Shown here: piece by piece, positions 1 to 64,000 of the stretch
Layout: every line of letters begins with the position of its first letter
Numbering within the stretch: the stretch's first letter is position 1
NCBI GenBank assembly: GCA_963836145.1
Contig: CAWIIJ010000012.1
Span: forward strand, 107,142-171,141
Direction: 5' to 3'
DNA length: 64,000 bases
DNA from: an uncultured Acidobacteriota bacterium
GTDB lineage: Bacteria; Acidobacteriota; Terriglobia; Acidiferrales; UBA7541
The notes under the pieces: model-generated
What the model was told of the DNA's origin: nothing
The model's database searches: none
The model's input: the letters and a program-made list of their open reading frames with translations, nothing else
Position numbers and translations under genes: made by a program

Positions 1-160
1 CGGGCGTCCCATTCTACGGATGGAGCGTCGGCGCCCGCGGCCACATTCATCTTTGTGCCGGGCCGCACGAGGCGCACGATGGAGTGGCCCTGCCGCTTGA
101 GAGTTTCGACCAGCGCCGTGCCCACGAGTCCCGTCGAGCCTGAAACCAGAACGCGCATAT
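1..160 (-). CDS. SDR-type NAD-binding epimerase-family protein (YfcH/TIGR01777-like), N-terminal 53 codons only; rest lies beyond the left window edge
   Basis: Reverse-strand ATG at 158-160. Hand translation gives MRVLVSGSTGLVGTALVETLKRQGHSIVRLVRPGTK..., a Rossmann GxxGxxG N-terminus. Absent from the ORF track because it is truncated. Confidence 0.6.
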
Positions 161-330
161 GGTAGGTCTCCCTGTTCTCTCCCCACGCTACGGCCCGGGC
201 GCGGGCGAGGTCAAATGGATTTCGGAAACATAAGGTTCAAAAAAGTTGAACGATTCGAAAGAACAATTCAAAAGAATGAAGCGGCAGGACTTGCTTCGCC
301 CCTTGTGGTCGAAACGTTTATCCGGGCTCG

Positions 331-366
331 AATCCAAACCCGACAGGCTGAAAGCCTGTCCTACTC
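331..366. repeat. REP-like palindrome, family R1 (AAACCCGACAGGCTGAAAGCCTGTCCTAC)
   Basis: Hairpin GACAGGCT-GAAA-GCCTGTC. Near-identical copy at 15924-15952. Confidence 0.85.
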
Positions 367-415
367 GAGCGGTCCTACTCGCGCAGTGGAACTTTCCGTT
401 GGGCGCGGCTAGAAT

Positions 416-1135
416 GTGCCCATGCGCGTGCGTGTGCTTTTCTTTGGACGGCTAAAGGACATCGTGGGCAGGGCCGAGGAGCAGGCCGAACTGTCGGAAG
501 GGGCGCGTGTGGAGGATCTTTTCGAGCGCTACGGCAGGAGTTTTCCGGAACTGGCCAAGTTCCGTACTTCGGTGGTGGCTTCCGTGAACCAGGAATTTTC
601 GGAGTGGCGCGCGCCGCTCGCTTCCGGAGACGAGGTTGCGTTTCTTCCGCCCGTCAGCGGGGGAGCAATCCCGGCGGGCGCAGCGATCGAAGAAAACTTG
701 TGCGCGCTGGTGCGCGTGCCGATCGAGACTTCGGAGATTGTGGCGCAGCTGAAAGCCCCGCCCGACGGCGCGGTCGTCGTGTTCGAAGGAATTGTGCGCA
801 ATCATTCCGGCGGGCGCCCCACCTTGTATCTGGAATATGAGGCTTACGAGTCCATGGCCCTGGCAAAAATGCGCGAAATTGGCGCCGAAATGCGAGAACG
901 ATTTTCGATTCGGTGTTACGCCATGATTCACCGGCTGGGGCGGCTGGAAATCGGCGAGACTTCGGTTCTGATCGTGGTGTGCTCGGCGCACCGCGGCGCT
1001 GCCTTCGATGCCTGCCGCTATGGCATCGACACCCTCAAGCGCAACGTGCCCATCTGGAAGAAGGAGTTCTTCCGCGATGGCGCCGTGTGGGCTGAAGGAG
1101 AAATCCCTTCCCCTCGCGATGAACCCTCGCGGTGA
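416..1135 (+). CDS. moaDE: molybdopterin synthase MoaD-MoaE fusion protein
   Basis: aa 1-83 are MoaD-like and end in LPPVSGG (GG codons 659-664). The C-terminal ~145 aa are MoaE (VVVFEGIVRNHSGG, PIWKKE). The start may be ATG 422. Confidence 0.9.
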   Translation: MPMRVRVLFFGRLKDIVGRAEEQAELSEGARVEDLFERYGRSFPELAKFRTSVVASVNQEFSEWRAPLASGDEVAFLPPVSGGAIPAGAAIEENLCALVRVPIETSEIVAQLKAPPDGAVVVFEGIVRNHSGGRPTLYLEYEAYESMALAKMREIGAEMRERFSIRCYAMIHRLGRLEIGETSVLIVVCSAHRGAAFDACRYGIDTLKRNVPIWKKEFFRDGAVWAEGEIPSPRDEPSR

Positions 1136-2196
1136 ACCGCCTGAGCAATCCTTTTCGCGCTCGCAGGAATCGTATTTCTGTGCCGATATCGCCATTTCCC
1201 AATCGCTTTCATTACAATTCTGCGGTTGGCAAGAATGCCAGGGGCGCAGCCTGCCTGCGCAAGGCAATCGCCTTGGGATCCTGCGTCGTTCTGGTGGCGT
1301 TGTTTTTCGTTGCGGAGCTCAAACCGGCTGCGGCGCGCGAAGATAGCGATCAGGACCAGCGCGGCCGCATCCGCTCGGAAGTCACCTTGGTCAGCCTGCT
1401 GGCCAGCGTGCTGGACAATGACGGGCGTCCCGCGCTGGGTCTCACGGCGGACCAATTCGAGGTTTACGAAGAGGGCGTCAAACAAAAGATCGAAGTCTTC
1501 GAACCGGAAACGCAGCAACCCCTGGACCTGGCGCTGATGATCGATTCGAGCCTGAGCGAAATCAAGGAACTGGAGTTCGAGGAAGACGCCGCGTCGCGAT
1601 TTATCCAGAAGCTGGTGCGTCCCGCGGATCGCCTGGCGGTGTACGAATTTGCCGACGCAGTCTCTCAACTCGCGCCGTTTTCTTCAAGCGTGCCCTTCCT
1701 GCAGGCCTCCTTGCGTCGCATCGTCCCCGGTGACGGTACGGCCCTTTATGATGCGATCTTTCTGGGGTCACAGGCGCTGACCAGAAATCCGGCCGGGCGG
1801 CGGCGCGCCATCGTGCTTGTTACCGACGCCGGCGAGACCACCAGCCGAGCCGATTTTGAGACCGCCCGACGGGCCGCCCTGCGCGCCGACGCCCTCCTGT
1901 ACACCATCGTTGTGCGCGCCGTGAAAAACGAGGGTGGACGCAATACTGCGGGAGAGCACGCCCTCGAGACCATCGCCGACTCGACCGGAGGCGCCATCTA
2001 TTTCCCGGATTCCATCGCTCAACTCGGCGACATGTTTGACCTGATCGACCGCGAACTCCGCACCCAATACCGCATCGCCTACTATCCTAATCCGCGGCCC
2101 CCTGCTGGCACCTTCCGCACCCTGCAAGTCCGAGCCAAGTGCCAATGCACAGTGCGAAGCCGGCAAGCTTATTATTCAGGCGGCCGTCTGGATTGA
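1132..2196 (+). CDS. VWA domain-containing protein (Acidobacteria-type VWFA family)
   Basis: MIDAS-like DLALMIDSSLS, then VLVTDAGE, and a C-terminal YRIAYYP. N-terminal hydrophobic segment LGSCVVLVALFFVA. The GTG start overlaps the moaE stop (GTGA). TIGR03436 family name is from memory. Confidence 0.8.
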   Translation: MNRLSNPFRARRNRISVPISPFPNRFHYNSAVGKNARGAACLRKAIALGSCVVLVALFFVAELKPAAAREDSDQDQRGRIRSEVTLVSLLASVLDNDGRPALGLTADQFEVYEEGVKQKIEVFEPETQQPLDLALMIDSSLSEIKELEFEEDAASRFIQKLVRPADRLAVYEFADAVSQLAPFSSSVPFLQASLRRIVPGDGTALYDAIFLGSQALTRNPAGRRRAIVLVTDAGETTSRADFETARRAALRADALLYTIVVRAVKNEGGRNTAGEHALETIADSTGGAIYFPDSIAQLGDMFDLIDRELRTQYRIAYYPNPRPPAGTFRTLQVRAKCQCTVRSRQAYYSGGRLD

Positions 2197-2351
2197 GGAA
2201 TTGTCGTTGCTGGCGGGTGGTGCGTGATTCGCGCTAGTCAGTCTCCGTCCGCCGTTTGCCGATTGCTGTGTGGCGGATTTCCTACTTAAACCTCGTGCCT
2301 ACTTAAGCTGCGCGATTTCTGGCATGATTTAGGCAGAGGGTCTGACAGCGC

Positions 2352-3155
2352 ATGAATTCATTTCTTGATGTGGCGATCGAAACGGCTCGGGAGGCAGGGG
2401 CGATTCTGCTGGCGGAATTCGACCGGCCGGTGAAGATCAGCTACAAGGGAGAAGTGGATATTGTGACGCAGGCGGACAAGCGATCCGAGCAGGCGATTGT
2501 CTCCCGGCTGCGGAGCCATTTCCCCAAGCACGCCATTGTGGCCGAAGAAGGTGGCGGCAGGGAAAGCGAGTCCCCCTTCCGCTGGCACGTCGATCCGCTC
2601 GACGGCACGACGAACTTCGCGCATGGCTACCCATGTTTCGCGGTCTCCCTGGGGTTGGAGGAAGCGGGTGAACTCATCGCCGGACTGATTTTTCAGCCGG
2701 TCAGCGGCGAACTTTTCACCGCCGCCAAAGGAGAAGGGGCATACCTGAACCAAAAGAAAATCGAAGTGTCTCGCATTGAAAAGCTGGCCACGAGTTTGCT
2801 GGCCACCGGCTTTCCGAGCAACAAGCGCGCCCAAAATCCCAATATTCGCTACTACTGGGATTTTACCTTGCGCTCTCACGGGGTGCGCCGTGACGGCTCG
2901 GCCGCGCTGGACCTCGCGGCAGTGGCTTGTGGACGGTTCGAAGGTTTCTGGGAGTTTGGCCTGCACACCTGGGACACGGCGGCAGGCGTTTTGCTGGTGC
3001 GCGAGGCTGGGGGCGCAGTAACCCAATTCGATGGCCAGCCCTACCGGTTGGGAGATCGGGAACTTCTGGCTTCGAACAGCCGGGTTCATGACGAGATGAA
3101 GGAAGTCGCGATGTCCATCGCCCAGCGGGCGGCGTCCAATCCACTGCTGCCGTAA
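2352..3155 (+). CDS. suhB: inositol monophosphatase family protein
   Basis: WHVDPLDGTTNFAHG and WDTAAG motifs. Confidence 0.9.
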   Translation: MNSFLDVAIETAREAGAILLAEFDRPVKISYKGEVDIVTQADKRSEQAIVSRLRSHFPKHAIVAEEGGGRESESPFRWHVDPLDGTTNFAHGYPCFAVSLGLEEAGELIAGLIFQPVSGELFTAAKGEGAYLNQKKIEVSRIEKLATSLLATGFPSNKRAQNPNIRYYWDFTLRSHGVRRDGSAALDLAAVACGRFEGFWEFGLHTWDTAAGVLLVREAGGAVTQFDGQPYRLGDRELLASNSRVHDEMKEVAMSIAQRAASNPLLP

Positions 3156-3293
3156 CCCCCGATCTTCGGTTTCGAACGGCTTCCCTGAAGGGAATTGGAT
3201 GTTCCCATTTTGCACATTGGCCCCTAATACGCTGCATTGACCAGCGTTCAAGCGAATGTTAGGCTTGAACCAGTGGCTTGTATTTACTGAGGG

Positions 3294-4214
3294 ATGATGG
3301 GGAACAGCGTTACGTTTCCGGTTCCGGGAAATCCGGGAGCGGGCGAAAAAATTTCGCGATGGATTGGCCGATGGCGCCAGGGCGGAATTGAAACCTACTC
3401 CGCAGGCGAAGCTCTGAAACCTTCGACGGCGTGGCGGTATGGGGATCGGTTTGCCGTCACGGACGAACGCATCTGGCTGGACGCCCTCCCAAGCGCATTC
3501 CGTGGATTGCGCGTGGTACAAATTTCCGATATTCACCACGGCCTTTTTCTTCCTAAAGAGTGGCTCTCCGCGGCCGTCCGCCAGGCCAACCGTCTGAATC
3601 CAGACATCATTGCCCTTACGGGAGACTTCGTCACCTACTCGCGGCGGAATATTGGGCCGGCGGCGGAACTCCTTGGGCGCCTCCGGGCCCGCTATGGGGT
3701 TTACGCCGTTTTGGGCAATCACGACTTTCGGGTCGATGCCGACGCCATAACGCTGGCGTTGCGGCGGCAGCGGATTGACGTCCTGCGCAACCGGCACGTG
3801 ACTCTGGCTCTCGGCGGTCAGTCCGTCTACCTCGCTGGAGTCGACGATTACGGCTACGGGGCGGACTTACGGCGCGCGGTACGCGGAGTTCCCCGCGACG
3901 CGGTCACGATCCTGCTGGCACACAATCCCCGCGTGATTCACCTGGCTTCCCGGAATAACGTGAGTCTGGTCCTCTCCGGACACACGCACGGCGGGCAGGT
4001 AAACCTGCCGTTGCTTGGCACCGTGTACGGGCGCTCGCCGGAGCGCTTGCGGTACAAGATCGGCTGGGACCGCATGGGCACCACGCAAATTTATGTCAGC
4101 CGGGGGATTGGCACGATTGTCCTGCCGTGGAGACTTCGCTGCCCGGCGGAAATTACGCATCTTGAACTTTTCCAGGGCGCCTCTAGCATTTCCCGCTCGG
4201 CAGCCGCGGATTGA
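3294..4214 (+). CDS. metallophosphoesterase (calcineurin-like)
   Basis: Motifs SDIHHG, GDFV, GNHD and GHTHGGQ in canonical order. Confidence 0.85.
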   Translation: MMGNSVTFPVPGNPGAGEKISRWIGRWRQGGIETYSAGEALKPSTAWRYGDRFAVTDERIWLDALPSAFRGLRVVQISDIHHGLFLPKEWLSAAVRQANRLNPDIIALTGDFVTYSRRNIGPAAELLGRLRARYGVYAVLGNHDFRVDADAITLALRRQRIDVLRNRHVTLALGGQSVYLAGVDDYGYGADLRRAVRGVPRDAVTILLAHNPRVIHLASRNNVSLVLSGHTHGGQVNLPLLGTVYGRSPERLRYKIGWDRMGTTQIYVSRGIGTIVLPWRLRCPAEITHLELFQGASSISRSAAAD

Positions 4215-4226
4215 TCCCACAAGCGC

Positions 4227-5537
4227 ATGCGTACGATTGATCTGATCCGCCGGAAGCGGGATGCGGGCGAACTAACTCCAGCAGAGATTCAACAACTGAT
4301 CGCCGCTTATACCCGCGGCGATGTTCCCGATTATCAAATGTCCGCCTGGCTTATGGCGGTCGTGCTTCGCGGCATGAGCCGCCCGGAAATCGCGGCGCTC
4401 ACGGAGGCCATGCTGCACTCCGGCAGCGTTCTGGATTTTTCCGATTTGCCGGGGCGCAAAGTGGATAAGCATTCCACGGGAGGCGTGGGCGACAAGACTT
4501 CTCTGGTCATCGCGCCAATCGTGGCGGCCGGCGGCCTGAAAGTTCCCATGATCAGCGGGCGCGGCTTGGGCCACAGCGGCGGCACGCTGGACAAGCTGGA
4601 ATCCATTCCCGGATTTAACGTCAATCTGACGCTTGCTGAATTCCGGCGCGTCCTGGAAACCTGCGGATGCGCCCTGATCGGGCAAACCGCCGAGATTGCT
4701 CCGGCCGACAAGAAGATGTACGCGCTGCGCGACGTCACCGCAACGGTTGAAAGCCCGGCGCTGATTTGCGCCTCGATCATGAGCAAGAAGCTGGCCGAGG
4801 GCATCGACGCTCTGGTGCTCGATGTGAAGACGGGATCCGGCGCGTTCATGAAAAATATCGAGGATGCGGAAAACCTTGCGGGATTGCTGGTTGATACCGG
4901 GAAGCGCATGGGCAAGAATGTCGTCGCGCTCCTGACGGACATGAATCAGCCCCTCGGGCGCAAGGCCGGAAACTCGATGGAAGTTGCGGAAGCTCTCGAA
5001 GTTCTGGCCGGCGCCGGGCCTGCGGACCTGCGCGAGCTTTGCCTGGAGCTCGCGGCATGGATGTTTTACGTCGGAGAGCGAGTGAAGACGCTCGAAGAAG
5101 GGAAGAAGCTGGCCTCGGATTTGATCCTATCCGGGCAGGCGCGCGAAAAATTCCGTGAAATCGTGGGCCTGCAGGGCGGCGATGTGGGAGTGGTGGACGA
5201 TCCTGCGCGCCTGGCGCGTGCGCGGCAGACTCTGATCGTTACGAGCGCCAGCGGCGGATTCGTTTCCGCAATCCAGTGCGAACAGCTTGGCGTGGCCGGT
5301 GTGATCCTGGGCGGCGGCCGGGAAAAGAAGGAAGACCAGATCGATCCCGCCGTGGGCCTTGAATTTCACAAGCGCATCGGCGATGCCGTCGAGCGCGGCG
5401 AGCCGCTCTGCACGCTGCATTACAACTCCGAAGCGCGGCTGGCCGAAGCCCGCATGCTGGCCCAAACCGCATATCGCATCCAGCCGGAGAAACCGCAGTC
5501 CGTCCCTCCGCTCATCTATCGAACGATCGGCGCTTAA
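4227..5537 (+). CDS. deoA: thymidine / pyrimidine-nucleoside phosphorylase
   Basis: KHSTGGVGDK and SGRGLGHSGGTLDKLE motifs; typical 436-aa length. Confidence 0.92.
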   Translation: MRTIDLIRRKRDAGELTPAEIQQLIAAYTRGDVPDYQMSAWLMAVVLRGMSRPEIAALTEAMLHSGSVLDFSDLPGRKVDKHSTGGVGDKTSLVIAPIVAAGGLKVPMISGRGLGHSGGTLDKLESIPGFNVNLTLAEFRRVLETCGCALIGQTAEIAPADKKMYALRDVTATVESPALICASIMSKKLAEGIDALVLDVKTGSGAFMKNIEDAENLAGLLVDTGKRMGKNVVALLTDMNQPLGRKAGNSMEVAEALEVLAGAGPADLRELCLELAAWMFYVGERVKTLEEGKKLASDLILSGQAREKFREIVGLQGGDVGVVDDPARLARARQTLIVTSASGGFVSAIQCEQLGVAGVILGGGREKKEDQIDPAVGLEFHKRIGDAVERGEPLCTLHYNSEARLAEARMLAQTAYRIQPEKPQSVPPLIYRTIGA

Positions 5538-5755
5538 AATCGCTCCGGGCATATTGTCTTTTTCCCCGGCGGTCGCAAAGAGGAAAGAGCGCCTGCTCAC
5601 TTGACACCCATCCTGACAGTTGCCGTGATCGCTGCCCGCTAACCGCGCAGTTTGCGAATCGTGCACATCATGATTTCCACATCCCGGGCGCTTCTCCGGC
5701 GTGTTACTGTGACGGGCATTTCCCGGGTATTTGCCGGGACGCGAGGTGGCGCTGA

Positions 5756-6991
5756 ATGGGCCGATTCACAGGCTTGCTGGGGTTGCTGACCATGCTCGGG
5801 CTGGCCTATTTGTTTTCGACCAACCGGCGCGCGATCAAGCTGAAATTGGTGATTTGGGGTTTGACTTTGCAGATCGCCTTCGCGTTTCTGGTGTTTTACT
5901 GGACGTTCGGGCAAATGCTTTTTTTTCGCGCCGGCAACGGAGTGAATAGGCTTCTCGCCTACACGTTTGTGGGATCGGAATTTGTGTTCGGTGAATTGGG
6001 CAAGCAGCGCTCCTCGATCGGATTCATCTTCGCATTTCAGGTTTTGCCGGCGATCATCTTCATCGCATCGTTGTTTGCATTGCTGTACTACCTCGGCATC
6101 ATGCAGGTGCTGATTCGCGGGGCGGCCTGGGTGATGCAGCGGGTGATGGGCGCGAGCGGCGCGGAATCCCTGAACGTCGCGGCGAGCATCTTCATGGGGC
6201 AGACCGAAGCGCCGCTGACGATCCGGCCATTCCTGCCGGACTTGACGCAATCCGAGCTGATGACCATCATGACCAGCGGCATGGCGCACGTGTCGGGCGG
6301 AATCATGGCGGCGTATATTGCTTTTGGAGTCGAGGCGCGGCACCTGCTGACGGCCGTTATCATGACGGCGCCGGGCACGCTGCTGATTTCCAAAATGCTG
6401 GTGCCGGAAACCGAGCAGCCCAAAACGATGGGCGTCGTGCACATGGAAAATGTGGAGCACGACTCGAATTTTTTGGCGGCCATCGCCCGCGGCACGGGCG
6501 AGGGGCTGGCCATGGCGGTGAACGTCGGCGCGATGCTGGTGGCGTTCCTGGCGCTCATCGCGCTGACCAACGGCATCATGGGCGGGATTCACAACTTCCT
6601 CGGCGGGCACGGCATTTTGTGGTTTCCTACCAGCCTGCAGCAGGTTTTCGGCTGGGCCTTCGCTCCGGTGGCGTTTATTATCGGCGTGCCATGGCATAAC
6701 TGCGTGCAGATTGGAAATCTGCTCGGCACGCGCATGGTGCTGAACGAATTGGTGGCCTTTTCGTTTCTGGGCCCCATGAAAGGCGCTCTCGACCCGCGCT
6801 CGTTTACCATCGCCACATTCGCGCTGTGCGGCTTTGCGAATTTCAGTTCCATTGGAATGCAGATCGGCGGCATCGGCGCGCTGGCGCCCAACCAGAAGAA
6901 CCAGCTGGCCAAGTTCGGCATCCGCGCGATGCTCGCCGGAACGATGGCGAACCTGATGTCCGCTTCGATCGTGGGGATGTTTTTGAAATGA
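5756..6991 (+). CDS. nupC: concentrative nucleoside transporter, NupC family
   Basis: Polytopic membrane protein with SIFMGQTEAPL, GMAHVSGG and CGFANFSSIG motifs. Confidence 0.9.
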   Translation: MGRFTGLLGLLTMLGLAYLFSTNRRAIKLKLVIWGLTLQIAFAFLVFYWTFGQMLFFRAGNGVNRLLAYTFVGSEFVFGELGKQRSSIGFIFAFQVLPAIIFIASLFALLYYLGIMQVLIRGAAWVMQRVMGASGAESLNVAASIFMGQTEAPLTIRPFLPDLTQSELMTIMTSGMAHVSGGIMAAYIAFGVEARHLLTAVIMTAPGTLLISKMLVPETEQPKTMGVVHMENVEHDSNFLAAIARGTGEGLAMAVNVGAMLVAFLALIALTNGIMGGIHNFLGGHGILWFPTSLQQVFGWAFAPVAFIIGVPWHNCVQIGNLLGTRMVLNELVAFSFLGPMKGALDPRSFTIATFALCGFANFSSIGMQIGGIGALAPNQKNQLAKFGIRAMLAGTMANLMSASIVGMFLK

Positions 6992-7854
6992 GCGCTTCCC
7001 GTACCGCAAAAGCAAAACCCAGCCAGGAATTTCTGCGCGCTGACGCTGCGGCAAAATTCATCCTGGGCAAAACAAAATTGCGTCCGCGTATCGGTTTGGT
7101 GCTGGGCAGCGGGCTGGGCGCCTTTGCGGACGGAATGGCCGGCGCCGCGCGCATCGAGTACAGGGCCATTCCGCACTTCCCGAGGTCAACCGCCATCGGG
7201 CATGCCGGGCGCATGGTGATCGGCCCGGTGACCGACGTGCCGGTCGCCGTGATGCAGGGGCGCGTGCACTTGTATGAGGGCTATTCACCGAGCGAAGTGA
7301 TTTTTCCGATTCGCGTAATGGCCCGCATGGGAATCGGGGCCGTGCTGATCACCAATGCCGCCGGCGGAATCAACACGAATTTCAGGCAGGGATCGCTGGT
7401 AGTTTTGCGCGATCACATCAATTTGCAGGGGCGGAATCCGCTGATCGGGCCGAACGACGAGCACTTCGGCGCACGCTTTCCCGACATGACGCAGGTGTAC
7501 TGGAAACCGTACCAGGCCGTGGCGCTGCAGGACGGCAAGCGCCTGGGAATTGAAATTGCCGAGGGCGTGTACGCGGCCATGACCGGACCTAGCTACGAGA
7601 CACCCGCGGAAATCCGCTACCTGCGCGCGATTGGCGCTGACGTTGTGGGAATGTCCACCGTGCCGGAAGTGATTGCCGCCGCGCACCTGGGAATTCGCGT
7701 GCTGGGAATTTCGTGCGTGACGAATATGGCCGCGGGAATTCTGGACCAGCCCATCACGACCGAAGAAGTCATGCAAACCGGCGAGCGCGTGAAGGCGGAC
7801 TTTGTAGCGCTGCTGCGGGCGGTGATTCCACGCATGAGCAAGGACCTGCCATGA
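6988..7854 (+). CDS. punA: purine nucleoside phosphorylase (trimeric PNP type)
   Basis: Track ORF 6826.. trimmed to ATG 6988, which overlaps the nupC stop as ATGA. Motifs GLVLGSGLG, HLYEGY and MSTVPEV. Confidence 0.9.
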   Translation: MSASRTAKAKPSQEFLRADAAAKFILGKTKLRPRIGLVLGSGLGAFADGMAGAARIEYRAIPHFPRSTAIGHAGRMVIGPVTDVPVAVMQGRVHLYEGYSPSEVIFPIRVMARMGIGAVLITNAAGGINTNFRQGSLVVLRDHINLQGRNPLIGPNDEHFGARFPDMTQVYWKPYQAVALQDGKRLGIEIAEGVYAAMTGPSYETPAEIRYLRAIGADVVGMSTVPEVIAAAHLGIRVLGISCVTNMAAGILDQPITTEEVMQTGERVKADFVALLRAVIPRMSKDLP

Positions 7855-8267
7855 ACGAGCATGACCGGGCGCGAAGTGCCGGCCATGACGCGCTGATCGC
7901 CGCGGCGCGCACCGCGCGCGAGCACGCCCATGCGCCCTACTCCAATTTCCGCGTAGGCGCTGCGGTGCGCGCGAAGTCCGGAAGAATTTTCACCGGCTGC
8001 AACGTCGAGAATGCCACATTCGGACTGACGCTGTGCGCCGAGCGCGTGGCCGTCTTCAAGGCCATTTCGGAGGGTGAGCGCGGGTTTGACGCCGTGGCCG
8101 TAGTTGCGGATACCGGCGTCCTGACGCCGCCCTGCGGCGCGTGCCGCCAGATTCTGTGGGAATTCTGCGGCGACGCCGAAGTGATCCTCGCGAACCTTGG
8201 CGGCAAGCTGGAACGCTATCGCATGTCGGAACTATTGCCGAAGCCGTTTGACGGTTCGTACTTGTGA
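7851..8267 (+). CDS. cdd: cytidine deaminase
   Basis: Track ORF 7713.. trimmed to ATG 7851, which overlaps the PNP stop as ATGA. Zinc motifs CAERVA and PCGACRQ. Confidence 0.9.
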   Translation: MNEHDRARSAGHDALIAAARTAREHAHAPYSNFRVGAAVRAKSGRIFTGCNVENATFGLTLCAERVAVFKAISEGERGFDAVAVVADTGVLTPPCGACRQILWEFCGDAEVILANLGGKLERYRMSELLPKPFDGSYL

Positions 8268-8336
8268 CGCGCGATTGGCCGACGCCGGCCGTTTCGCAAC
8301 TACCTCGATTCGATAATCCGTTTTGGACCATGGAGC

Positions 8337-8396
8337 GCCCGCTTTCAGGCGGGCATCTGCTCGGTTACAAAGTGTCCGCCTGAAGGCGGACGCTAC
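8337..8396. repeat. two REP-like hairpins with CTGAAG/CTTTCAG centres
   Basis: GCCCGC-TTTCAG-GCGGGC at 8337-8354 and GTCCGC-CTGAAG-GCGGAC at 8374-8391, followed by GCTAC. Confidence 0.8.
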
Positions 8397-8492
8397 AAAA
8401 GGTGCCAAATATGAGTTCTCACATGGACTCTTTCGGCCCTGGCGTTCCAAGGCTGCGCGCCGAACCAGCATCTATGAGATGGCTATGGCTTC

Positions 8493-9440
8493 TTAGTCGC
8501 GCGCCGAGGAGCGCTGGCGCTGGAGGCGCATGGCGGAGGTGCGCAGCGTATCGGCGACATTCTTGTTGCTGGTCATGAATTTCAGGTCCAGCGGCTTCAG
8601 GTGCGGCAAAAGGTGCAAGGTCACTTCCAGGGGCGTCTTGGGATTGAACATCAGGCCCCGAAGAATGCTGTAGTTCTTGCGGAATTTGCGGTTGCCGGCG
8701 ATCAGCCGAAGCGTCTCGTCGCTAAGGCTGGCCATGTTCGCGAACGATTCCACTTCCTGTTCGGATAATTGCGGCGATTGCAGGACGGCGCGTTGCACGA
8801 TCTTGCAGGGATCGCGGATCAGCAGGAGGCGCTCATCGCGGCCGCCCTTGAGCGCGCGCTGCACGCGCTCCACGACGCGCATGTGCGACAATTTTTGCAG
8901 CAGCGTTTGACGCTTTGCCGCGTCCTGCTCCGCCGCTTCCACAGCTTCCACGAAGGCTTCGATGGGTTCCGGCTCGGCGCGTTGCAACTCCAGCAGCTGC
9001 CCGCGCTGTTCGGCATTGATTACTGAGGAGGCAATAAGCTCCGCTACCAGCGCCGGCGAAGTGCTCAGCCGGTCGAGGTCCTCGAATAATTCTTGAACCG
9101 CGGTGACCGAGAGGTAGCGAATGACCGGCCGAAGAACTTCGATGGGGCAGGTGGTATTTTGGGCCAGTGCGTCCGCCACGCCGGGTCTGCGGGGAAACTC
9201 GGCGGCGCAGTAGGCGAACATTTCCGGCGCCGCTCCCGGCCGCGCCAGCGCCGTGAGCACATACTTCAGCGGCTGCGTCAGCAAAACGCCGGCAGCTTTT
9301 TGACGCACCGAGGAATCGGAATCTGCCGCCAGAACACAGAGGGTTTCAACGCGATTTTCCGGCTCGAGCGAAGCCGCATCGGCGCAAATTTCCAGCTTGC
9401 GTTCACGGGTCGCGCGGCCCGAACGAATTTCCTCGCGCAA
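8493..9440 (-). CDS. hypothetical alpha-helical repeat protein
   Basis: 315-aa ORF lying 7 nt downstream of rodZ on the same strand. No family recognised; HEAT-like repeats are possible. Confidence 0.6.
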   Translation of the reverse strand: MREEIRSGRATRERKLEICADAASLEPENRVETLCVLAADSDSSVRQKAAGVLLTQPLKYVLTALARPGAAPEMFAYCAAEFPRRPGVADALAQNTTCPIEVLRPVIRYLSVTAVQELFEDLDRLSTSPALVAELIASSVINAEQRGQLLELQRAEPEPIEAFVEAVEAAEQDAAKRQTLLQKLSHMRVVERVQRALKGGRDERLLLIRDPCKIVQRAVLQSPQLSEQEVESFANMASLSDETLRLIAGNRKFRKNYSILRGLMFNPKTPLEVTLHLLPHLKPLDLKFMTSNKNVADTLRTSAMRLQRQRSSARD

Positions 9441-9447
9441 TGCCGAA

Positions 9448-10332
9448 CTAATTTCCGCCTCCTGCGGCGCTCTTTAGAGCATCGCGTGTAAGAATGACCT
9501 TGCCGGAGTGGCCGGAAGGACCAATCGGCGCCAGCGTTTTTCCATTCATTTCGAGAGAAAGAGCGCCCGCGTCTTTTGCGGAGACCTGAAAACGGTCCTT
9601 GGCGGAAAAGGTCCGGTTCTCACCGGCTTTCATGGTGCCGGCAAAGACGCGGTTGGCGTCCGCGACCACCGTCACCTTGGTTTTCTTGTCTGCCTCGACC
9701 GTGAGTTCGAACGTATCGGCTGCCGGCGAAGTTGCATCCGCGGATGGCGATGTTGCCGGAGCGCCTGCGGACGAATCCGCGGCGGCCGGCGGCGGTCCCG
9801 TCGTTGCGTCCCCGGCAGCCGTAGCGGCGGGAGCGGAATCGCTGTGCGAAGGCGCAGCATCGGCCGCGGCCCTGCGTGGCCCGCCATTCGTGCTCACGGC
9901 GGAGGGCTCCGCATCTACCTGCACGGCCAGCGCTGGTTGCCGCGCGGCACGCCAAGCAAGTAGTCGTCGCGTTCCGAACCACGCTCCAACGAGCAGAGCA
10001 GCGATCACGACGGCGGAGATCGTCCAGGCCAACCAGGGGAACTCCGGCGTGACCGCCGGCGGACTGCCGGTCCACACCGGTACGCTTGGCCGGTCGCCGA
10101 CGACCAGAGTGTATTCCGCCACGATGCTTTCCTCGTCGAGCCCGAGATAACGGGCCACGGCACGCACAAATCCGCGATTGAAGACCCCGCCGGGGAGCTG
10201 GTCCCACTGCTCGTTTTCAATGGCTTCCAGAAAACGCGTGGCGATGCGCGTGGCGCCGGAAATCTCGTCCAGAGTGACGCCCCGCAGTTCGCGTTCGCGC
10301 CTGAGGTTTTCGCCGAAAGTGCCTTTGGTCAT
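9448..10332 (-). CDS. rodZ: cytoskeleton protein RodZ-like (HTH + TM + DUF4115-like domain)
   Basis: N-terminal HTH FGENLRRERELRGVTLDEIS..TRFLEAIE, a TM segment, a Pro/Ala-rich linker and a C-terminal beta domain. Confidence 0.85.
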   Translation of the reverse strand: MTKGTFGENLRRERELRGVTLDEISGATRIATRFLEAIENEQWDQLPGGVFNRGFVRAVARYLGLDEESIVAEYTLVVGDRPSVPVWTGSPPAVTPEFPWLAWTISAVVIAALLVGAWFGTRRLLAWRAARQPALAVQVDAEPSAVSTNGGPRRAAADAAPSHSDSAPAATAAGDATTGPPPAAADSSAGAPATSPSADATSPAADTFELTVEADKKTKVTVVADANRVFAGTMKAGENRTFSAKDRFQVSAKDAGALSLEMNGKTLAPIGPSGHSGKVILTRDALKSAAGGGN

Positions 10333-10476
10333 GGGCCTTTGTTCTTTAAGGGGTCTTTTTTGGTCCCGTTGCGAATATAGGCGGGCGGCGGAGGAGTGTC
10401 AATCTCACGAGAAAGGGGCCGAGGCTCGGGTTTTGACGCGCTCTTCACTTTCGCGCAACAGTCCGCGAAGTCACCA

Positions 10477-10506
10477 TTGCACGGATTGACAAGAGCTGAC
10501 TATAAT
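10477..10506 (+). promoter_or_regulatory. sigma70-type promoter TTGCAC-N18-TATAAT
   Basis: -35 at 10477-10482 and a perfect -10 at 10501-10506, about 70 nt upstream of the GGDEF gene. An 8-bp hairpin CCTTCCGT/ACGGAAGG follows in the leader. Confidence 0.55.
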
Positions 10507-10575
10507 TTCTAGTGCCTCAATACCTTCCGTGGAACGGAAGGTGACCCGCAATCGAATCTGGCACTAAGGCTTGCA

Positions 10576-11673
10576 GTGACCACCACTGAAAATTTCTCTG
10601 GCATCGAGCGGCGCCGCAGCCCTTCAGCTCGGGGAGAACAACGCGAGGCGGGCGAGATTGCGGTGTTCCACGAACTGGGCAAGGCGCTCACTTCCTCCCT
10701 GCAACTCGATCAAGTCCTGCGCACCATCATGGAAAAGATCGACGAATTTCTGCGTCCGGATACCTGGTCGCTGCTTCTGGTGGATGATGTAAAGCAGGAA
10801 TTGTATTTCGAACTGGCCGTCGGCAAAGGCGCGCAGGCCCTGAAAGATGTGCGCATCAAAATGGGGCAGGGAATCGCCGGCTGGGTGGCGCAGCATGACG
10901 AAGCGGTGATCGTGCCGGACGTCAGCAAGGACACGCGATTTTTCTCCAAGGTCGACGAAAAGACGCAGATGGAAACGCGCTCGATCGTGGCCGTTCCGGT
11001 ACGCTACCGCGACCATTGCCTGGGCGTCATCGAGCTGATCAATTGCGTGGAGCGCGAAGGCTTCATGGAACGCGATCTGGCGCTGCTCGAAGCATTGGCC
11101 GACTTTGCCGCGATCGCGCTTGAAAATGCGCGGCATGTGAAACGAATCCATGAACTCACCATCACCGACGATTGCACCAGCCTGTACAACGCGCGGCACA
11201 TGGATTTTATTCTGGAAACGGAAATTTACCGCTCGCAGCGTTATGGCTACGAATTTTCAGTGGTTTTCATCGACCTCGATCATTTCAAGAGCGTCAATGA
11301 TACCCACGGGCACCTCGTCGGATCGAAGCTCCTCGCCGAAGTCGGGCAAATCGTGAAGAGCGCCTGCCGACGGATTGATTTCGCCTTCCGGTACGGGGGA
11401 GATGAATTTGTGATCGTTCTGCCGCAGGCCACCAAGGAAAACGCCTTTGTGGTCGCGCGCCGCCTGCACAAATTGATCGGGGAAACGCGCTGGCTGAGCA
11501 GCGAGGGGCTGGATGTGCATTTCACGGCCAGCATCGGAGTGGCGTCGTATCCCTCCGACGCGAAGACCAAGGTGGAATTGCTACACCTGGCCGACGAGGC
11601 CATGTATGCGATCAAGAACACCACACGCAACGGCGTGGCCGCGGCAAAAGTCGGCGCGTTGCCCACAAAATAA
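10576..11673 (+). CDS. GAF domain-containing diguanylate cyclase
   Basis: The C-terminal GGDEF domain has an intact RYGGDEF site, with RRID (RxxD I-site) five residues upstream. GTG start. Confidence 0.88.
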   Translation: MTTTENFSGIERRRSPSARGEQREAGEIAVFHELGKALTSSLQLDQVLRTIMEKIDEFLRPDTWSLLLVDDVKQELYFELAVGKGAQALKDVRIKMGQGIAGWVAQHDEAVIVPDVSKDTRFFSKVDEKTQMETRSIVAVPVRYRDHCLGVIELINCVEREGFMERDLALLEALADFAAIALENARHVKRIHELTITDDCTSLYNARHMDFILETEIYRSQRYGYEFSVVFIDLDHFKSVNDTHGHLVGSKLLAEVGQIVKSACRRIDFAFRYGGDEFVIVLPQATKENAFVVARRLHKLIGETRWLSSEGLDVHFTASIGVASYPSDAKTKVELLHLADEAMYAIKNTTRNGVAAAKVGALPTK

Positions 11674-11830
11674 ATCGGTTTTTGGACTCGATTTCCACAG
11701 CAGTATACATTCCCGCCTCCCGCATCTTCTTGATTCACTTCCTATGCCATGCTAGTCTCAGCGCTTCCGGTGACACGCCGCAGTGTGAATGGAGTGGATG
11801 TCCCGGTCGAGCATCCGAGACGAGGAGCGC

Positions 11831-12127
11831 ATGTCCAACGAAGCATTGGGGATGATTGAGACCAAGGGCCTGGTCGCTTCGATCGAAGCGGCCGACGCCA
11901 TGGTGAAGGCCGCCAACGTCATCCTCGTCGGCAAGGAATACATCGGCTCGGGATATGTCACCGTGATGGTGCGCGGAGACGTCGGCGCGGTGAAAGCCGC
12001 GACTGACGCGGGCGCGGCCGCAGCGCGCCGCGTGGGCGAGCTTGTTTCCGTGCATGTAATTCCGCGCCCGCACGAGCACGTGGAAAAGATTTTGCCCGGA
12101 GGCGGAGCGGCAGGAACGAAGAAGTAA
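11831..12127 (+). CDS. bacterial microcompartment shell protein, BMC-H (PduA/EutM/CcmK-like)
   Basis: [30 protein letters not shown]...[17 protein letters not shown] is the canonical BMC-domain sequence. Start trimmed to ATG 11831, behind GAGGAG. Confidence 0.9.
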
Positions 12128-12254
12128 ACCGCGAGGACGCGCGGTGCATCGAGCGGCCGCTAAGTTTCTGCAGCTCGCGTCAACGGTCTTCAGGCCTGCG
12201 GTTCCGGAGCCGGCGAACGAAGGCAGCGATGTTGGTAGGAGAAGGTAAAGCGTT

Positions 12255-14327
12255 TTGAGCCTGCGCGATCGCGACCTCATCTCCATTCAAGAAGCCCGCG
12301 AACTGGCGGCCCGGGCGGCTGCCGCACAGAAAAAATTCGCAGCATTTTCCCAGGAACAAGTTGACGCCGTCGTGGAGGCTTGCGCGAGAGCAGCCGCTGA
12401 AAATGCGGAGCCGCTGGCGCGCACGGCCGTGGAAGAAACCGGCTTCGGCAACGTCCCCGACAAGATCGTAAAGAACACGCTCGCCGCGGTGAACGTGCCG
12501 CGCGCGATTCGCGGCCTGTGCACCGTCGGAATTCTGCGCGAGGATCGCGACAAGGGAATCGTCGAGGTCGCCTCGCCGATCGGCGTTGTGGCGGCAGTGA
12601 TTCCTTCGACGAACCCAACCTCGACGGCCATCTACAAAACGATCATCTCCATCAAAGCGCAGAACGCGATTGTGCTGAGCCCGCATCCTTCGGCCATCAA
12701 GTGCATTTGCCAGGCGGCCACGCTGCTCGATCGCGCGGCACTTCAGGCGGGCGCGCCGGACGGCCTGATCCAGTGCATGTTGCACACCACGCTCGAAGGC
12801 ACGCGTGAGCTGATGCGCCGGCCCGAAGTCGGCGTCATCCTTGCCACCGGCGGCACGGGACTCGTGCGCGCGGCGTACGGGTCGGGCAAGCCGGCCTACG
12901 GCGTCGGTCCGGGGAACGTTCCGGCGTTCATCGAACGCACGGCCGACGTGCGCAAGGCCGTCGCGGACATCATCGCCGGGAAAACTTTCGACTATGGGAC
13001 GATCTGCTCATCCGAGCAGGCAGCGGTCGCCGAGGAATCGGTGCGCGAGCGCGCGCTCGAGGAATTCCGCCGGCAGGGCGCGTATTTTCTTTCTCCGGAT
13101 GAAATGGAAAGGGTCGCGCGCCTCGTTTTCCTGCCGGGATCGCACACGCCGAACACGAAAATTGTTGGCCGCGCGGCGACCGTGATTGCCGAGCTGGCCG
13201 GAATCAAAGTGCCGCCGGCGACGCGCGTGCTGATCGCGCGTCTCGAACCGGAACAAGTTGGCCGCGAGTTCCCGCTCTCGGCTGAAAAACTGTCACCGGT
13301 CCTGGCCTTCTATGCGGTGCCGAATCTCCCGGCGGGAATCGCTCTTTGCCGCCGGCTGCTGGAATTCGGAGGCCTGGGTCACACCTGCGCGATCCATTCG
13401 CAGAATCGCTCCGCAATTCTGCAATTCGGCGAAGCCATGCCGGCGTTTCGCGTAGTTGTGAACAGCGCGTCGGTGCACGGCTCGATCGGCTATTCGACCA
13501 ACCTCTTTCCCGCGATGACTCTCGGCTGCGGCGCACCCGGCGGCAACATCACTTCGGACAACATCGGCCCGCAACACTTGATGAACGTGAAGCGCATCGC
13601 CTGGGAATCGCGCGGCGTCGAGCACCACACCGTTCCCGCGGCGGAACGCATGGCGGGCGCGGCGATTGCGGCTGCGCCTGAAGCAGTCCAGGAAAGGGAG
13701 AGCGTGTCCCCGCCGCCGGCTGCGAAGCCCAATCCTGTTGAGAATCCGGCGGCGGCGCTGCCTGGGCCGAGGCTGGAGGAAAAGAAATCCGCCGCAAGCG
13801 CGGGGGCGCCCGCTTCCGCAGCCACCACCGGTGGAGTGGACCGCGCCGCTGTCGCGCGCGTGGTCGAGAATGTTCTCAAAGCGCAAGGGATCGTTCGTGG
13901 CAGCGGCGTTCCAAGGCCCATAAATCCGTCTCCGCCAGCACCGGAGCGCTCGACGAAAGAATTGCCCAGCCCGTCTTTGATCGCCGCTGAAGTTGCGGAC
14001 CGGCTTTTTGGTTTGGCGGCGCAATTGGGGACGAATGTTTCCATCGCTCCGCCCCAGGGCGGCGCTTCAGCATTGAGCGAGGGCCAGCCTAAAGGCTCGC
14101 GCGAAAACAACCAAGTCTCAAGCGGCGACTCCGGGAAAAAGCCCGAGGCCGCCGCAAAAATACCCGTCGAAATTCAAGGCTTTGTCAGCGAAAACGATGT
14201 GCGGCGCGCGATGACGCGCAGCGAAAAAATCTTCATCGGGCGCAAGACCATCCTCACGCCTTCCGCGCGCGATCTGGGTTTGGAGCACGAAGTGTTTGTG
14301 GAAACCGAATCCGGCTCAATCCGCTAG
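12255..14327 (+). CDS. CoA-acylating aldehyde dehydrogenase (EutE/PduP type) with ~230-aa C-terminal extension
   Basis: [26 protein letters not shown] and the catalytic [11 protein letters not shown] (Cys251). aa ~460-690 form a Pro/Ala-rich tail. TTG start behind AGGAGAAGG. Confidence 0.88.
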
Positions 14328-14342
14328 CTTTGGCAGGTCGTC

Positions 14343-14406
14343 TTCAGCCTGTCATGTTTAGACTTTCCGGTGGGCATGAATCAAAACCAACTAGGCTGAA
14401 CAGGCC
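14343..14406. repeat. R1-long element (CAGCCTGTnnnGTTTAGA ... AAAACCAnnTAGGCTGAACAGGCC)
   Basis: Long imperfect hairpin. Relatives at 15559-15628, 49491-49562, 57121-57192, 57402-57465 and 61370-61452. Confidence 0.8.
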
Positions 14407-14427
14407 GCGGAAAAAGTACTCGATATG

Positions 14428-14510
14428 GTCATTTCGAGCGGAGCGAGGAATTTGTCCTAGGCTTAACTATCGGAAAGAAAAGAAAGATTCGTCGCTCCGC
14501 TGGGAATAAC
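14428..14510. repeat. R2 inverted-repeat element (GTCATTTCGAGCGGAGCGAGGAAT ... GATTCGTCGCTCCGCTGGGAATAAC)
   Basis: ~24-nt arms around a GAAAAGAAAGA-containing spacer. Relatives at 25683-25765 and 57224-57307. Confidence 0.85.
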
Positions 14511-14551
14511 AAACGGTGGCGCGAGTTTTTCTTCAGCCGCTGAAGCGTGTC

Positions 14552-15439
14552 CTACTTTAAGTACTTATCGAAAAATGCCATGGTGCGATCCCACGCCAGC
14601 GTGGCCGCCTCCTTGTCGTACCGTGGCGTTGTGTCGTTGTGGAAGCCATGATTGGCTCCAGCATAGATGTACGCGGTGTAGGTGATGTGATTGGCCTTCA
14701 GCGCGGCTTCGAATGCCGGCCAGCCCGCGTTCACGCGTGTATCCAGCCCGCCGTAGTGAATCAGGAGCGGCGCCTTGATCTTGGCGACGTCCTCCGGGCT
14801 AGGCTGCATTCCGTAAAACGGGACCGCGGCCGCAAGATCGGGCATGCGCACCGCGAGCGCATTGGCCACGCCTCCACCGTAGCAGAAGCCGACCACTCCG
14901 ATCTTTCCCGTGCAGGCCGGGTTCGATTTCAAGAACATCGCGGCGGCGTACCAATCTTCCATCATTTTCTTGGGATCGAGCTTGGACTGCATATCGCGGC
15001 CCTTGTCGTCATCGCCGGGATATCCGCCGAGCGGAGTCAGTTCGTCGGGCGCTAGCGCGAGATAGCCCGCCACGCCCAGGCGGCGGGCGACATCCTCGAT
15101 GTAGGGATTCAGGCCGCGGTTTTCGTGGACCACGAGCACGCCCGGCAATTTCCCCTTGGCTTCCGCCGGCCGCGCGAGATAGGCGCGAATCGTGCCTTAT
15201 CCTTCTGGCGATTGGAACGTGATGTATTCGGTCTTCAGGCGCTTGTCATCTTTGGGGACTTGCTCGGCGAAGGCGTATTTCGGCGCGAGAGCTTCGTAGA
15301 TCGCGGAGGCGGTCAGGCCGCCCACGGCGAATTTCGCGGCGCCGTCCATGAACTCGCGGCGGCTGATTCCGCCGTGAACGTATTGATCGAAAAGATTGAG
15401 CAATTCCTGATCGAAGTCCGACGCTTTTTTTCGTTCCAT
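14552..15439 (-). pseudogene. dienelactone hydrolase family gene with Tat signal, interrupted by one in-frame TAA
   Basis: Track ORFs 15197..15499 and 14552..15148 are in the same frame. Read-through gives ...[35 protein letters not shown]..., with the TAA at 15197-15199. The N-terminus carries ISRREFMDGAAKFAVGG. ATG at 15439 behind GGGAGG. Confidence 0.8.
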
Positions 15440-15558
15440 GGGGGCCTCCCGTTTCACGCTGTTGGGCGAAGAATAACACGGGCCGGAATGGCGTACCACG
15501 CCATTGCGGGCGGCCGGATTGGTGGTATCGTACGGCTGGCTGGCGGTCGGGAAGCCGA

Positions 15559-15628
15559 TTTCAGCCTGTGTGGTTTAGAGTCTGGGTGGACACTAATCAA
15601 AACCAGACAGGCTTAAGAGCCTGTGTGA
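15559..15628. repeat. R1-long element
   Basis: TTCAGCCTGTGTGGTTTAGAG...AAAACCAGACAGGCTTAAGAGCCTGTGTGA. Confidence 0.8.
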
Positions 15629-15725
15629 CAACCTCCGGATCTTTTTCCGGCTCGTTGTGGAGCGTGCAGGGGACGCTAGGACAAGGTAGGCCGACTTTAG
15701 TGGCTGCGGAGAACTTAATTTATTT

Positions 15726-15760
15726 GTCATTCCTCGGGCAAAGGCAGCCCTCGGAATGAC
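15726..15760. repeat. short R2-related hairpin (GTCATTCCTCGGGC-AAAGGCA-GCCCTCGGAATGAC)
   Basis: Perfect 14-bp stem; the arms match R2 termini. Confidence 0.75.
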
Positions 15761-15823
15761 AAAACGAGTGGGTGGTTGCCCTTGGAGCGGTGGCTGCCCC
15801 CAGAGCTCGGGGCGGGTGCCGGT

Positions 15824-15850
15824 GAGATTCCTCGTTCCGCTCGGAACGAC
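15824..15850. repeat. R2 half-copy (GAGATTCCTCGTTCCGCTCGGAACGAC)
   Basis: Matches the right arm of R2 elements. Confidence 0.7.
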
Positions 15851-15923
15851 AAAATAGATTTTTTCTTGCGCAGGCGGTGAAGTGCGGGTTGGTGAAGTAT
15901 GGGTATTGGTTCTTGCAAGAACG

Positions 15924-15952
15924 AAACCCGACAGGCTGAACGCCTGTCCTAC
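15924..15952. repeat. REP-like palindrome R1
   Basis: AAACCCGACAGGCTGAACGCCTGTCCTAC, near-identical to 331-366. Confidence 0.85.
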
Positions 15953-15976
15953 TAAAGCTAAAGAGGAAAAATCGAC

Positions 15977-16738
15977 ATGCGAAAATTTTCGATTGGTGCG
16001 GTCGCGCTGGCGGCCGTGTTTCTGTTCTCGCAGGGAGTTGCGGCGCAAACGTCCGATGTCCGCGTGCTGGCCTCCAACGGCATCAAAGCCGTGCTTCAGG
16101 ATTTGCTTCCGCAAAGCGAGCGCACCATCGGTCACACGATCTCGGTTGAATATCGCCCCACAGCCGCTTTGAAGCAGGAAATTGAGGGTGGCGAACCCTT
16201 CGACGTGGTGATCGTGACCGTCGAAAGCATTGCCCAGCTGAGCAAGGAAGGAAAGACGATCGGCGGTGAAGGAACTCCCATCAGCCGCGCGGGCGTGGGC
16301 ATCGGCATTCGCAAGGGAGCGCCCCGTCCGGATATCAGCACGCCCGAGGCCATGAAACGCGCGCTGCTGGGAGCCAAGGCGATTGCCTACGGGCCCAGCG
16401 GCGCAAGTTTTCCCTACATCACCCGAATGTTCGAAACCCTGGGGATTGCCGACGCCATGAAGGCCAAAACTTTATTTTTCGATACGTCCGACGGCACCAA
16501 CGGCGCGGTCGCCGAGGGCAAGGCCGATTTCGGCTTCACGCTAGTCAGCGAAATCCTCCCGGTGAAAGGCATCGAATTGCTCGGTCCGTTTCCCGATGAG
16601 TTTCAAGGCTACGTGCGCTTCTCGGCCGCTGTTAGCGCCAGCGCCAAAAATCCCCAAGCGGCGAATGCGCTGATTCAATTTCTGGCGGGCCCGGACGCCC
16701 TGGCGTCGATCAAAGCCCGAGGCATGCAGCCTCACTGA
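15977..16738 (+). CDS. periplasmic substrate-binding protein (ModA/SBP_bac_11-like)
   Basis: Signal peptide MRKFSIGAVALAAVFLFSQGVAA and a PBP-type pattern including KADFGFTLVSEI. No cognate permease or ATPase is adjacent. Confidence 0.7.
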   Translation: MRKFSIGAVALAAVFLFSQGVAAQTSDVRVLASNGIKAVLQDLLPQSERTIGHTISVEYRPTAALKQEIEGGEPFDVVIVTVESIAQLSKEGKTIGGEGTPISRAGVGIGIRKGAPRPDISTPEAMKRALLGAKAIAYGPSGASFPYITRMFETLGIADAMKAKTLFFDTSDGTNGAVAEGKADFGFTLVSEILPVKGIELLGPFPDEFQGYVRFSAAVSASAKNPQAANALIQFLAGPDALASIKARGMQPH

Positions 16739-17006
16739 CGAAGGTTTCTTCGAGGAACACAGACACTTTTGCCTGCGGCTTTGGAGTTCGTCGCGGTCGT
16801 CGAAGACTTAGCGTCAGCGGCACAGGACCGCACGCCATTGCCGGCCGGGCCGGGGAAACCGTGCCGCGGTGAGTTCGACGCTCGTCATGCTAGAATCCGC
16901 GGAAACGCGGCCCGAAGAATAGGCAGACGCCCAGGTCAGAAATTTAATTCTTTCGCCGGCAAGCAGGCCTTCTGCAAAACTGCGAGGCACAGTGGGGAGG
17001 CAATTC

Positions 17007-18602
17007 ATGAATCGAATCGGCAACGTGTTAACCCTGGTCCTCTTTTGCTCTGCGTTTGCGTTCGGCGCGTCGGACGGGACGATTTCCGGCGTGATAAAGG
17101 GTCCGGCTGGAGCGGCCTTTCGCGGAGCATTCGTGCACGCCCAGAACACGCAATCCAAAATTACGGTGGAAGTTTTGTCCGACAACCAGGGACGCTACCG
17201 CATCCGGAACCTGCCTCCCGGAGAATATAACGTCGGCGTCACAGCGCCGGGCTACAAGAGCGACGCGCGTCGCGACCTGAAGCTTGCCGCCGGAGATTCC
17301 CCCGCGCTCGATTTCTCGCTGCAATACGGCACGGTGCGCTGGAGCGATCTTTCCCTCTATCAGGGCAAGGCGCTGATGCCTGCCAGCAAAGGCAAAGATA
17401 TACTGACGGGGAACTGTTTCGCGTGCCACGGATTCCAAACCCGCATGGCCGCGGTGAAACGCGATCATGACGGCTGGACGCAGGCGGTCAACTACATGCT
17501 GACCACTCGCCACGCGCGCCTCGGCAATCACATCGATGACCGGGACGCCGCGGTGCTCACGAACTACTTGGACAATGCTTTCGGAGTCGAATCGAAGTTG
17601 CCGAAATCGCCCGTCGACATGCCGGGATATAAGGCGACTCTGCGTCCCGTCAGCGACGAAGGCTTGAAAATCACCTACGTTGAATACGATATGCCCGGGC
17701 CGAATCGCATGCCCTTCAGCGCGGCACCCGACAAAGACGGCAAACTTTGGATTCCCGACATGGGTTCGGTGAACACCATCGGATGGCTTGACCCGGACAC
17801 CGGCGCGATCCAGGAATTTAAGGCTCCGAACTCGTTTCCGGCGGGCATTCACTCGGCGATTCCCGCGCCGGATGGCTCCGTCTGGCTCTCCGAGCAGGCG
17901 GCAAACAAGGTTGGCCGCTGGGATCCGAAAACGAAGCAGATTACGGAGTACCAGGATACGTACAAGCAGGGAATGGAAGGGCTCGAGGATGGCGGTTCAA
18001 AGCACACCGTGCGCGTGGATGCCAAAGGGCGTGTGTGGGGAACGGCCGTGTTCAATAATCTGACCGTATACGATCCGAAGAATAATGAATTTTCGCACTT
18101 TCCGGACACGTTTTCGCCCTACGGGCTGGAACTGGACAAGAGCGGCAATGTCTGGTTTGCCGAATTTTACCCGCAGGGAAAAATCGGCATGGTAGACGGG
18201 AACACCGGGAAGGTCACCAAATGGGATCCGCCGACCAAAGGAGGCTGGCCGCGCCGCATCGAAATTGACGACGACGGCATCGTCTGGTTCGCGGAATATC
18301 AAGGCGGCAAGATCGGGCGCTTCGATCCCAAGACGCAAACGTTTAAGGAATATGACTTGCCCGGACCGCGCGCGACGCCCTACGCGCTGGGCATCGATCG
18401 CGCGCACAACATCTGGTACTCGTCCGACGAAATGGACGTGATCGGACGCCTCAATCCAAAAACCGGCAAAGTCACCGAATATCCCTACGCGCATTCGGAA
18501 AACACGATGAAAGAATTTTTTCTCGATGCGCAGGGCCGCATGTGGTACGGCTCGGCGCCCAACAATAAGGTGGGCTACTTCGTCCCGTCCGACCTGGATT
18601 GA
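17007..18602 (+). CDS. secreted CarboxypepD_reg - cytochrome c - beta-propeller (virginiamycin-B-lyase-like repeats) protein
   Basis: Signal peptide, then GRYRIRNLPPGEYNV (Ig-like domain), a single CFACH haem-c motif, and repeated blades (GKIGRFDPKT, NKVGRWDPKT). ATG 17007 lies 7 nt after GGGGAGG. Confidence 0.8.
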   Translation: MNRIGNVLTLVLFCSAFAFGASDGTISGVIKGPAGAAFRGAFVHAQNTQSKITVEVLSDNQGRYRIRNLPPGEYNVGVTAPGYKSDARRDLKLAAGDSPALDFSLQYGTVRWSDLSLYQGKALMPASKGKDILTGNCFACHGFQTRMAAVKRDHDGWTQAVNYMLTTRHARLGNHIDDRDAAVLTNYLDNAFGVESKLPKSPVDMPGYKATLRPVSDEGLKITYVEYDMPGPNRMPFSAAPDKDGKLWIPDMGSVNTIGWLDPDTGAIQEFKAPNSFPAGIHSAIPAPDGSVWLSEQAANKVGRWDPKTKQITEYQDTYKQGMEGLEDGGSKHTVRVDAKGRVWGTAVFNNLTVYDPKNNEFSHFPDTFSPYGLELDKSGNVWFAEFYPQGKIGMVDGNTGKVTKWDPPTKGGWPRRIEIDDDGIVWFAEYQGGKIGRFDPKTQTFKEYDLPGPRATPYALGIDRAHNIWYSSDEMDVIGRLNPKTGKVTEYPYAHSENTMKEFFLDAQGRMWYGSAPNNKVGYFVPSDLD

Positions 18603-18607
18603 ATTCA

Positions 18608-18631
18608 GTAGCACAGGCTTTCAGCCTGTGC
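18608..18631. repeat. REP-like palindrome R1 (GTAGCACAGGCTTTCAGCCTGTGC)
   Basis: Sits immediately after the stop at 18602 and may act as a terminator. Confidence 0.85.
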
Positions 18632-18762
18632 GATTTGAATTTTGACGCAGGTCAAAAAAGACACACGCTGAAGAACACCTGCTGAAGCCTGTACCAGTTA
18701 GGTCCTCGACGCACCGCTTTTCGGCTTGGCTTGCTTTGATCTTGACGGGATGGAACTTCGGC

Positions 18763-18772
18763 GGTGTATGAT
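18763..18772 (+). promoter_or_regulatory. conserved GGTGTATGAT box (-10-like TATGAT) upstream of A1
   Basis: The same box recurs at 20373-20382 and 21268-21277, each 52-56 nt before the start codon. TTGACG lies 19 nt upstream here. Confidence 0.35.
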
Positions 18773-18823
18773 TCATTCCAATTGAATCTGGCACATGACT
18801 TGGGACCGGGGAGGAGTTTGAAA

Positions 18824-19615
18824 ATGCGAAGTAGCGCATTGGGTGTCGTGCTGGCGCTGCCGATTGTTTTCATTTGCGCTCCGGCGGTTTCCGCGCAAAC
18901 CAAGCCGGCGGCTCAAACGCCCGCCTCTTCGGCGCCCTTCGATCCCCATGACTTGTCCGGAGTTTGGAGCCAAGAGCACCCCCGAACGGCTCCGGTCGTG
19001 GAGCGCTATTGGAATTATGAGTTCAGCAAGGAACCGCCTCCCATGACGGCCTGGGGAAAGGCGCAGTTCGACGCGGCGAAATCCTCGTTCGGGCTTCACA
19101 CGTATCCCCTTGCGGAAACGAACGATCCTCTTTATCACAGCTGCACTCCGCCCGGACTGCCGCGCGTCTATCTGCATCCTTTCCCAATGGAAATTGTGCA
19201 GATGCCCGGAGAAATATTGATCCTGTTTGAGTACGACTCTCTCCGCCACCCGATTTACACGGACGGTCGAAAACATGACGAAACTCTGGGTCCGTTGTGG
19301 ATGGGTGACGCCATCGGCCACTGGGAGGGAGACACGCTGGTTGTGGACACCGTGAACTTCAATGACAAGACCTGGATCGACCGCGTCGGGCATCCGCACA
19401 GCGCCGAACTGCACCTCGTCGAGCATATCCGGCGGACTGACCGCGGGCACTTGACGGACGACATCACCATCGAGGACCCCAAGGCCTACACGCGGCCCTG
19501 GACGGCTCACCTGGATTTCATACTCCGGCCGACCTGGACTCTGGGCGAACAGTTCTGCGAGGACGAGCACAGTTTTGAAAACTTCGATAAGGGCGCGGCA
19601 ACGCCGCCGAAATAG
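18824..19615 (+). CDS. secreted protein, unassigned family A, paralog A1 (263 aa)
   Basis: Signal peptide MRSSALGVVLALPIVFICAPAVSA/Q. Family blocks DLSGVW, PPMTAWG, NDPLY..C.PPG.PR, TDGR, GHWEGDTLVV, GHPHS and DPKAYT. ATG behind GGGGAGGAG. Confidence 0.85.
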   Translation: MRSSALGVVLALPIVFICAPAVSAQTKPAAQTPASSAPFDPHDLSGVWSQEHPRTAPVVERYWNYEFSKEPPPMTAWGKAQFDAAKSSFGLHTYPLAETNDPLYHSCTPPGLPRVYLHPFPMEIVQMPGEILILFEYDSLRHPIYTDGRKHDETLGPLWMGDAIGHWEGDTLVVDTVNFNDKTWIDRVGHPHSAELHLVEHIRRTDRGHLTDDITIEDPKAYTRPWTAHLDFILRPTWTLGEQFCEDEHSFENFDKGAATPPK

Positions 19616-19806
19616 ACCTGCACCCTCCATGTGATGGCCGAATCGCGGCGACTGGGTTTTTGTGGTTACAGGGGATCCGCGCGCGACTACGGAGTTGACA
19701 CCACGCAACTTGGATGGGATATTTTGATCAGTTCACTCTTTTGTTGCTGAGTTTCCTCGGCAACCGTAACGTTAATTTGATTCGCTCCTTTTCCGGAGGC
19801 ACGGAA

Positions 19807-20184
19807 ATGAAAAAAATCGCGTTCTTTGTGGCCGTGGCCTTTGCGCCGCTTCTGGTATCGACCCCTGTTCTGGCGCATCACGGGGAAGCGAATTACGATA
19901 CGGACAAAGTCGTGTCCGTAAAGGGCACCGTGTCGGACTTTCAATTCATCAATCCGCACACGCTGATCACCCTGGACGTCAAAAACGACAAGGGCGAGAT
20001 TGAGAAGTGGAACTGCGAAATGAGAAGTCCCACCATGCTGGTCCGCGCGGGCGGTTGGGACAAGAACACGCTCAAGATCGGCGACGTCATCACGGTTTAT
20101 GGTTACCGGGCGAAGAATGGCACGACGGTTATGCGGCTGCAAAAGCTCACGCTCCCGGACGGCACGTTGAAAGACAATCTGTAA
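19807..20184 (+). CDS. secreted small protein, DUF6152-like, paralog B1 (125 aa)
   Basis: MKKIAFFVAVAFAPLLVSTPVLA/HHGEANYD..FINPH..W.CE..SP..L.R.GW..GD. The family name is recalled from memory. Confidence 0.8.
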   Translation: MKKIAFFVAVAFAPLLVSTPVLAHHGEANYDTDKVVSVKGTVSDFQFINPHTLITLDVKNDKGEIEKWNCEMRSPTMLVRAGGWDKNTLKIGDVITVYGYRAKNGTTVMRLQKLTLPDGTLKDNL

Positions 20185-20372
20185 GAGCGGGAAGCTTCGC
20201 CGAGCGGCAGGGCGCTCCGGGGGCGCCCCTGGTTACGGTTGACGAAATTACGTTTGGCGAAACACGCTGCCCGATCCGCGGCCTGATTTTTCCTCAGTGG
20301 TTTCTGTGCTCAATTTGCGCCTCTGATTCTCGTACGCCCTCAGGATTAGTCTTGACCTAGTCGAACCGCTGC

Positions 20373-20382
20373 GGTGTATCAT
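20373..20382 (+). promoter_or_regulatory. conserved GGTGTATCAT box (-10-like TATCAT) upstream of A2
   Basis: Same geometry as the box at 18763 (CTTGAC ... GCGGTGTAT(G/C)AT). It ends 56 nt before ATG 20438. Confidence 0.35.
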
Positions 20383-20437
20383 CGCCTGAAATCTGAATCC
20401 CAATAGACAGTTTTAAGTTTCGGGAGGCGTTCACGAG

Positions 20438-21220
20438 ATGCGAAATCCAATACCCGGCATGGCGTTCGCGTTCGCGATGGTCGTCACCGTCTCGTCGTTG
20501 GCGTCCGCTCAGAGCAAACCGGAATCGGATGCGGCCCCGGCTGTGAGCGTGGACCCATCGCACGATTTGTCAGGTGTCTGGATGAGAAACGCCCCGCCCG
20601 CGACCGGTCTGGAATACTGGGTCTACGAGTTCAGCAAAGAAGATCCTCCCATGACGCCGTGGGGCGAAGCGCAATTCAAAGCGGCCAAGTCCTCGTTCGG
20701 GGATCACCCGTATCCCCTCAACGAAGTGAATGACCCGCTCTACCACAACTGCGCCCCTCCGGGTGTGCCGCGCATTTATCTTCATCCGACGCCCGTGCAG
20801 ATCGTTCCGGCGCCTGGCGAACTGATCATGCTCTTTGAATATGACTTCATCCGGCGCCAGATTTTCATAGATGGCCGCCCGCACGACAAAACTTTCGGGC
20901 CCATGTGGATGGGAGATTCGATCGGACACTGGGAGGGCGACACGCTGGTCGTGGACACCGTGAATTTCAATACCAAGACCTGGCTGGACCGAATGGGCCA
21001 TCCGCACAGCGACGCCCTGCACGTGATCGAACGTTTCCGCCGGCCCGACCACGGGCACTTGTCGCTGGACATCACCATTGACGATCCCAAGGCTTATTCC
21101 AAACCCTGGACGACGCACCTGGATTTCCTGCTCAAGCCGTGGACTCTCGAGGAGCATCTCTGCGTGGACTACGACACCTTCCAGAATGTTGAGAACGGAG
21201 AGACGATGCCAGCGAAATAG
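20438..21220 (+). CDS. secreted protein, family A, paralog A2 (260 aa)
   Basis: Signal peptide ...VSSLASA/QSKP and all family blocks. RBS GGGAGG. Confidence 0.85.
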   Translation: MRNPIPGMAFAFAMVVTVSSLASAQSKPESDAAPAVSVDPSHDLSGVWMRNAPPATGLEYWVYEFSKEDPPMTPWGEAQFKAAKSSFGDHPYPLNEVNDPLYHNCAPPGVPRIYLHPTPVQIVPAPGELIMLFEYDFIRRQIFIDGRPHDKTFGPMWMGDSIGHWEGDTLVVDTVNFNTKTWLDRMGHPHSDALHVIERFRRPDHGHLSLDITIDDPKAYSKPWTTHLDFLLKPWTLEEHLCVDYDTFQNVENGETMPAK

Positions 21221-21267
21221 CCGCGATTCACGCGTTTGATAGATCGGCTGCTGGCTCGATGCGCCGT

Positions 21268-21277
21268 GGTGTATGAT
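21268..21277 (+). promoter_or_regulatory. conserved GGTGTATGAT box upstream of A3
   Basis: Ends 56 nt before GTG 21333. Confidence 0.3.
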
Positions 21278-21332
21278 TTCTCCAAAGCGAGAATTCAAAA
21301 AACGGAATTGGGACTTGCGGAGGTGTTTCGCA

Positions 21333-22124
21333 GTGCGAATTCATAACCTCGCCATTGCTCTCGCGCTCTCGATGCTCGGCAATTGTTCGGTTGTGCTCTT
21401 GGCTCAAACGCAACCGCCATCGAAACCGGCGCAGTCCGCTGCTTCCGGTCAGGTGCCTGACTTGTCAGGAGTTTGGTTCAACGATCATCCCCGGCCGATG
21501 ACCTCCAACGAGCGCTACTGGATCTACAAGTTCACGATAGAAGAGCCTCCCATGACCGCATGGGGCCTGGCGCAATACAACGCCACCAAATCTTCCTTTG
21601 GAACCCGATCGTATCCCCTGGCCGAGACCAACGACCCGCTGTACCACACCTGCGCTCCCCCGGGATTCCCGCGTATTTATCTCCATCCGTTTCCAATGCA
21701 GATCGTTCAAACGCCCAGCGAAGTCATCTTCCTGTTTGAGTACGACTCGATCCGCCACCAGATTTTCACGGACGGGCGCGCGCATGACACGACGCTCGGT
21801 CCACTGTGGATGGGCGACTCGATCGGGCATTGGGAAGGCGACACGCTGGTCGCCGATACGGTGAATTTCAATGACAAGACCTGGCTCGATCGTATCGGTC
21901 ACCCGCACAGCGCGGATCTCCACGTCGTGGAGCGCATCCGGCGAGTGGACCATGACCATTTAGTGGACGACATCACGATCGAAGATCCCAAGGCGTATAC
22001 CCGGCCGTGGACCACTCAGATCGAATTTCTGCTGAAGCCCAAGTGGACTCTCGAAGAACAGTTCTGCGAGGATGAAGAAAGCTTCCAATCGATGGACAAG
22101 GACGCCGCCGCACCAAAAAAGTAG
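21333..22124 (+). CDS. secreted protein, family A, paralog A3 (263 aa)
   Basis: Track ORF trimmed to GTG 21333, 9 nt after GGAGG. Signal peptide VRIHNLAIALALSMLGNCSVVLLA/QTQP. Confidence 0.82.
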   Translation: MRIHNLAIALALSMLGNCSVVLLAQTQPPSKPAQSAASGQVPDLSGVWFNDHPRPMTSNERYWIYKFTIEEPPMTAWGLAQYNATKSSFGTRSYPLAETNDPLYHTCAPPGFPRIYLHPFPMQIVQTPSEVIFLFEYDSIRHQIFTDGRAHDTTLGPLWMGDSIGHWEGDTLVADTVNFNDKTWLDRIGHPHSADLHVVERIRRVDHDHLVDDITIEDPKAYTRPWTTQIEFLLKPKWTLEEQFCEDEESFQSMDKDAAAPKK

Positions 22125-22156
22125 CCATCATGGCGGATCGAGCTAGGAGTTTTGGA

Positions 22157-22948
22157 ATGCGAAAGTATCCACTGGCCATTCTCGTGGCGCTGACGATCGG
22201 CCTGGGTTTCTTGGCCATGGCATCGGCTCAAAACAAACAACCCTCCGCGACGCCAAGCGCCGCCAGTTCGAATCCGGCGCACGATTTGTCGGGCGTATGG
22301 TTTGACGACCATCCGCGGCTCATTCGGGTCATGGATCGATACTGGGCTTACGAATTCACCAAGGAAGAGCCCCCCATGACGGCCTGGGGCGAAGAGCAGT
22401 TCAAGGCGGCCAAACCGTCCTTCGGAACTCGCTCCTATCCTCTCGCGGAATCCAACGATCCCATTTATCACACCTGCGATCCGATCGGATTCCCGCGGAT
22501 TTATCTTTATCCGTTGCCGATGCAGATCGTTCAAAGGCCCGGCGAGGTTATCCTGCTTTTCGAATATGATTCGCTGCGCCATCAGATTTACACGGACGGC
22601 CGCCCGCATGACACAAGTCTCGGCCCTCTTTGGATGGGCGATTCGATCGGCCATTGGGAAGGCGACACGCTGGTCGCCGACACCGTGAATTTGAACAACA
22701 AGACTTGGATCGATCGCATGGGGCACCCGCATAGCGATGCCCTGCACGTGATCGAACGATTTCAGCGCGTGGATCACGATCATCTCGTGGACGACATTAC
22801 CATCGACGACCCCAAGGCCTACACCAGACCATGGACCGCGCATCTCCCGTACGTGCTGAAACCGAAGTGGACTTTGGCCGAAGAGTTTTGTGAGGACGAG
22901 GGCTCCTTCCAGAACATTGAAAACGACGAAACCCAGCCGGCCAAGTAA
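22157..22948 (+). CDS. secreted protein, family A, paralog A4 (263 aa)
   Basis: ATG 22157 behind AGGAG. Signal peptide MRKYPLAILVALTIGLGFLAMASA/QNKQP. Confidence 0.85.
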   Translation: MRKYPLAILVALTIGLGFLAMASAQNKQPSATPSAASSNPAHDLSGVWFDDHPRLIRVMDRYWAYEFTKEEPPMTAWGEEQFKAAKPSFGTRSYPLAESNDPIYHTCDPIGFPRIYLYPLPMQIVQRPGEVILLFEYDSLRHQIYTDGRPHDTSLGPLWMGDSIGHWEGDTLVADTVNLNNKTWIDRMGHPHSDALHVIERFQRVDHDHLVDDITIDDPKAYTRPWTAHLPYVLKPKWTLAEEFCEDEGSFQNIENDETQPAK

Positions 22949-22970
22949 TTAACCGAGAGGTCCCCCCGCA

Positions 22971-23762
22971 ATGCGAAAGCATCTACCCGGAATTGCGTTG
23001 GCATTCGTAACCGCGCTGATTTATTCACCGGGCCCGCGCGCTCAGACCAAACAGCCACCGGACACCCAGAAGGCTCCCGCTTCATTCGATCCGCATGACT
23101 TGACGGGCGTGTGGATGCAGGACCGCCCTCGGTTGCAGACGGTCGTGGCGCGATATTGGATTTATGAGCTGACCCAGGAAGAGCCCCCCATGACCGCGTG
23201 GGGACTGGCGCAGTACAAAGCTGCCAAGTCTTCCTTTGGAACTCATTCATACCCGCTCGCGGAAACGAACGATCCGATCTACCGCAACTGCTATCCCACC
23301 GGCTTCCCGCGCGCTTTTTTTCATGCCTTTCCGCTGCAAATTGTCCAGACACCCGGCGAGGTCATCATGCTTTTCGAGTGGGACTCCCTGCGGCACCAGA
23401 TTTTTACCGATGGGCGCAAGCATGACAGCAGCCTCGGCCCGCTGTGGATGGGCGATTCGATTGGACATTGGGAGGGCGACACGATGGTTGCGGACACCGT
23501 GAATTTCAACGACAAGACCTGGCTGGACCGTATTGGCCACCCCCACAGCGAGGCTTTGCACGTGATCGAACGTATCCGGCGCCCGGATCACGGCCACCTG
23601 GAGGATGAAATCACCATCGACGATCCCAAGGCCTACACTAAGCCGTGGACCGGACGCATCGTTTTTGCGCTGAAGCCCACCTGGACTCTTTCCGAGGAAT
23701 TCTGCGAAGACATCAGCAGCTTTGAAAACATCGAAAAGCAGGAGGTTGCTCCCGCGAAGTAG
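22971..23762 (+). CDS. secreted protein, family A, paralog A5 (263 aa)
   Basis: Signal peptide MRKHLPGIALAFVTALIYSPGPRA/QTKQP. Starts 22 nt after the A4 stop. Confidence 0.85.
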   Translation: MRKHLPGIALAFVTALIYSPGPRAQTKQPPDTQKAPASFDPHDLTGVWMQDRPRLQTVVARYWIYELTQEEPPMTAWGLAQYKAAKSSFGTHSYPLAETNDPIYRNCYPTGFPRAFFHAFPLQIVQTPGEVIMLFEWDSLRHQIFTDGRKHDSSLGPLWMGDSIGHWEGDTMVADTVNFNDKTWLDRIGHPHSEALHVIERIRRPDHGHLEDEITIDDPKAYTKPWTGRIVFALKPTWTLSEEFCEDISSFENIEKQEVAPAK

Positions 23763-23773
23763 CGACTTTGGGA

Positions 23774-23803
23774 TTGACAGATCTCTAATTGAGGTGGGAT
23801 ATT
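23774..23803 (+). promoter_or_regulatory. possible sigma70 promoter TTGACA-N18-GATATT upstream of B2
   Basis: Perfect -35 at 23774-23779 and a weak -10 at 23798-23803. Confidence 0.35.
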
Positions 23804-23882
23804 TCCCTCAGATACTTTCCAAAGTCGCAACTTCAGCGCAATGGTGTGTCGATCTTGGTTGCTGCCTGCAGGAGGCTGGGAA

Positions 23883-24260
23883 ATGAAAACCTGGGTGCTG
23901 GGCCTGGCGATTATGCTTGCGGCTCTTTTTCTGTCGGCGCCGGTCATGGCGCATCATGGCGAAACGAATTATGATACTGACAAACTCGTGAGCGTGAAGG
24001 CCACCGTGACGAGCTTCGAATTCATCAATCCCCACGTGCAGATCACGTTGGAAGCCAAGAATGACAAGGGCGAAACCGAAAAATGGATCTGCGAAGCCCG
24101 CAGCCCGGCGATGCTGGTCCGCAACGGCGGCTGGGATAAAAATACGCTCAAGCCCGGTGACGTGATCACCGCCACCGGTTTTCGCGCCAAAAACGGAACG
24201 AATATCCTGCGCCTGAAAAAAATTGTGCTCTCCAACGGCACGGAGCTGCCCGACCTATAG
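23883..24260 (+). CDS. secreted small protein, DUF6152-like, paralog B2 (125 aa)
   Basis: MKTWVLGLAIMLAALFLSAPVMA/HHGETNYD..FINPH. Very similar to B1 by eye. Confidence 0.8.
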   Translation: MKTWVLGLAIMLAALFLSAPVMAHHGETNYDTDKLVSVKATVTSFEFINPHVQITLEAKNDKGETEKWICEARSPAMLVRNGGWDKNTLKPGDVITATGFRAKNGTNILRLKKIVLSNGTELPDL

Positions 24261-24342
24261 AACGGTCACTGCAGAACGGCCGCGCGGTTCGGAGCCGGCA
24301 ATCACAGCGTAAACGCGTAGATTCAAACTGCGAGGGTGTGGC

Positions 24343-24738
24343 ATGAACTTGAAGACGAAAGCCTCCATTTTCCTGATCGCAAGTTTTCTTCTGGCGAGTG
24401 TCCCGGCGCGGGCGCACCACGGAAATTCGGCTTACGACGAGAGTCATTGGATCACGCTCTCCGGCACGGTCACGGAGTTCGTGTGGTCCAATCCTCATTG
24501 CCAGATTTTTTTGGACGTGAAGGATGACAAGGGTGCCGTCGTAAACTGGGCCATCGAAAGCCAGAGCCCCGGCATTTTGCGGCGGAACAATTGGACCCGC
24601 AATTCCGTCAGGGCCGGCGACCAGATTACCATCACGCTGGCCCCCGCGAAAAACGGAGCGCCCGTCGGCTTTTCCGGAAATCAACTGGGAAAAGTCGTGT
24701 TCGCCGATGGCCACATATTAAAGATGGACATTCGCTAA
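24343..24738 (+). CDS. secreted small protein, DUF6152-like, paralog B3 (131 aa)
   Basis: MNLKTKASIFLIASFLLASVPARA/HHGNSAYD..WSNPH. More divergent than B1 and B2. Confidence 0.8.
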   Translation: MNLKTKASIFLIASFLLASVPARAHHGNSAYDESHWITLSGTVTEFVWSNPHCQIFLDVKDDKGAVVNWAIESQSPGILRRNNWTRNSVRAGDQITITLAPAKNGAPVGFSGNQLGKVVFADGHILKMDIR

Positions 24739-24843
24739 CAGCAGTAGCGCCGGGGTCCCGTCCTGTGCGCTTTTGGCGGCCAAACGTTTGTGCAGCGCCC
24801 GCTGTTCGATTTATCTTTTTCCGCAGCCGGAAAGAGGTCCGAA

Positions 24844-25641
24844 GTGCGAACAAGCCTAAAATCTTCTCTCCCGGCTTTTGCGGCGCTTTTGGCGGCGCTG
24901 ACGCTATTGACCGCCGCCCGCATGTATGCCGCCCCGCGACGAGCCGCCCAGAAATCCCCGGCCATGCCAGCTCCCAAGCGCGACCTGACCGGAGTTTGGC
25001 AACTCCAGAGCAAAGACGGCGGCGCGCAGCCTATCGCGCCAGACGACGACATGCCGCCGATGACGCCCTGGGCGAAGGCCAGATTCGTTGCAGAGAAGCC
25101 TGGATACGGCGCTCGCGGCGCCGCGGGCGGCAATGACCCCATCCTGCAGTGCGATCCGATTGGCTTCCCGCGAATCATGTTGATGCCCACGCCAAATGAA
25201 CTTGTTCAGCTTCCTGATCGAGTCCTCCAGTTCTGGGAGCGCGAACACGAATGGCGTCCCATTTGGACCGACGGCCGCTCGCTGCCCAGCGATCCCGACC
25301 CCACCTGGTACGGTTACGCTATTGGCCACTGGGAAGGTGACGACACTTTCGTCGTGCAATCGGCCGGCTTCAACGACAAAACGTGGCTCGGTCCCACAGG
25401 TTATCCGCACTCCGACGAGATGCAAGTCACGGAACGCTATCATCGCGTGGACCATGACACCATTGTCTACGACATGACCATCACGGATCCAAAGGCCTAC
25501 ACCAAGCCGGTCATGGCGCCTCAGCGAATCATGAAACTAAAGCCCCATGAAGAGATCGAAGAGCAGCCATGTGTCTGGTCGCAAGAAAATGAATTCACCC
25601 AAAGAATCCGGGAGCCCGCAACCCCCAAGCGCCGGCAGTAG
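24844..25641 (+). CDS. secreted protein, family A (divergent subfamily), paralog A6 (265 aa)
   Basis: GTG 24844 behind GGAAAGAGG. Blocks DLTGVW, PPMTPWA, GNDPILQCDPIGFPR, GHWEGDDTFVV, GYPHSDE and DPKAYT. Confidence 0.8.
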   Translation: MRTSLKSSLPAFAALLAALTLLTAARMYAAPRRAAQKSPAMPAPKRDLTGVWQLQSKDGGAQPIAPDDDMPPMTPWAKARFVAEKPGYGARGAAGGNDPILQCDPIGFPRIMLMPTPNELVQLPDRVLQFWEREHEWRPIWTDGRSLPSDPDPTWYGYAIGHWEGDDTFVVQSAGFNDKTWLGPTGYPHSDEMQVTERYHRVDHDTIVYDMTITDPKAYTKPVMAPQRIMKLKPHEEIEEQPCVWSQENEFTQRIREPATPKRRQ

Positions 25642-25682
25642 GACAGGCTACACAGGCTGAGGAGAAAGTACCCAGCCCTGTT

Positions 25683-25765
25683 GTCATTCCAAGAGGAGCG
25701 AGGAATTTCTCTTTCTTTTCTAATAGTCAGGCCCAGGAGAGATTCGTCGCTCCGCTCGGGATGAC
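25683..25765. repeat. R2 inverted-repeat element
   Basis: GTCATTCCAAGAGGAGCGAGGAAT...GATTCGTCGCTCCGCTCGGGATGAC. Same orientation as the 57224 copy and opposite to the 14428 copy. Confidence 0.85.
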
Positions 25766-25827
25766 AAATCGAGTGCTTTCTCCACAGCCTACGGAGCCTG
25801 GCAGCTTTAAATGCACGAACATGCAAA

Positions 25828-26688
25828 GTGCCCGGTGGAAAGAACTCTGTCGGTCAAGCACCCCGGCCAGCCGCCGCGGAAAGGAAAAGTAACATTCTCC
25901 CCAGCGCAAAATACGCCGCAGCAACGCTCCTGCCCTTGCTGCTCTCCTGCGCCGTATCGCCGGCAGCGGCTCAGCAGCCGCCCGCCGCAAAATCGACGGC
26001 GGCCCACGCCGCGGCTCCCGTTCCGAAGCGAGACCTTTCCGGCCTATGGCACTACCAAAGCACCGGCGCCTCCGAACCCATCGCCCCCGATAACATGATT
26101 CCGCCAATGACTCAGTGGGCCAAGGCAAGGTTCGACCTGGAAAAGCCAGGATACGGCCCCAGGCGCGCGCCGGGCGGCAATGACCCGATTTTGCGATGCG
26201 ATCCGATGGGTTTCCCGCGGGTGATGTTTTTAAATACGCCCTTCGAGTTCGTTCAGGCACCTGGCCGGGTGATTCAGTTTTTCGAACACGAACACGAGTA
26301 CCGCACCATATGGACGGACGGCAGGCCTCTGCCCACCGACGTCGATCCAACGTGGTATGGATACGCCATCGGCCATTGGGAGGGAGACGACACGCTCGTG
26401 GTTGAATCCTCAGGCTTCCGCGACAGTACCTGGCTAGGTTCCACCGGCTACCCCCACAGCGAAGACATGCGCGTTACCGAACGCTACCGTCGCGTGGATC
26501 AGGACACCATCCTCTACGACATCACCGTAACCGACCCCAAGGCCTACACCGAGCCCATCGTCGGCCCGCACCGAACCATGAAGCAGCGCCCGCACGACGA
26601 AATGGTGGAGGAGATTTGCGTCCCATCGGAAGAACAATCCTTTGCCGACCGGATCGCCGAGCCGGCCACGCCGAAATCCTCGAAGTAG
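25828..26688 (+). CDS. secreted protein, family A (divergent subfamily), paralog A7 (286 aa)
   Basis: The only canonical start upstream of the hydrophobic segment LLPLLLSCAVSPAAA/QQ is GTG 25828, giving a long n-region, so the start is uncertain. Blocks match A6. Confidence 0.75.
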   Translation: MPGGKNSVGQAPRPAAAERKSNILPSAKYAAATLLPLLLSCAVSPAAAQQPPAAKSTAAHAAAPVPKRDLSGLWHYQSTGASEPIAPDNMIPPMTQWAKARFDLEKPGYGPRRAPGGNDPILRCDPMGFPRVMFLNTPFEFVQAPGRVIQFFEHEHEYRTIWTDGRPLPTDVDPTWYGYAIGHWEGDDTLVVESSGFRDSTWLGSTGYPHSEDMRVTERYRRVDQDTILYDITVTDPKAYTEPIVGPHRTMKQRPHDEMVEEICVPSEEQSFADRIAEPATPKSSK

Positions 26689-26705
26689 GAGTTTTTTGGG
26701 TTATT

Positions 26706-26740
26706 GGCGGCACAGATTTCCGCCTGTGTGTTTTTTTTTG
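26706..26740 (+). terminator. possible intrinsic terminator after the array
   Basis: Short stem (GGCGG/CCGCC or CACAG/CTGTG) followed by T9 at 26731-26739. The stem is weak. Confidence 0.4.
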
Positions 26741-26756
26741 CGTGATCATTCCGAAT

Positions 26757-26787
26757 CAAAAAGCCACAGGCTGAACGCCTGTGCTAC
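26757..26787. repeat. REP-like palindrome R1 (CCACAGGCTGAACGCCTGTGCTAC)
   Basis: Lies between the convergent A7 and amidohydrolase genes. Confidence 0.85.
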
Positions 26788-26796
26788 TTACGGCAA

Positions 26797-27759
26797 TCAG
26801 AAACCGTATAGGCGGGCAGGATTGTCGACCAGGATCTTTTTGCGGATCGCCGGGTCCGGCGCCCACGTTGGAAGCAGATTGAGCAGGTGGCCGTCGTCGA
26901 CGGCGAACATGGGCATGGGGTCGGTAGGTTTTCCGCGATCGACCGGGGCCATCGGATGCGGCCAGTCGGTGCCCCACAGGATGCGATCCGGATTCGTCTC
27001 GATCAGGGCTTTGGCGAATGGCGCCATGTCCGGATAATCAGGGGCCTGTTTCGAGGAGCGGTAGGGCGCCGAAATTTTGACGTAGGCGCTGCCGGAACGG
27101 ACCAGTTCGAGCAGATCGGCGAAGCCCGGCTGCTGCAGGCCGCGCGCGGCTTGCGCTCCGGCGAAGTGGTCGAACACGGTGGGCACGGGCGAAGTGCGCA
27201 CCAGATCCTTCAGCGCGGAGACCACGGCCAGATCGGCGTAGATCTGAATGTTCCAGTTGTGCTTTTTGAATTGCGCGGCGGCCGCCTGATAAATCGGGCG
27301 CGCGAAAGTTGGATCGGGCAAGCCCGTGGCCGTGGCAATAACTCGCGCGCCGCGGACGCCCGCCTTGTACAGCGCTTCATAATCGTTATCGGTCATCTTG
27401 TCGTTGATCACCACGATGCCGCGCGCGTTCGCCCCGCGGGCCTTCATGGCGTAGAGCGTCGCGGAATTATCCGACCCGTAGGGGCTGGGGGTGACGATCA
27501 CCACCCGCTCCATGTGCAGCGCATTATGCAGCGCCGACATGTCTTCGGGGGTCATGGCCTCCGGCGTGTACACGTGCTGAGGGACGAGCGGAAACTGCCT
27601 GGTGTCCCCATAAAAATGGATATGGCAGTCGCAGGCGTGCGGTGGAACGGCAAAATTGACCGGCGTGGCCGGTTGCGGCGCCTTGGCAAGGCTTGGTAAG
27701 CCGCGCATCAACACACCCACGGCAATTGCTCCCGATACGAAGTTTCGTCGCGTCAGCAT
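26797..27759 (-). CDS. amidohydrolase family protein with Tat signal (LigI / 2-pyrone-4,6-dicarboxylate hydrolase-like)
   Basis: Track ORF 26797..28326 trimmed to ATG 27759, behind GGAGG. MLTRRNFVSGAIAVG, CDCHIHFYG and WGTDWPHP motifs. Confidence 0.85.
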   Translation of the reverse strand: MLTRRNFVSGAIAVGVLMRGLPSLAKAPQPATPVNFAVPPHACDCHIHFYGDTRQFPLVPQHVYTPEAMTPEDMSALHNALHMERVVIVTPSPYGSDNSATLYAMKARGANARGIVVINDKMTDNDYEALYKAGVRGARVIATATGLPDPTFARPIYQAAAAQFKKHNWNIQIYADLAVVSALKDLVRTSPVPTVFDHFAGAQAARGLQQPGFADLLELVRSGSAYVKISAPYRSSKQAPDYPDMAPFAKALIETNPDRILWGTDWPHPMAPVDRGKPTDPMPMFAVDDGHLLNLLPTWAPDPAIRKKILVDNPARLYGF

Positions 27760-27955
27760 CGCTGCCTCCGATCTGCTAATGGGATTTCCGGATTGGCTTT
27801 CTGGCTCGGAGCAGTATACGGTAACTTGCCTCAGGTTGGCGGGTGGAACTGGACTTTGAAGATGCGCCGGATCGATTGACTTGGAGACGTCTTTCGACCC
27901 CTGCCTTGCGAAACGAATTATAGAAGGGATGACGTACTCTCCGGTCGGAGGAACG

Positions 27956-28771
27956 ATGCTCGAGCCCGCCATCGTAGCGGAAGGATTGTCGCGCAGTTTC
28001 GGTAACCTCATTGCGGTGGACCATGTGGACTTGCGCGTGGATGCCGGACAATTCTTCGGTTTTCTTGGACCCAACGGAGCCGGGAAATCCACCACCATCC
28101 GCATGATGACCGGGCTGCTCGCGCCGACCGCCGGAAGCATCCGCCTGCTGGGGCTCAATCTGGAAACCAACTCGACCGAAGTAAAGCGCCAGATTGGTGT
28201 AGTCCCGGAAGGCCTGGCGCTGTTTGACCGCCTCACGGGAAGCGAATATTTGAATTTCGTGGGGCGAATGTACGGCCTGGACCGCGCCACAGCCGCGCAG
28301 CGCACGCGCGAATTGCTGGACTTCATGGACCTGGCCGACCGGCCGAAAACGCTGGTGGTGGACTACTCCCACGGAATGAAGAAAAAACTTGCTCTGGCCG
28401 CAGCCGTGATCCACGGGCCCAAGATTCTGTTTTTGGACGAGCCCTTCGAAGGAGTGGACGCGATCGCCGCCGGGACACTGAAGAGGATGTTAAACAACAT
28501 GACCGCGCGCGGGGCGACGATTTTTCTCACCTCTCACGTGCTTGAGATTGTGGAGCGCTTGTGCAGCCACGTGGCCATCATCAATAAGGGACGCATTATC
28601 GCGCAGGGTTCTCTGGACGAGCTTCGAGCGGGTGTGGCCGCCGCGTCGCACATGGATGGCGCCTCCGCGGCCCCGGCGCAGAAACTTACGCTGGAAGAAA
28701 TTTTTCTGGCCGTGGTGGGCAACGAAGCCGCGGCGCGGAAATCCGAGGAAGAGCTTTCATGGCTGAAGTAG
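27956..28771 (+). CDS. ABC transporter ATP-binding protein
   Basis: Walker A GPNGAGKST and an ABC signature region. ATG 27956 lies 5 nt after GGAGGA. Confidence 0.9.
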   Translation: MLEPAIVAEGLSRSFGNLIAVDHVDLRVDAGQFFGFLGPNGAGKSTTIRMMTGLLAPTAGSIRLLGLNLETNSTEVKRQIGVVPEGLALFDRLTGSEYLNFVGRMYGLDRATAAQRTRELLDFMDLADRPKTLVVDYSHGMKKKLALAAAVIHGPKILFLDEPFEGVDAIAAGTLKRMLNNMTARGATIFLTSHVLEIVERLCSHVAIINKGRIIAQGSLDELRAGVAAASHMDGASAAPAQKLTLEEIFLAVVGNEAAARKSEEELSWLK

Positions 28772-30450
28772 CCGCCGCGCCCAGCCTGAGCCGGCAGTTA
28801 TCGCTGGTGATGATGGTGCGCTGGCAGACATTCCGCAACGGCCTGCGCAGCCGATCCGAGAAGGCGCACCTCGCGGGATCTCTCGCGCTGGGCTTCTTTC
28901 TGGTGCTGCTGACGCTGGCGGCCTCGGTGGGAGTAGGTTTCGCCGCCTATGCCGTGGCGCTGACTCGAAACTGGCTGGCGCTGACTTTGATGTTGTGGGG
29001 GATTTTCGTCTTCTGGCAACTGGTCCCGGTGCTGGCCTCCGAAATGAATCCAGGCTTTGACGGACGCAACCTGTTGCGGTTCCCGTTGCGATTTTCCGCA
29101 TTTTTCCTGATGAGCGCGGCCTACGGCGTTGCCGATCCGTTTGCACTCACCGGCATCGCCTGGCACGTGGCCATCGGCATCGGGGTCGCGATGGCCCGCC
29201 CGGATCTTGCCTTGTGGGCGGCGCTGGCGCTGATTATTTCGATCAAAATGAATCTGCTGCTCAATCGCCTGGTGTTCGCGTGGCTGGAACGCGCGCTGGC
29301 CAAGCGCCGGATGCGCGAACTCGTTACGGCAATGTTCGTGTTGTTGTTTGTGTGCATACAGTTTTCGGGCATCGCCGTGCGCCGCTGGGGGCCGCAGTTG
29401 CGGCGCGGCGTGGAAAATTATGCGACCCTGTGGCGTTCGCTTCCCCCGGGATTGCCGGCAACCGTGCTGCAACACGCCGCCGCCGGCGAGTCTGCCGCGG
29501 CCCTGCGCGCCGCCGGCCTGCTGGTGATCTACGCGCTGGTGTTCGGCGGGCTTTTCGCGCTTCGAGTGCGCGCTCAGTTTACGGGTGAAGATTTAGGAGA
29601 AAGCGCCGCGCCTTCGCCGCCCAAGCCCGCCGCGAGATCCCTTTCCGAGTCCGCTGCGCGTTCGGGCGCGGTAACCCTACAGGGATCGCGGCCGCTTTCG
29701 AACGTCGTAAGCTCTCCGGTCGCCGCTATATTCGTAAAGGAGTTCCGCTATTTCTACCGCAACACGATGTTGATGATGAACGTGTTCATGCCGCTTATTT
29801 TGATCGCATTTTTCAGTCTGTCTTCGTCCATGCCGCGGCGCCACGGCGAGCCGTCATATCTGGGAAGATTCAGCGGGGACTTTGCCTATCCTGGCGCGGT
29901 CGTCTACATCCTGCTGCTGATGATGAATTTTTGCCCTAACAACCTGGCCTACGAGGGCCGCGGCATGGAGCGATTGTTTCTCGCTCCGGTGAAATTCCGC
30001 GACGTGATGCTGGGGAAGAATCTGTTTCACGGGGCGATTCTGGTGATGGAAGCGCTCATCGCGCTGGTTCTGGTAACCGAATTGGGGCATCCGCCACGCC
30101 CGGTCATCATTCTGGCGACCTGGGCGGCGCTTCTGTTTGCCGCTCTGGTGCACTTGGCGGCAGGCAACTGGCTTTCCCTTCAGTACCCGCGCAGATTCGA
30201 ATTCGGTGTGAGGCGACAGCGCCCTTCGGGGCTGACGATGATCATTACTTTTGGACTGTTTTTGGGGGAACTGGCGGTGATTTCCATCGCGGCAGCGCTC
30301 TGCATCTGGCTCGCGCGCCTGTGGCTCCTGCCGCTTGTCTATCTCGTTATGAGCGCGGCCGAGCTCGTTATCTACCTGCTGGCGCTCGAGGGAACCACGC
30401 GCCAGGCGATTCGGCAGCGCGATACTCTGCTGGATCAGATTTCACGCTAG
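28759..30450 (+). CDS. ABC exporter permease-like polytopic membrane protein
   Basis: 563 aa with many hydrophobic helices. Its start overlaps the ATPase stop by 13 nt. Confidence 0.75.
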   Translation: MAEVAAAPSLSRQLSLVMMVRWQTFRNGLRSRSEKAHLAGSLALGFFLVLLTLAASVGVGFAAYAVALTRNWLALTLMLWGIFVFWQLVPVLASEMNPGFDGRNLLRFPLRFSAFFLMSAAYGVADPFALTGIAWHVAIGIGVAMARPDLALWAALALIISIKMNLLLNRLVFAWLERALAKRRMRELVTAMFVLLFVCIQFSGIAVRRWGPQLRRGVENYATLWRSLPPGLPATVLQHAAAGESAAALRAAGLLVIYALVFGGLFALRVRAQFTGEDLGESAAPSPPKPAARSLSESAARSGAVTLQGSRPLSNVVSSPVAAIFVKEFRYFYRNTMLMMNVFMPLILIAFFSLSSSMPRRHGEPSYLGRFSGDFAYPGAVVYILLLMMNFCPNNLAYEGRGMERLFLAPVKFRDVMLGKNLFHGAILVMEALIALVLVTELGHPPRPVIILATWAALLFAALVHLAAGNWLSLQYPRRFEFGVRRQRPSGLTMIITFGLFLGELAVISIAAALCIWLARLWLLPLVYLVMSAAELVIYLLALEGTTRQAIRQRDTLLDQISR

Positions 30451-30556
30451 GCGCGCCCGAATCTTCAGCTTTTTTTCCCGGATATCCCTGCGTTCGGGTT
30501 TTCGGCTTCGGCGCCAAGTCCAGTCCGCGGCATTTCCGTGCTGGTAACCGCCGGCC

Positions 30557-30580
30557 CTACACAGCCTGAGGCTGTGCTGC
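30557..30580. repeat. REP-like palindrome R1 variant (CTACACAGCCTGAGGCTGTGCTGC)
   Basis: Hairpin ACAGCC-TGA-GGCTGT. Confidence 0.7.
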
Positions 30581-30609
30581 TGCCGCCTCAACCAGAGAAC
30601 TTCACGCTG

Positions 30610-30623
30610 CACCGAAGGTTGTT
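30610..30623. repeat. 14-bp direct repeat, left copy (CACCGAAGGTTGTT)
   Basis: An identical 14-mer at 37797-37810 abuts the other inverted repeat. Confidence 0.9.
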
Positions 30624-30661
30624 GGGGTAGTGTACAGCGACGGCAAAATGCTCCCTCCCCC
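30624..30661 (+). repeat. 38-bp terminal inverted repeat, left (GGGGTAGTGTACAGCGACGGCAAAATGCTCCCTCCCCC)
   Basis: Perfect reverse complement of 37759-37796. Imperfect similarity continues ~90 nt inward, including a shared GGCGAGCGGCGAT. Confidence 0.92.
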
Positions 30662-30806
30662 CTTTCTGAGCGTTTATGGCCATGGCGAGCGGCGATTGCG
30701 TTGTTGCGGGTGCGCGGAATCGGGAGCGGGCGGTCCAGCAATGCAATGTAGAAGCGCGCGCTAGATAAACGTGTGGCGCGGCGGTGTGGGGGATGGCAGA
30801 GGGAAT

Positions 30807-31532
30807 CTACTGTTTCAAAAGAAATGCCAGGAAATTGGAGTGAAATTTCTCAGCCAATTCATCAGCAGATCGCGTGTGAAAAGTTACATTCTCCCGAAGA
30901 GATGTTCTCGGGTCGAGAATGTTGAGACGGACCGCAAAAGTGATAGCTTCATGGCCCCCTGCAGGGGGAACGTTCCACCACGTAACCGTTTGCTTCCCGT
31001 CTTCATCGCCGAGTGCTATGTGGGCGTTGGCTCTGGCAAGTAATTCCTTCGGAACGAAGCGATTATAGATCGCAAACACGGGTTGCAGTTCAGCCACGTC
31101 TTCGAGTTCCTTGTATTTTTCAATTGGGATACCCGATGCCACTTGGCTGGCAATTGCAAGCGCGAACTCAATCGGTATGACTTTTAAGAAGGCGGTTAGT
31201 TGCCCTAAGAGTTCCTCGCGCCATACTTGCCACGAGTTGAAACTCACGCCCCAACCGGCCCAAAGCAGGATTTCATTGCGGGAGATTTTACATTGAAAGT
31301 ATGGGTTCGCTTCAGTCCCATCCCCTTTTACGAGACTAACTTGATTCGCGGGTTGTGCTTGAACAATTTCAGAGAACAGCTTCTCCCTTACGAGGAGATA
31401 CTCAGCCAGCGAGGCCATTAGGCTAGCGCCGAGGCATTCGAACTTGAAACTTATCGCACACTGGTACGTGTTTTTTCCGAAGTCAACAATAGCCAAAACA
31501 ATCTTCTCCGTACGAGCTAGGCTACGGCGCAC
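30807..31532 (-). CDS. hypothetical protein (241 aa), island cargo
   Basis: The long ORF overlaps the end of the reconstructed upstream gene by 11 nt. GTG start is uncertain. No family recognised. Confidence 0.55.
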   Translation of the reverse strand: MRRSLARTEKIVLAIVDFGKNTYQCAISFKFECLGASLMASLAEYLLVREKLFSEIVQAQPANQVSLVKGDGTEANPYFQCKISRNEILLWAGWGVSFNSWQVWREELLGQLTAFLKVIPIEFALAIASQVASGIPIEKYKELEDVAELQPVFAIYNRFVPKELLARANAHIALGDEDGKQTVTWWNVPPAGGHEAITFAVRLNILDPRTSLRENVTFHTRSADELAEKFHSNFLAFLLKQ

Positions 31533-31701
31533 CTTGCATCGCTAGTTTTTCCGCCGTTTTCGATTCTTGTCTTGTTTCGACACCTAACCCTTGCAAAGCT
31601 GCTGCTCTTATCTGGCGCGCCTCCAATGACATGAAGCGGCTTTCTTCCAAATGCTTTTGCCACTCGGTCAGATACCTGCCATAAGTTAACTGAAGTATTT
31701 G

Positions 31702-33135
31702 GAAATTGTCCCCGGTTTAGTTGAAAGTGGCGGCTCTCGACTTCGGGCACCTTATGCGACCTGCTCCTGCTGAGTCAATAACGGATTCAGTTTGCGCTGC
31801 AGGAGTTCCAGTTCCCGGAAGCCTTTCACCTTTCGGAATTTCTTTTCCGCTTCAAGTAATCCGGTGGCCGTCCAGCGCAGCGCGTGGTCCCCGGCTCGCC
31901 AGCGTTTCACATTCCGGGCCACGCGCTCGACCGTGGAAAGGCACGACTCGATGGGATTGCTCGAAGCCAACGTCTGCCGTAGCAGCCCTCCCACGCCCAG
32001 CCGGTGCACGGTGAGAGTTTCGTCCAACCCTTCTTCCAGGCTGTGTGCTGCGCTCGGATTGATGCGCTCCAGTTGCCGGAAGATTTTTTCAAGTTCCGCT
32101 TTGGCCTCCGCGTAGCCGGTCATCGCGTAGGCGTTGCGGATTCTTCGATCCGTATCTCCCTGGGCGCTCTTGGGCAAATGCTCTTTCACGTTCCGCCGCT
32201 TGTGGATCTGGCAGCGCTGCACTTCGGCCCGTTTGCCGAACACCCGCTCGATCCCCGCGCGCAGTGCCTTGGCCCCGTCGATCACGAACAAGTAGCGTCT
32301 CTCTGGGTTTAGGCCCCGTGCTACCAGGTCTTCCAGCAGTTCTTTGACCACGGTGGTGTTCTCCGTCGCGCCCTGCCAGAGTCCCAACACCTGCTTTTTC
32401 CCGCTCGTTTCGATGCCCAGCGCCACGACCAACACCTGCTTGCCCAGATGAATCCCGTCGATCAAGATCGCCACCAGATCCAGTTCCTCCAGTCTTTTCT
32501 CGTAGAGCTTTTTCAGTTGTGCCGCGCTGGCCGCCACGAACTGGCGGCTCACACTGGACTTCTCGATCCCGTAGCCCTCCAGCACGCTGTCCACCGCACG
32601 GTGATAGTTCCGCGAGGTCAGCCCGGCCACGATCCCTTCCCGCACCGCCCGCTGCCGTCGACCGTCGTGTTGCAGCCGCGCGTAACTGTCCAGCTGCACT
32701 TCTTCCCCTTGACGCGTGCGCACCCGCGGACGCTGCACCGCTACTTTCTGCCCAGCAAACACCACGTAGCCCGATTGCTGACCCCATCGCAAGCAACTCG
32801 ACGCCGCATCCGGTTGGTGGCGCGGCCCTACGCGTCGCATCACTTCATCTTCGATCACGGCACGAATGATCTTCAACCCCGCCAGCCCGGTCAGGTGTTC
32901 GACCTCTGGCTGCAACTCCTCCCACACCTCCACCAGCGGCAGCGGTAACCGCACCGCCACTTCTTTGCTTCCCAGCACCTCGAACTTCTTCGTGGACTTC
33001 TTCCCACTGCTCTGGTATCTGTCGGCCATAGCGGCTCTCCTCTCTAAAAAGAGTTCTCATCCCGGACTCTATCCGAGTCCGGGCCGAGAGCCGCTACTTC
33101 CTTCTTCAGGTTTCAACTAAAGGCGGGACAACTTC
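31702..33135 (-). mobile_element. IS256-family insertion sequence (1434 bp)
   Basis: Ends GAAATTGTCCCCGGTTTAGTTGAAAG and GAAGTTGTCCCGCCTTTAGTTGAAAC (reverse complement), flanked by the 8-bp TSD AGTATTTG at 31694-31701 and 33136-33143. Confidence 0.9.
31752..33029 (-). CDS. IS256 family (Mutator-type) transposase
   Basis: 425-aa ORF with the typical IS256 length and sequence character (...LIDGIHLGKQVLVVALGI..., ...VQRCQIHKRRNV...). Confidence 0.9.
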   Translation of the reverse strand: MADRYQSSGKKSTKKFEVLGSKEVAVRLPLPLVEVWEELQPEVEHLTGLAGLKIIRAVIEDEVMRRVGPRHQPDAASSCLRWGQQSGYVVFAGQKVAVQRPRVRTRQGEEVQLDSYARLQHDGRRQRAVREGIVAGLTSRNYHRAVDSVLEGYGIEKSSVSRQFVAASAAQLKKLYEKRLEELDLVAILIDGIHLGKQVLVVALGIETSGKKQVLGLWQGATENTTVVKELLEDLVARGLNPERRYLFVIDGAKALRAGIERVFGKRAEVQRCQIHKRRNVKEHLPKSAQGDTDRRIRNAYAMTGYAEAKAELEKIFRQLERINPSAAHSLEEGLDETLTVHRLGVGGLLRQTLASSNPIESCLSTVERVARNVKRWRAGDHALRWTATGLLEAEKKFRKVKGFRELELLQRKLNPLLTQQEQVA

Positions 33136-33718
33136 AGTATTTGAGGAATCAAGATTCTGGCGTAAGCATTCTGTGGTAACTCTTCTAAACTTTTCTCTAG
33201 TTGGAGCGTAAGTAAACGAGTCTTACCTATGCCTGATGAGCCGAGAATAAAAACATTGGGACGCATACCTTGATATCTAAGACGCCCCCAATCCTGCTGC
33301 AGCAACCCGCTCGGTATCACGTGTTGCGCCGAAGATATTCCGAGCACCTGTGACCAAGCTTCTTCCTCGTCAGGCTGGACCGTCGATGAAATATCGCCCG
33401 GCAAATCAACGACGAAACTTTCCGGCAGTTTTTCCATTTGGTGATCGAGGTCGGCGGGGGATAAAACACACATTTTGTCTTCGGCAGGTGGTGCAACTGG
33501 GTGCAAGACTCCCCTGACTGCATCTAGGATCGGTCGCACCAACGCAAGCACTCCCCAAAAAACGAGCGTGAGCGCAAGTCCTACTCCGACCCCAGTCACA
33601 ATAAGAACAAGAAGTTCAACCATTTTTCAAATCCTCTAACCTACCCCCGTGTGTACCCATAATATATGATGACCGAAATGATCGCTATCGACGCGACTCC
33701 GAAGACGCAACTCCAACT

Positions 33719-34243
33719 TTGCGAAAACCGACGAGCCAAAGGTATCCTGCTACTCGATTGACTCAAAGTCGCCGACGCCAAGCTAAGGGTAGCTCGTTTG
33801 ATCCAGGAGCCGAAAATACACTTCGTCCGCTGCGTATCTGTCGAATTTGCGGCGCGACCATTAAGCGGGGTCAGACCTACTGTGCATCGTGCGCTGTCGG
33901 AGTTTCGAGGGAAAGGTTGATCGAGGCCGCAAAACTCGGGCGCATTGCTACGCTCACTCTTGAAGCAGAGACCCTCCGCGCTAAGACCCAACGAAAGCAC
34001 GCTGCCGCCATAGCTGCATGGCAGCCCTCCGAGTTGCCGGAATGGCTTACTGAGGAAGCTTACCGCAAGAAGATTCAACCCGCGCTTGCTGAAATAACTG
34101 TTCCCGCTATCGCAACTGCTCTCGGCATCTCGGAGCCCTACGCTACAGATATTCGTGCGGGCCGACGCATCCCACATCCAAGGCATTGGCTAGCGCTTAC
34201 AAGGCTTGTTGGTGTTTCGGCCAATTCTTCCCAATCTGAGTAA
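33719..34243 (+). CDS. hypothetical zinc-ribbon + HTH-like protein (174 aa), island cargo
   Basis: CRICGATIKRGQTYCASCA (CxxC..CxxC) and a C-terminal IATALGISEPYATDIRAGRRIPHPRHW. TTG start is uncertain. Confidence 0.55.
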   Translation: MRKPTSQRYPATRLTQSRRRQAKGSSFDPGAENTLRPLRICRICGATIKRGQTYCASCAVGVSRERLIEAAKLGRIATLTLEAETLRAKTQRKHAAAIAAWQPSELPEWLTEEAYRKKIQPALAEITVPAIATALGISEPYATDIRAGRRIPHPRHWLALTRLVGVSANSSQSE

Positions 34244-34427
34244 AGTGTTAGTTTCAACTTGGGATCGGGGCAGGACTTATATCGCTCCTGTTATGTATTA
34301 TCGTGATAACGTATATCCAGGTACTATAAGAGATCAATGACTGGACCTTCCAACTCGGTAACTGTCCCCCGGTGCGGTCAGAATAAACGTGTGGTAATGT
34401 TGGCATAATCGGAAAGAAGGTGAAGGC

Positions 34428-35960
34428 GTGTCAACATCCGTCCAAGAGCTTCGCACGATTGTTCAAGAGAGTCTGCGTGTGCAGCGCGATAGTCCTGATC
34501 CGGTTGATTACATTGATGCAGCAAATGCGGTAAGTGATGCCGTCGCTCGACAGAACCATGTAATCTTCGGCAGGCGTGGATGCGGCAAGACTCTATTGAT
34601 GCATTTTTCCGCGAGAAAAGTCCGCGCTGATGTTCGGGTCGTCTACGTTAATTGTGAGGATTATAAGCAGCATTCCTTCCCTGACGTACTGATTGAGATT
34701 CTTGATCAATTATTTCGAGAGCTTGAACAGAACCTGCCTGGCTGGTTTGGAAAGAAAAGGCAATCGAGAGAGCTGATTCAGGAAATTCGAAATGAGCTTG
34801 CGAAATTGAAGCGGAACCCCGACGAACTTAAGTCTAAAGTCCGAGAATCTGTGTCGTCGGAGGGTAGTGTCAATGCGTCGGTGGCAGTTTTGGCAAGCGG
34901 TATCGGGATAGGGGCCGCTGCGCAGAGTGCTCAAAAAAGCGCAGTCGAAAAGGTCTATGAGCAAAACGATAGCAAAATTCATGAACTAGATCTATTGCTC
35001 CCGAGATTGAAGGAAAGGATTCGGCAATTCTTTTCGATTTCCGATGATGTCAAAAGCGTTTTTTTAGCGCTGGACGACTTCTACCATCTTCCGCGAGCTA
35101 TCCAACCTTACGTGGCTGATTACATTCACAGATTATGCAAAGATGTCCCGATATACTTCAAGATTGCGACATTGAGGCACGCGAGCATGCTCTATGCGGA
35201 TCGCAACAAGCAGCCGATAGGAGTTCAGGAACATCACGATTATCAGCCTATAAATATCGACTTCACGCTTGCCGACTTTAGCCGCACGTCTTCCCAATTG
35301 AGAAAGATTTTGTACGCATACGGGGAGAAAGCAGGAATGTCGCGCGATGAAATTGATGATTTGTTTATGGGTGAAGGATTTGAAAGATTGGTGCTCGCGG
35401 CTGGTGGTGTTCCAAGGGATTTCTTATCCCTGCTTTTGGAAGCCCTCTCTCCTAAGCCAATCGGCGACGAGAGAATTGGAAAGGACGATGTCCGGCAATT
35501 GAGTTTGGGTGTTTTTCAGAGACGAATCGCGGAATTAAAAGTCGATTCTGAAGAACAGGATCAAGATACCCTGCTCAAGGGGATTCATGCGATTACGACG
35601 TTTTGTTTGGAAAAGAAGGAAAATGTTTTCTTGGTGCCTGACCAAGCACTCCAAGAACAAAACGGGCTAAGAGAGCTGCTCAATAGGTTGTTGGACTACC
35701 GAATTATTCATTCCGTGGGGATTGCGCTCACCCACAAGAGCAACCCGGGCACCTTCACTGCCTACATGCTCGATATTGGCGCGTATGCTAAATATAGGAA
35801 ACTCGAAGGTCGCTTCAAAGAAATTGATGTTACAGCCCCTGATGCCCGAGAACGGTGCCGGAATTCGCCTGTGCTTGACCGTGACACATTATTGCAGCTC
35901 CTCGGCGTGGCTCCTGCGAATCCCGAGGTGGACCTTCCAGACGAAGATCACGCATCCTAA
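34428..35960 (+). CDS. ORC/Cdc6-like AAA+ ATPase (510 aa), island cargo
   Basis: Walker A GRRGCGKT (aa 48-55), Walker B VFLALDDF (aa 211-218) and sensor-2-like GGVPRDF (aa 326-332). The C-terminal part is wHTH-like. GTG start behind GAAGGTGAAGG. Confidence 0.8.
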   Translation: MSTSVQELRTIVQESLRVQRDSPDPVDYIDAANAVSDAVARQNHVIFGRRGCGKTLLMHFSARKVRADVRVVYVNCEDYKQHSFPDVLIEILDQLFRELEQNLPGWFGKKRQSRELIQEIRNELAKLKRNPDELKSKVRESVSSEGSVNASVAVLASGIGIGAAAQSAQKSAVEKVYEQNDSKIHELDLLLPRLKERIRQFFSISDDVKSVFLALDDFYHLPRAIQPYVADYIHRLCKDVPIYFKIATLRHASMLYADRNKQPIGVQEHHDYQPINIDFTLADFSRTSSQLRKILYAYGEKAGMSRDEIDDLFMGEGFERLVLAAGGVPRDFLSLLLEALSPKPIGDERIGKDDVRQLSLGVFQRRIAELKVDSEEQDQDTLLKGIHAITTFCLEKKENVFLVPDQALQEQNGLRELLNRLLDYRIIHSVGIALTHKSNPGTFTAYMLDIGAYAKYRKLEGRFKEIDVTAPDARERCRNSPVLDRDTLLQLLGVAPANPEVDLPDEDHAS

Positions 35961-37516
35961 TGCGAACAACGACCTGTATCTTTGTCATCATCGCTTCGCT
36001 AGCGGCCATTCCACTAGCGGCTCAAAACGCACCACCTCACCGACTATCGCGAGCGGTAGTTGATCCCGTGGAACTTAGCGGTCCGCCGAAAAAGCTTGTT
36101 CTTTTAACGCCAACGAAGCGAGCGTTCGCCCAAAGTGCGGTACTGGAAAAACTAAATTCGAAGGACCCATCAGTCCTAGCGTCCGCATTGAGCGACATTA
36201 CATCCTTCATTCAGCAAGACCCGACTGATACGGACCTTTTTAATCTCAGGGCAACCATCTCCTGTGAAATCGCGGGCAGCAATAAAGAGGTAATGCTTAA
36301 CGACATTAAGACGTCCATCAAACTTTGGAAGCCAAATGAGGACAGCGCGTTCTATTCTTTAAAGAACCACTACGCACTGAAAGCGAAAATCGACTTTCTG
36401 TTGGGGCGGTATGCAGATGCTCTAAATGATCTCGACGCGGGTATGCGGATCGACTACGCGGACGCCACTGAAATGTTCAATAATGGCAACGTTAAACCAG
36501 ATGAGCCGACAGCTATGCCGTGCATGTGGTCACAGGCTGATGTAAACAAATTGGCAGAATTGTTTCCGAGGGATTACCGAACGTCGCTTTACGTTGGCCT
36601 ATACGGGCTTGAATTTTCCAAGTGGTCTTTGGACACTGACTATCAACCCATCCTGAAAGCATTTGAACGCGCGGCTGAACTTAATCCGTCTTCGGCCCTA
36701 CCATCATATTTCACTGCGAGACCGTACGTTGCTGGCGGCATAGGGGGTTTGATGTCAGAAGCGAATGCCACATGTCTCGGCGACGTGGTACCACGCACGA
36801 AGGCGTGCCTCGAATTGGATGAAATCCACCGCACTGGCGTTCGAATTCTCACAAAGGCAATCGCCGCTGAACGGACATTTGAGCCTGCTTATGCTCTTCG
36901 TGCCGAGGCTTACCTTCAATTGCGTGAGAATCGGCAAGCAATTCGGGACTACACGGAAGCATTGGAACTCGCCCCGAACGCTAACCTGTATGGAGACCGT
37001 GGTTTGGCAGAGTCAGAGTTAAAGGAATATCAAGCGGCTATTCTCGATTACACCAAGAGGATTGCTGAGGGCTGCGAAGAGCCGTGTTCAGCCTATGAAA
37101 ATCGCGCAAACGTTTATTTGAAACTCCGCGATTATCCACATGCAATCAATGACCTCGGCCATGCCATTAGGAACTTTCTGGCGGGCACGATCTATGGATT
37201 CAATATCGAGCAATTCCGCATAATCTATCCCGAATATGACGCCGTAGCTGATGACGTATTGTGCGAGAAGCTTCGAGTGCTGTTTAACCCGCAAATGAGC
37301 TACGCGGATTATTCCAAACAGTTCTTGGTTAACGCGAAGGAATTTGATGATTTTGTCTTGCCAGAACTGTTTCTGAAACGGGGTGATGCATACGCCGATA
37401 TGGGAGACATCGCCAGCGCAAATCGAGAATATGATCGTGTGGCTGCGGGATTCCCGAAGTGGGCTGAAAACGCATTCGTGACGCGCAACGGAAAACGCGT
37501 TCGCGTCCGCCAGTAA
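35960..37516 (+). CDS. secreted TPR-repeat protein (518 aa), island cargo
   Basis: ATG overlaps the ATPase stop (TAATG). Signal peptide MRTTTCIFVIIASLAAIPLAA/QN. TPR-like repeats include AYALRAEAYLQLRENRQAIRDYTEALEL. Confidence 0.8.
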   Translation: MRTTTCIFVIIASLAAIPLAAQNAPPHRLSRAVVDPVELSGPPKKLVLLTPTKRAFAQSAVLEKLNSKDPSVLASALSDITSFIQQDPTDTDLFNLRATISCEIAGSNKEVMLNDIKTSIKLWKPNEDSAFYSLKNHYALKAKIDFLLGRYADALNDLDAGMRIDYADATEMFNNGNVKPDEPTAMPCMWSQADVNKLAELFPRDYRTSLYVGLYGLEFSKWSLDTDYQPILKAFERAAELNPSSALPSYFTARPYVAGGIGGLMSEANATCLGDVVPRTKACLELDEIHRTGVRILTKAIAAERTFEPAYALRAEAYLQLRENRQAIRDYTEALELAPNANLYGDRGLAESELKEYQAAILDYTKRIAEGCEEPCSAYENRANVYLKLRDYPHAINDLGHAIRNFLAGTIYGFNIEQFRIIYPEYDAVADDVLCEKLRVLFNPQMSYADYSKQFLVNAKEFDDFVLPELFLKRGDAYADMGDIASANREYDRVAAGFPKWAENAFVTRNGKRVRVRQ

Positions 37517-37758
37517 AAGGTTGTGGGGAATATTGCTTTCCCGGTGCGGGCCGAAGCGGCAAATACGGCAATTATCAAGAAATTGATGCCCGGCGATCTC
37601 GTTTTCGGCCACATGAAGGGACTCAGATACGTCGGGTTCGGACCCGTCAGCAACCGCCGCGCGCGCGCTTCTTTACCGCGCCCCGCACCGCCCGCCTTCC
37701 GCTCTGTCCACACTCAATGGCCCATCGCCGCTCGCCTGGGCAAACATGGCAGAAATAT

Positions 37759-37796
37759 GGGGGAGGGAGCATTTTGCCGTCGCTGTACACTACCCC
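37759..37796 (-). repeat. 38-bp terminal inverted repeat, right
   Basis: Perfect reverse complement of 30624-30661. Confidence 0.92.
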
Positions 37797-37810
37797 CACC
37801 GAAGGTTGTT
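37797..37810. repeat. 14-bp direct repeat, right copy (CACCGAAGGTTGTT)
   Basis: Identical to 30610-30623. Confidence 0.9.
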
Positions 37811-37834
37811 CGCTGCCAACGCCTCCCCTATACT
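37806..37834 (+). promoter_or_regulatory. possible promoter TTGTTC-N17-TATACT for the lptC-like operon
   Basis: The -35 overlaps the right direct repeat. The -10 at 37829-37834 lies 32 nt before ATG 37866. Weak match. Confidence 0.3.
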
Positions 37835-37865
37835 CGGCGTCTAAGTCTTCGAGGCGCTTGAACGG

Positions 37866-40214
37866 ATGCGAAATAGCGAAGCGCAGAGATATGCGCGGTG
37901 GTCGCTCGCAGCGGCCGGACTTCTGGCCGCGGTAGTGGCCGGCGTGTACCTGCGAAACATCTGGCTGGCGCGCCAGGCGGAAAAGAAGGCCCCGCCAGCG
38001 GTGCCTGCCAGCGTCGAGCAGCGTTCGAACGAGTTTTCCTACTCGAAAGTCGATGGGCAGCGCACGATTTATACGGTGAAGGCCTCGCGCACCACGGAAT
38101 TCAAGGAAGGGAGCAGGGATCTTCTCGAAGACGTGACCATCCTGGTGTACGGGAAAACCGGAACGCGCAACGATACCTTGCGCACACGCGCCTGCGATTT
38201 CATCTCCAATACCGGGAAAATAAGTTGCGAGGGAGAAGTCCAAATCAGCCTGCAGGCTGCCGGCGCGCCGCAAGCAATCGCCAATGCGATCCAGGTGGCG
38301 ACCTCCGCCTTGACGTTTGACAGGAATTCCGGCCAGGCGCGCACCGACCAGCCGGTTACGTTCCACTGGCCCGCGGGAGAAGGCAGCGCCGTGGGCGTGA
38401 GCTACGATTCGAACAGCGGAACGCTCCAGCTGCTGCGGAACGTCCAACTGAATCTTTCGCCTCCTTCTGCCGTGATCCCCGCCAAAATCAACGACACCGA
38501 CGAGAAGACGGTTCGCGTTTCAGGCGACAGCATGTCATTCCAGCGCGACGCCCGAGTCGTGGTGATTGACGGAAAAGTCCACTCGCAGCAGGCATCGCAC
38601 GAGCTTTACGCGGATCAGTTGCTGCTGGAGTTGGATTCGCAATTTCAAGCCCGGCGTTTTGTGGCCAGCGGACATCCGCAATTGCGCGACCTGAATCCGC
38701 AAGGGCCCGTCACCCTGAGCGCCGACGAAATTGCCGCGGAGCTCAGGCCCGACGGTTCCGTCGCTTCGGTCCAGGCGAAGGGAAATGTGCACGGGACGCG
38801 CGTCACGCCCGTCGGCGGCGACGCCATCGACGCCGGGCGCGTGCAGGTGAACCTCGCGACGGCCGACAACTTGCCGCGCCTGCTGACGGCGAGCGATGGC
38901 GTCATGCTTACCTCGACCAGCGCATCATTCAATGGGGGCACGCGCCACGTCGAAAGCGACGCGCTGGACGTCAACTTTTCAAACGATCCCGCCACGGGCC
39001 AGACGTTGGTGGAGAGCGTAAATACGCTCGCGCCAGCCAGCGTCGATTGGCAGAACGTCGCGTTGGTGAACGGCAAGCCGGTGCCTCAATCGACGCGCAT
39101 GTCGGGCAAGCAGATGAATCTGAAATTCGACGGCCAGAACCAGTTGCAGGAGCTGGTGAACACCGGCAGCGTGGAAGTAACACGCAAGCTGGGCGACGCG
39201 CCGGAGGAGACCACTACTTCGCGCGAACTTACCGCCGTGTTCGACAAAACGGGCCAATGGTCGACCATCGATCAAACAGGCGAAGTGCATTTCCACGACG
39301 GCCAGCGCGCGGGGCAGGGAAACCGGGCCCACCTGGATCGTGCGAGCGACGCGCTCACGCTCGACGGCTCGGTGGTCTTTTCCGACTCCACCACGCGAAC
39401 CACGGCGCAATCCGTATCCTTCGTTCAACCGATGAGCGCCTTGCGCGCGGATGGGCATGTGCTCACGACGGATCTGCGCCCCACGACGTCCGGCATCTCA
39501 AATCTCGCGCCGGAGCCGGCGCACATTTCGGCGGAACGCCTGGTGGCGGATACGGCGCGAGGTCACGCGGTGTACTCGGGTAAAGCGAGAATGTGGCAGG
39601 GACAATCGGTGATCCAGGGTGACTCCATCGAACTGGACAGCGCGACACACACGTTGCAGGCCAAGGGCCACGTAGACGGCGTTTTTCCACAGGCAGCCTG
39701 GAGCCCGAAGCCACGGGACGCCTCCGAGGTAACTTCGAGCAAGCCAACAAAGCAGTTATCGAAGTCCAGCGGAATTTCCAGCCCTTCGGATGCTCGCGCC
39801 TCCACGCAGTTGGGCCACGTTTACGGAGGATTACTTACGTATTGGGAGGCGGAATCGCGCGGCCGGATCGAACACGATGCCAGAGTGGATTCCGAGCGCG
39901 GCTCGATCCAAGCCGACCGGATCGATCTCTATTTCTCTGACGCGGGCTCAGGAGGCGCCAAACAATTGTCGCGGTCAGTGGCCAGCGGAGATGTGACCGT
40001 GCAGCAGCAGGATCGCCGCGGAACTTCAAATCGGGCCGAGTATACGGCCTCGGAAGGCAAGTTTGTTCTTTCGGAAGGGAAACCAACTTTATATAGCTCA
40101 ACTGGGGACACCACCACGGGGCGTCAATTGACCTTCTATTTTGCTGATGATAGGATTCTTGTGGATTCGGCGGATGGTTCGAAGACCGTGACGCTTCACG
40201 AGGTCGGGAAATGA
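37866..40214 (+). CDS. LptC-like anchor fused to multiple LptA/OstA-like repeats (782 aa)
   Basis: N-terminal TM segment WSLAAAGLLAAVVAGVYL, then an LptC-like segment, then repeated OstA-type patterns (e.g. AERLVADTARGHAVYSGKARMWQG.., ADRIDLYFSD..). Sits directly upstream of lptB. Confidence 0.75.
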   Translation: MRNSEAQRYARWSLAAAGLLAAVVAGVYLRNIWLARQAEKKAPPAVPASVEQRSNEFSYSKVDGQRTIYTVKASRTTEFKEGSRDLLEDVTILVYGKTGTRNDTLRTRACDFISNTGKISCEGEVQISLQAAGAPQAIANAIQVATSALTFDRNSGQARTDQPVTFHWPAGEGSAVGVSYDSNSGTLQLLRNVQLNLSPPSAVIPAKINDTDEKTVRVSGDSMSFQRDARVVVIDGKVHSQQASHELYADQLLLELDSQFQARRFVASGHPQLRDLNPQGPVTLSADEIAAELRPDGSVASVQAKGNVHGTRVTPVGGDAIDAGRVQVNLATADNLPRLLTASDGVMLTSTSASFNGGTRHVESDALDVNFSNDPATGQTLVESVNTLAPASVDWQNVALVNGKPVPQSTRMSGKQMNLKFDGQNQLQELVNTGSVEVTRKLGDAPEETTTSRELTAVFDKTGQWSTIDQTGEVHFHDGQRAGQGNRAHLDRASDALTLDGSVVFSDSTTRTTAQSVSFVQPMSALRADGHVLTTDLRPTTSGISNLAPEPAHISAERLVADTARGHAVYSGKARMWQGQSVIQGDSIELDSATHTLQAKGHVDGVFPQAAWSPKPRDASEVTSSKPTKQLSKSSGISSPSDARASTQLGHVYGGLLTYWEAESRGRIEHDARVDSERGSIQADRIDLYFSDAGSGGAKQLSRSVASGDVTVQQQDRRGTSNRAEYTASEGKFVLSEGKPTLYSSTGDTTTGRQLTFYFADDRILVDSADGSKTVTLHEVGK

Positions 40215-40220
40215 CATGGT

Positions 40221-40946
40221 ATGCTCAAGCTCCAGGCCGTCGAGCTCAGTAAGTCATATCGTGGGCGTAAAGTAGTCGATGATCTGAACTTAGAGATCAG
40301 TCAGGGCGAAGTGGTAGGGCTTCTGGGGCCTAACGGCGCTGGGAAGACAACGACGTTTTATATTCTGGTAGGTTTAGCCCGGCCGGATTCCGGGCGCGTC
40401 CTTCTAAACGGGGACGACATTACCGACCTCCCCATGTACCTCCGGGCCCGCAGCGGGATCAGTTATTTGCCGCAAGAACCTTCGGTTTTCCGGCAGCTTA
40501 CGGTCGAAGAGAACCTGATTGCGGTCCTGGAAACGCTGCCTCTGACTTCGGAGCAACAGCGTGACCGTCTCGAGGAGTTATTGGCGCAAATGAAGCTGGA
40601 AACGGTGCGATCCAACGGGGCTTACACGCTTTCAGGGGGCGAACGGCGCCGCCTGGAGATTGCGCGGTCGCTGGTGCTGGAGCCTGCTTTCATTCTGCTG
40701 GACGAGCCTTTCTCTGGAATCGATCCTTTGACCGTCGTGGATATCCAGAAGATTATCAGCGATTTGAGCCGCGAGGGAATTGGTGTTCTGGTAACCGACC
40801 ACCAGGTACGGGAAACCCTGAGCGTCACGAATCGCGCGTACATCGTCCAAAATGGCAAAGTGCTTGCCGCCGGGACACCGGATGACCTTAGCGGAAATGC
40901 CGAAGTTCGCCGAGTGTATCTCGGAGACCATTTCCGCTTGAATTGA
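40221..40946 (+). CDS. lptB: LPS export ABC transporter ATP-binding protein
   Basis: [15 protein letters not shown] and [13 protein letters not shown] motifs; 241 aa. Confidence 0.92.
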
Positions 40947-40951
40947 CGCTT

Positions 40952-42454
40952 ATGAGCTGGCTGCAGCCAAAACTTCACCTACGGGTCGCGCAGAAGCAGA
41001 TCCTTACGCCTGGCCTGGTCCAGATGGTGAGCGTGCTGGCGCTTAACCGTCTCGAGCTTCGGGAGATGATCAATCAGGAGATGATTGAGAATCCCGTCCT
41101 CGAGGAATTGTCCGAAGAAAGCGTTACCCCGGACGACTACAGCGACGAAACCTTCCTGAAAGCGGAGACCGAAAAAATTCCCGAGGTCGAACCCCCCAGT
41201 CCCTTTGAGGATTTCGATGTGGCGTCTTTTTTCAATCAATATCTCGACAGCGGCGGAGGGAATCCCGAGCGCGGCGAATCGGAAACCATCGAGCGTCCGT
41301 CGTTCGACAAGTTCCTTTCCTCGGCGCAAGGGCTTACCGAACATCTGGCGTGGCAATTGAGCGTAACGGTTTGCAACGACGTGGTGCGCGAGATCGCCGA
41401 AGCGATCATCGGCAACCTCGATGAGAACGGCTACCTCAGCGCTTCGCTGGAAGAAATTTCGCAAAACGGAAAGTATTCGATGGAAGACGTCGAGGAGGCG
41501 CTGGCGGTGGTGCAGGAATTCGACCCGCTGGGCGTGGCTTCGCGCAACCTGCGCGAGTGCCTGCTGACGCAGCTTCGTACGCTGGACGGGCAAAACGCGC
41601 TCGCCATGCAGATCGTCTCGGAATGTTTGCCAAAGCGGCCGCTCGCTGCCAGCGAGGCCGAGGAACTGAATGCGGAAACGCCGCTGGCGCGGCTCCTGCA
41701 GGCCAACCAGTTGAAGGAAATTGCGCGCGCGCTGAATCGCCCCGTGGAACTCGTCAAGCGGGCGGTGGACGTGATCAAGAAACTCGATCCGCGCCCCGGG
41801 TTGCGCTACAACAAGACGCAGCCGCGCTTGGTCGAGCCCGACGTATATTTCCGCAAGGTGGATGATCAGTGGCAAGTCTTCATGAACGACGATGACGTGC
41901 CGCAACTGCGCCTTTCGCCCGTGTACCGGCGCCTGATGGCGCGCGACGCCGCCGACCGCGAAGTGCGCAATTACGTGAAGGAGCGCGTGACCGCCGCGAT
42001 GCAGTTGATGAAGAGCATCGAACAGCGCAAGCATACCATCCTGCGCGTTTGCCAGATCATCATCCAGCGGCAGGCCGAATACCTAGATCACGGCGCCGAT
42101 CGCCTGAAGCCCATGATGATCAAGGAAGTCGCCGAGGAAGTGGGCGTGCATCCTTCGACCGTCAGCCGCGCTGTATCGAGCAAGTATGCGCACACGCCGC
42201 AGGGTGTTCTGGAGCTGCGATCCTTCTTTTCGGAATCGGTCAACGGCCCGGAAGGCAGCAACATGTCGCTGCAGACGCTCAAGCGCCTGGTGAAAAAAAT
42301 GATCGATGAAGAAGACACGACCCACCCGCTCACCGACGATCTGATCGCCAAAAAACTGGATGATGCCGGAATCCACGTCACCCGGCGCACCGTCGCCAAA
42401 TACCGCGAAGACCTCCGCATTCCGAGCACCCACCAACGCCGGGTCAAGGCGTAG
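40952..42454 (+). CDS. rpoN: RNA polymerase sigma-54 factor
   Basis: RpoN box TRRTVAKYREDLRIPS at the C-terminus. ATG 40952 is preferred over TTG 40943. Confidence 0.92.
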   Translation: MSWLQPKLHLRVAQKQILTPGLVQMVSVLALNRLELREMINQEMIENPVLEELSEESVTPDDYSDETFLKAETEKIPEVEPPSPFEDFDVASFFNQYLDSGGGNPERGESETIERPSFDKFLSSAQGLTEHLAWQLSVTVCNDVVREIAEAIIGNLDENGYLSASLEEISQNGKYSMEDVEEALAVVQEFDPLGVASRNLRECLLTQLRTLDGQNALAMQIVSECLPKRPLAASEAEELNAETPLARLLQANQLKEIARALNRPVELVKRAVDVIKKLDPRPGLRYNKTQPRLVEPDVYFRKVDDQWQVFMNDDDVPQLRLSPVYRRLMARDAADREVRNYVKERVTAAMQLMKSIEQRKHTILRVCQIIIQRQAEYLDHGADRLKPMMIKEVAEEVGVHPSTVSRAVSSKYAHTPQGVLELRSFFSESVNGPEGSNMSLQTLKRLVKKMIDEEDTTHPLTDDLIAKKLDDAGIHVTRRTVAKYREDLRIPSTHQRRVKA

Positions 42455-42458
42455 GCCG

Positions 42459-43340
42459 GTGCGCGTGAAGCGCCGAACTCCACGCGACGCCCGGCAACTG
42501 GTGGTCCTCACCGGCCTGAGCGGCTCGGGCAAGAGCACCGTACTTAAAACCTTCGAGGATCTCGGCTTTTACTGCGTCGATAATCTTCCTGTCGCGTTGA
42601 TTCCCACGTTCAGTGAATTGCACATGCAGGCCGGCGGAGCGTTCCAGCGCGCCGCGCTGCTGGTTGATGCGCGCGAGGGCGGCCAACTGGAGAAGTTGCC
42701 CGCGATTCTGCACCAATTGCGCGGCGAGGATCCTTCGACGCTGGTATTCATCGAGGCGAGCGAGGAGGCTTTGCTGCGGCGCTTCAGCGAGACGCGGCGG
42801 CCGCATCCGTTGGGGCATGACCGTCCCGTACTTGAGGGCTTGCGCCGCGAACGCGTGCTGATGGAGCCGATTCGCAAGCTCGCCGACGTGGTCATCGACA
42901 CCACCAAATTCAACGTGCATGAGTTGAGGCAGTTCATCATCCGCCGGTTCCAGAAAACGGACCAGCGGCCGATGATGGTTTCCCTCGTGAGCTTCGGATA
43001 CCGGTATGGGCTTCCGGCTGACGCCGACCTGGTATTCGATGTCCGCTTTTTGCCCAATCCCCACTTCATTCCCAAACTGCGAAAATATTCGGGACGCGAT
43101 CCGCGGGTGGCTCGTTACATTCGGTCGTTCCCGCAAACCGGGGAATTTCTGCGGCGCGTCGAGGGCTTGCTCGTCTATTTGATTCCGCACTATATCCGGG
43201 AAGGGAAGAGCTACCTGACGATTGCGTTTGGCTGCACCGGCGGGCGGCACCGTTCGGTGATGCTGGCGGAAGCGGTAAGCAAAACGCTGCAAAAAAAAGG
43301 ATACGCTTCTAAAGTTGTGCATCGCGACCTGGCGAAGTAG
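42459..43340 (+). CDS. rapZ: RNase adapter protein RapZ (YhbJ)
   Basis: LTGLSGSGKSTVLKTFEDLGFYCVDNLP and GCTGGRHRSV motifs. Start trimmed to GTG 42459, just after the rpoN stop. Confidence 0.9.
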   Translation: MRVKRRTPRDARQLVVLTGLSGSGKSTVLKTFEDLGFYCVDNLPVALIPTFSELHMQAGGAFQRAALLVDAREGGQLEKLPAILHQLRGEDPSTLVFIEASEEALLRRFSETRRPHPLGHDRPVLEGLRRERVLMEPIRKLADVVIDTTKFNVHELRQFIIRRFQKTDQRPMMVSLVSFGYRYGLPADADLVFDVRFLPNPHFIPKLRKYSGRDPRVARYIRSFPQTGEFLRRVEGLLVYLIPHYIREGKSYLTIAFGCTGGRHRSVMLAEAVSKTLQKKGYASKVVHRDLAK

Positions 43341-43496
43341 GACAGCGTTTTTAGAATGCCGGGACTTCGGGCCCGGCGTAACGCGTCGATCGCTAAAGGG
43401 CTCTTTAGCCCCGGAAGCTTCTGCGGCTGAAGCCGACCGCTAAAAGCAACCGTTATGGCCGAGCTGAAGCTCGGCCCTCCTAAGGGCGCAGCAGCT

Positions 43497-43557
43497 CAGA
43501 TTCGGGTCAACCAGATTCGGGTCACTCAGATTCGGAGCCACCCAGATTTGGGGACAC
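43497..43557 (+). repeat. tandem 15-bp repeat, ~4 copies (CAGATTCGGGTCAAC)
   Basis: CAGATTCGGGTCAAC / CAGATTCGGGTCACT / CAGATTCGGAGCCAC / (C)CAGATTTGGGGACAC, about 100 nt upstream of the msbA-like gene. Confidence 0.85.
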
Positions 43558-43654
43558 GGGCCTGGGGGCGCGTTGGCTTGACAAAAAGGCGGGCGATTCG
43601 TAGCGTACCAAGGCCTGCGGCATTCATCCGTCATACAGAGGGTCAGCGATTTCT

Positions 43655-45498
<1,844 letters not shown>

Positions 45499-45502
<4 letters not shown>

Positions 45503-46443
45503 AAGCAACGACTTCAAAAGAAAATGCTTCGCTCACGGGAATTTATTCGATGACCGGCTTCGCGCAGGCCCGCGTCGAGCGCGAAGGAACCTCCGTGCGA
45601 ATCAACCTGCGAAGCGTCAACCATCGTTTCCTGGACTTGCATCTTCGGATGCCGGACGGGTTCGAAGTGTTCGAGTCGCGCATCCGGCAAACGATTCGAA
45701 ACCGCCTGCGGCGCGGCCATGTGGACGTAAATATTTACTACGAGGCGGGCGGGATCGGATCGATCGAAATCAATCAGGCGATGGTGGAATCGTACATCAG
45801 GGCCGTTGAAAAATTGCGGCAGGAGTTCGGGGTAAAGGCGGAGCCTGACCTGGTCGCGCTATTCCGGCTTCCGGGAGTCGTGGCGGGGCCCGGAGGCGCG
45901 AGCGACCTGCAAAACGAGGAGAAGCAGGAAAAACTCGGCGAACAGGTCGAAACCTGCCTGGAACAGGCGCTGAACAAGCTGGAGGCGATGCGCCGGTCCG
46001 AAGGGCAATCCCTGACCGTGGAGATGCAGGTAATCCTGGGAAAGATTGCGGTTCGAACCGGGGAAATTGAGACGCTCGCGGAGCGCGTGCGCCCGGCGAT
46101 CGCACGCCGCCTAGCGGAACGCCTCGCTGATTTGTTGAAAGGCGTGCAGCTTGACCCGATACGCCTGGCGCAGGAAGCCGCGCTGCTGGCGGAGCGCAGC
46201 GACGTTAGCGAGGAACTCGCGCGGCTTCGCAGTCACGTGGAACAGTTTGGAAAATTGCTGACCGGGGTGGGCGAGGCCGGAAAGAAACTCGATTTTTTGC
46301 TGCAGGAAATGCAGCGCGAAGCCAACACCTTGCTTTCCAAAACTCCGGGGGTGGAGTCCGAGGGCCTGGCGATCACGGAATTGGCGTTGGAAGTGAAGTC
46401 CGACATCGAAAAGCTGCGGGAACAGGCGCAGAACGTCGAATGA
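45499..46443 (+). CDS. yicC: YicC/YloC family endoribonuclease
   Basis: SMTGFAQA N-terminus and NHRFLD motif. The start is either ATG 45499 (ATGA overlap with msbA) or ATG 45550. Confidence 0.88.
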
Positions 46444-47069
46444 CGCTGGCACAGGCACAGCAGCCACTGGTGTTCATCGTTTCCGGACCCTCGGGGTCGG
46501 GAAAGTCCACGCTGGTTCGGAAAATGCTGGAAGTGCCGGGGACCATGCTTTCCGTTTCCTGCACAACGCGTCCGCCGCGCACTACCGAAAGCGACGGAAA
46601 ATGGTATGATTTTATATCCGAAGAGGAATTCGACCGCAGGGTTCGCGCCGGGGCGTTCCTGGAACACGCCCGCGTATTCGGAAAACACCAGTATGGCACG
46701 CCGCGCCGCTGGCTGGATGATGCCAGGAGCAAGGGTCTGGACCTGGTGCTCGAAATTGACGTGCAGGGCGCGGAACAGGTAAAACAGAGCCTCCCTTTCG
46801 CGGTGGCCATCTTCATTCTTCCGCCCGCGAAGGAAGAGCTGGAGCGAAGGCTGCGCGCGCGCGGGCAAGACTCCGAAGACGCCATCGGGCGCAGGCTGGA
46901 ACGGGCCCGGCAGGAAATTCAGCGATACACGGAATACGATTTTTTGGTAGTGAATGACGAAATGGAGCGCGCGGGACGCGAAATTCAGGCCATTACGGTG
47001 GCCGCGCGCTGCCTTCGCAGTTGCTTGAGCGAGCGAGCGCGAAAAATATTGGAATCTTTTGGAGGATAA
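46440..47069 (+). CDS. gmk: guanylate kinase
   Basis: SGPSGSGKSTLV P-loop. ATGA overlap with yicC. Confidence 0.92.
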   Translation: MTLAQAQQPLVFIVSGPSGSGKSTLVRKMLEVPGTMLSVSCTTRPPRTTESDGKWYDFISEEEFDRRVRAGAFLEHARVFGKHQYGTPRRWLDDARSKGLDLVLEIDVQGAEQVKQSLPFAVAIFILPPAKEELERRLRARGQDSEDAIGRRLERARQEIQRYTEYDFLVVNDEMERAGREIQAITVAARCLRSCLSERARKILESFGG

Positions 47070-47076
47070 CGATCTC

Positions 47077-47304
47077 ATGACGGCTGAGACTCAGGCACCG
47101 GACAGCAAGTTTGCATTCGTAGTGGTGGCGGCGCGGCGGGCGAGGCAGCTGATGCTAGGGGCTTCGCCGCTGGTGGCCAATCCCCGCTCGCACAAGTCCA
47201 CTCGAGTGGCCATCGAGGAACTGGGCGCGGGCGTGCTCGAATATCAGTTGCCTGAAATCCCGGGCGATGCGATCGACAAGGACGGAAAGCGGCGCAAGGA
47301 CTAA
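47077..47304 (+). CDS. rpoZ: DNA-directed RNA polymerase subunit omega
   Basis: FVVVAARRARQL motif. ATG 47077 downstream of GGAGGA. Confidence 0.85.
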   Translation: MTAETQAPDSKFAFVVVAARRARQLMLGASPLVANPRSHKSTRVAIEELGAGVLEYQLPEIPGDAIDKDGKRRKD

Positions 47305-47326
47305 GAACGAAGGTCGCGAAACAATT

Positions 47327-48562
47327 ATGCGCGTGGCACTGGGTGTTTGCGGCGGCGTGGCTGCTTACAAAGCGGCGGAACTGGTGCGCAAGCTCCAGCA
47401 GGAAGACATCGATGTGCAAGTGGTGATGACTCGAAGCGCGCAGGAATTTATTACCCCCCTTACGTTTGCCGCTCTCACCGGACAGAAAGTCATTACCGAA
47501 ATGTTTGGCGCGGAAGAATCCGCGGGCGCGAATGTGGAGAGCGCCATCGAACATATCGCCGTGGCCCAGCGGATCGATCTCCTGGTGGTGGCGCCGGCCA
47601 CTGCGAACACGATCGCCAGCATGGCGCGCGGCCTTGCGGACGATTTCCTCACCACGCTCTATCTGGCGACCACCGCGCCCGTGGTTGTGGCTCCGGCCAT
47701 GAACGTCAACATGTGGGAACACCCGGCGACGCAGGAAAACGTGGAGACGCTGCGCGCCCGCGGCGTTCACGTTGTTGCGCCCGAGGAAGGCTACCTCGCC
47801 TGCGGAATGACCGGCGCGGGTCGGCTTGCCAGCGTCGAGGCCATCGCCAGCGCCGTGCGGGAACGCCTGGGAATTTCACACGACTTGCAGGATGAAACGG
47901 TGATTGTCACAGCCGGCCCCACGTGCGAAGACCTGGACCCGGTGCGCTTCCTGACCAATCGCTCTTCCGGCAAGATGGGTTACGCGCTGGCGCAGGCGGC
48001 GGCCAGGCGCGGCGCGCACGTGATTTTGATCAGTGGTCCGACGCGCCTCGATCCGCCCCAGGGCGTCCAGTTTGTTTCCGTGCGCAATACCGACCAGATG
48101 CGTCACGCGGTGCTTGAACATTTTCCGGGCGCAACCGCGCTGATCATGGCGGCGGCCGTGGCCGATTACCGGCCGGTGGCGCGTGCAACAAAAAAGATGA
48201 AGCGCGTCCAGGGCCGGCTGAATTTGGAGCTTGAGCCCACGGTGGACATTCTGGCCGACATCGCGCGCGGCAAGGGCGATCGCCTGCTGATCGGCTTTGC
48301 CGCGGAGACTGAGAACGTTGCCGTCCATGCGCGGGCCAAACTGGAATCCAAGCAAGCCGATCTGATCGTTGCCAATGACGTGACGGCCGAGGGCGCCGGC
48401 TTCGATCACGACACGAATGTGATCACGCTCTACTTCCGGGGTGGGAGCGAAAAAGCCTTCCCTCGCATGCCCAAGATCGACGCGGCGCACCGGATTCTCG
48501 ATCAATTGCGCGGCTTGCGGCAACCGGCGGGGCATGCGGCCGCCACGCAGCGTTCGCGCTGA
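47327..48562 (+). CDS. coaBC: bifunctional phosphopantothenoylcysteine decarboxylase / phosphopantothenate-cysteine ligase
   Basis: MRVALGVCGGVAAYKAAELVRKL N-terminus and PAMN motif. The ligase half includes SSGKMG. Confidence 0.92.
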   Translation: MRVALGVCGGVAAYKAAELVRKLQQEDIDVQVVMTRSAQEFITPLTFAALTGQKVITEMFGAEESAGANVESAIEHIAVAQRIDLLVVAPATANTIASMARGLADDFLTTLYLATTAPVVVAPAMNVNMWEHPATQENVETLRARGVHVVAPEEGYLACGMTGAGRLASVEAIASAVRERLGISHDLQDETVIVTAGPTCEDLDPVRFLTNRSSGKMGYALAQAAARRGAHVILISGPTRLDPPQGVQFVSVRNTDQMRHAVLEHFPGATALIMAAAVADYRPVARATKKMKRVQGRLNLELEPTVDILADIARGKGDRLLIGFAAETENVAVHARAKLESKQADLIVANDVTAEGAGFDHDTNVITLYFRGGSEKAFPRMPKIDAAHRILDQLRGLRQPAGHAAATQRSR

Positions 48563-48569
48563 ACTGCCG

Positions 48570-49490
48570 ATGGATTCCACCTCCACGCAAACACCACGCG
48601 AAAAACTGGAAGCCTGGCTTCGCTATTACGACGATTTAAATCTCGGTGCGTTTTATACCGACCGGAGAACCATGGGAAAACGCCCGACCAAACGCGTGGC
48701 GGCAAACGCCGCGGCCGCGTTTACGTCTGTACCGGCAGCAGCGGATGTCGCACCACGACTTGCGCCACAACCCTCGCCACAATCCGAGCTAACGGACCGG
48801 CCCCTGCGGTCTGCCAGCCAATCGGCGAAAGCCGTCGAGGCTCCCAAGAGCACGCCGACGCTTCCCGTGCTTCCGATCGTAAACGCGGTGTCGCTGTTCG
48901 ATGCCGCCGAGCGCGTCGAAGGCGACACGCTGGATCGAATCCATGGGGACCTCGGGGAATGCACGCGCTGCAGGCTCCACAAACAGCGCAACAAGATTGT
49001 TTTCGGAGCCGGCAATCCGCGCGCCGAACTTGTTTTTGTGGGCGAAGGTCCCGGGCACGATGAAGACGTGCAAGGATTGCCTTTTGTTGGCCGCGCCGGA
49101 AAACTCCTGACGCAAATGATTGACGCGATGGGCCTCTCGCGCGAACAGGTCTATATCTGCAACGTGGTGAAATGCCGGCCGCCGGAAAACCGCAGGCCCG
49201 AGGACGACGAAGTCGCGACCTGCTCCCCTTATTTGTATCGCCAACTGGATGCCATCGCTCCGAAGGCGATTGTCTGCCTTGGGGCAACCGCCGCGCAGGA
49301 ACTTTTGAAAACCAAGGAATCCATTTCGCGATATCGCGGCACTTGGTTTGACTTTCGGAACACCAAGCTTATGGCGACGTATCATCCTGCCTATCTGCTG
49401 CGCAACCCGAATGCCAAGGGCGAAGTCTGGAAGGATCTGCAAAAGGTGATGGCGCATCTCGGGTTGAAAGCGAAGAAAGCGTCCAAGTAA
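48570..49490 (+). CDS. uracil-DNA glycosylase, family 4, with ~130-aa N-terminal extension
   Basis: GECTRCRLH, GEGPGHDED and CNVVKCRPPENR motifs. Start trimmed to ATG 48570. Confidence 0.88.
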   Translation: MDSTSTQTPREKLEAWLRYYDDLNLGAFYTDRRTMGKRPTKRVAANAAAAFTSVPAAADVAPRLAPQPSPQSELTDRPLRSASQSAKAVEAPKSTPTLPVLPIVNAVSLFDAAERVEGDTLDRIHGDLGECTRCRLHKQRNKIVFGAGNPRAELVFVGEGPGHDEDVQGLPFVGRAGKLLTQMIDAMGLSREQVYICNVVKCRPPENRRPEDDEVATCSPYLYRQLDAIAPKAIVCLGATAAQELLKTKESISRYRGTWFDFRNTKLMATYHPAYLLRNPNAKGEVWKDLQKVMAHLGLKAKKASK

Positions 49491-49562
49491 AGGCTTCAGC
49501 CTGTCTGGTTTATATGTCGGCCGGCGATGAGCTAAAGCTGACAGGCTGAAAGCCTGTCCTAC
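49491..49562. repeat. R1-long element
   Basis: AGGCTTCAGCCTGTCTGGTTTATA...GCTAAAGCTGACAGGCTGAAAGCCTGTCCTAC. Confidence 0.85.
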
Positions 49563-49619
49563 TGTGGCCTGCCACGATTTCCATCTTGCCGGAAGTTCGG
49601 GCTAGACTGTTTCCCGCAC

Positions 49620-52088
49620 ATGCCTCCCACTTATTGCGAAGTCGCGCTGCCGGTTCCGCTGCGCTCGCTGTTCACATATGAGATTCCGGAGCGTCTCGCC
49701 GGATCGGTGAGCGTGGGCAGCCGCGTGCTCGTTCCGTTTCGCAATCGCGCCATGAGCGGTGTAGTTGTGGAGGCGCCGGTCCGGCGGCCCGATCCCCAAC
49801 GCGTAAAGAATGTAAGGGAAATTGTGGAAGCGCTGGATGCAATTTCTGCGCTGCCGCTGAATCTCGTGGAATTGGGCCGCTGGGTTGCCGGTTACTACGT
49901 GGCGCCGGTCGGAGAAGTGTTCCGGGCGATGCTGCCGCCGCAAATCGATCTGCGCCACGAGCGCGAGTTTTTGATGACGGATGCGGGCCGCGCGCGCCGC
50001 GCTGAACTGGATGCAGCGGGAAATCGCAGCGAATCCGAAGTGGCTGAACTGGCTCTGCTTTCACTGATGGAAATCGAAGGCCGGCCGGTGCGCGCGGACC
50101 GTCTGCGCAAGCTGCCCGGCGGCGAAGCAGCCGCGGAGCGGTTGCAGCGGCGCAAGCAGCTCGAAGCGCGCGAAGTCGCCGTGCACCGTCAGGCGCGGGT
50201 GCAGAAAATTGTAGCCTGGAACGCGGCCAATTCGACGGATTCCGCGAACTCAGAAACGGGCGCTTCGCTCTCCGAAAAAGAGGCGCGCGTTTTTCATGTG
50301 CTCGCGGAGGAGCGCGGGCCGCTGCCGCTTCCGCAACTCGCAAAACTTGCCGGGGTGTCGCGCCCACTCATTGAACGAATGATCGGGCAGGAAAAACTGA
50401 AGTGCTGGGAAGAGCCGCTGGCCGTGGAAGAAAATTTGTTCGATGCCGATTTCGCGCCGCCCTCGAACATTCTGAACGAAGATCAAACGCGCGAATTGGG
50501 AGTGATCCGCGGATGGCTCGACGCGGGCGCGTTCACCACCGGGCTTCTCTACGGCGTGACCGGCAGCGGAAAGACGGAAGTCTATCTCGGCGCGGTTGAG
50601 GCGGCGCTGGCGGGAAACAAGAGCGCCCTGGTTTTGGTTCCGGAAATTGCGCTGACACTCTGGTGCGGGAGATTGTTTCGCGCGCGATTCGGCGCGGGCG
50701 TAGCCGTGCTGCACAGCGCGCTGCCGGAAGTGGAGCGCGCGCGGGAATGGTGGCGCGTGCGGCGCGGCGAGGCTCGCGTGGTGGTGGGAACACGTTCGGC
50801 GGTATTCGCGCCGGTCGAAAATCTCGGACTGATCGTAGTCGACGAGGAGCAGGAGGCCAGCTACAAGCAGGAAGAAACGCCGCGCTATCACGGGCGGGAT
50901 GTTGCGGTGGTGCGCGCGAAGCTCGAAGGCGCCGTCGCCCTGCTCGGGTCCGCGACGCCTTCCCTGGAAAGTTTTCAGAACGCGCGGTCGGGTAAATATC
51001 AGCTTCTGCAGCTGGATTCGCGCGTGGAGAACCGGCCGCTCGCGCCGGTGGAAATCGTCGATCTGCGCGAGGATTTCAAGGCCACGCACCATGCCGGGCC
51101 AATCTCCTCGAAACTCAGCGAAGCCGTCGCCGCGCGGCTCGCCGAGGGAACGCAATCGCTCATTCTCATCAATCGCCGCGGTTATTCCTGGTTTGTGATT
51201 TGCCGCTCCTGCGGCGCGGGCGTGCAATGCGAGAACTGCAGCATTTCCTTGACCTATCACAAGCAGCGCAACCGGCTCGAATGCCACTACTGCGGATTCT
51301 CGCGGCGTGTGCCGGAGAGCTGCCCAAAGTGCAATTCGGAGCATATTTATTTTTTTGGTGCGGGAGCGGAACAACTGGAAGAAAAACTGCGCCAGAAATT
51401 TCCAGCCGCGACGGTCGCCCGTTTGGACCGGGATTCCGTGCGAACCAAGCAAGCGTACCAGCAGGTGCTCGGCGATTTCGCGTCGGGCAAAATCGACATC
51501 CTGGTGGGCACGCAAATGGTCGCCAAAGGCCATGATTTTCAGCGGGTCACGCTTGTCGGCGTGATTTCAGCCGATTCGCAGCTGAGCTTGCCCGATTTCC
51601 GCGCCGCCGAGCGCACCTTTCAGTTGCTGACGCAGGTCGCGGGCCGTGCCGGACGCGGCGACTTGCCCGGCGAAGTGCTCGTCGAGACCTACTATCCGGA
51701 ACACTACGCGATTCAATTGGCCGCGCGGCAGGACTACGTGACCTTCTTTGAAAAAGAGTTGCAATTCCGAAGACTGCTGCACTATCCGCCGTTTACGGCG
51801 CTGGCCAGTATTCTGGTGTGCGACACGAAAATCGAGAATGCCATCCGCTGGTCGCGCCAGTTGTCGGCGTTCCTCGCGCCGCAGGAATCGCGCGGCGTGA
51901 AAGTTCTGGGCCCAGCCGCGGCGCCGCTGGCGCGGCTCAAGCGCGAATATCGCTTCCAATTGTTATTGAAGGCTCCCCGGCGGGCGCAGCTTACGCGCGC
52001 GGTTTCGGAATTGCTGGCGTTCAGCGAGGAGAAGGAAATTCCCCAGAAGGCGGTGCTGGTGGATGTGGATCCGCTCAGTCTGTTTTAA
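49620..52088 (+). CDS. priA: primosomal protein N' (replication restart helicase)
   Basis: GVTGSGKTEVY Walker A, DEEQ box, and Cys-rich zinc region CRSCG..CENC..CHYCG..CPKC. Confidence 0.92.
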   Translation: MPPTYCEVALPVPLRSLFTYEIPERLAGSVSVGSRVLVPFRNRAMSGVVVEAPVRRPDPQRVKNVREIVEALDAISALPLNLVELGRWVAGYYVAPVGEVFRAMLPPQIDLRHEREFLMTDAGRARRAELDAAGNRSESEVAELALLSLMEIEGRPVRADRLRKLPGGEAAAERLQRRKQLEAREVAVHRQARVQKIVAWNAANSTDSANSETGASLSEKEARVFHVLAEERGPLPLPQLAKLAGVSRPLIERMIGQEKLKCWEEPLAVEENLFDADFAPPSNILNEDQTRELGVIRGWLDAGAFTTGLLYGVTGSGKTEVYLGAVEAALAGNKSALVLVPEIALTLWCGRLFRARFGAGVAVLHSALPEVERAREWWRVRRGEARVVVGTRSAVFAPVENLGLIVVDEEQEASYKQEETPRYHGRDVAVVRAKLEGAVALLGSATPSLESFQNARSGKYQLLQLDSRVENRPLAPVEIVDLREDFKATHHAGPISSKLSEAVAARLAEGTQSLILINRRGYSWFVICRSCGAGVQCENCSISLTYHKQRNRLECHYCGFSRRVPESCPKCNSEHIYFFGAGAEQLEEKLRQKFPAATVARLDRDSVRTKQAYQQVLGDFASGKIDILVGTQMVAKGHDFQRVTLVGVISADSQLSLPDFRAAERTFQLLTQVAGRAGRGDLPGEVLVETYYPEHYAIQLAARQDYVTFFEKELQFRRLLHYPPFTALASILVCDTKIENAIRWSRQLSAFLAPQESRGVKVLGPAAAPLARLKREYRFQLLLKAPRRAQLTRAVSELLAFSEEKEIPQKAVLVDVDPLSLF

Positions 52089-52094
52089 GTTCTT

Positions 52095-52169
52095 TGTAGC
52101 ACAGACTTCAGTCTGTGGATTTCACGTCGCGTCACCGGGCCGAAAATCCACAGACTGAAGTCTGTGCTA
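52095..52169. repeat. R1-type double palindrome (GTAGCACAGACTTCAGTCTGTGG ... CCACAGACTGAAGTCTGTGCTAC)
   Basis: Two inverted copies separated by ~30 nt, lying between the convergent priA and M50 protease genes. Confidence 0.85.
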
Positions 52170-52176
52170 CCTGATT

Positions 52177-53175
52177 CTACTGAAGGGTCACCGGCATGGG
52201 CATGAAACACAGAATAAACATCAGCACGGCTACAGCGGCCCAGACCAGCCGCTGGCGGTCGAGCTGCTCCCACCGATTCATCAAAGGCGGGTGACGGAAG
52301 CCGATTGCCAGCAGCAGGATCGACCACAGGATCCAACCCCTCCAAAAAACCACGCCGAGAGGAATCAAAAGCAGCGCGACACCCAGCGTGATTCTGCGGT
52401 GATATTTGCTGGCCACGGAATACAGGATGTGCCCGCCATCCAACTGTCCGCCCGGCAGCAGGTTCAACGCCGTCGCGAATAATCCGACCCAGGCCGCGCG
52501 TCCCACGGGATGCAGCAGCAGATCGCCGGGTGGGACGCCGGGACGCAGCAGGGCAACCAGCCAGCGCATCACCACCGGCTGGCCGAAGACAATCGAAGCG
52601 TGCGCGTCGGAAAACGGCACCACTCTCGAATAGAAAATAGCGATCGCCAGGGCCGGAATAGCAAAGAGAAAGCCGACCACGGGCCCGGCGAGGCCCACAT
52701 CAAACAGAGCTTTACGATTGTAGATCGGAGAGCGAATGCGGATGAACGCGCCAAGCGTTCCGATCAGCGTGGGCGCCGGAATGAAATAGGGATAGCTCGC
52801 CGAAATCCCATAATAACGGCAGGCGAAAAAATGCCCCAGTTCGTGCGCCAGCAAAATACCAATCAGCGTGAAAGCGAACGGGACGCCGGCCAGTAAAAGT
52901 TGAGGATGTGCCAGTAGCGTCCCGTACGTGGAAAAGAGTTCGTCAAAATCCGGCGTTTGTCCGGACGCATAGGAGGACGCAAATTGCGCGCCGACGGCGA
53001 GCGTGGAGATCAGCGTCAGCACAAAAAGTAAAACGGCGATGGCAAACGATTTCCGCTGCCGGCGGACATCCTGATTTTCCCAGTAGGGATTGGGAGGCAG
53101 GTCCCAGGCGGTTACTGCCGGGGTCAGTGTTTCCGCGGGAGCGGACTCAAACTCAAATTCGCTGCGATCGCTCAT
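52177..53175 (-). CDS. site-2 protease family (M50) membrane metalloprotease
   Basis: HELGHFFACRYYG (HExxH) within a polytopic membrane protein. The start is ATG 53175 or further upstream. Confidence 0.85.
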   Translation of the reverse strand: MSDRSEFEFESAPAETLTPAVTAWDLPPNPYWENQDVRRQRKSFAIAVLLFVLTLISTLAVGAQFASSYASGQTPDFDELFSTYGTLLAHPQLLLAGVPFAFTLIGILLAHELGHFFACRYYGISASYPYFIPAPTLIGTLGAFIRIRSPIYNRKALFDVGLAGPVVGFLFAIPALAIAIFYSRVVPFSDAHASIVFGQPVVMRWLVALLRPGVPPGDLLLHPVGRAAWVGLFATALNLLPGGQLDGGHILYSVASKYHRRITLGVALLLIPLGVVFWRGWILWSILLLAIGFRHPPLMNRWEQLDRQRLVWAAVAVLMFILCFMPMPVTLQ

Positions 53176-53277
53176 AGGCCATTGGATGCGCATTCGCGCG
53201 CGGAAAAGAACAGAAATCGCCTGCAAGAGACGCCCGTCGGAAATGGCTGAAGATACGGCAGCAATCGGAAATCGAGT

Positions 53278-53544
53278 TCAGAGCGTTTGCAGTTCCTTGC
53301 CGGGCTTGAAGCGCACCGCCTTGCCTGGCGGAATACTGACTTCCTGGCCGGTTCGCGGGTTGCGGCCGATGCCTGTTTTGCGTGGGCGGACGTTGAAGAC
53401 ACCGAAGCGGCGCAACTCGATGCGTTCGCCTTTGCCGAGCGCGGCCTTCATTGCTTCGAAAACGGTTTCGACGGCCTCTTCCGCTTTGGTCCGGCTTACG
53501 CCGGTCTTGGTTACTACCGCGTTCACTATATCCAGCTTGATCAC
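53278..53544 (-). CDS. HU/IHF family DNA-binding protein
   Basis: RRFGVFNVRPRKTGIGRNPRTGQEVSIPPGKAVRFKPGK is the canonical HU/IHF beta-arm. Confidence 0.9.
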   Translation of the reverse strand: MIKLDIVNAVVTKTGVSRTKAEEAVETVFEAMKAALGKGERIELRRFGVFNVRPRKTGIGRNPRTGQEVSIPPGKAVRFKPGKELQTL

Positions 53545-53657
53545 TCCGCCCTCCCGCTGTTCAACGGCAAGCTATGCTAGACACGCAGTTGCAGGTTGTC
53601 AAGGTGAACGCGCTCGGTTAAGATGCGCGTTTTGCAAGTTCACGCGGGAGGCCCTGG

Positions 53658-54212
53658 ATGTCGGTAAAGCCGGATCACTGGATACGCAAGATGGCGCTGC
53701 AGCACAAAATGATCGAGCCGTTTGAGGACCGCCAGGTCCGCGACGGCGTGATCAGCTACGGCGTGTCCAGCTACGGCTACGACATCCGCGTGGCCGACGA
53801 ATTCCGCATTTTTACGAACGTGAACTCCACGATCGTGGATCCGAAGCATTTCGATTCGCGCTCGCTTGTCGAGTTCAAGGGCGCCGAGTGCCTGGTGCCG
53901 CCCAACTCCTTCGCGCTGGGGCGCTCGGTGGAGTACTTCCGCATCCCGCGCAACGTTCTCACCATTTGCCTGGGGAAGTCGACCTACGCGCGCTGCGGAA
54001 TTATCGTGAACGTCACGCCCTTCGAGCCGGAATGGGAGGGATTCGTAACCCTCGAAATCAGCAACACCACACCGCTTCCCGCCAGGATCTACGCCAACGA
54101 GGGTCTGTGCCAGGTTCTATTTTTTGAGTCCGATGAGGAATGCGAAATTTCCTACAAGGATAAGAAGGGGAAGTACCAGGCGCAGCAGGGAATCGTGCTT
54201 CCGCGTTTGTAG
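53658..54212 (+). CDS. dcd: dCTP deaminase
   Basis: N-terminal pattern [14 protein letters not shown]; 184 aa. Confidence 0.9.
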
Positions 54213-54268
54213 CTTGAGTGCACGACGCGCGGCTCGCGCAGGACAGGCTTCAGCTCCTACTTGGCTTC

Positions 54269-55237
54269 TTACGCTTTGGCGGGTTGGATATCGCCGGTTT
54301 CGCTTTTGCCTTGGCTCAAGGGGAAGCCTCGGCTGCGCCATCCTTCGTAGCCTCCGGAGAGCGGGCGGATGCGCGTGATGCCCTTGCTGCGCAGCAGAAG
54401 CGCGAGCCGGGCGGCGGTCACTTCGTTAGGGCAGGCGCAAAATAATACAATTTCGCGGTCCCGGGGAATGACGTCGGAGGCTTCTTCAAACTCCGCGGCG
54501 TCCACATGCAGGGCTCCGGGAATTGTTTCGGGGTTCGCGTCGAAATCCAGGGAATGCCGCAGGTCGACCACCAGGATGTCCTCGCCCGCGTCCATTTTTT
54601 CCTTCAGTTCTTCGGGAGTGATTCGGGCGATTTTCAGTTTGCGCAGGAATTTTTGGCGGTTATAGAATTTCCAGAAAATATATCCCGCGAATGCTGCCAG
54701 CAAGAGAAAGAGCAGCGATTCTCCAAGATAAGCGGCCCTGGCGGCGACGCGCTCGATCTCGCCGCTGAACACGTAGCCGGTGACGGCAAAAGCGCTCACC
54801 CAGGCCAGCGCGCCGATGGCATCGAACAATAGAAACTTTCTCCAGCCCATCCGGATGATTCCCGCCAGAGGCGCGGCCATCGCGTTCAAGCCGGGGATAA
54901 ATTTCGCGCCGAGCAGCACGCGCGCGCCGTTGCGCGCAAAACTCACTTGCGTTCTTCGGACGCAGGAGTCGGGTTCGAGCGAAATCCGGCAAAGAAATTG
55001 CAGCACCCGGACGCCTTTCTGGCGGCCGATTACGTACCACATCGAATCGCTGGCCAGCGCGCCGATAACCGCGAACGCGATCGCCACTCCCAAATTCATC
55101 TGGTGCACTCCGGAAAGGGCTCCGACGGCCAGCAGCAGCGGCGCCGAAGGCACGGGAAGCCCACCCTGCTCGACAAACACCCACGCGAACACCAGCAGGT
55201 ACCCGTGCCGGACCACAAACTGGAGTATCTCGGTCAT
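54269..55237 (-). CDS. DedA-family membrane protein fused to a C-terminal rhodanese-like domain
   Basis: DedA N-terminus (YLLVFAWVFVEQGGLPVP). C-terminal VVDLRHS...FCACPNEVTAARLALLLRSKGI..PLSGGYEGW. Confidence 0.8.
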   Translation of the reverse strand: MTEILQFVVRHGYLLVFAWVFVEQGGLPVPSAPLLLAVGALSGVHQMNLGVAIAFAVIGALASDSMWYVIGRQKGVRVLQFLCRISLEPDSCVRRTQVSFARNGARVLLGAKFIPGLNAMAAPLAGIIRMGWRKFLLFDAIGALAWVSAFAVTGYVFSGEIERVAARAAYLGESLLFLLLAAFAGYIFWKFYNRQKFLRKLKIARITPEELKEKMDAGEDILVVDLRHSLDFDANPETIPGALHVDAAEFEEASDVIPRDREIVLFCACPNEVTAARLALLLRSKGITRIRPLSGGYEGWRSRGFPLSQGKSETGDIQPAKA

Positions 55238-55249
55238 TCAGTTTTCAGT

Positions 55250-55873
55250 TCACTTGGCTTCGGAAGAAACAGCGACCGGAGCCGGGTGGCCCCACGAGCC
55301 CGAAAAAACAAATTTCTCCAGCGGCTTACGTTGGCGCTGCGCGGTTTCCCGTTGCCGCAATTTCTCCGACAGCGAGTCCGGACTTCCCGGGTATCCGATC
55401 GCGATAACGCTGACTGGCTCCCATCCCTCGGGCACCGCGAAGCGCTCGCGCGCGGCCTCCACATTAAACCCGGCCATGGAATGCGTCGCCAGGCCCAGAG
55501 CCGTCGCCTGTAAGGACAAGTTCGCGGCCGCCTGGCCCAGATCGTAAAATGCGTACCGGTTGGGTTTTCCGTCCTTTTCGAATCGGATATGCGCCAGAGT
55601 CAGAATCAGGACGGGCGCTTTGTCGGCCCAGGCGCGATTGAAGTCTACCAGCACTCCGGCCAGAGCCTCGAAATTTTTCCGATCCTCTTGGGTGGCCACC
55701 ACAAAAGCCCACGGCTGCTCATTGCTCGCGGAGGCAGCCCAGCGGGCGGCTTCGAAAAGAGCCAGGATTTTAGCGGGTTCAACCGGACGGTCGGAGAAGG
55801 CCCGCGGGCTCCATCGCCGCTGAATCAATTCGTGAATGGGTACTTGTGTCTCGGCCAATTTTTCTACGCTCAT
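55250..55873 (-). CDS. nitroreductase family protein
   Basis: RRWSPRAFSDRPV and ASNEQPW motifs. Start trimmed to ATG 55873. Confidence 0.88.
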   Translation of the reverse strand: MSVEKLAETQVPIHELIQRRWSPRAFSDRPVEPAKILALFEAARWAASASNEQPWAFVVATQEDRKNFEALAGVLVDFNRAWADKAPVLILTLAHIRFEKDGKPNRYAFYDLGQAAANLSLQATALGLATHSMAGFNVEAARERFAVPEGWEPVSVIAIGYPGSPDSLSEKLRQRETAQRQRKPLEKFVFSGSWGHPAPVAVSSEAK

Positions 55874-55900
55874 CGGAAAGCTTTTCCTTTCAGGGCTCCA

Positions 55901-55926
55901 GTAGCACGGGCTGAAGCCTGTGCTAC
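55901..55926. repeat. REP-like palindrome R1 (GTAGCACGGGCTGAAGCCTGTGCTAC)
   Basis: Near-perfect 26-bp palindrome. Confidence 0.85.
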
Positions 55927-55952
55927 TGGAGGCCGCGACTCCTCGGCCCAAA

Positions 55953-56531
55953 TCACGCCGCAGGCGCTTGTTGGATCAATTCGGCTTCGATCGTGATCTT
56001 CACTTCATCTCCCACAACCACTCCGCCCGTTTCAGTCAAGGCATTGAAGGCGACGCCGAAATCCTTGCGGTTGATTTTTGCCGTGGCCGTAATTCCTGCG
56101 CGGATATTTCCCCAGGGGTCCTTTACGGCGGGAGTCGGACCTTCCACGTCGAAGCTTACTTCCTTGGTGACGCCGCGAATGGTCAGGTCGCCTATCAACT
56201 TGATCTCGTCGGCGCCTTTGGCTTGGACGCGCTTGGAACGGAAAGTGAGAGTCGGATGATTTGCGACATCGAAGAAATCAGCGCTGCGAAGATGCTCGTC
56301 CCGTTGCGGCTCGCGCGTATTCACGGATGTCGCGTCAATGGTCACCTCAACGGATGAGGCTGCCGGATTGGTCGGGTCGATGACCGCGGTGCCGCTGAGC
56401 TTGGTGAATTCTCCGCGAACATTCGAGATCATCAAATGCCGGACGCTGAAGTGCGCGGCCGAATGCGCAGGATCGATCTGCCATTTGGTCGGATTCGTGA
56501 CTCGTGTTGCGGTGGTGACTGCGGTATTCAT
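55953..56531 (-). CDS. YceI family polyisoprenoid-binding protein
   Basis: WQIDPAHSAAHFSVRHLMISNVRGEF is a YceI N-terminal signature. Confidence 0.88.
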   Translation of the reverse strand: MNTAVTTATRVTNPTKWQIDPAHSAAHFSVRHLMISNVRGEFTKLSGTAVIDPTNPAASSVEVTIDATSVNTREPQRDEHLRSADFFDVANHPTLTFRSKRVQAKGADEIKLIGDLTIRGVTKEVSFDVEGPTPAVKDPWGNIRAGITATAKINRKDFGVAFNALTETGGVVVGDEVKITIEAELIQQAPAA

Positions 56532-56588
56532 TTTATTTCCTCCTTGAATCAGTGCATTTTTCGGGAATGAAAGGGATGGGCCTTGAAA

Positions 56589-57068
56589 TCATTCGGGTAT
56601 GTCCGCCTCCACGGCGCGCTCGCGGGCGCGCTCGAGCAGTTTTGAGAGCTGCCGGAGTTGCCTGACGGGAAGGTGGCGGAACTGCCGGCGATGCAACTGG
56701 TGCACGGGCTGGTCCAGCTCTTCCAGAAGCCGGAGACCTTCCTCGGTGATACGGGTCTTTACAACCCGGCGGTCTTGCGCTTCCCGCGCGCGGGCAATCA
56801 GCCCGCGCGACTCCATGCGGTCGAGCAGGCGAGTCATATCCGGATCGCGGGAGATGAGCCGGCCGCCGACCTCGCGGCAGGCCAGCCCCTCGTCGCCGGC
56901 GCCGCGCAGGATCCGCAAGACATTGTACTGCGTTCCGGAGAGGCTGTAGGGCTTCAGGAGGGCCTCGGCGCCGCGGGAAAGGGCGTCGGCGGTGCGCATG
57001 AGACTGACGAAGACCTGGGCTTCGAGAGCGACTTCTTTGGCGCGTCTGGTTTTGACCTTCCGTTGCAT
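56589..57068 (-). CDS. MarR family transcriptional regulator
   Basis: Winged-helix core LSGTQYNVLRIL...GRLISRDPDMTRLLDRMESRGLI. Confidence 0.88.
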   Translation of the reverse strand: MQRKVKTRRAKEVALEAQVFVSLMRTADALSRGAEALLKPYSLSGTQYNVLRILRGAGDEGLACREVGGRLISRDPDMTRLLDRMESRGLIARAREAQDRRVVKTRITEEGLRLLEELDQPVHQLHRRQFRHLPVRQLRQLSKLLERARERAVEADIPE

Positions 57069-57120
57069 GGCGAGACAATACTCGTTTAAACGACTATTGT
57101 CAAGAGGAATGAATAGGGCG

Positions 57121-57192
57121 GGCTGCAGCCTGTGGGTTTAGACGTTCGTCGAACAGGGACCAAAACCAGGCAGGCTGAAGAGCCTGTGTGGG
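57121..57192. repeat. R1-long element
   Basis: GCAGCCTGTGGGTTTAGAC...AAAACCAGGCAGGCTGAAGAGCCTGTGTGG. Confidence 0.8.
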
Positions 57193-57223
57193 ACCGTGCT
57201 TGCCGGGTGCCCCTCGCCGTTAT

Positions 57224-57344
57224 GTGATTTCGAGCGGAGCGAGGGAATCTCTCTTTCTTTTCTGAAATCTAATCCGCGGAGAGATTCCTCGCTCCGCTCG
57301 GAATGACAAAATAAATGACTTTTTCCGCGGCCTGTTCAGCCTAA
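57224..57344. repeat. R2 element plus adjoining R1 fragment (inverted copy of the 14393-14510 composite)
   Basis: GTGATTTCGAGCGGAGCGAGGGAAT...GATTCCTCGCTCCGCTCGGAATGAC. ACTTTTTCCGCGGCCTGTTCAGCCT at 57319-57343 is the exact reverse complement of 14393-14417. Confidence 0.85.
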
Positions 57345-57401
57345 GGGGGTTGATTGCGGCGCGGTGCGCGCTCGTATTAACCCACTCCACAAGCTAAAAG
57401 C

Positions 57402-57465
57402 ATGGCAGGTTTGAATTTTCGCCGAGGCCGAATCTAAAGCTGACAGGCTGAAAGCCGGTTCCTGC
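57402..57465. repeat. R1-long element (degenerate)
   Basis: CATGGCAGGTTTGAAT...CTAAAGCTGACAGGCTGAAAGCCGGTTCCTGC. Confidence 0.7.
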
Positions 57466-58185
57466 TTACGGCTTGCGCGTCGGACGGATGTGCACTTCGC
57501 TGATGAAGCTTCCCGCGGATTGCGTTTCCAGCGCTTCGACCGCGTGCGCGATGTCTTCGGGCTGAAGTTTTTTCGAGGAGTTTTTGCCGCCCTGGCCGGG
57601 AAATTCCGTGGCCACCGAGCCGGGGCAAACGGCGCTCACGCGGATGCCGTAGCCGCGCAAATCCTCCGCCATGCTGCCCGTCAACCCCATAAGCCCCCAT
57701 TTCGACGCGCAGTAAATCGCGCCATTGGCAAATGTATTTTTCCCCGCGAGCGAGCTGATGTTGATGATGTAGCCGGTCTGGCGGCGAATCATTTCCGGAG
57801 CCACCGCCCGGCATGCCAGGAATACCGACTTCAAATTTGTATCCAGCACGTTATCCCAATCGGCTTCCGCCAACTCATGGAACGGCCCAAACACCCCGGT
57901 GCCGGCTTTGTTTACAAGAATGTCGATCGGTCCCAATGTTTGCTGCGTGGCTTGAACCAGCGCGGAAATCTGATCCGCGCGCGAGACGTCCGCCGGAACT
58001 GCGAGCGTGTCGATTCCTTCGCCGCGCAACGTGGACGCGGCGTGCTCGAGCCTGGCCCTTTCCCGGCCGCAAATCGAAACGCGAGCGCCCAGTTGCCCCA
58101 GTCGGCGGGCGATGGCCAAGCCGATTCCGCGGCTCGATCCCGTGACCAGGGCGACCTTACCTGCAAGGACATCCGCCGGTGGCAT
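57466..58185 (-). CDS. SDR family oxidoreductase
   Basis: GKVALVTGSSRGIG cofactor motif and the YCASK catalytic motif. Confidence 0.9.
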   Translation of the reverse strand: MPPADVLAGKVALVTGSSRGIGLAIARRLGQLGARVSICGRERARLEHAASTLRGEGIDTLAVPADVSRADQISALVQATQQTLGPIDILVNKAGTGVFGPFHELAEADWDNVLDTNLKSVFLACRAVAPEMIRRQTGYIINISSLAGKNTFANGAIYCASKWGLMGLTGSMAEDLRGYGIRVSAVCPGSVATEFPGQGGKNSSKKLQPEDIAHAVEALETQSAGSFISEVHIRPTRKP

Positions 58186-58336
58186 TGTTTCTCCTTTAGA
58201 GTGGGGACTAGTGATATTCTCTCGACAGGCTTCCCTTTTCCGGAATTTGTCGTCATAACATTAGTAGACGCCGCGACGGATGCGGCGTCCGCGTGGCGAA
58301 TCACGACTCCGGTTGGGTGGCGAAAGGGAATGACGC

Positions 58337-58365
58337 TTGCACGGCAGAGTAGGATTCCCTATAAT
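58337..58365 (+). promoter_or_regulatory. sigma70-type promoter TTGCAC-N17-TATAAT
   Basis: -35 at 58337-58342 and a perfect -10 at 58360-58365, 84 nt upstream of ATG 58450. Confidence 0.6.
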
Positions 58366-58449
58366 CCGAGAGCTTTGAGTCCCTAGACACTCTTACCTAT
58401 TGTTTTTCATGTGGGATTTTGTGAAATTTGCTGAGGAGGCTGGAAGCCG

Positions 58450-59784
58450 ATGATACGAAAGTGGATTGTGACGGGCGCCGGTCTGTTGTGGATCGCGCTG
58501 GGAATGGGATCTGGCGCGGCCAAATTGTGGGCCGTCCCGCAGGCTGCGGAGCAGGCGAAGCCCGCTTATTCTCTGGCCGAGTATAACCAATACCAGGCGG
58601 CCGACAAAGAAACGAACCCTCAGCAAAAGATCAAACTTCTCGACGATTTTGTGAAGGCTTATCCGAACTCGACGTTGATGCCGTACATTTACCGCGATTA
58701 CTACACGACCTACATGGCGCTGAAGAACTACGCGCAGGTGATCGACTACGCCGACAAGATGATCGCGCTGGGCGACAAAATTGACGCCGCGGGAAAGCTC
58801 GAAGCGTATTACACCCGCGCCCAGGCGTTCTACCTGGGGATGGCTGACAAGGCGTTGCAAACTCCCGATGCGCTGACCAAGGCGCGCGACGCCGCCCTCG
58901 CCGGCCTGAAAGCCCTCGACGATTTGAAAAAGCCCGACAACGTTCCCGCCGAACAGTTCGATAAGCAGAAAAAAGGCGTGCAAGTTCTTTTCAACGCGGT
59001 TGCGGCCCTGGCCTCGACCAGCATGAAGGATTACACCGCGGCGGCGGGATACTACAAGACGCTGCTGTCCATCGAACCGAACGACGCGGTTTCACACTAC
59101 CGCCTCGGAATCGTCGATCTGCAGATGACTCCGCCCATGGCCACGGACGGCTTCTGGGAACTCGCGCGCGCGATCGATCTGAAGATTCCCAACGACGCGC
59201 AAGTGCGCGCGTACCTTAAGAACCAAATCATTCGTTACCAGCAGCCCGCCTGCGACAAACTGGTCGATGATCAGGTCAACGAACTGCTTATGCTGGCCTC
59301 CACTTCCCCGGATAAGCCCGCCACGCTGAATGTTCCGAGCGCGGCCGACTTGCAGAAAGCGCGCGACGATACGGCGAACTTCATTCCCGCGCTCATGGCC
59401 GGAGGTGACGCCGGCAAAGTGATGTGGCTCGCCAGCTGCGGCCTCGAATATCCGGACGTCGGCGTTCGCGTGATGGACGCGCCCATGGTGGACGGCGACA
59501 ACGTGACCCTGATGGTCTACCGCGGCCAGACACCTGAGGAAATCGAGGCGGCCACCATGCCCAACATGACCGTCAAGATCGAGGGCCAGCCGGAAGCCAA
59601 GCGTCTTGAAAAAGACGCCGTCGTGCGATTCACTGGCACCCTGGTCGGTTACACGCAAAGTCCCTTCATGCTGACCTGGGACAAAGCCAAGATCAATCCC
59701 GAAGACCTGCCGGAAGAGAAGGGCGGTGCCAAGAAAGGCCCAGCCAAGAAAGCTGGGGCCAAAAAGGCTCCCGCAGGCGAGTGA
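58450..59784 (+). CDS. secreted TPR-like hypothetical protein with Lys/Ala-rich tail
   Basis: Signal/anchor segment WIVTGAGLLWIALGMGSGAA, a helical-repeat character, and the C-terminal tail EEKGGAKKGPAKKAGAKKAPAGE. Confidence 0.7.
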   Translation: MIRKWIVTGAGLLWIALGMGSGAAKLWAVPQAAEQAKPAYSLAEYNQYQAADKETNPQQKIKLLDDFVKAYPNSTLMPYIYRDYYTTYMALKNYAQVIDYADKMIALGDKIDAAGKLEAYYTRAQAFYLGMADKALQTPDALTKARDAALAGLKALDDLKKPDNVPAEQFDKQKKGVQVLFNAVAALASTSMKDYTAAAGYYKTLLSIEPNDAVSHYRLGIVDLQMTPPMATDGFWELARAIDLKIPNDAQVRAYLKNQIIRYQQPACDKLVDDQVNELLMLASTSPDKPATLNVPSAADLQKARDDTANFIPALMAGGDAGKVMWLASCGLEYPDVGVRVMDAPMVDGDNVTLMVYRGQTPEEIEAATMPNMTVKIEGQPEAKRLEKDAVVRFTGTLVGYTQSPFMLTWDKAKINPEDLPEEKGGAKKGPAKKAGAKKAPAGE

Positions 59785-59808
59785 GATTCAACCAAACCAC
59801 AATAGAAA

Positions 59809-59842
59809 ATGGCCCCGGCAAGTTTCCGGGGCCATTTTTTTT
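59809..59842 (+). terminator. intrinsic terminator
   Basis: 10-bp stem ATGGCCCCGG / CCGGGGCCAT with a 7-nt loop, followed by T8. Lies 25 nt after the stop. Confidence 0.85.
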
Positions 59843-60051
59843 GCGCCGATTGTAGAGGCGCGGCCAATTGGATTTCAATCCGCTAGTCACGTTCGCGCGA
59901 ACAGATCCGTTGCGCAGTGCGAAGCTTTTTTGTGGCAGCGATCGGACCGTAAATTAGGATCGATGGGTATTCAGTGAGCAGCCTTGCGTCGCTGCGGCGG
60001 TTGCAGCGAAAGGATTCACCCGTCAGCAGTCGCCCTGGCCGCTCACTCCGG

Positions 60052-60273
60052 TCACCTGGTTCTGCGTTGCCGATGGTCCAGCTTGTACAGATCGATTTTG
60101 CGGCTCAGCGTATTGCGGTGAATCCCAAGCAGGCGCGCGGCGCGCGATTGATTGCCGTGAAACCGGTCCAGCACACGCTTGATAAATTTTTTTTCAAATT
60201 CATTGACCGCTTCATCGAAATGGATCCCGCGTTCCACCATCAAACTAACCAGCGACTCCAATTGCTCCTTCAC
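60052..60273 (-). CDS. Fis-family helix-turn-helix DNA-binding protein
   Basis: GNQSRAARLLGIHRNTLSRKI is the classic Fis/NtrC-type HTH. Confidence 0.85.
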   Translation of the reverse strand: MKEQLESLVSLMVERGIHFDEAVNEFEKKFIKRVLDRFHGNQSRAARLLGIHRNTLSRKIDLYKLDHRQRRTR

Positions 60274-60327
60274 CGTAGCACGCTCCGCACAAGAGTTCTT
60301 CGCCTGCCGGACGATCCGGCGGCGCGC

Positions 60328-61227
60328 CTAGCTGAGTTCTTGGCCCGTTAACTGCCGGAACGCTTCCCTGTATTTTTCGCGGGTCGCGGCAACGACATCG
60401 GACGGAAGTTCAGGGCCGGGGGGTTGTTTATTCCACCCGATCCGTTCGAGGTAGTCGCGCACGTATTGCTTGTCGTAGGAGGGCTGCGCGCGGCCGGGCT
60501 GGTAGCCGTCCGCGGGCCAGAAACGAGATGAGTCCGGGGTCAAAGCCTCGTCAATCCAGATCAGTTCCTGTCCCACGAGGCCAAATTCAAACTTTGTGTC
60601 CGCCAGGATGATTCCGCGGGGTTCCGCGTAGGCGGCGGCCCGGCGGTAAATATCCAGGCTGATGGCGCGAACTTTCTCGGCAAGCTCCGCGCCCACAAGC
60701 GAAACCGCTCCATCGAATGAGATGTTTTCATCGTGGCCCGCCGTGGCCTTGGTCGAAGGAGTGAAAATGGCTTCCGGCAGGCGTTCCGACTCGCGCAGCC
60801 CCGGCGGCAGGGCGATGCCGCAGATTTTTCCGGTGGCGCGATAATCCTTCCAACCGGAACCGGACAAGTATCCGCGCACCACACATTCGATTGGCAGCGG
60901 ATTGGTTCGCTTGCAAAGCATGGAGCGCCCCTCCAGTTGCGCGCGGTACGGCGCCAGCTGGGCCGGGAAGTCGGTTGCCGTGACGATGTGATTCGGGATG
61001 ACCTCGCGCAGCAGGTTGAACCAGAACAGCGACAGCTGCGTCAGCACCCGGCCCTTGTCCGGGATGGGCGTCGGCAAGACGACGTCAAAGGCGGAGAGGC
61101 GATCGGTGGCGATGAGCAGCAGTTGGCCGTCCACCTCGTATAGATCGCGCACTTTCCCGCGATTCAGAAAGTGAATTCCAGGTAGATTTGTTTCCCAAAC
61201 AACTGAATTCAATTTTGGAGATGGCAA
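60328..61227 (-). CDS. purC: phosphoribosylaminoimidazole-succinocarboxamide synthase
   Basis: Long-form PurC (299 aa): GKVRDLY, LLIATDRLSAFD, ILADTKFEFG. Confidence 0.92.
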   Translation of the reverse strand: MPSPKLNSVVWETNLPGIHFLNRGKVRDLYEVDGQLLLIATDRLSAFDVVLPTPIPDKGRVLTQLSLFWFNLLREVIPNHIVTATDFPAQLAPYRAQLEGRSMLCKRTNPLPIECVVRGYLSGSGWKDYRATGKICGIALPPGLRESERLPEAIFTPSTKATAGHDENISFDGAVSLVGAELAEKVRAISLDIYRRAAAYAEPRGIILADTKFEFGLVGQELIWIDEALTPDSSRFWPADGYQPGRAQPSYDKQYVRDYLERIGWNKQPPGPELPSDVVAATREKYREAFRQLTGQELS

Positions 61228-61369
61228 AGGCGACTCTATCCCTTCAGAGAGGCGGCCATTCTAGCGTACGCAGTGGCGATGTCAACGGAGAAGAAAAACG
61301 AAAAGTGGAAAACTGATTTTGCGGAGAAAAATGAAAGCGATATGCAAAAGTTTTCACTTCCAGTTTTTT

Positions 61370-61452
61370 AGTAGAACAGGCTTTCAGCCTGTCAGGTTTA
61401 GATCTGTGGCCGACAAAAAAATTTAAACCGGGCAAGCTGAAGCCTGCCCTAC
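61370..61452. repeat. R1-long element
   Basis: GTAGAACAGGCTTTCAGCCTGTCAGGTTTAGATC...TTTAAACCGGGCAAGCTGAAGCCTGCCCTAC. Confidence 0.8.
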
Positions 61453-61455
61453 TCC

Positions 61456-64000
61456 TTACGCGGCGTTCGTCGCGGCTTGCGCGGCGGCGGGTTCGTCCCA
61501 GCGGACGGAAACGAGTTTGGAGACGCCCGGCTCCTGCATGGTCACACCGTACAACACCGACGCCATCTCCATGGTCCGCCGGTTGTGCGTCACCACGATG
61601 AACTGCGTCCCCGCGCTCATCTCGGAAACGAGTTTGGTGAAGCGCCCCACGTTAGCTTCGTCAAGCGGCGCATCGACTTCGTCCAGGATGCAGAACGGGC
61701 TCGGCTGGTAGCGGAAGATCGCGATCAGCAGCGCCAGGGCCGTCATGGCTTTCTCGCCGCCAGAAAGCAGCAGCACGTTTTGCAGTCGTTTGCCCGGCGG
61801 CTGTGCGACCACGTCGATGCCCGGCTCGCCGGAGCTGTCCGGCTCGGACAGCCGCATCTCGCCGGTGCCGCCGCCGAAGAGCGTGTGGAAGGCCGTGGCA
61901 AAATTCGCGTTGATGACCGTGAAGGCTTCCTCGAATTTCTGTTTGCAGACTTCGTCCAGTTCCTTGATGGCCTGCTGCGTGTCGGTGATCGATTGCAAAA
62001 GGTCGGCGCGCTCGCGCCCCAGGAACTCGAAGCGCTGTTCGCAGTCATTGTACTCCTCGAGGGCCATCATATTGATCGGGCCCATCGATTCGATCCGCAT
62101 TTTCAGTTCGTGATACTGCGCGTCGGACGAGCGCAGTTCCTCGCCGGTCAGCAGGGCGGGGAATTCGGCGATCAAATCTTCCGGCTGCGCGTTCAGCTCC
62201 TCGATGCACGATTGCCGCAGGTGCTCGCGCTCGGATTCGTTCCGCGCGCGCTCGATTTCCAGCTTGCTGCGTTCTTCACGGAAATCGCCGAGCTTCTGCC
62301 GCGCCTGGCGGAGCCAGTCGTCGACTTGCGTGGAGCTGATGCGCGTGTCATTGAATTCCTTCTCCATCTCCGCGCCGCGCGCTTCGAGGCACAACTTCTC
62401 CCCGCGAAGCGATTCGACCTGCCGGTGATGCTCGGCGGTCTGCGCCGTCAACTGTTCCTGTTCCTGCGCCAGCGCATCGCGCTGATGCAGGAGCGCGGAA
62501 CGCCGCGCCATAATTTCCTGTAGCTCGTGAGCCATCCGCGCCGCGATCGATTCCGCGCTGGCCAGGCGTTCGGCGAGACCGGCCATTTCCGCGCGTCGCG
62601 ATGCCAGGTCTTCCTGCTTGGCCTGCGCCGATTGCCGCAGGACGATTTGCTGCTCGGTCGCCCGAAGGATTTCCTGCTCGGCGGTTTCGCGAGCGGCCGA
62701 GACTTCGCCGCGCCTTTGTTGGGCGGCCTCGGCGCGCCGCTGCGCCGCGGACGCTTCGTGGCGCAAACGAGCGAGCTCGTTCTGGCAATCGCTAAGATCG
62801 ATGCCCAGTCGCACCATGTCGCCGCGCGCCTGGTCGCGCTGCAAGGTTGCGGCCACTTCGAGCTTTTCCGATTCGACGTGCTGCGCGCTGGCCTGCTCCA
62901 GGCCGGACTCGCAGGCGCGAAACTCTTCCTCGATATGCAGGAGCGCCGCGTGCGCTTCTGAGGCCGCCCGTTCCAGTTGCACGACTTCGGCGTCCAGCGA
63001 GCGCAATTCGCGTTTCATGCCCAGGGGGCCTGCCGCCGATGGGCGGCCGCCACTGACCACGCGACCTTGGTAAGTCGTGCCATCCGGCGTCAGAAACGAA
63101 TATGCGGGATTCTCACGCGCCAGACGCTCGGCCACTTCGGATTGCTCCACGAGAAACGCCGATTGCAGGCGCGGCAGGAACTGTTTCGCGGCCGGGCCCA
63201 GCGGATCGCGGAATTCGACCAGGCGGTCGAGACGCGAAACGGTTTCGCGCTCAATCTCGAAAGGCACGATGGGTTCGTTCGGCTGCAGATTCAGCGTGCG
63301 CAGGGAATCGACGAAAAAGGTTGCGCGGCCGCCGACTTCGTCGCGCAGCATGGCAATGCCCGCGCGGGCCACGTCAAACGTTTCGACGACCACGTACTCG
63401 AGCTCATCGCGCAAAAATTGTTCGATGGCGTGTTCATATTCCTGCCCGACTTCCGCGTAATCGGCCAGCACGCCGACGGCGCGGAAGCCTGAGGTTCCGG
63501 CCGGCTCCCCGCCATTTTGGCTCGAAGCAAACAGTTTCTGGACAGCGTCGGCGGTGTAGGAGCGCTCATTCAAAATCTGCTCGACCGATGCGCGGCGTGC
63601 CCGTCCGCTGGCCAGCGCGTCGCGCGAAGCGGCGGCTTGCGACGTCGCTTCCTGCTGCTGGCGGCGAAGTTCCGTCATGCGCGCCTGCGCGTTTCGCACC
63701 ATTTCTTCCAGCCTGCGCGTGCGTTCCATCACGGATTGCCAGTGCAGATCGGCGGCCTGCGCGCGCTCGCGATGGTGCAGGGATTCCTCGAGCAATTGCT
63801 GTTCCCGCTGCTCGTCTCGCCGGACGCTTTCGATATGATGCGCGAGCGTTTGCTCGGCCTGAGCCTGATCGCCGTGCAGGCGCGTCAATTCTTCGCCCAG
63901 TTCGGCGGCTGAGCGGCGCAGCGAGGCGATGCGGTCCTCCACGGAATCGTGCTCGCCCGAGATTTCAGCGGTGGCCGCGGCCAGCGCCGCCAGCAGCGTT
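61456..64000 (-). CDS. smc: chromosome segregation protein SMC, C-terminal ~848 codons (5' end beyond the window)
   Basis: Signature LSGGEKAMTALALLIAIF and Walker B FCILDEVDAPLD at the C-terminus, with coiled-coil and hinge upstream. The frame stays open to position 64000. Confidence 0.92.
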   Translation of the reverse strand, partial: TLLAALAAATAEISGEHDSVEDRIASLRRSAAELGEELTRLHGDQAQAEQTLAHHIESVRRDEQREQQLLEESLHHRERAQAADLHWQSVMERTRRLEEMVRNAQARMTELRRQQQEATSQAAASRDALASGRARRASVEQILNERSYTADAVQKLFASSQNGGEPAGTSGFRAVGVLADYAEVGQEYEHAIEQFLRDELEYVVVETFDVARAGIAMLRDEVGGRATFFVDSLRTLNLQPNEPIVPFEIERETVSRLDRLVEFRDPLGPAAKQFLPRLQSAFLVEQSEVAERLARENPAYSFLTPDGTTYQGRVVSGGRPSAAGPLGMKRELRSLDAEVVQLERAASEAHAALLHIEEEFRACESGLEQASAQHVESEKLEVAATLQRDQARGDMVRLGIDLSDCQNELARLRHEASAAQRRAEAAQQRRGEVSAARETAEQEILRATEQQIVLRQSAQAKQEDLASRRAEMAGLAERLASAESIAARMAHELQEIMARRSALLHQRDALAQEQEQLTAQTAEHHRQVESLRGEKLCLEARGAEMEKEFNDTRISSTQVDDWLRQARQKLGDFREERSKLEIERARNESEREHLRQSCIEELNAQPEDLIAEFPALLTGEELRSSDAQYHELKMRIESMGPINMMALEEYNDCEQRFEFLGRERADLLQSITDTQQAIKELDEVCKQKFEEAFTVINANFATAFHTLFGGGTGEMRLSEPDSSGEPGIDVVAQPPGKRLQNVLLLSGGEKAMTALALLIAIFRYQPSPFCILDEVDAPLDEANVGRFTKLVSEMSAGTQFIVVTHNRRTMEMASVLYGVTMQEPGVSKLVSVRWDEPAAAQAATNAA

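What the first reader, a model, noticed from the sequence alone, without database searches (positions are those of the whole stretch)
34428..37516. Island cargo: ORC/Cdc6-like AAA+ ATPase translationally coupled to a secreted TPR protein (candidate conflict/defence module)
The 510-aa ATPase has Walker A GRRGCGKT, a ~150-aa insertion, Walker B VFLALDDF, a Cdc6-style sensor-2 GGVPRDF and a likely C-terminal winged helix.

Its TAA stop overlaps the ATG of a 518-aa TPR protein (TAATG at 35958-35962). That protein has a clear Sec signal peptide (IFVIIASLAAIPLAA/QN).

A 174-aa zinc-ribbon/HTH-like ORF (33719-34243) lies upstream on the same strand. NTPase-plus-TPR pairings on mobile islands are a recurrent theme in anti-phage and conflict systems. 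However, a cytoplasmic AAA+ coupled to an exported TPR partner does not match any named system I can recall.
Basis: partly seen in the sequence, partly recalled or inferred. Interest (0 to 1): 0.65.

Follow-up and report, generated by a model that had tools for sequence, protein, structure and literature searches.

The report
Two unrelated cargo genes in a decayed casposon
The ATPase and the TPR gene are real, but they are two independently mobile genes joined only in this genome, inside the worn-out remains of a casposon (a Cas1-driven transposon) from a large, apparently undescribed family in soil Acidobacteriota.

Summary

- **No co-occurrence.** None of 83 loci encoding ATPase relatives has a TPR relative within 8 kb. 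That includes the 92% and 89% identical copies. None of 23 TPR loci has the ATPase.
- **Exact junction.** DNA homology to ATPase loci stops at the stop codon. Homology to TPR loci starts at the ATG. The TAATG overlap is a lineage-specific junction of two cassettes.
- **The "zinc-ribbon/HTH ORF".** It is the last 166 residues of a roughly 513-aa Cas1 casposase.
- **The island.** It spans 30624-37796, with 38-nt perfect terminal inverted repeats and a perfect 14-bp target-site duplication. Intact relatives of about 12-16 kb carry PolB, Cas1-ZBD-HTH, the same repeats and 14-15-bp duplications. One sits at the orthologous chromosomal site.
- **Position of the two genes.** They occupy the hypervariable cargo slot downstream of cas1, which elsewhere often holds defence genes.
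- **The ATPase.** It is a stand-alone ORC/Cdc6-clade AAA+ protein with a winged helix (Pfam PF24389). It is uncharacterised, rare, scattered across phyla and has no conserved partner. A conflict role is plausible but unproven.

The parts
30610..30623 (.). Left copy of the 14-bp target-site duplication, CACCGAAGGTTGTT
   Evidence: It is identical to 37797-37810 and directly abuts the terminal inverted repeat.
30624..30661 (+). Left terminal inverted repeat of the casposon remnant, GGGGTAGTGTACAGCGACGGCAAAATGCTCCCTCCCCC. Weaker similarity continues to about 30780.
   Evidence: It is a 38/38 match to the reverse complement of 37759-37796. The same repeat bounds intact Cas1/PolB elements in L094, L154 and L098.
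30807..31532 (-). 241-aa ORF of unknown function inside the element
   Evidence: ORF listed. No Pfam, NCBIfam, PADLOC or PHROGs hit. No relative in the other casposon loci.
31702..33135 (-). IS256/Mutator-family insertion sequence (transposase 31752-33029), flanked by the 8-bp duplication AGTATTTG (31694-31701 and 33136-33143)
   Evidence: Pfam Transposase_mut at E=2e-30. Inverted repeats at 31702-31726 and 33111-33135. Duplication seen.
33136..33623 (-). 5' part of a P-loop (GSSGIGKT) gene with an N-terminal hydrophobic segment, interrupted by the IS
   Evidence: ORF 33117-33623 runs into the IS end. After removing the IS in silico, the ORF is only 219 aa.
33719..34243 (+). 3' remnant of the casposase (Cas1) gene. 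Only the C-terminal Zn-binding and HTH part remains, and the whole catalytic Cas1 domain is missing.
   Evidence: 82.5% identical to residues ~346-511 of the 513-aa Cas1 in L170. 57% identical to residues 343-508 of the 516-aa Cas1 in L080. Alignment. No Cas1 N-terminal similarity anywhere in the window.
34428..35960 (+). Stand-alone ORC/Cdc6-clade AAA+ ATPase with a C-terminal winged helix (510 aa); cargo gene
   Evidence: Pfam PF24389. Motifs invariant in 25 homologues. Model and fold matches. Family spread and solo status.
35960..37516 (+). Probably exported, Cys-rich all-TPR solenoid protein (518 aa); a second, independent cargo gene
   Evidence: Pfam TPR hits. Model pLDDT 86 and all-alpha. 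Only generic TPR fold matches. Family and its contexts.
37759..37796 (-). Right terminal inverted repeat. Weaker similarity continues inward to about 37640.
37797..37810 (.). Right copy of the 14-bp target-site duplication, CACCGAAGGTTGTT
   Evidence: It is orthologous to the duplicated target of the intact casposon in L170.

Best explanation
**The island (shown).** The segment lies in the cargo part of a decayed, non-autonomous casposon at 30624-37796.
- The element keeps both terminal inverted repeats and its 14-bp target-site duplication.
- It has lost PolB, the small core genes and the catalytic part of its Cas1 integrase.
- It has picked up an IS256 element.

**The two genes (shown).** Downstream of the cas1 remnant sit two unrelated accessory genes. 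Each occurs alone elsewhere. Here they have been joined exactly stop-to-start. The TPR gene has therefore lost its own leader. It can now be translated only behind the ATPase. This is a local accident of cassette shuffling, not a conserved system.

**How the ATPase probably works (inferred).** It works on its own.
- The intact Walker A/B motifs, sensor-2 arginine and lid should make it an ATP-gated oligomerising switch, as in ORC/Cdc6.
- The enlarged helical hairpin sits at the initiator-specific position.
- The strongly conserved winged helix should bind DNA.
- The family is rare, scattered across phyla and nearly invariant in sequence. It turns up in cargo positions of a casposon (twice) and at the integrase end of a prophage.
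- The most likely use is as a stand-alone factor in conflicts between mobile elements or phages and the host, for example by occupying or marking incoming DNA.
- That last step is a guess from position, worth about 0.35.

**The TPR protein (inferred).** It is an exported protein-binding scaffold of Acidobacteriota with no demonstrated link to the ATPase.
For: **Ends of the element**
- 38-nt perfect inverted repeats plus a perfect 14-bp duplication.
- The same repeat and 14-bp duplications bound 12.9-14.7-kb elements in L094, L154 and L098.
- A de novo scan finds such ends in 28 of 81 Cas1 loci.

**Core genes of the family**
- Cas1 with a C-terminal Zn-binding domain and HTH.
- A family B polymerase in 72-75 of 79 loci. 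Pfam DNA_pol_B_2 hits 22 of 31 copies, and the Exo I-III and A/B/C motifs are visible in the consensus.

**Orthologous site**
- L170 carries an intact 13.9-kb copy between the same flanking genes, with the orthologous duplicated target.

**No pairing of the two genes**
- ATPase loci: 0 of 83 have a TPR relative.
- TPR loci: 0 of 23 have the ATPase.
- Homology breaks exactly at 35960.

**ATPase is a solo gene**
- No neighbour cluster is shared by more than 4 of 79 loci.
- No Pfam family occurs in more than 2 of 114 neighbours.
- There is no conserved small ORF nearby.

**Cargo slot**
- It is hypervariable.
- It holds DNA methylases, SIR2/Dsr1/ThsA-like proteins, LmuA, a CAP12 TIR domain, nSTAND, HsdR and Vsr.

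**ATPase anatomy and mobility**
- Anatomy.
- Prophage copy next to tRNA-Thr and the integrase.
Against: - No experiment and no named defence family supports a conflict role. PADLOC and NCBIfam give only sub-threshold P-loop matches.
- The protein has no recognisable effector domain.
- It is unusually conserved for a defence gene: 55-92% identity across phyla, winged helix included.
- Many of its neighbours elsewhere are housekeeping genes.
- Only 2 of about 80 casposons examined carry it.
- The exact stop/start junction could have been selected for co-expression. A newly evolved functional link in this lineage cannot be excluded.
Confidence: 0.72

Rival explanations
1. The ATPase and the exported TPR protein, perhaps with the Zn-ribbon/HTH ORF, form one functional two-gene conflict or defence system that spans the cytoplasmic membrane.
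For: The stop and start overlap in TAATG, and there is no Shine-Dalgarno-like sequence before the TPR ATG. Both genes lie in a low-G+C mobile island. The cargo slot of related elements often holds defence genes.
Against: - The pair occurs nowhere else. 0 of 83 ATPase loci has the TPR gene, including the 92% and 89% identical copies. 0 of 23 TPR loci has the ATPase.
- TPR relatives have their own leader with a GAAGGA ribosome-binding site.
- The Zn-ribbon/HTH ORF is a dead casposase fragment.
- PADLOC gives no significant hit.
Confidence: 0.06
2. The ATPase serves the casposon itself. It could be a replication initiator for the PolB, or a MuB/TnsC-like target selector for the Cas1 integrase.
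For: - It lies directly downstream of cas1, on the same strand, in two casposons whose Cas1 C-termini are only 57% identical (window and L080).
- ORC/Cdc6 proteins are replication initiators.
- MuB filaments are among the fold matches (rank 34).
Against: - 0 of 79 other casposon loci encodes it.
- It is found in Proteobacteria, Planctomycetota, Bacteroidota and candidate-phyla bacteria (Falkowbacteria, Moranbacteria). In none of those 79 loci is there Cas1 or PolB within 8 kb.
- The two casposon-borne copies are 92% identical, although their Cas1 genes are far apart. That points to cassette transfer rather than co-evolution.
Confidence: 0.05
3. The ATPase is an ordinary accessory DNA-binding ATPase, such as a transcriptional or chromosome-structure regulator. 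It has no role in genetic conflict, and its presence in mobile elements is incidental hitch-hiking.
For: - Sequence conservation is very high, including the predicted DNA-reading helix.
- There is no effector domain.
- Many neighbours are housekeeping genes.
- There are no close relatives on plasmids, only 2 partial hits at about 26% identity, and only one hit in phages.
Against: - Relatives were confirmed at only 153 places among 185,579 species genomes, scattered over many phyla. That pattern indicates horizontal transfer, not a host regulon.
- There is no conserved neighbour or target gene.
- It recurs in cargo or moron positions of mobile elements.
Confidence: 0.17

Closest known systems
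Family 3 (bacterial) casposons, especially AceAut-C1 of Ca. Acetothermum autotrophicum (Krupovic et al. 2014, PMC4046053)
   Same: - A Cas1 integrase with both a Zn-binding domain and an HTH fused to its C-terminus.
- A family B DNA polymerase.
- Terminal inverted repeats.
- A target-site duplication of about 15 bp. The paper reports a median of 15, and the repeats here are 14-15 bp.
- Variable cargo with restriction-modification-type genes.
   Different: - The window copy is a wreck: no PolB, no catalytic Cas1 domain and an IS256 inserted.
- The acidobacterial family has its own repeat sequence (GGGrTAG...) and an apparent GTCAA target motif.
- It is multi-copy and abundant, with 424 confirmed stretches in species-representative genomes.
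- The PolB hit is to the 'organellar and viral' model DNA_pol_B_2.
- No HNH gene was identified. I did not test for one specifically.
- Placement in a Cas1 phylogeny was not done.
[quoted passage not shown]
   Same: - Domain order: AAA+ core, lid with sensor-2 arginine, then a C-terminal winged helix.
- A helical insert after strand 2.
- The best PDB fold matches are 7jpq_D, 5uj7_D and 1fnn_A.
   Different: - Sequence similarity is marginal. TIGR02928 scores 19.5 bits against a cut-off of 181.
- The insert is enlarged to a helical hairpin of about 120 aa with a disordered tip.
- An extra helical region and a conserved C-terminal tail are present.
- There is no link to an origin or to replication genes, and the gene is rare in bacteria rather than universal.
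ORC/Cdc6-clade ATPases of bacterial defence: BrxC and BrxD (BREX), DUF499, DUF6079 (PMC12839542), and RdrA of RADAR
   Same: They belong to the same AAA+ clade. BrxD is likewise a stand-alone ATPase without extra enzymatic domains. RdrA appears among the fold matches (ranks 13-17).
   Different: All of those act in multi-gene operons with fixed partners (PglZ, a methylase, a helicase, RdrB). This ATPase has no fixed partner, and no PADLOC model of these systems matches it.
DS-41 gene 1 (validated in DefensePredictor, PMC13092281), mad8 (PADLOC) and the Sll1717-family P-loop ATPases (NCBIfam NF047389)
   Same: There is weak similarity over the N-terminal P-loop region, including the start of the insert.
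   Different: All scores are far below the family cut-offs: 20.8 against 370 bits, 18.2 bits, and 46.5 against 75 bits. This is not membership.

Membership tests
ORC/Cdc6-clade AAA+ ATPase (Pfam PF24389 ORC-CDC6-like) | Score above the curated family threshold | tested here: met
   44.8 bits against a cut-off of 27. The match covers only profile positions 29-294 of 571. Homologues carry the same precomputed domain.
ORC/Cdc6-clade AAA+ ATPase (Pfam PF24389 ORC-CDC6-like) | Intact Walker A (GxxGxGK[ST]) and Walker B (hhhhDD/E) | tested here: met
   GRRGCGKT and LALDDF. R49, R50, G51, C52, K54, D216 and D217 are invariant in 25 sequences.
ORC/Cdc6-clade AAA+ ATPase (Pfam PF24389 ORC-CDC6-like) | Helical insert after strand 2 (initiator-specific / helix-extension-helix insert) | tested here: met
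   In the model, helices 86-204 lie between strand 69-75 and strand 210-216. The insert is much larger than in ORC/Cdc6.
ORC/Cdc6-clade AAA+ ATPase (Pfam PF24389 ORC-CDC6-like) | Lid domain with sensor-2 arginine, and an arginine finger | tested here: inconclusive
   GGVPRD, with invariant R330, sits at the start of lid helix 329-339. Candidate finger residues R250 and R259 are invariant but lie in a low-confidence loop, 249-277.
ORC/Cdc6-clade AAA+ ATPase (Pfam PF24389 ORC-CDC6-like) | C-terminal winged helix-turn-helix | tested here: met
   Helix 414-423 followed by a beta-hairpin at 427-435 and 442-448, pLDDT 76-90. Full-length fold alignments to ORC4 and Cdc6.
ORC/Cdc6-clade AAA+ ATPase (Pfam PF24389 ORC-CDC6-like) | Acts as a replication initiator at an adjacent origin | not testable with these tools
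   No replication genes recur nearby. Origin function needs an experiment.
Casposon | Cas1-family integrase (casposase) gene | tested here: not met
   The window keeps only the C-terminal 166 aa, the Zn-binding domain plus HTH. The catalytic domain is absent. Intact genes are present in related elements.
Casposon | Family B DNA polymerase gene | tested here: not met
   There is no PolB relative in the window. It is present in 72-75 of 79 related loci.
Casposon | Terminal inverted repeats | tested here: met
   30624-30661 and 37759-37796, 38/38 complementary. The same sequence forms the ends of L094, L154 and L098.
Casposon | Target-site duplication of about 14-15 bp | tested here: met
   CACCGAAGGTTGTT on both sides. 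Twenty-eight related elements have perfect 14- or 15-bp duplications. The literature median is 15 (PMC4046053).
Named anti-phage defence systems (PADLOC-DB 2.0, NCBIfam anti-phage models) | Significant match of either protein to a system component | tested here: not met
   Best ATPase hit is mad8 at E=3.5e-4, 18 bits. Best TPR hit is E=0.038. DS41_1 scores 20.8 bits against a cut-off of 370. DefenseFinder was not available.
   0 of 83 ATPase loci and 0 of 23 TPR loci.

The most novel reading that the evidence does not exclude
The PF24389-type ORC/Cdc6-like ATPase could be a new single-gene immunity or exclusion factor with no recognisable effector. It would act by ATP-dependent assembly on foreign DNA through its conserved winged helix. 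It would be shuttled between phyla as cargo of mobile elements. Those vehicles would include an abundant, still active and apparently undescribed casposon family of Acidobacteriota, which integrates at GTCAA-type sites and carries defence genes downstream of cas1.
Probability: 0.2. Interest if true: 0.65.

Novelty: new member of a known kind. Interest (0 to 1): 0.4.

Why it matters
**The finding as written.** The proposed cytoplasmic-ATPase/exported-TPR system is not a system, so the finding as written is of limited interest. Adjacency, and even a stop/start overlap, inside a mobile island can be a recent accident.

**The casposon context.** This is worth more.
- In the 2014 survey, bacterial casposons were known from only a handful of genomes (PMC4046053).
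- Here a single family gives 424 confirmed Cas1 stretches in species-representative genomes, almost all Acidobacteriota among the 79 listed.
- Several genomes carry more than one copy.
- Terminal repeats reach 100% identity and the 14-15-bp duplications are perfect.
- There is an apparent target motif.
- The cargo slot is rich in defence genes.

If confirmed, this would give a large natural data set, and candidate enzymes, for studying Cas1-mediated transposition in bacteria. It would also show casposons acting as vehicles for defence genes.

**The ATPase family.** It is a clean, well-conserved, uncharacterised stand-alone ORC/Cdc6-like protein that could be tested directly.

Tried and rejected
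- **tRNA and Rfam scans.** Neither found anything in or around the island, so the 76-nt inverted repeat is not an RNA gene.
- **Promoter and terminator scan** of 33500-37900 was no better than shuffled sequence.
- **Phage and structure libraries.** PHROGs gave no hit for the ATPase. A profile search of PDB sequences gave only coiled-coil noise. The BFVD fold search gave only generic clamp-loader matches.
- **First TPR locus scan.** A single-protein scan returned only one locus. I repeated it with an alignment.
- **IS-interrupted gene.** I tested whether the (-) strand P-loop ORF and the 241-aa ORF were one gene split by the IS. Removing the IS and one copy of its 8-bp duplication gives only a 219-aa ORF. 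Neither piece has relatives in other casposon loci. I left them as unexplained remnants.
- **Casposon repeat elsewhere.** I looked for the repeat in all ATPase and TPR loci and found none. Two loose hits in L175 and L183 were chance matches.
- **Small partner gene.** I looked for a conserved small ORF (25-120 aa) within 600 nt of the ATPase in 79 loci and found none.
- **ATPase as a casposon core function.** Rejected on distribution.
- **Ends of the L080 element.** L080, the other casposon that carries the ATPase, showed no detectable terminal repeats. Its ends are unresolved.
Full report
**Observation**

The ORF list confirms three ORFs:
- ATPase 34428-35960 (+, GTG start, 510 aa)
- TPR protein 35960-37516 (+, 518 aa)
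- a 174-aa ORF at 33719-34243 (+)

The ATPase stop and the TPR start overlap as TAATG at 35958-35962. G+C falls to 0.49-0.53 over about 33000-37500, against roughly 0.60 elsewhere in the window.

The ATPase matches Pfam PF24389 ORC-CDC6-like at 44.8 bits, cut-off 27. Walker A GRRGCGKT, Walker B LALDDF and GGVPRDF are present. Their key residues are invariant or nearly so in 25 homologues that are 55-92% identical to it.

An AlphaFold model (mean pLDDT 72) shows:
- an AAA+ core
- a long helical hairpin (residues 86-204) inserted after strand 2
- a lid domain
- a winged helix at 400-448

The best PDB fold matches are ORC4, PABY2304, archaeal Cdc6, clamp-loader subunits and RdrA.

The TPR protein is modelled with pLDDT 86 as one continuous TPR solenoid. 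Residues 1-32 are unstructured and hydrophobic. It gives only generic TPR matches. Its relatives share the N-terminal hydrophobic segment ending in A-Q and six invariant cysteines. This fits export, although no signal-peptide predictor was available.

**Is the pair a module?**

*ATPase side.*
- The family is large and tightly conserved. There are more than 1,000 hits, and the best 120 are 55-92% identical, nearly all over their full length. A profile search finds 1,244 clusters (at 50% identity) with E up to 0.001.
- In one genome per species it is rare and scattered. Relatives were confirmed at 153 places among 185,579 species genomes. The phyla include Acidobacteriota, Proteobacteria, Planctomycetota, Verrucomicrobiota, Bacteroidota and candidate-phyla bacteria such as Falkowbacteria and Moranbacteria.
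- In the 79 loci fetched with 8-kb flanks, tblastn finds no relative of the TPR protein or of the Zn/HTH ORF.
- The closest copies are 92% and 89% identical. One is followed by a rhomboid protease gene and the other by rpoC.
- No neighbour cluster is shared by more than 4 loci.
- No Pfam family occurs in more than 2 of 114 immediate neighbours.
- No small ORF is conserved within 600 nt.

*TPR side.*
- The family has 161 hits. In species-representative genomes its relatives come almost entirely from Acidobacteriota.
- In 23 loci there is never an ATPase, Cas1 or PolB relative within 6-8 kb.
- The first four loci inspected include integrases, an IS91-family transposase, a DNA methylase and a NACHT protein among their neighbours.

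*The junction.*
- DNA similarity to ATPase loci ends at 35960-35962. Similarity to TPR loci begins at 35960-36002.
- TPR relatives have their own leader with a GAAGGA ribosome-binding site. Here that leader is replaced by the ATPase 3' end.

The overlap is therefore a lineage-specific joint between two cassettes. PADLOC gives no significant hit for either protein.

**What the island is**

*The Zn-ribbon/HTH ORF is a casposase fragment.*
- It is 57% identical to residues 343-508 of a 516-aa Cas1-domain protein that sits upstream of the ATPase in L080.
- It is 82.5% identical to the end of the 513-aa Cas1 of L170.
- The alignment shows that it holds only the Zn-binding CxxC...CxxC motif and the HTH.
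- The catalytic domain, with its conserved E, H and D/E residues (my reading of the Cas1 motifs), is absent from the window.

*The island has transposon ends.*
- A 14-bp direct repeat CACCGAAGGTTGTT lies at 30610-30623 and 37797-37810.
- It abuts 38-nt perfect inverted repeats that begin GGGGTAGTGTACAGCGACGGC.
- The same repeat, with perfect 14-bp duplications, bounds elements of 14.3, 14.7 and 12.9 kb around full-length Cas1 genes in L094, L154 and L098.

*The wider family.*
- A de novo scan finds repeat-plus-duplication ends in 28 of 81 Cas1 loci. The duplications are 14 bp in 24 loci and 15 bp in 4. Nearly all carry GTCAA at one end.
- The Cas1 family gives 424 confirmed stretches in species-representative genomes. 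The 79 loci listed are almost all Acidobacteriota, and several contigs carry two copies.
- The conserved core is a large divergent gene, two small ORFs, one variable ORF and Cas1.
- The large gene is a family B polymerase. Pfam DNA_pol_B_2 hits 22 of 31 copies. Exo I-III motifs and motifs A (DFTSxYP), B (KILANSxSYG) and C (CDTDS) are readable in the consensus.

*These are casposons.*
- Cas1 with a C-terminal Zn-binding domain plus HTH is the architecture reported for the family 3 casposon AceAut-C1. The published median duplication length is 15 bp (PMC4046053).
- L170 comes from a related genome. It carries an intact 13.9-kb copy between the same 563-aa gene and lptC-lptB-rpoN, with the orthologous duplicated target.

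*State of the window element.*
- It is 7,173 bp long.
- It lacks PolB, the small core genes and the Cas1 catalytic domain.
- It carries an IS256-family insertion with an 8-bp duplication inside a P-loop gene remnant.

**Where the two genes sit**

They occupy the slot downstream of cas1. That slot is hypervariable among the 79 loci. In 119 genes sampled from it, I found:
- DNA methylases
- SIR2_2, Dsr1 and ThsA-like proteins
- LmuA
- a CAP12/Pycsar TIR domain
- an nSTAND NTPase
- HsdR, Vsr and ResIII
- RHS repeat proteins and protein kinases

These appear alongside many unknowns and some transposases. None of the 79 loci carries the ATPase or the TPR gene.

Only the window and L080/L081 have the ATPase behind cas1. 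Those two ATPases are 92% identical, while the Cas1 C-termini are 57% identical. This points to cassette exchange rather than co-descent.

**What the ATPase probably does**

*Shown.*
- It has an ORC/Cdc6-clade architecture with intact nucleotide-binding motifs.
- It has an enlarged insert at the initiator-specific position.
- It has a winged helix whose predicted recognition helix is almost invariant (R420, L421, D423, Y424, R425, I426 and H428).
- It has no enzymatic effector domain and no fixed partner.
- Its distribution is sporadic and cross-phylum.
- It has no close relatives on plasmids. There are only two partial hits at about 26% identity.
- The one phage-collection hit lies between tRNA-Thr and the integrase of a Bradyrhizobium prophage, where the gene is itself split by an IS1380 element.

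*Inferred.*
- It is an ATP-gated, oligomerising DNA-binding switch that acts alone.
- Its recurrent cargo position makes a conflict role (defence or exclusion) the best guess, at about 0.35.
- The high conservation and the lack of an effector keep a plain regulatory role open.
- A casposon-specific role is unlikely on distribution.
- Similarities to DS-41 gene 1, mad8 and the Sll1717 family are far below threshold. DS-41 is an experimentally validated system (PMC13092281), but membership is not supported.

**Novelty and verdict**

- The ATPase-TPR "module" is not a system.
- The ATPase belongs to a catalogued but uncharacterised Pfam family. All named relatives are "hypothetical protein", and no paper in the held library discusses the family.
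- The island is a new, decayed member of a known kind of element, the casposons.
- No paper in the held library links casposons with Acidobacteria in this sense. The acidobacterial family may therefore be undescribed, but a library search cannot prove that.
- Interest is moderate. It is low for the finding as posed and higher for the casposon context.

Noticed in passing
L090-L168 and L170 (for example L094 3475-17779, L154 2110-16851, L098 2981-15911, L170 1450-15349): An abundant casposon family in Acidobacteriota. Each element has PolB, two small ORFs and Cas1-ZBD-HTH, with inverted repeats starting GGG(G/A/T) and perfect 14-15-bp target duplications. There are 424 confirmed Cas1 stretches in species-representative genomes, and some contigs carry two copies. 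No matching description was found in the held literature.
   Followed up: partly
Target duplications of 28 elements; window 30610-30623 and 37797-37810: Almost all duplications start with GTCAA(A/G/T) or end with TTGAC, which suggests sequence-preferring integration. The window duplication ends in TTGTT and the L170 duplication in TTGTC, both near-motif variants.
   Followed up: partly
L170 1450-15349 compared with window 30624-37796: A related genome has an intact casposon at the orthologous site upstream of lptC, with the orthologous duplicated target. Its repeats are clearly diverged and its cargo differs (461-aa and 573-aa genes). This reflects either an old insertion followed by recombination, or repeated use of the same site.
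   Followed up: partly
Genes downstream of cas1 in L090-L168 (alignment A6): The cargo slot holds many defence-type genes: DNA methylases, SIR2/Dsr1/ThsA-like proteins, LmuA, a CAP12 TIR domain, an nSTAND NTPase, HsdR and Vsr. Casposons may act as defence-gene vehicles. No enrichment statistics were computed.
   Followed up: partly
window 31694-33143: An IS256/Mutator-family insertion sequence with 25-nt inverted repeats and the 8-bp duplication AGTATTTG. It interrupts a (-) strand gene that encodes an N-terminal hydrophobic segment and a P-loop (GSSGIGKT). After removing the IS, the ORF is still only 219 aa.
   Followed up: partly
L170 4877-5158 (-) and L170 3294-3374: The C-terminal region of the casposon PolB shows weak similarity to the Cas1 HTH region (23% over 100 aa, E=2e-5). 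This echoes what was reported for family 2 casposons. A short copy of the cas1 3' end, 81% identical over 27 aa, also lies elsewhere in the same element.
   Followed up: no
L169 882-4040 (Bradyrhizobium phage ppBdUSDA122-1, OP596612.1): The only phage-collection relative of the ATPase (50% identity) lies between tRNA-Thr and the integrase. It is split in two by an IS1380-family element.
   Followed up: partly
L080 719-9533: This is the other casposon that carries the ATPase, with PolB 719-3328 (-), Cas1 5694-7244 and ATPase 8001-9533. It has no detectable terminal repeats, and there is a 757-nt gap between cas1 and the ATPase. Its boundaries are unresolved.
   Followed up: partly
window 37866-40214: The gene just outside the right end encodes a 782-aa protein with an LptC match at the N-terminus and LptA-like repeats further on. 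It is followed by lptB and rpoN. The LptC-LptA-like combination in one polypeptide was not examined further.
   Followed up: no
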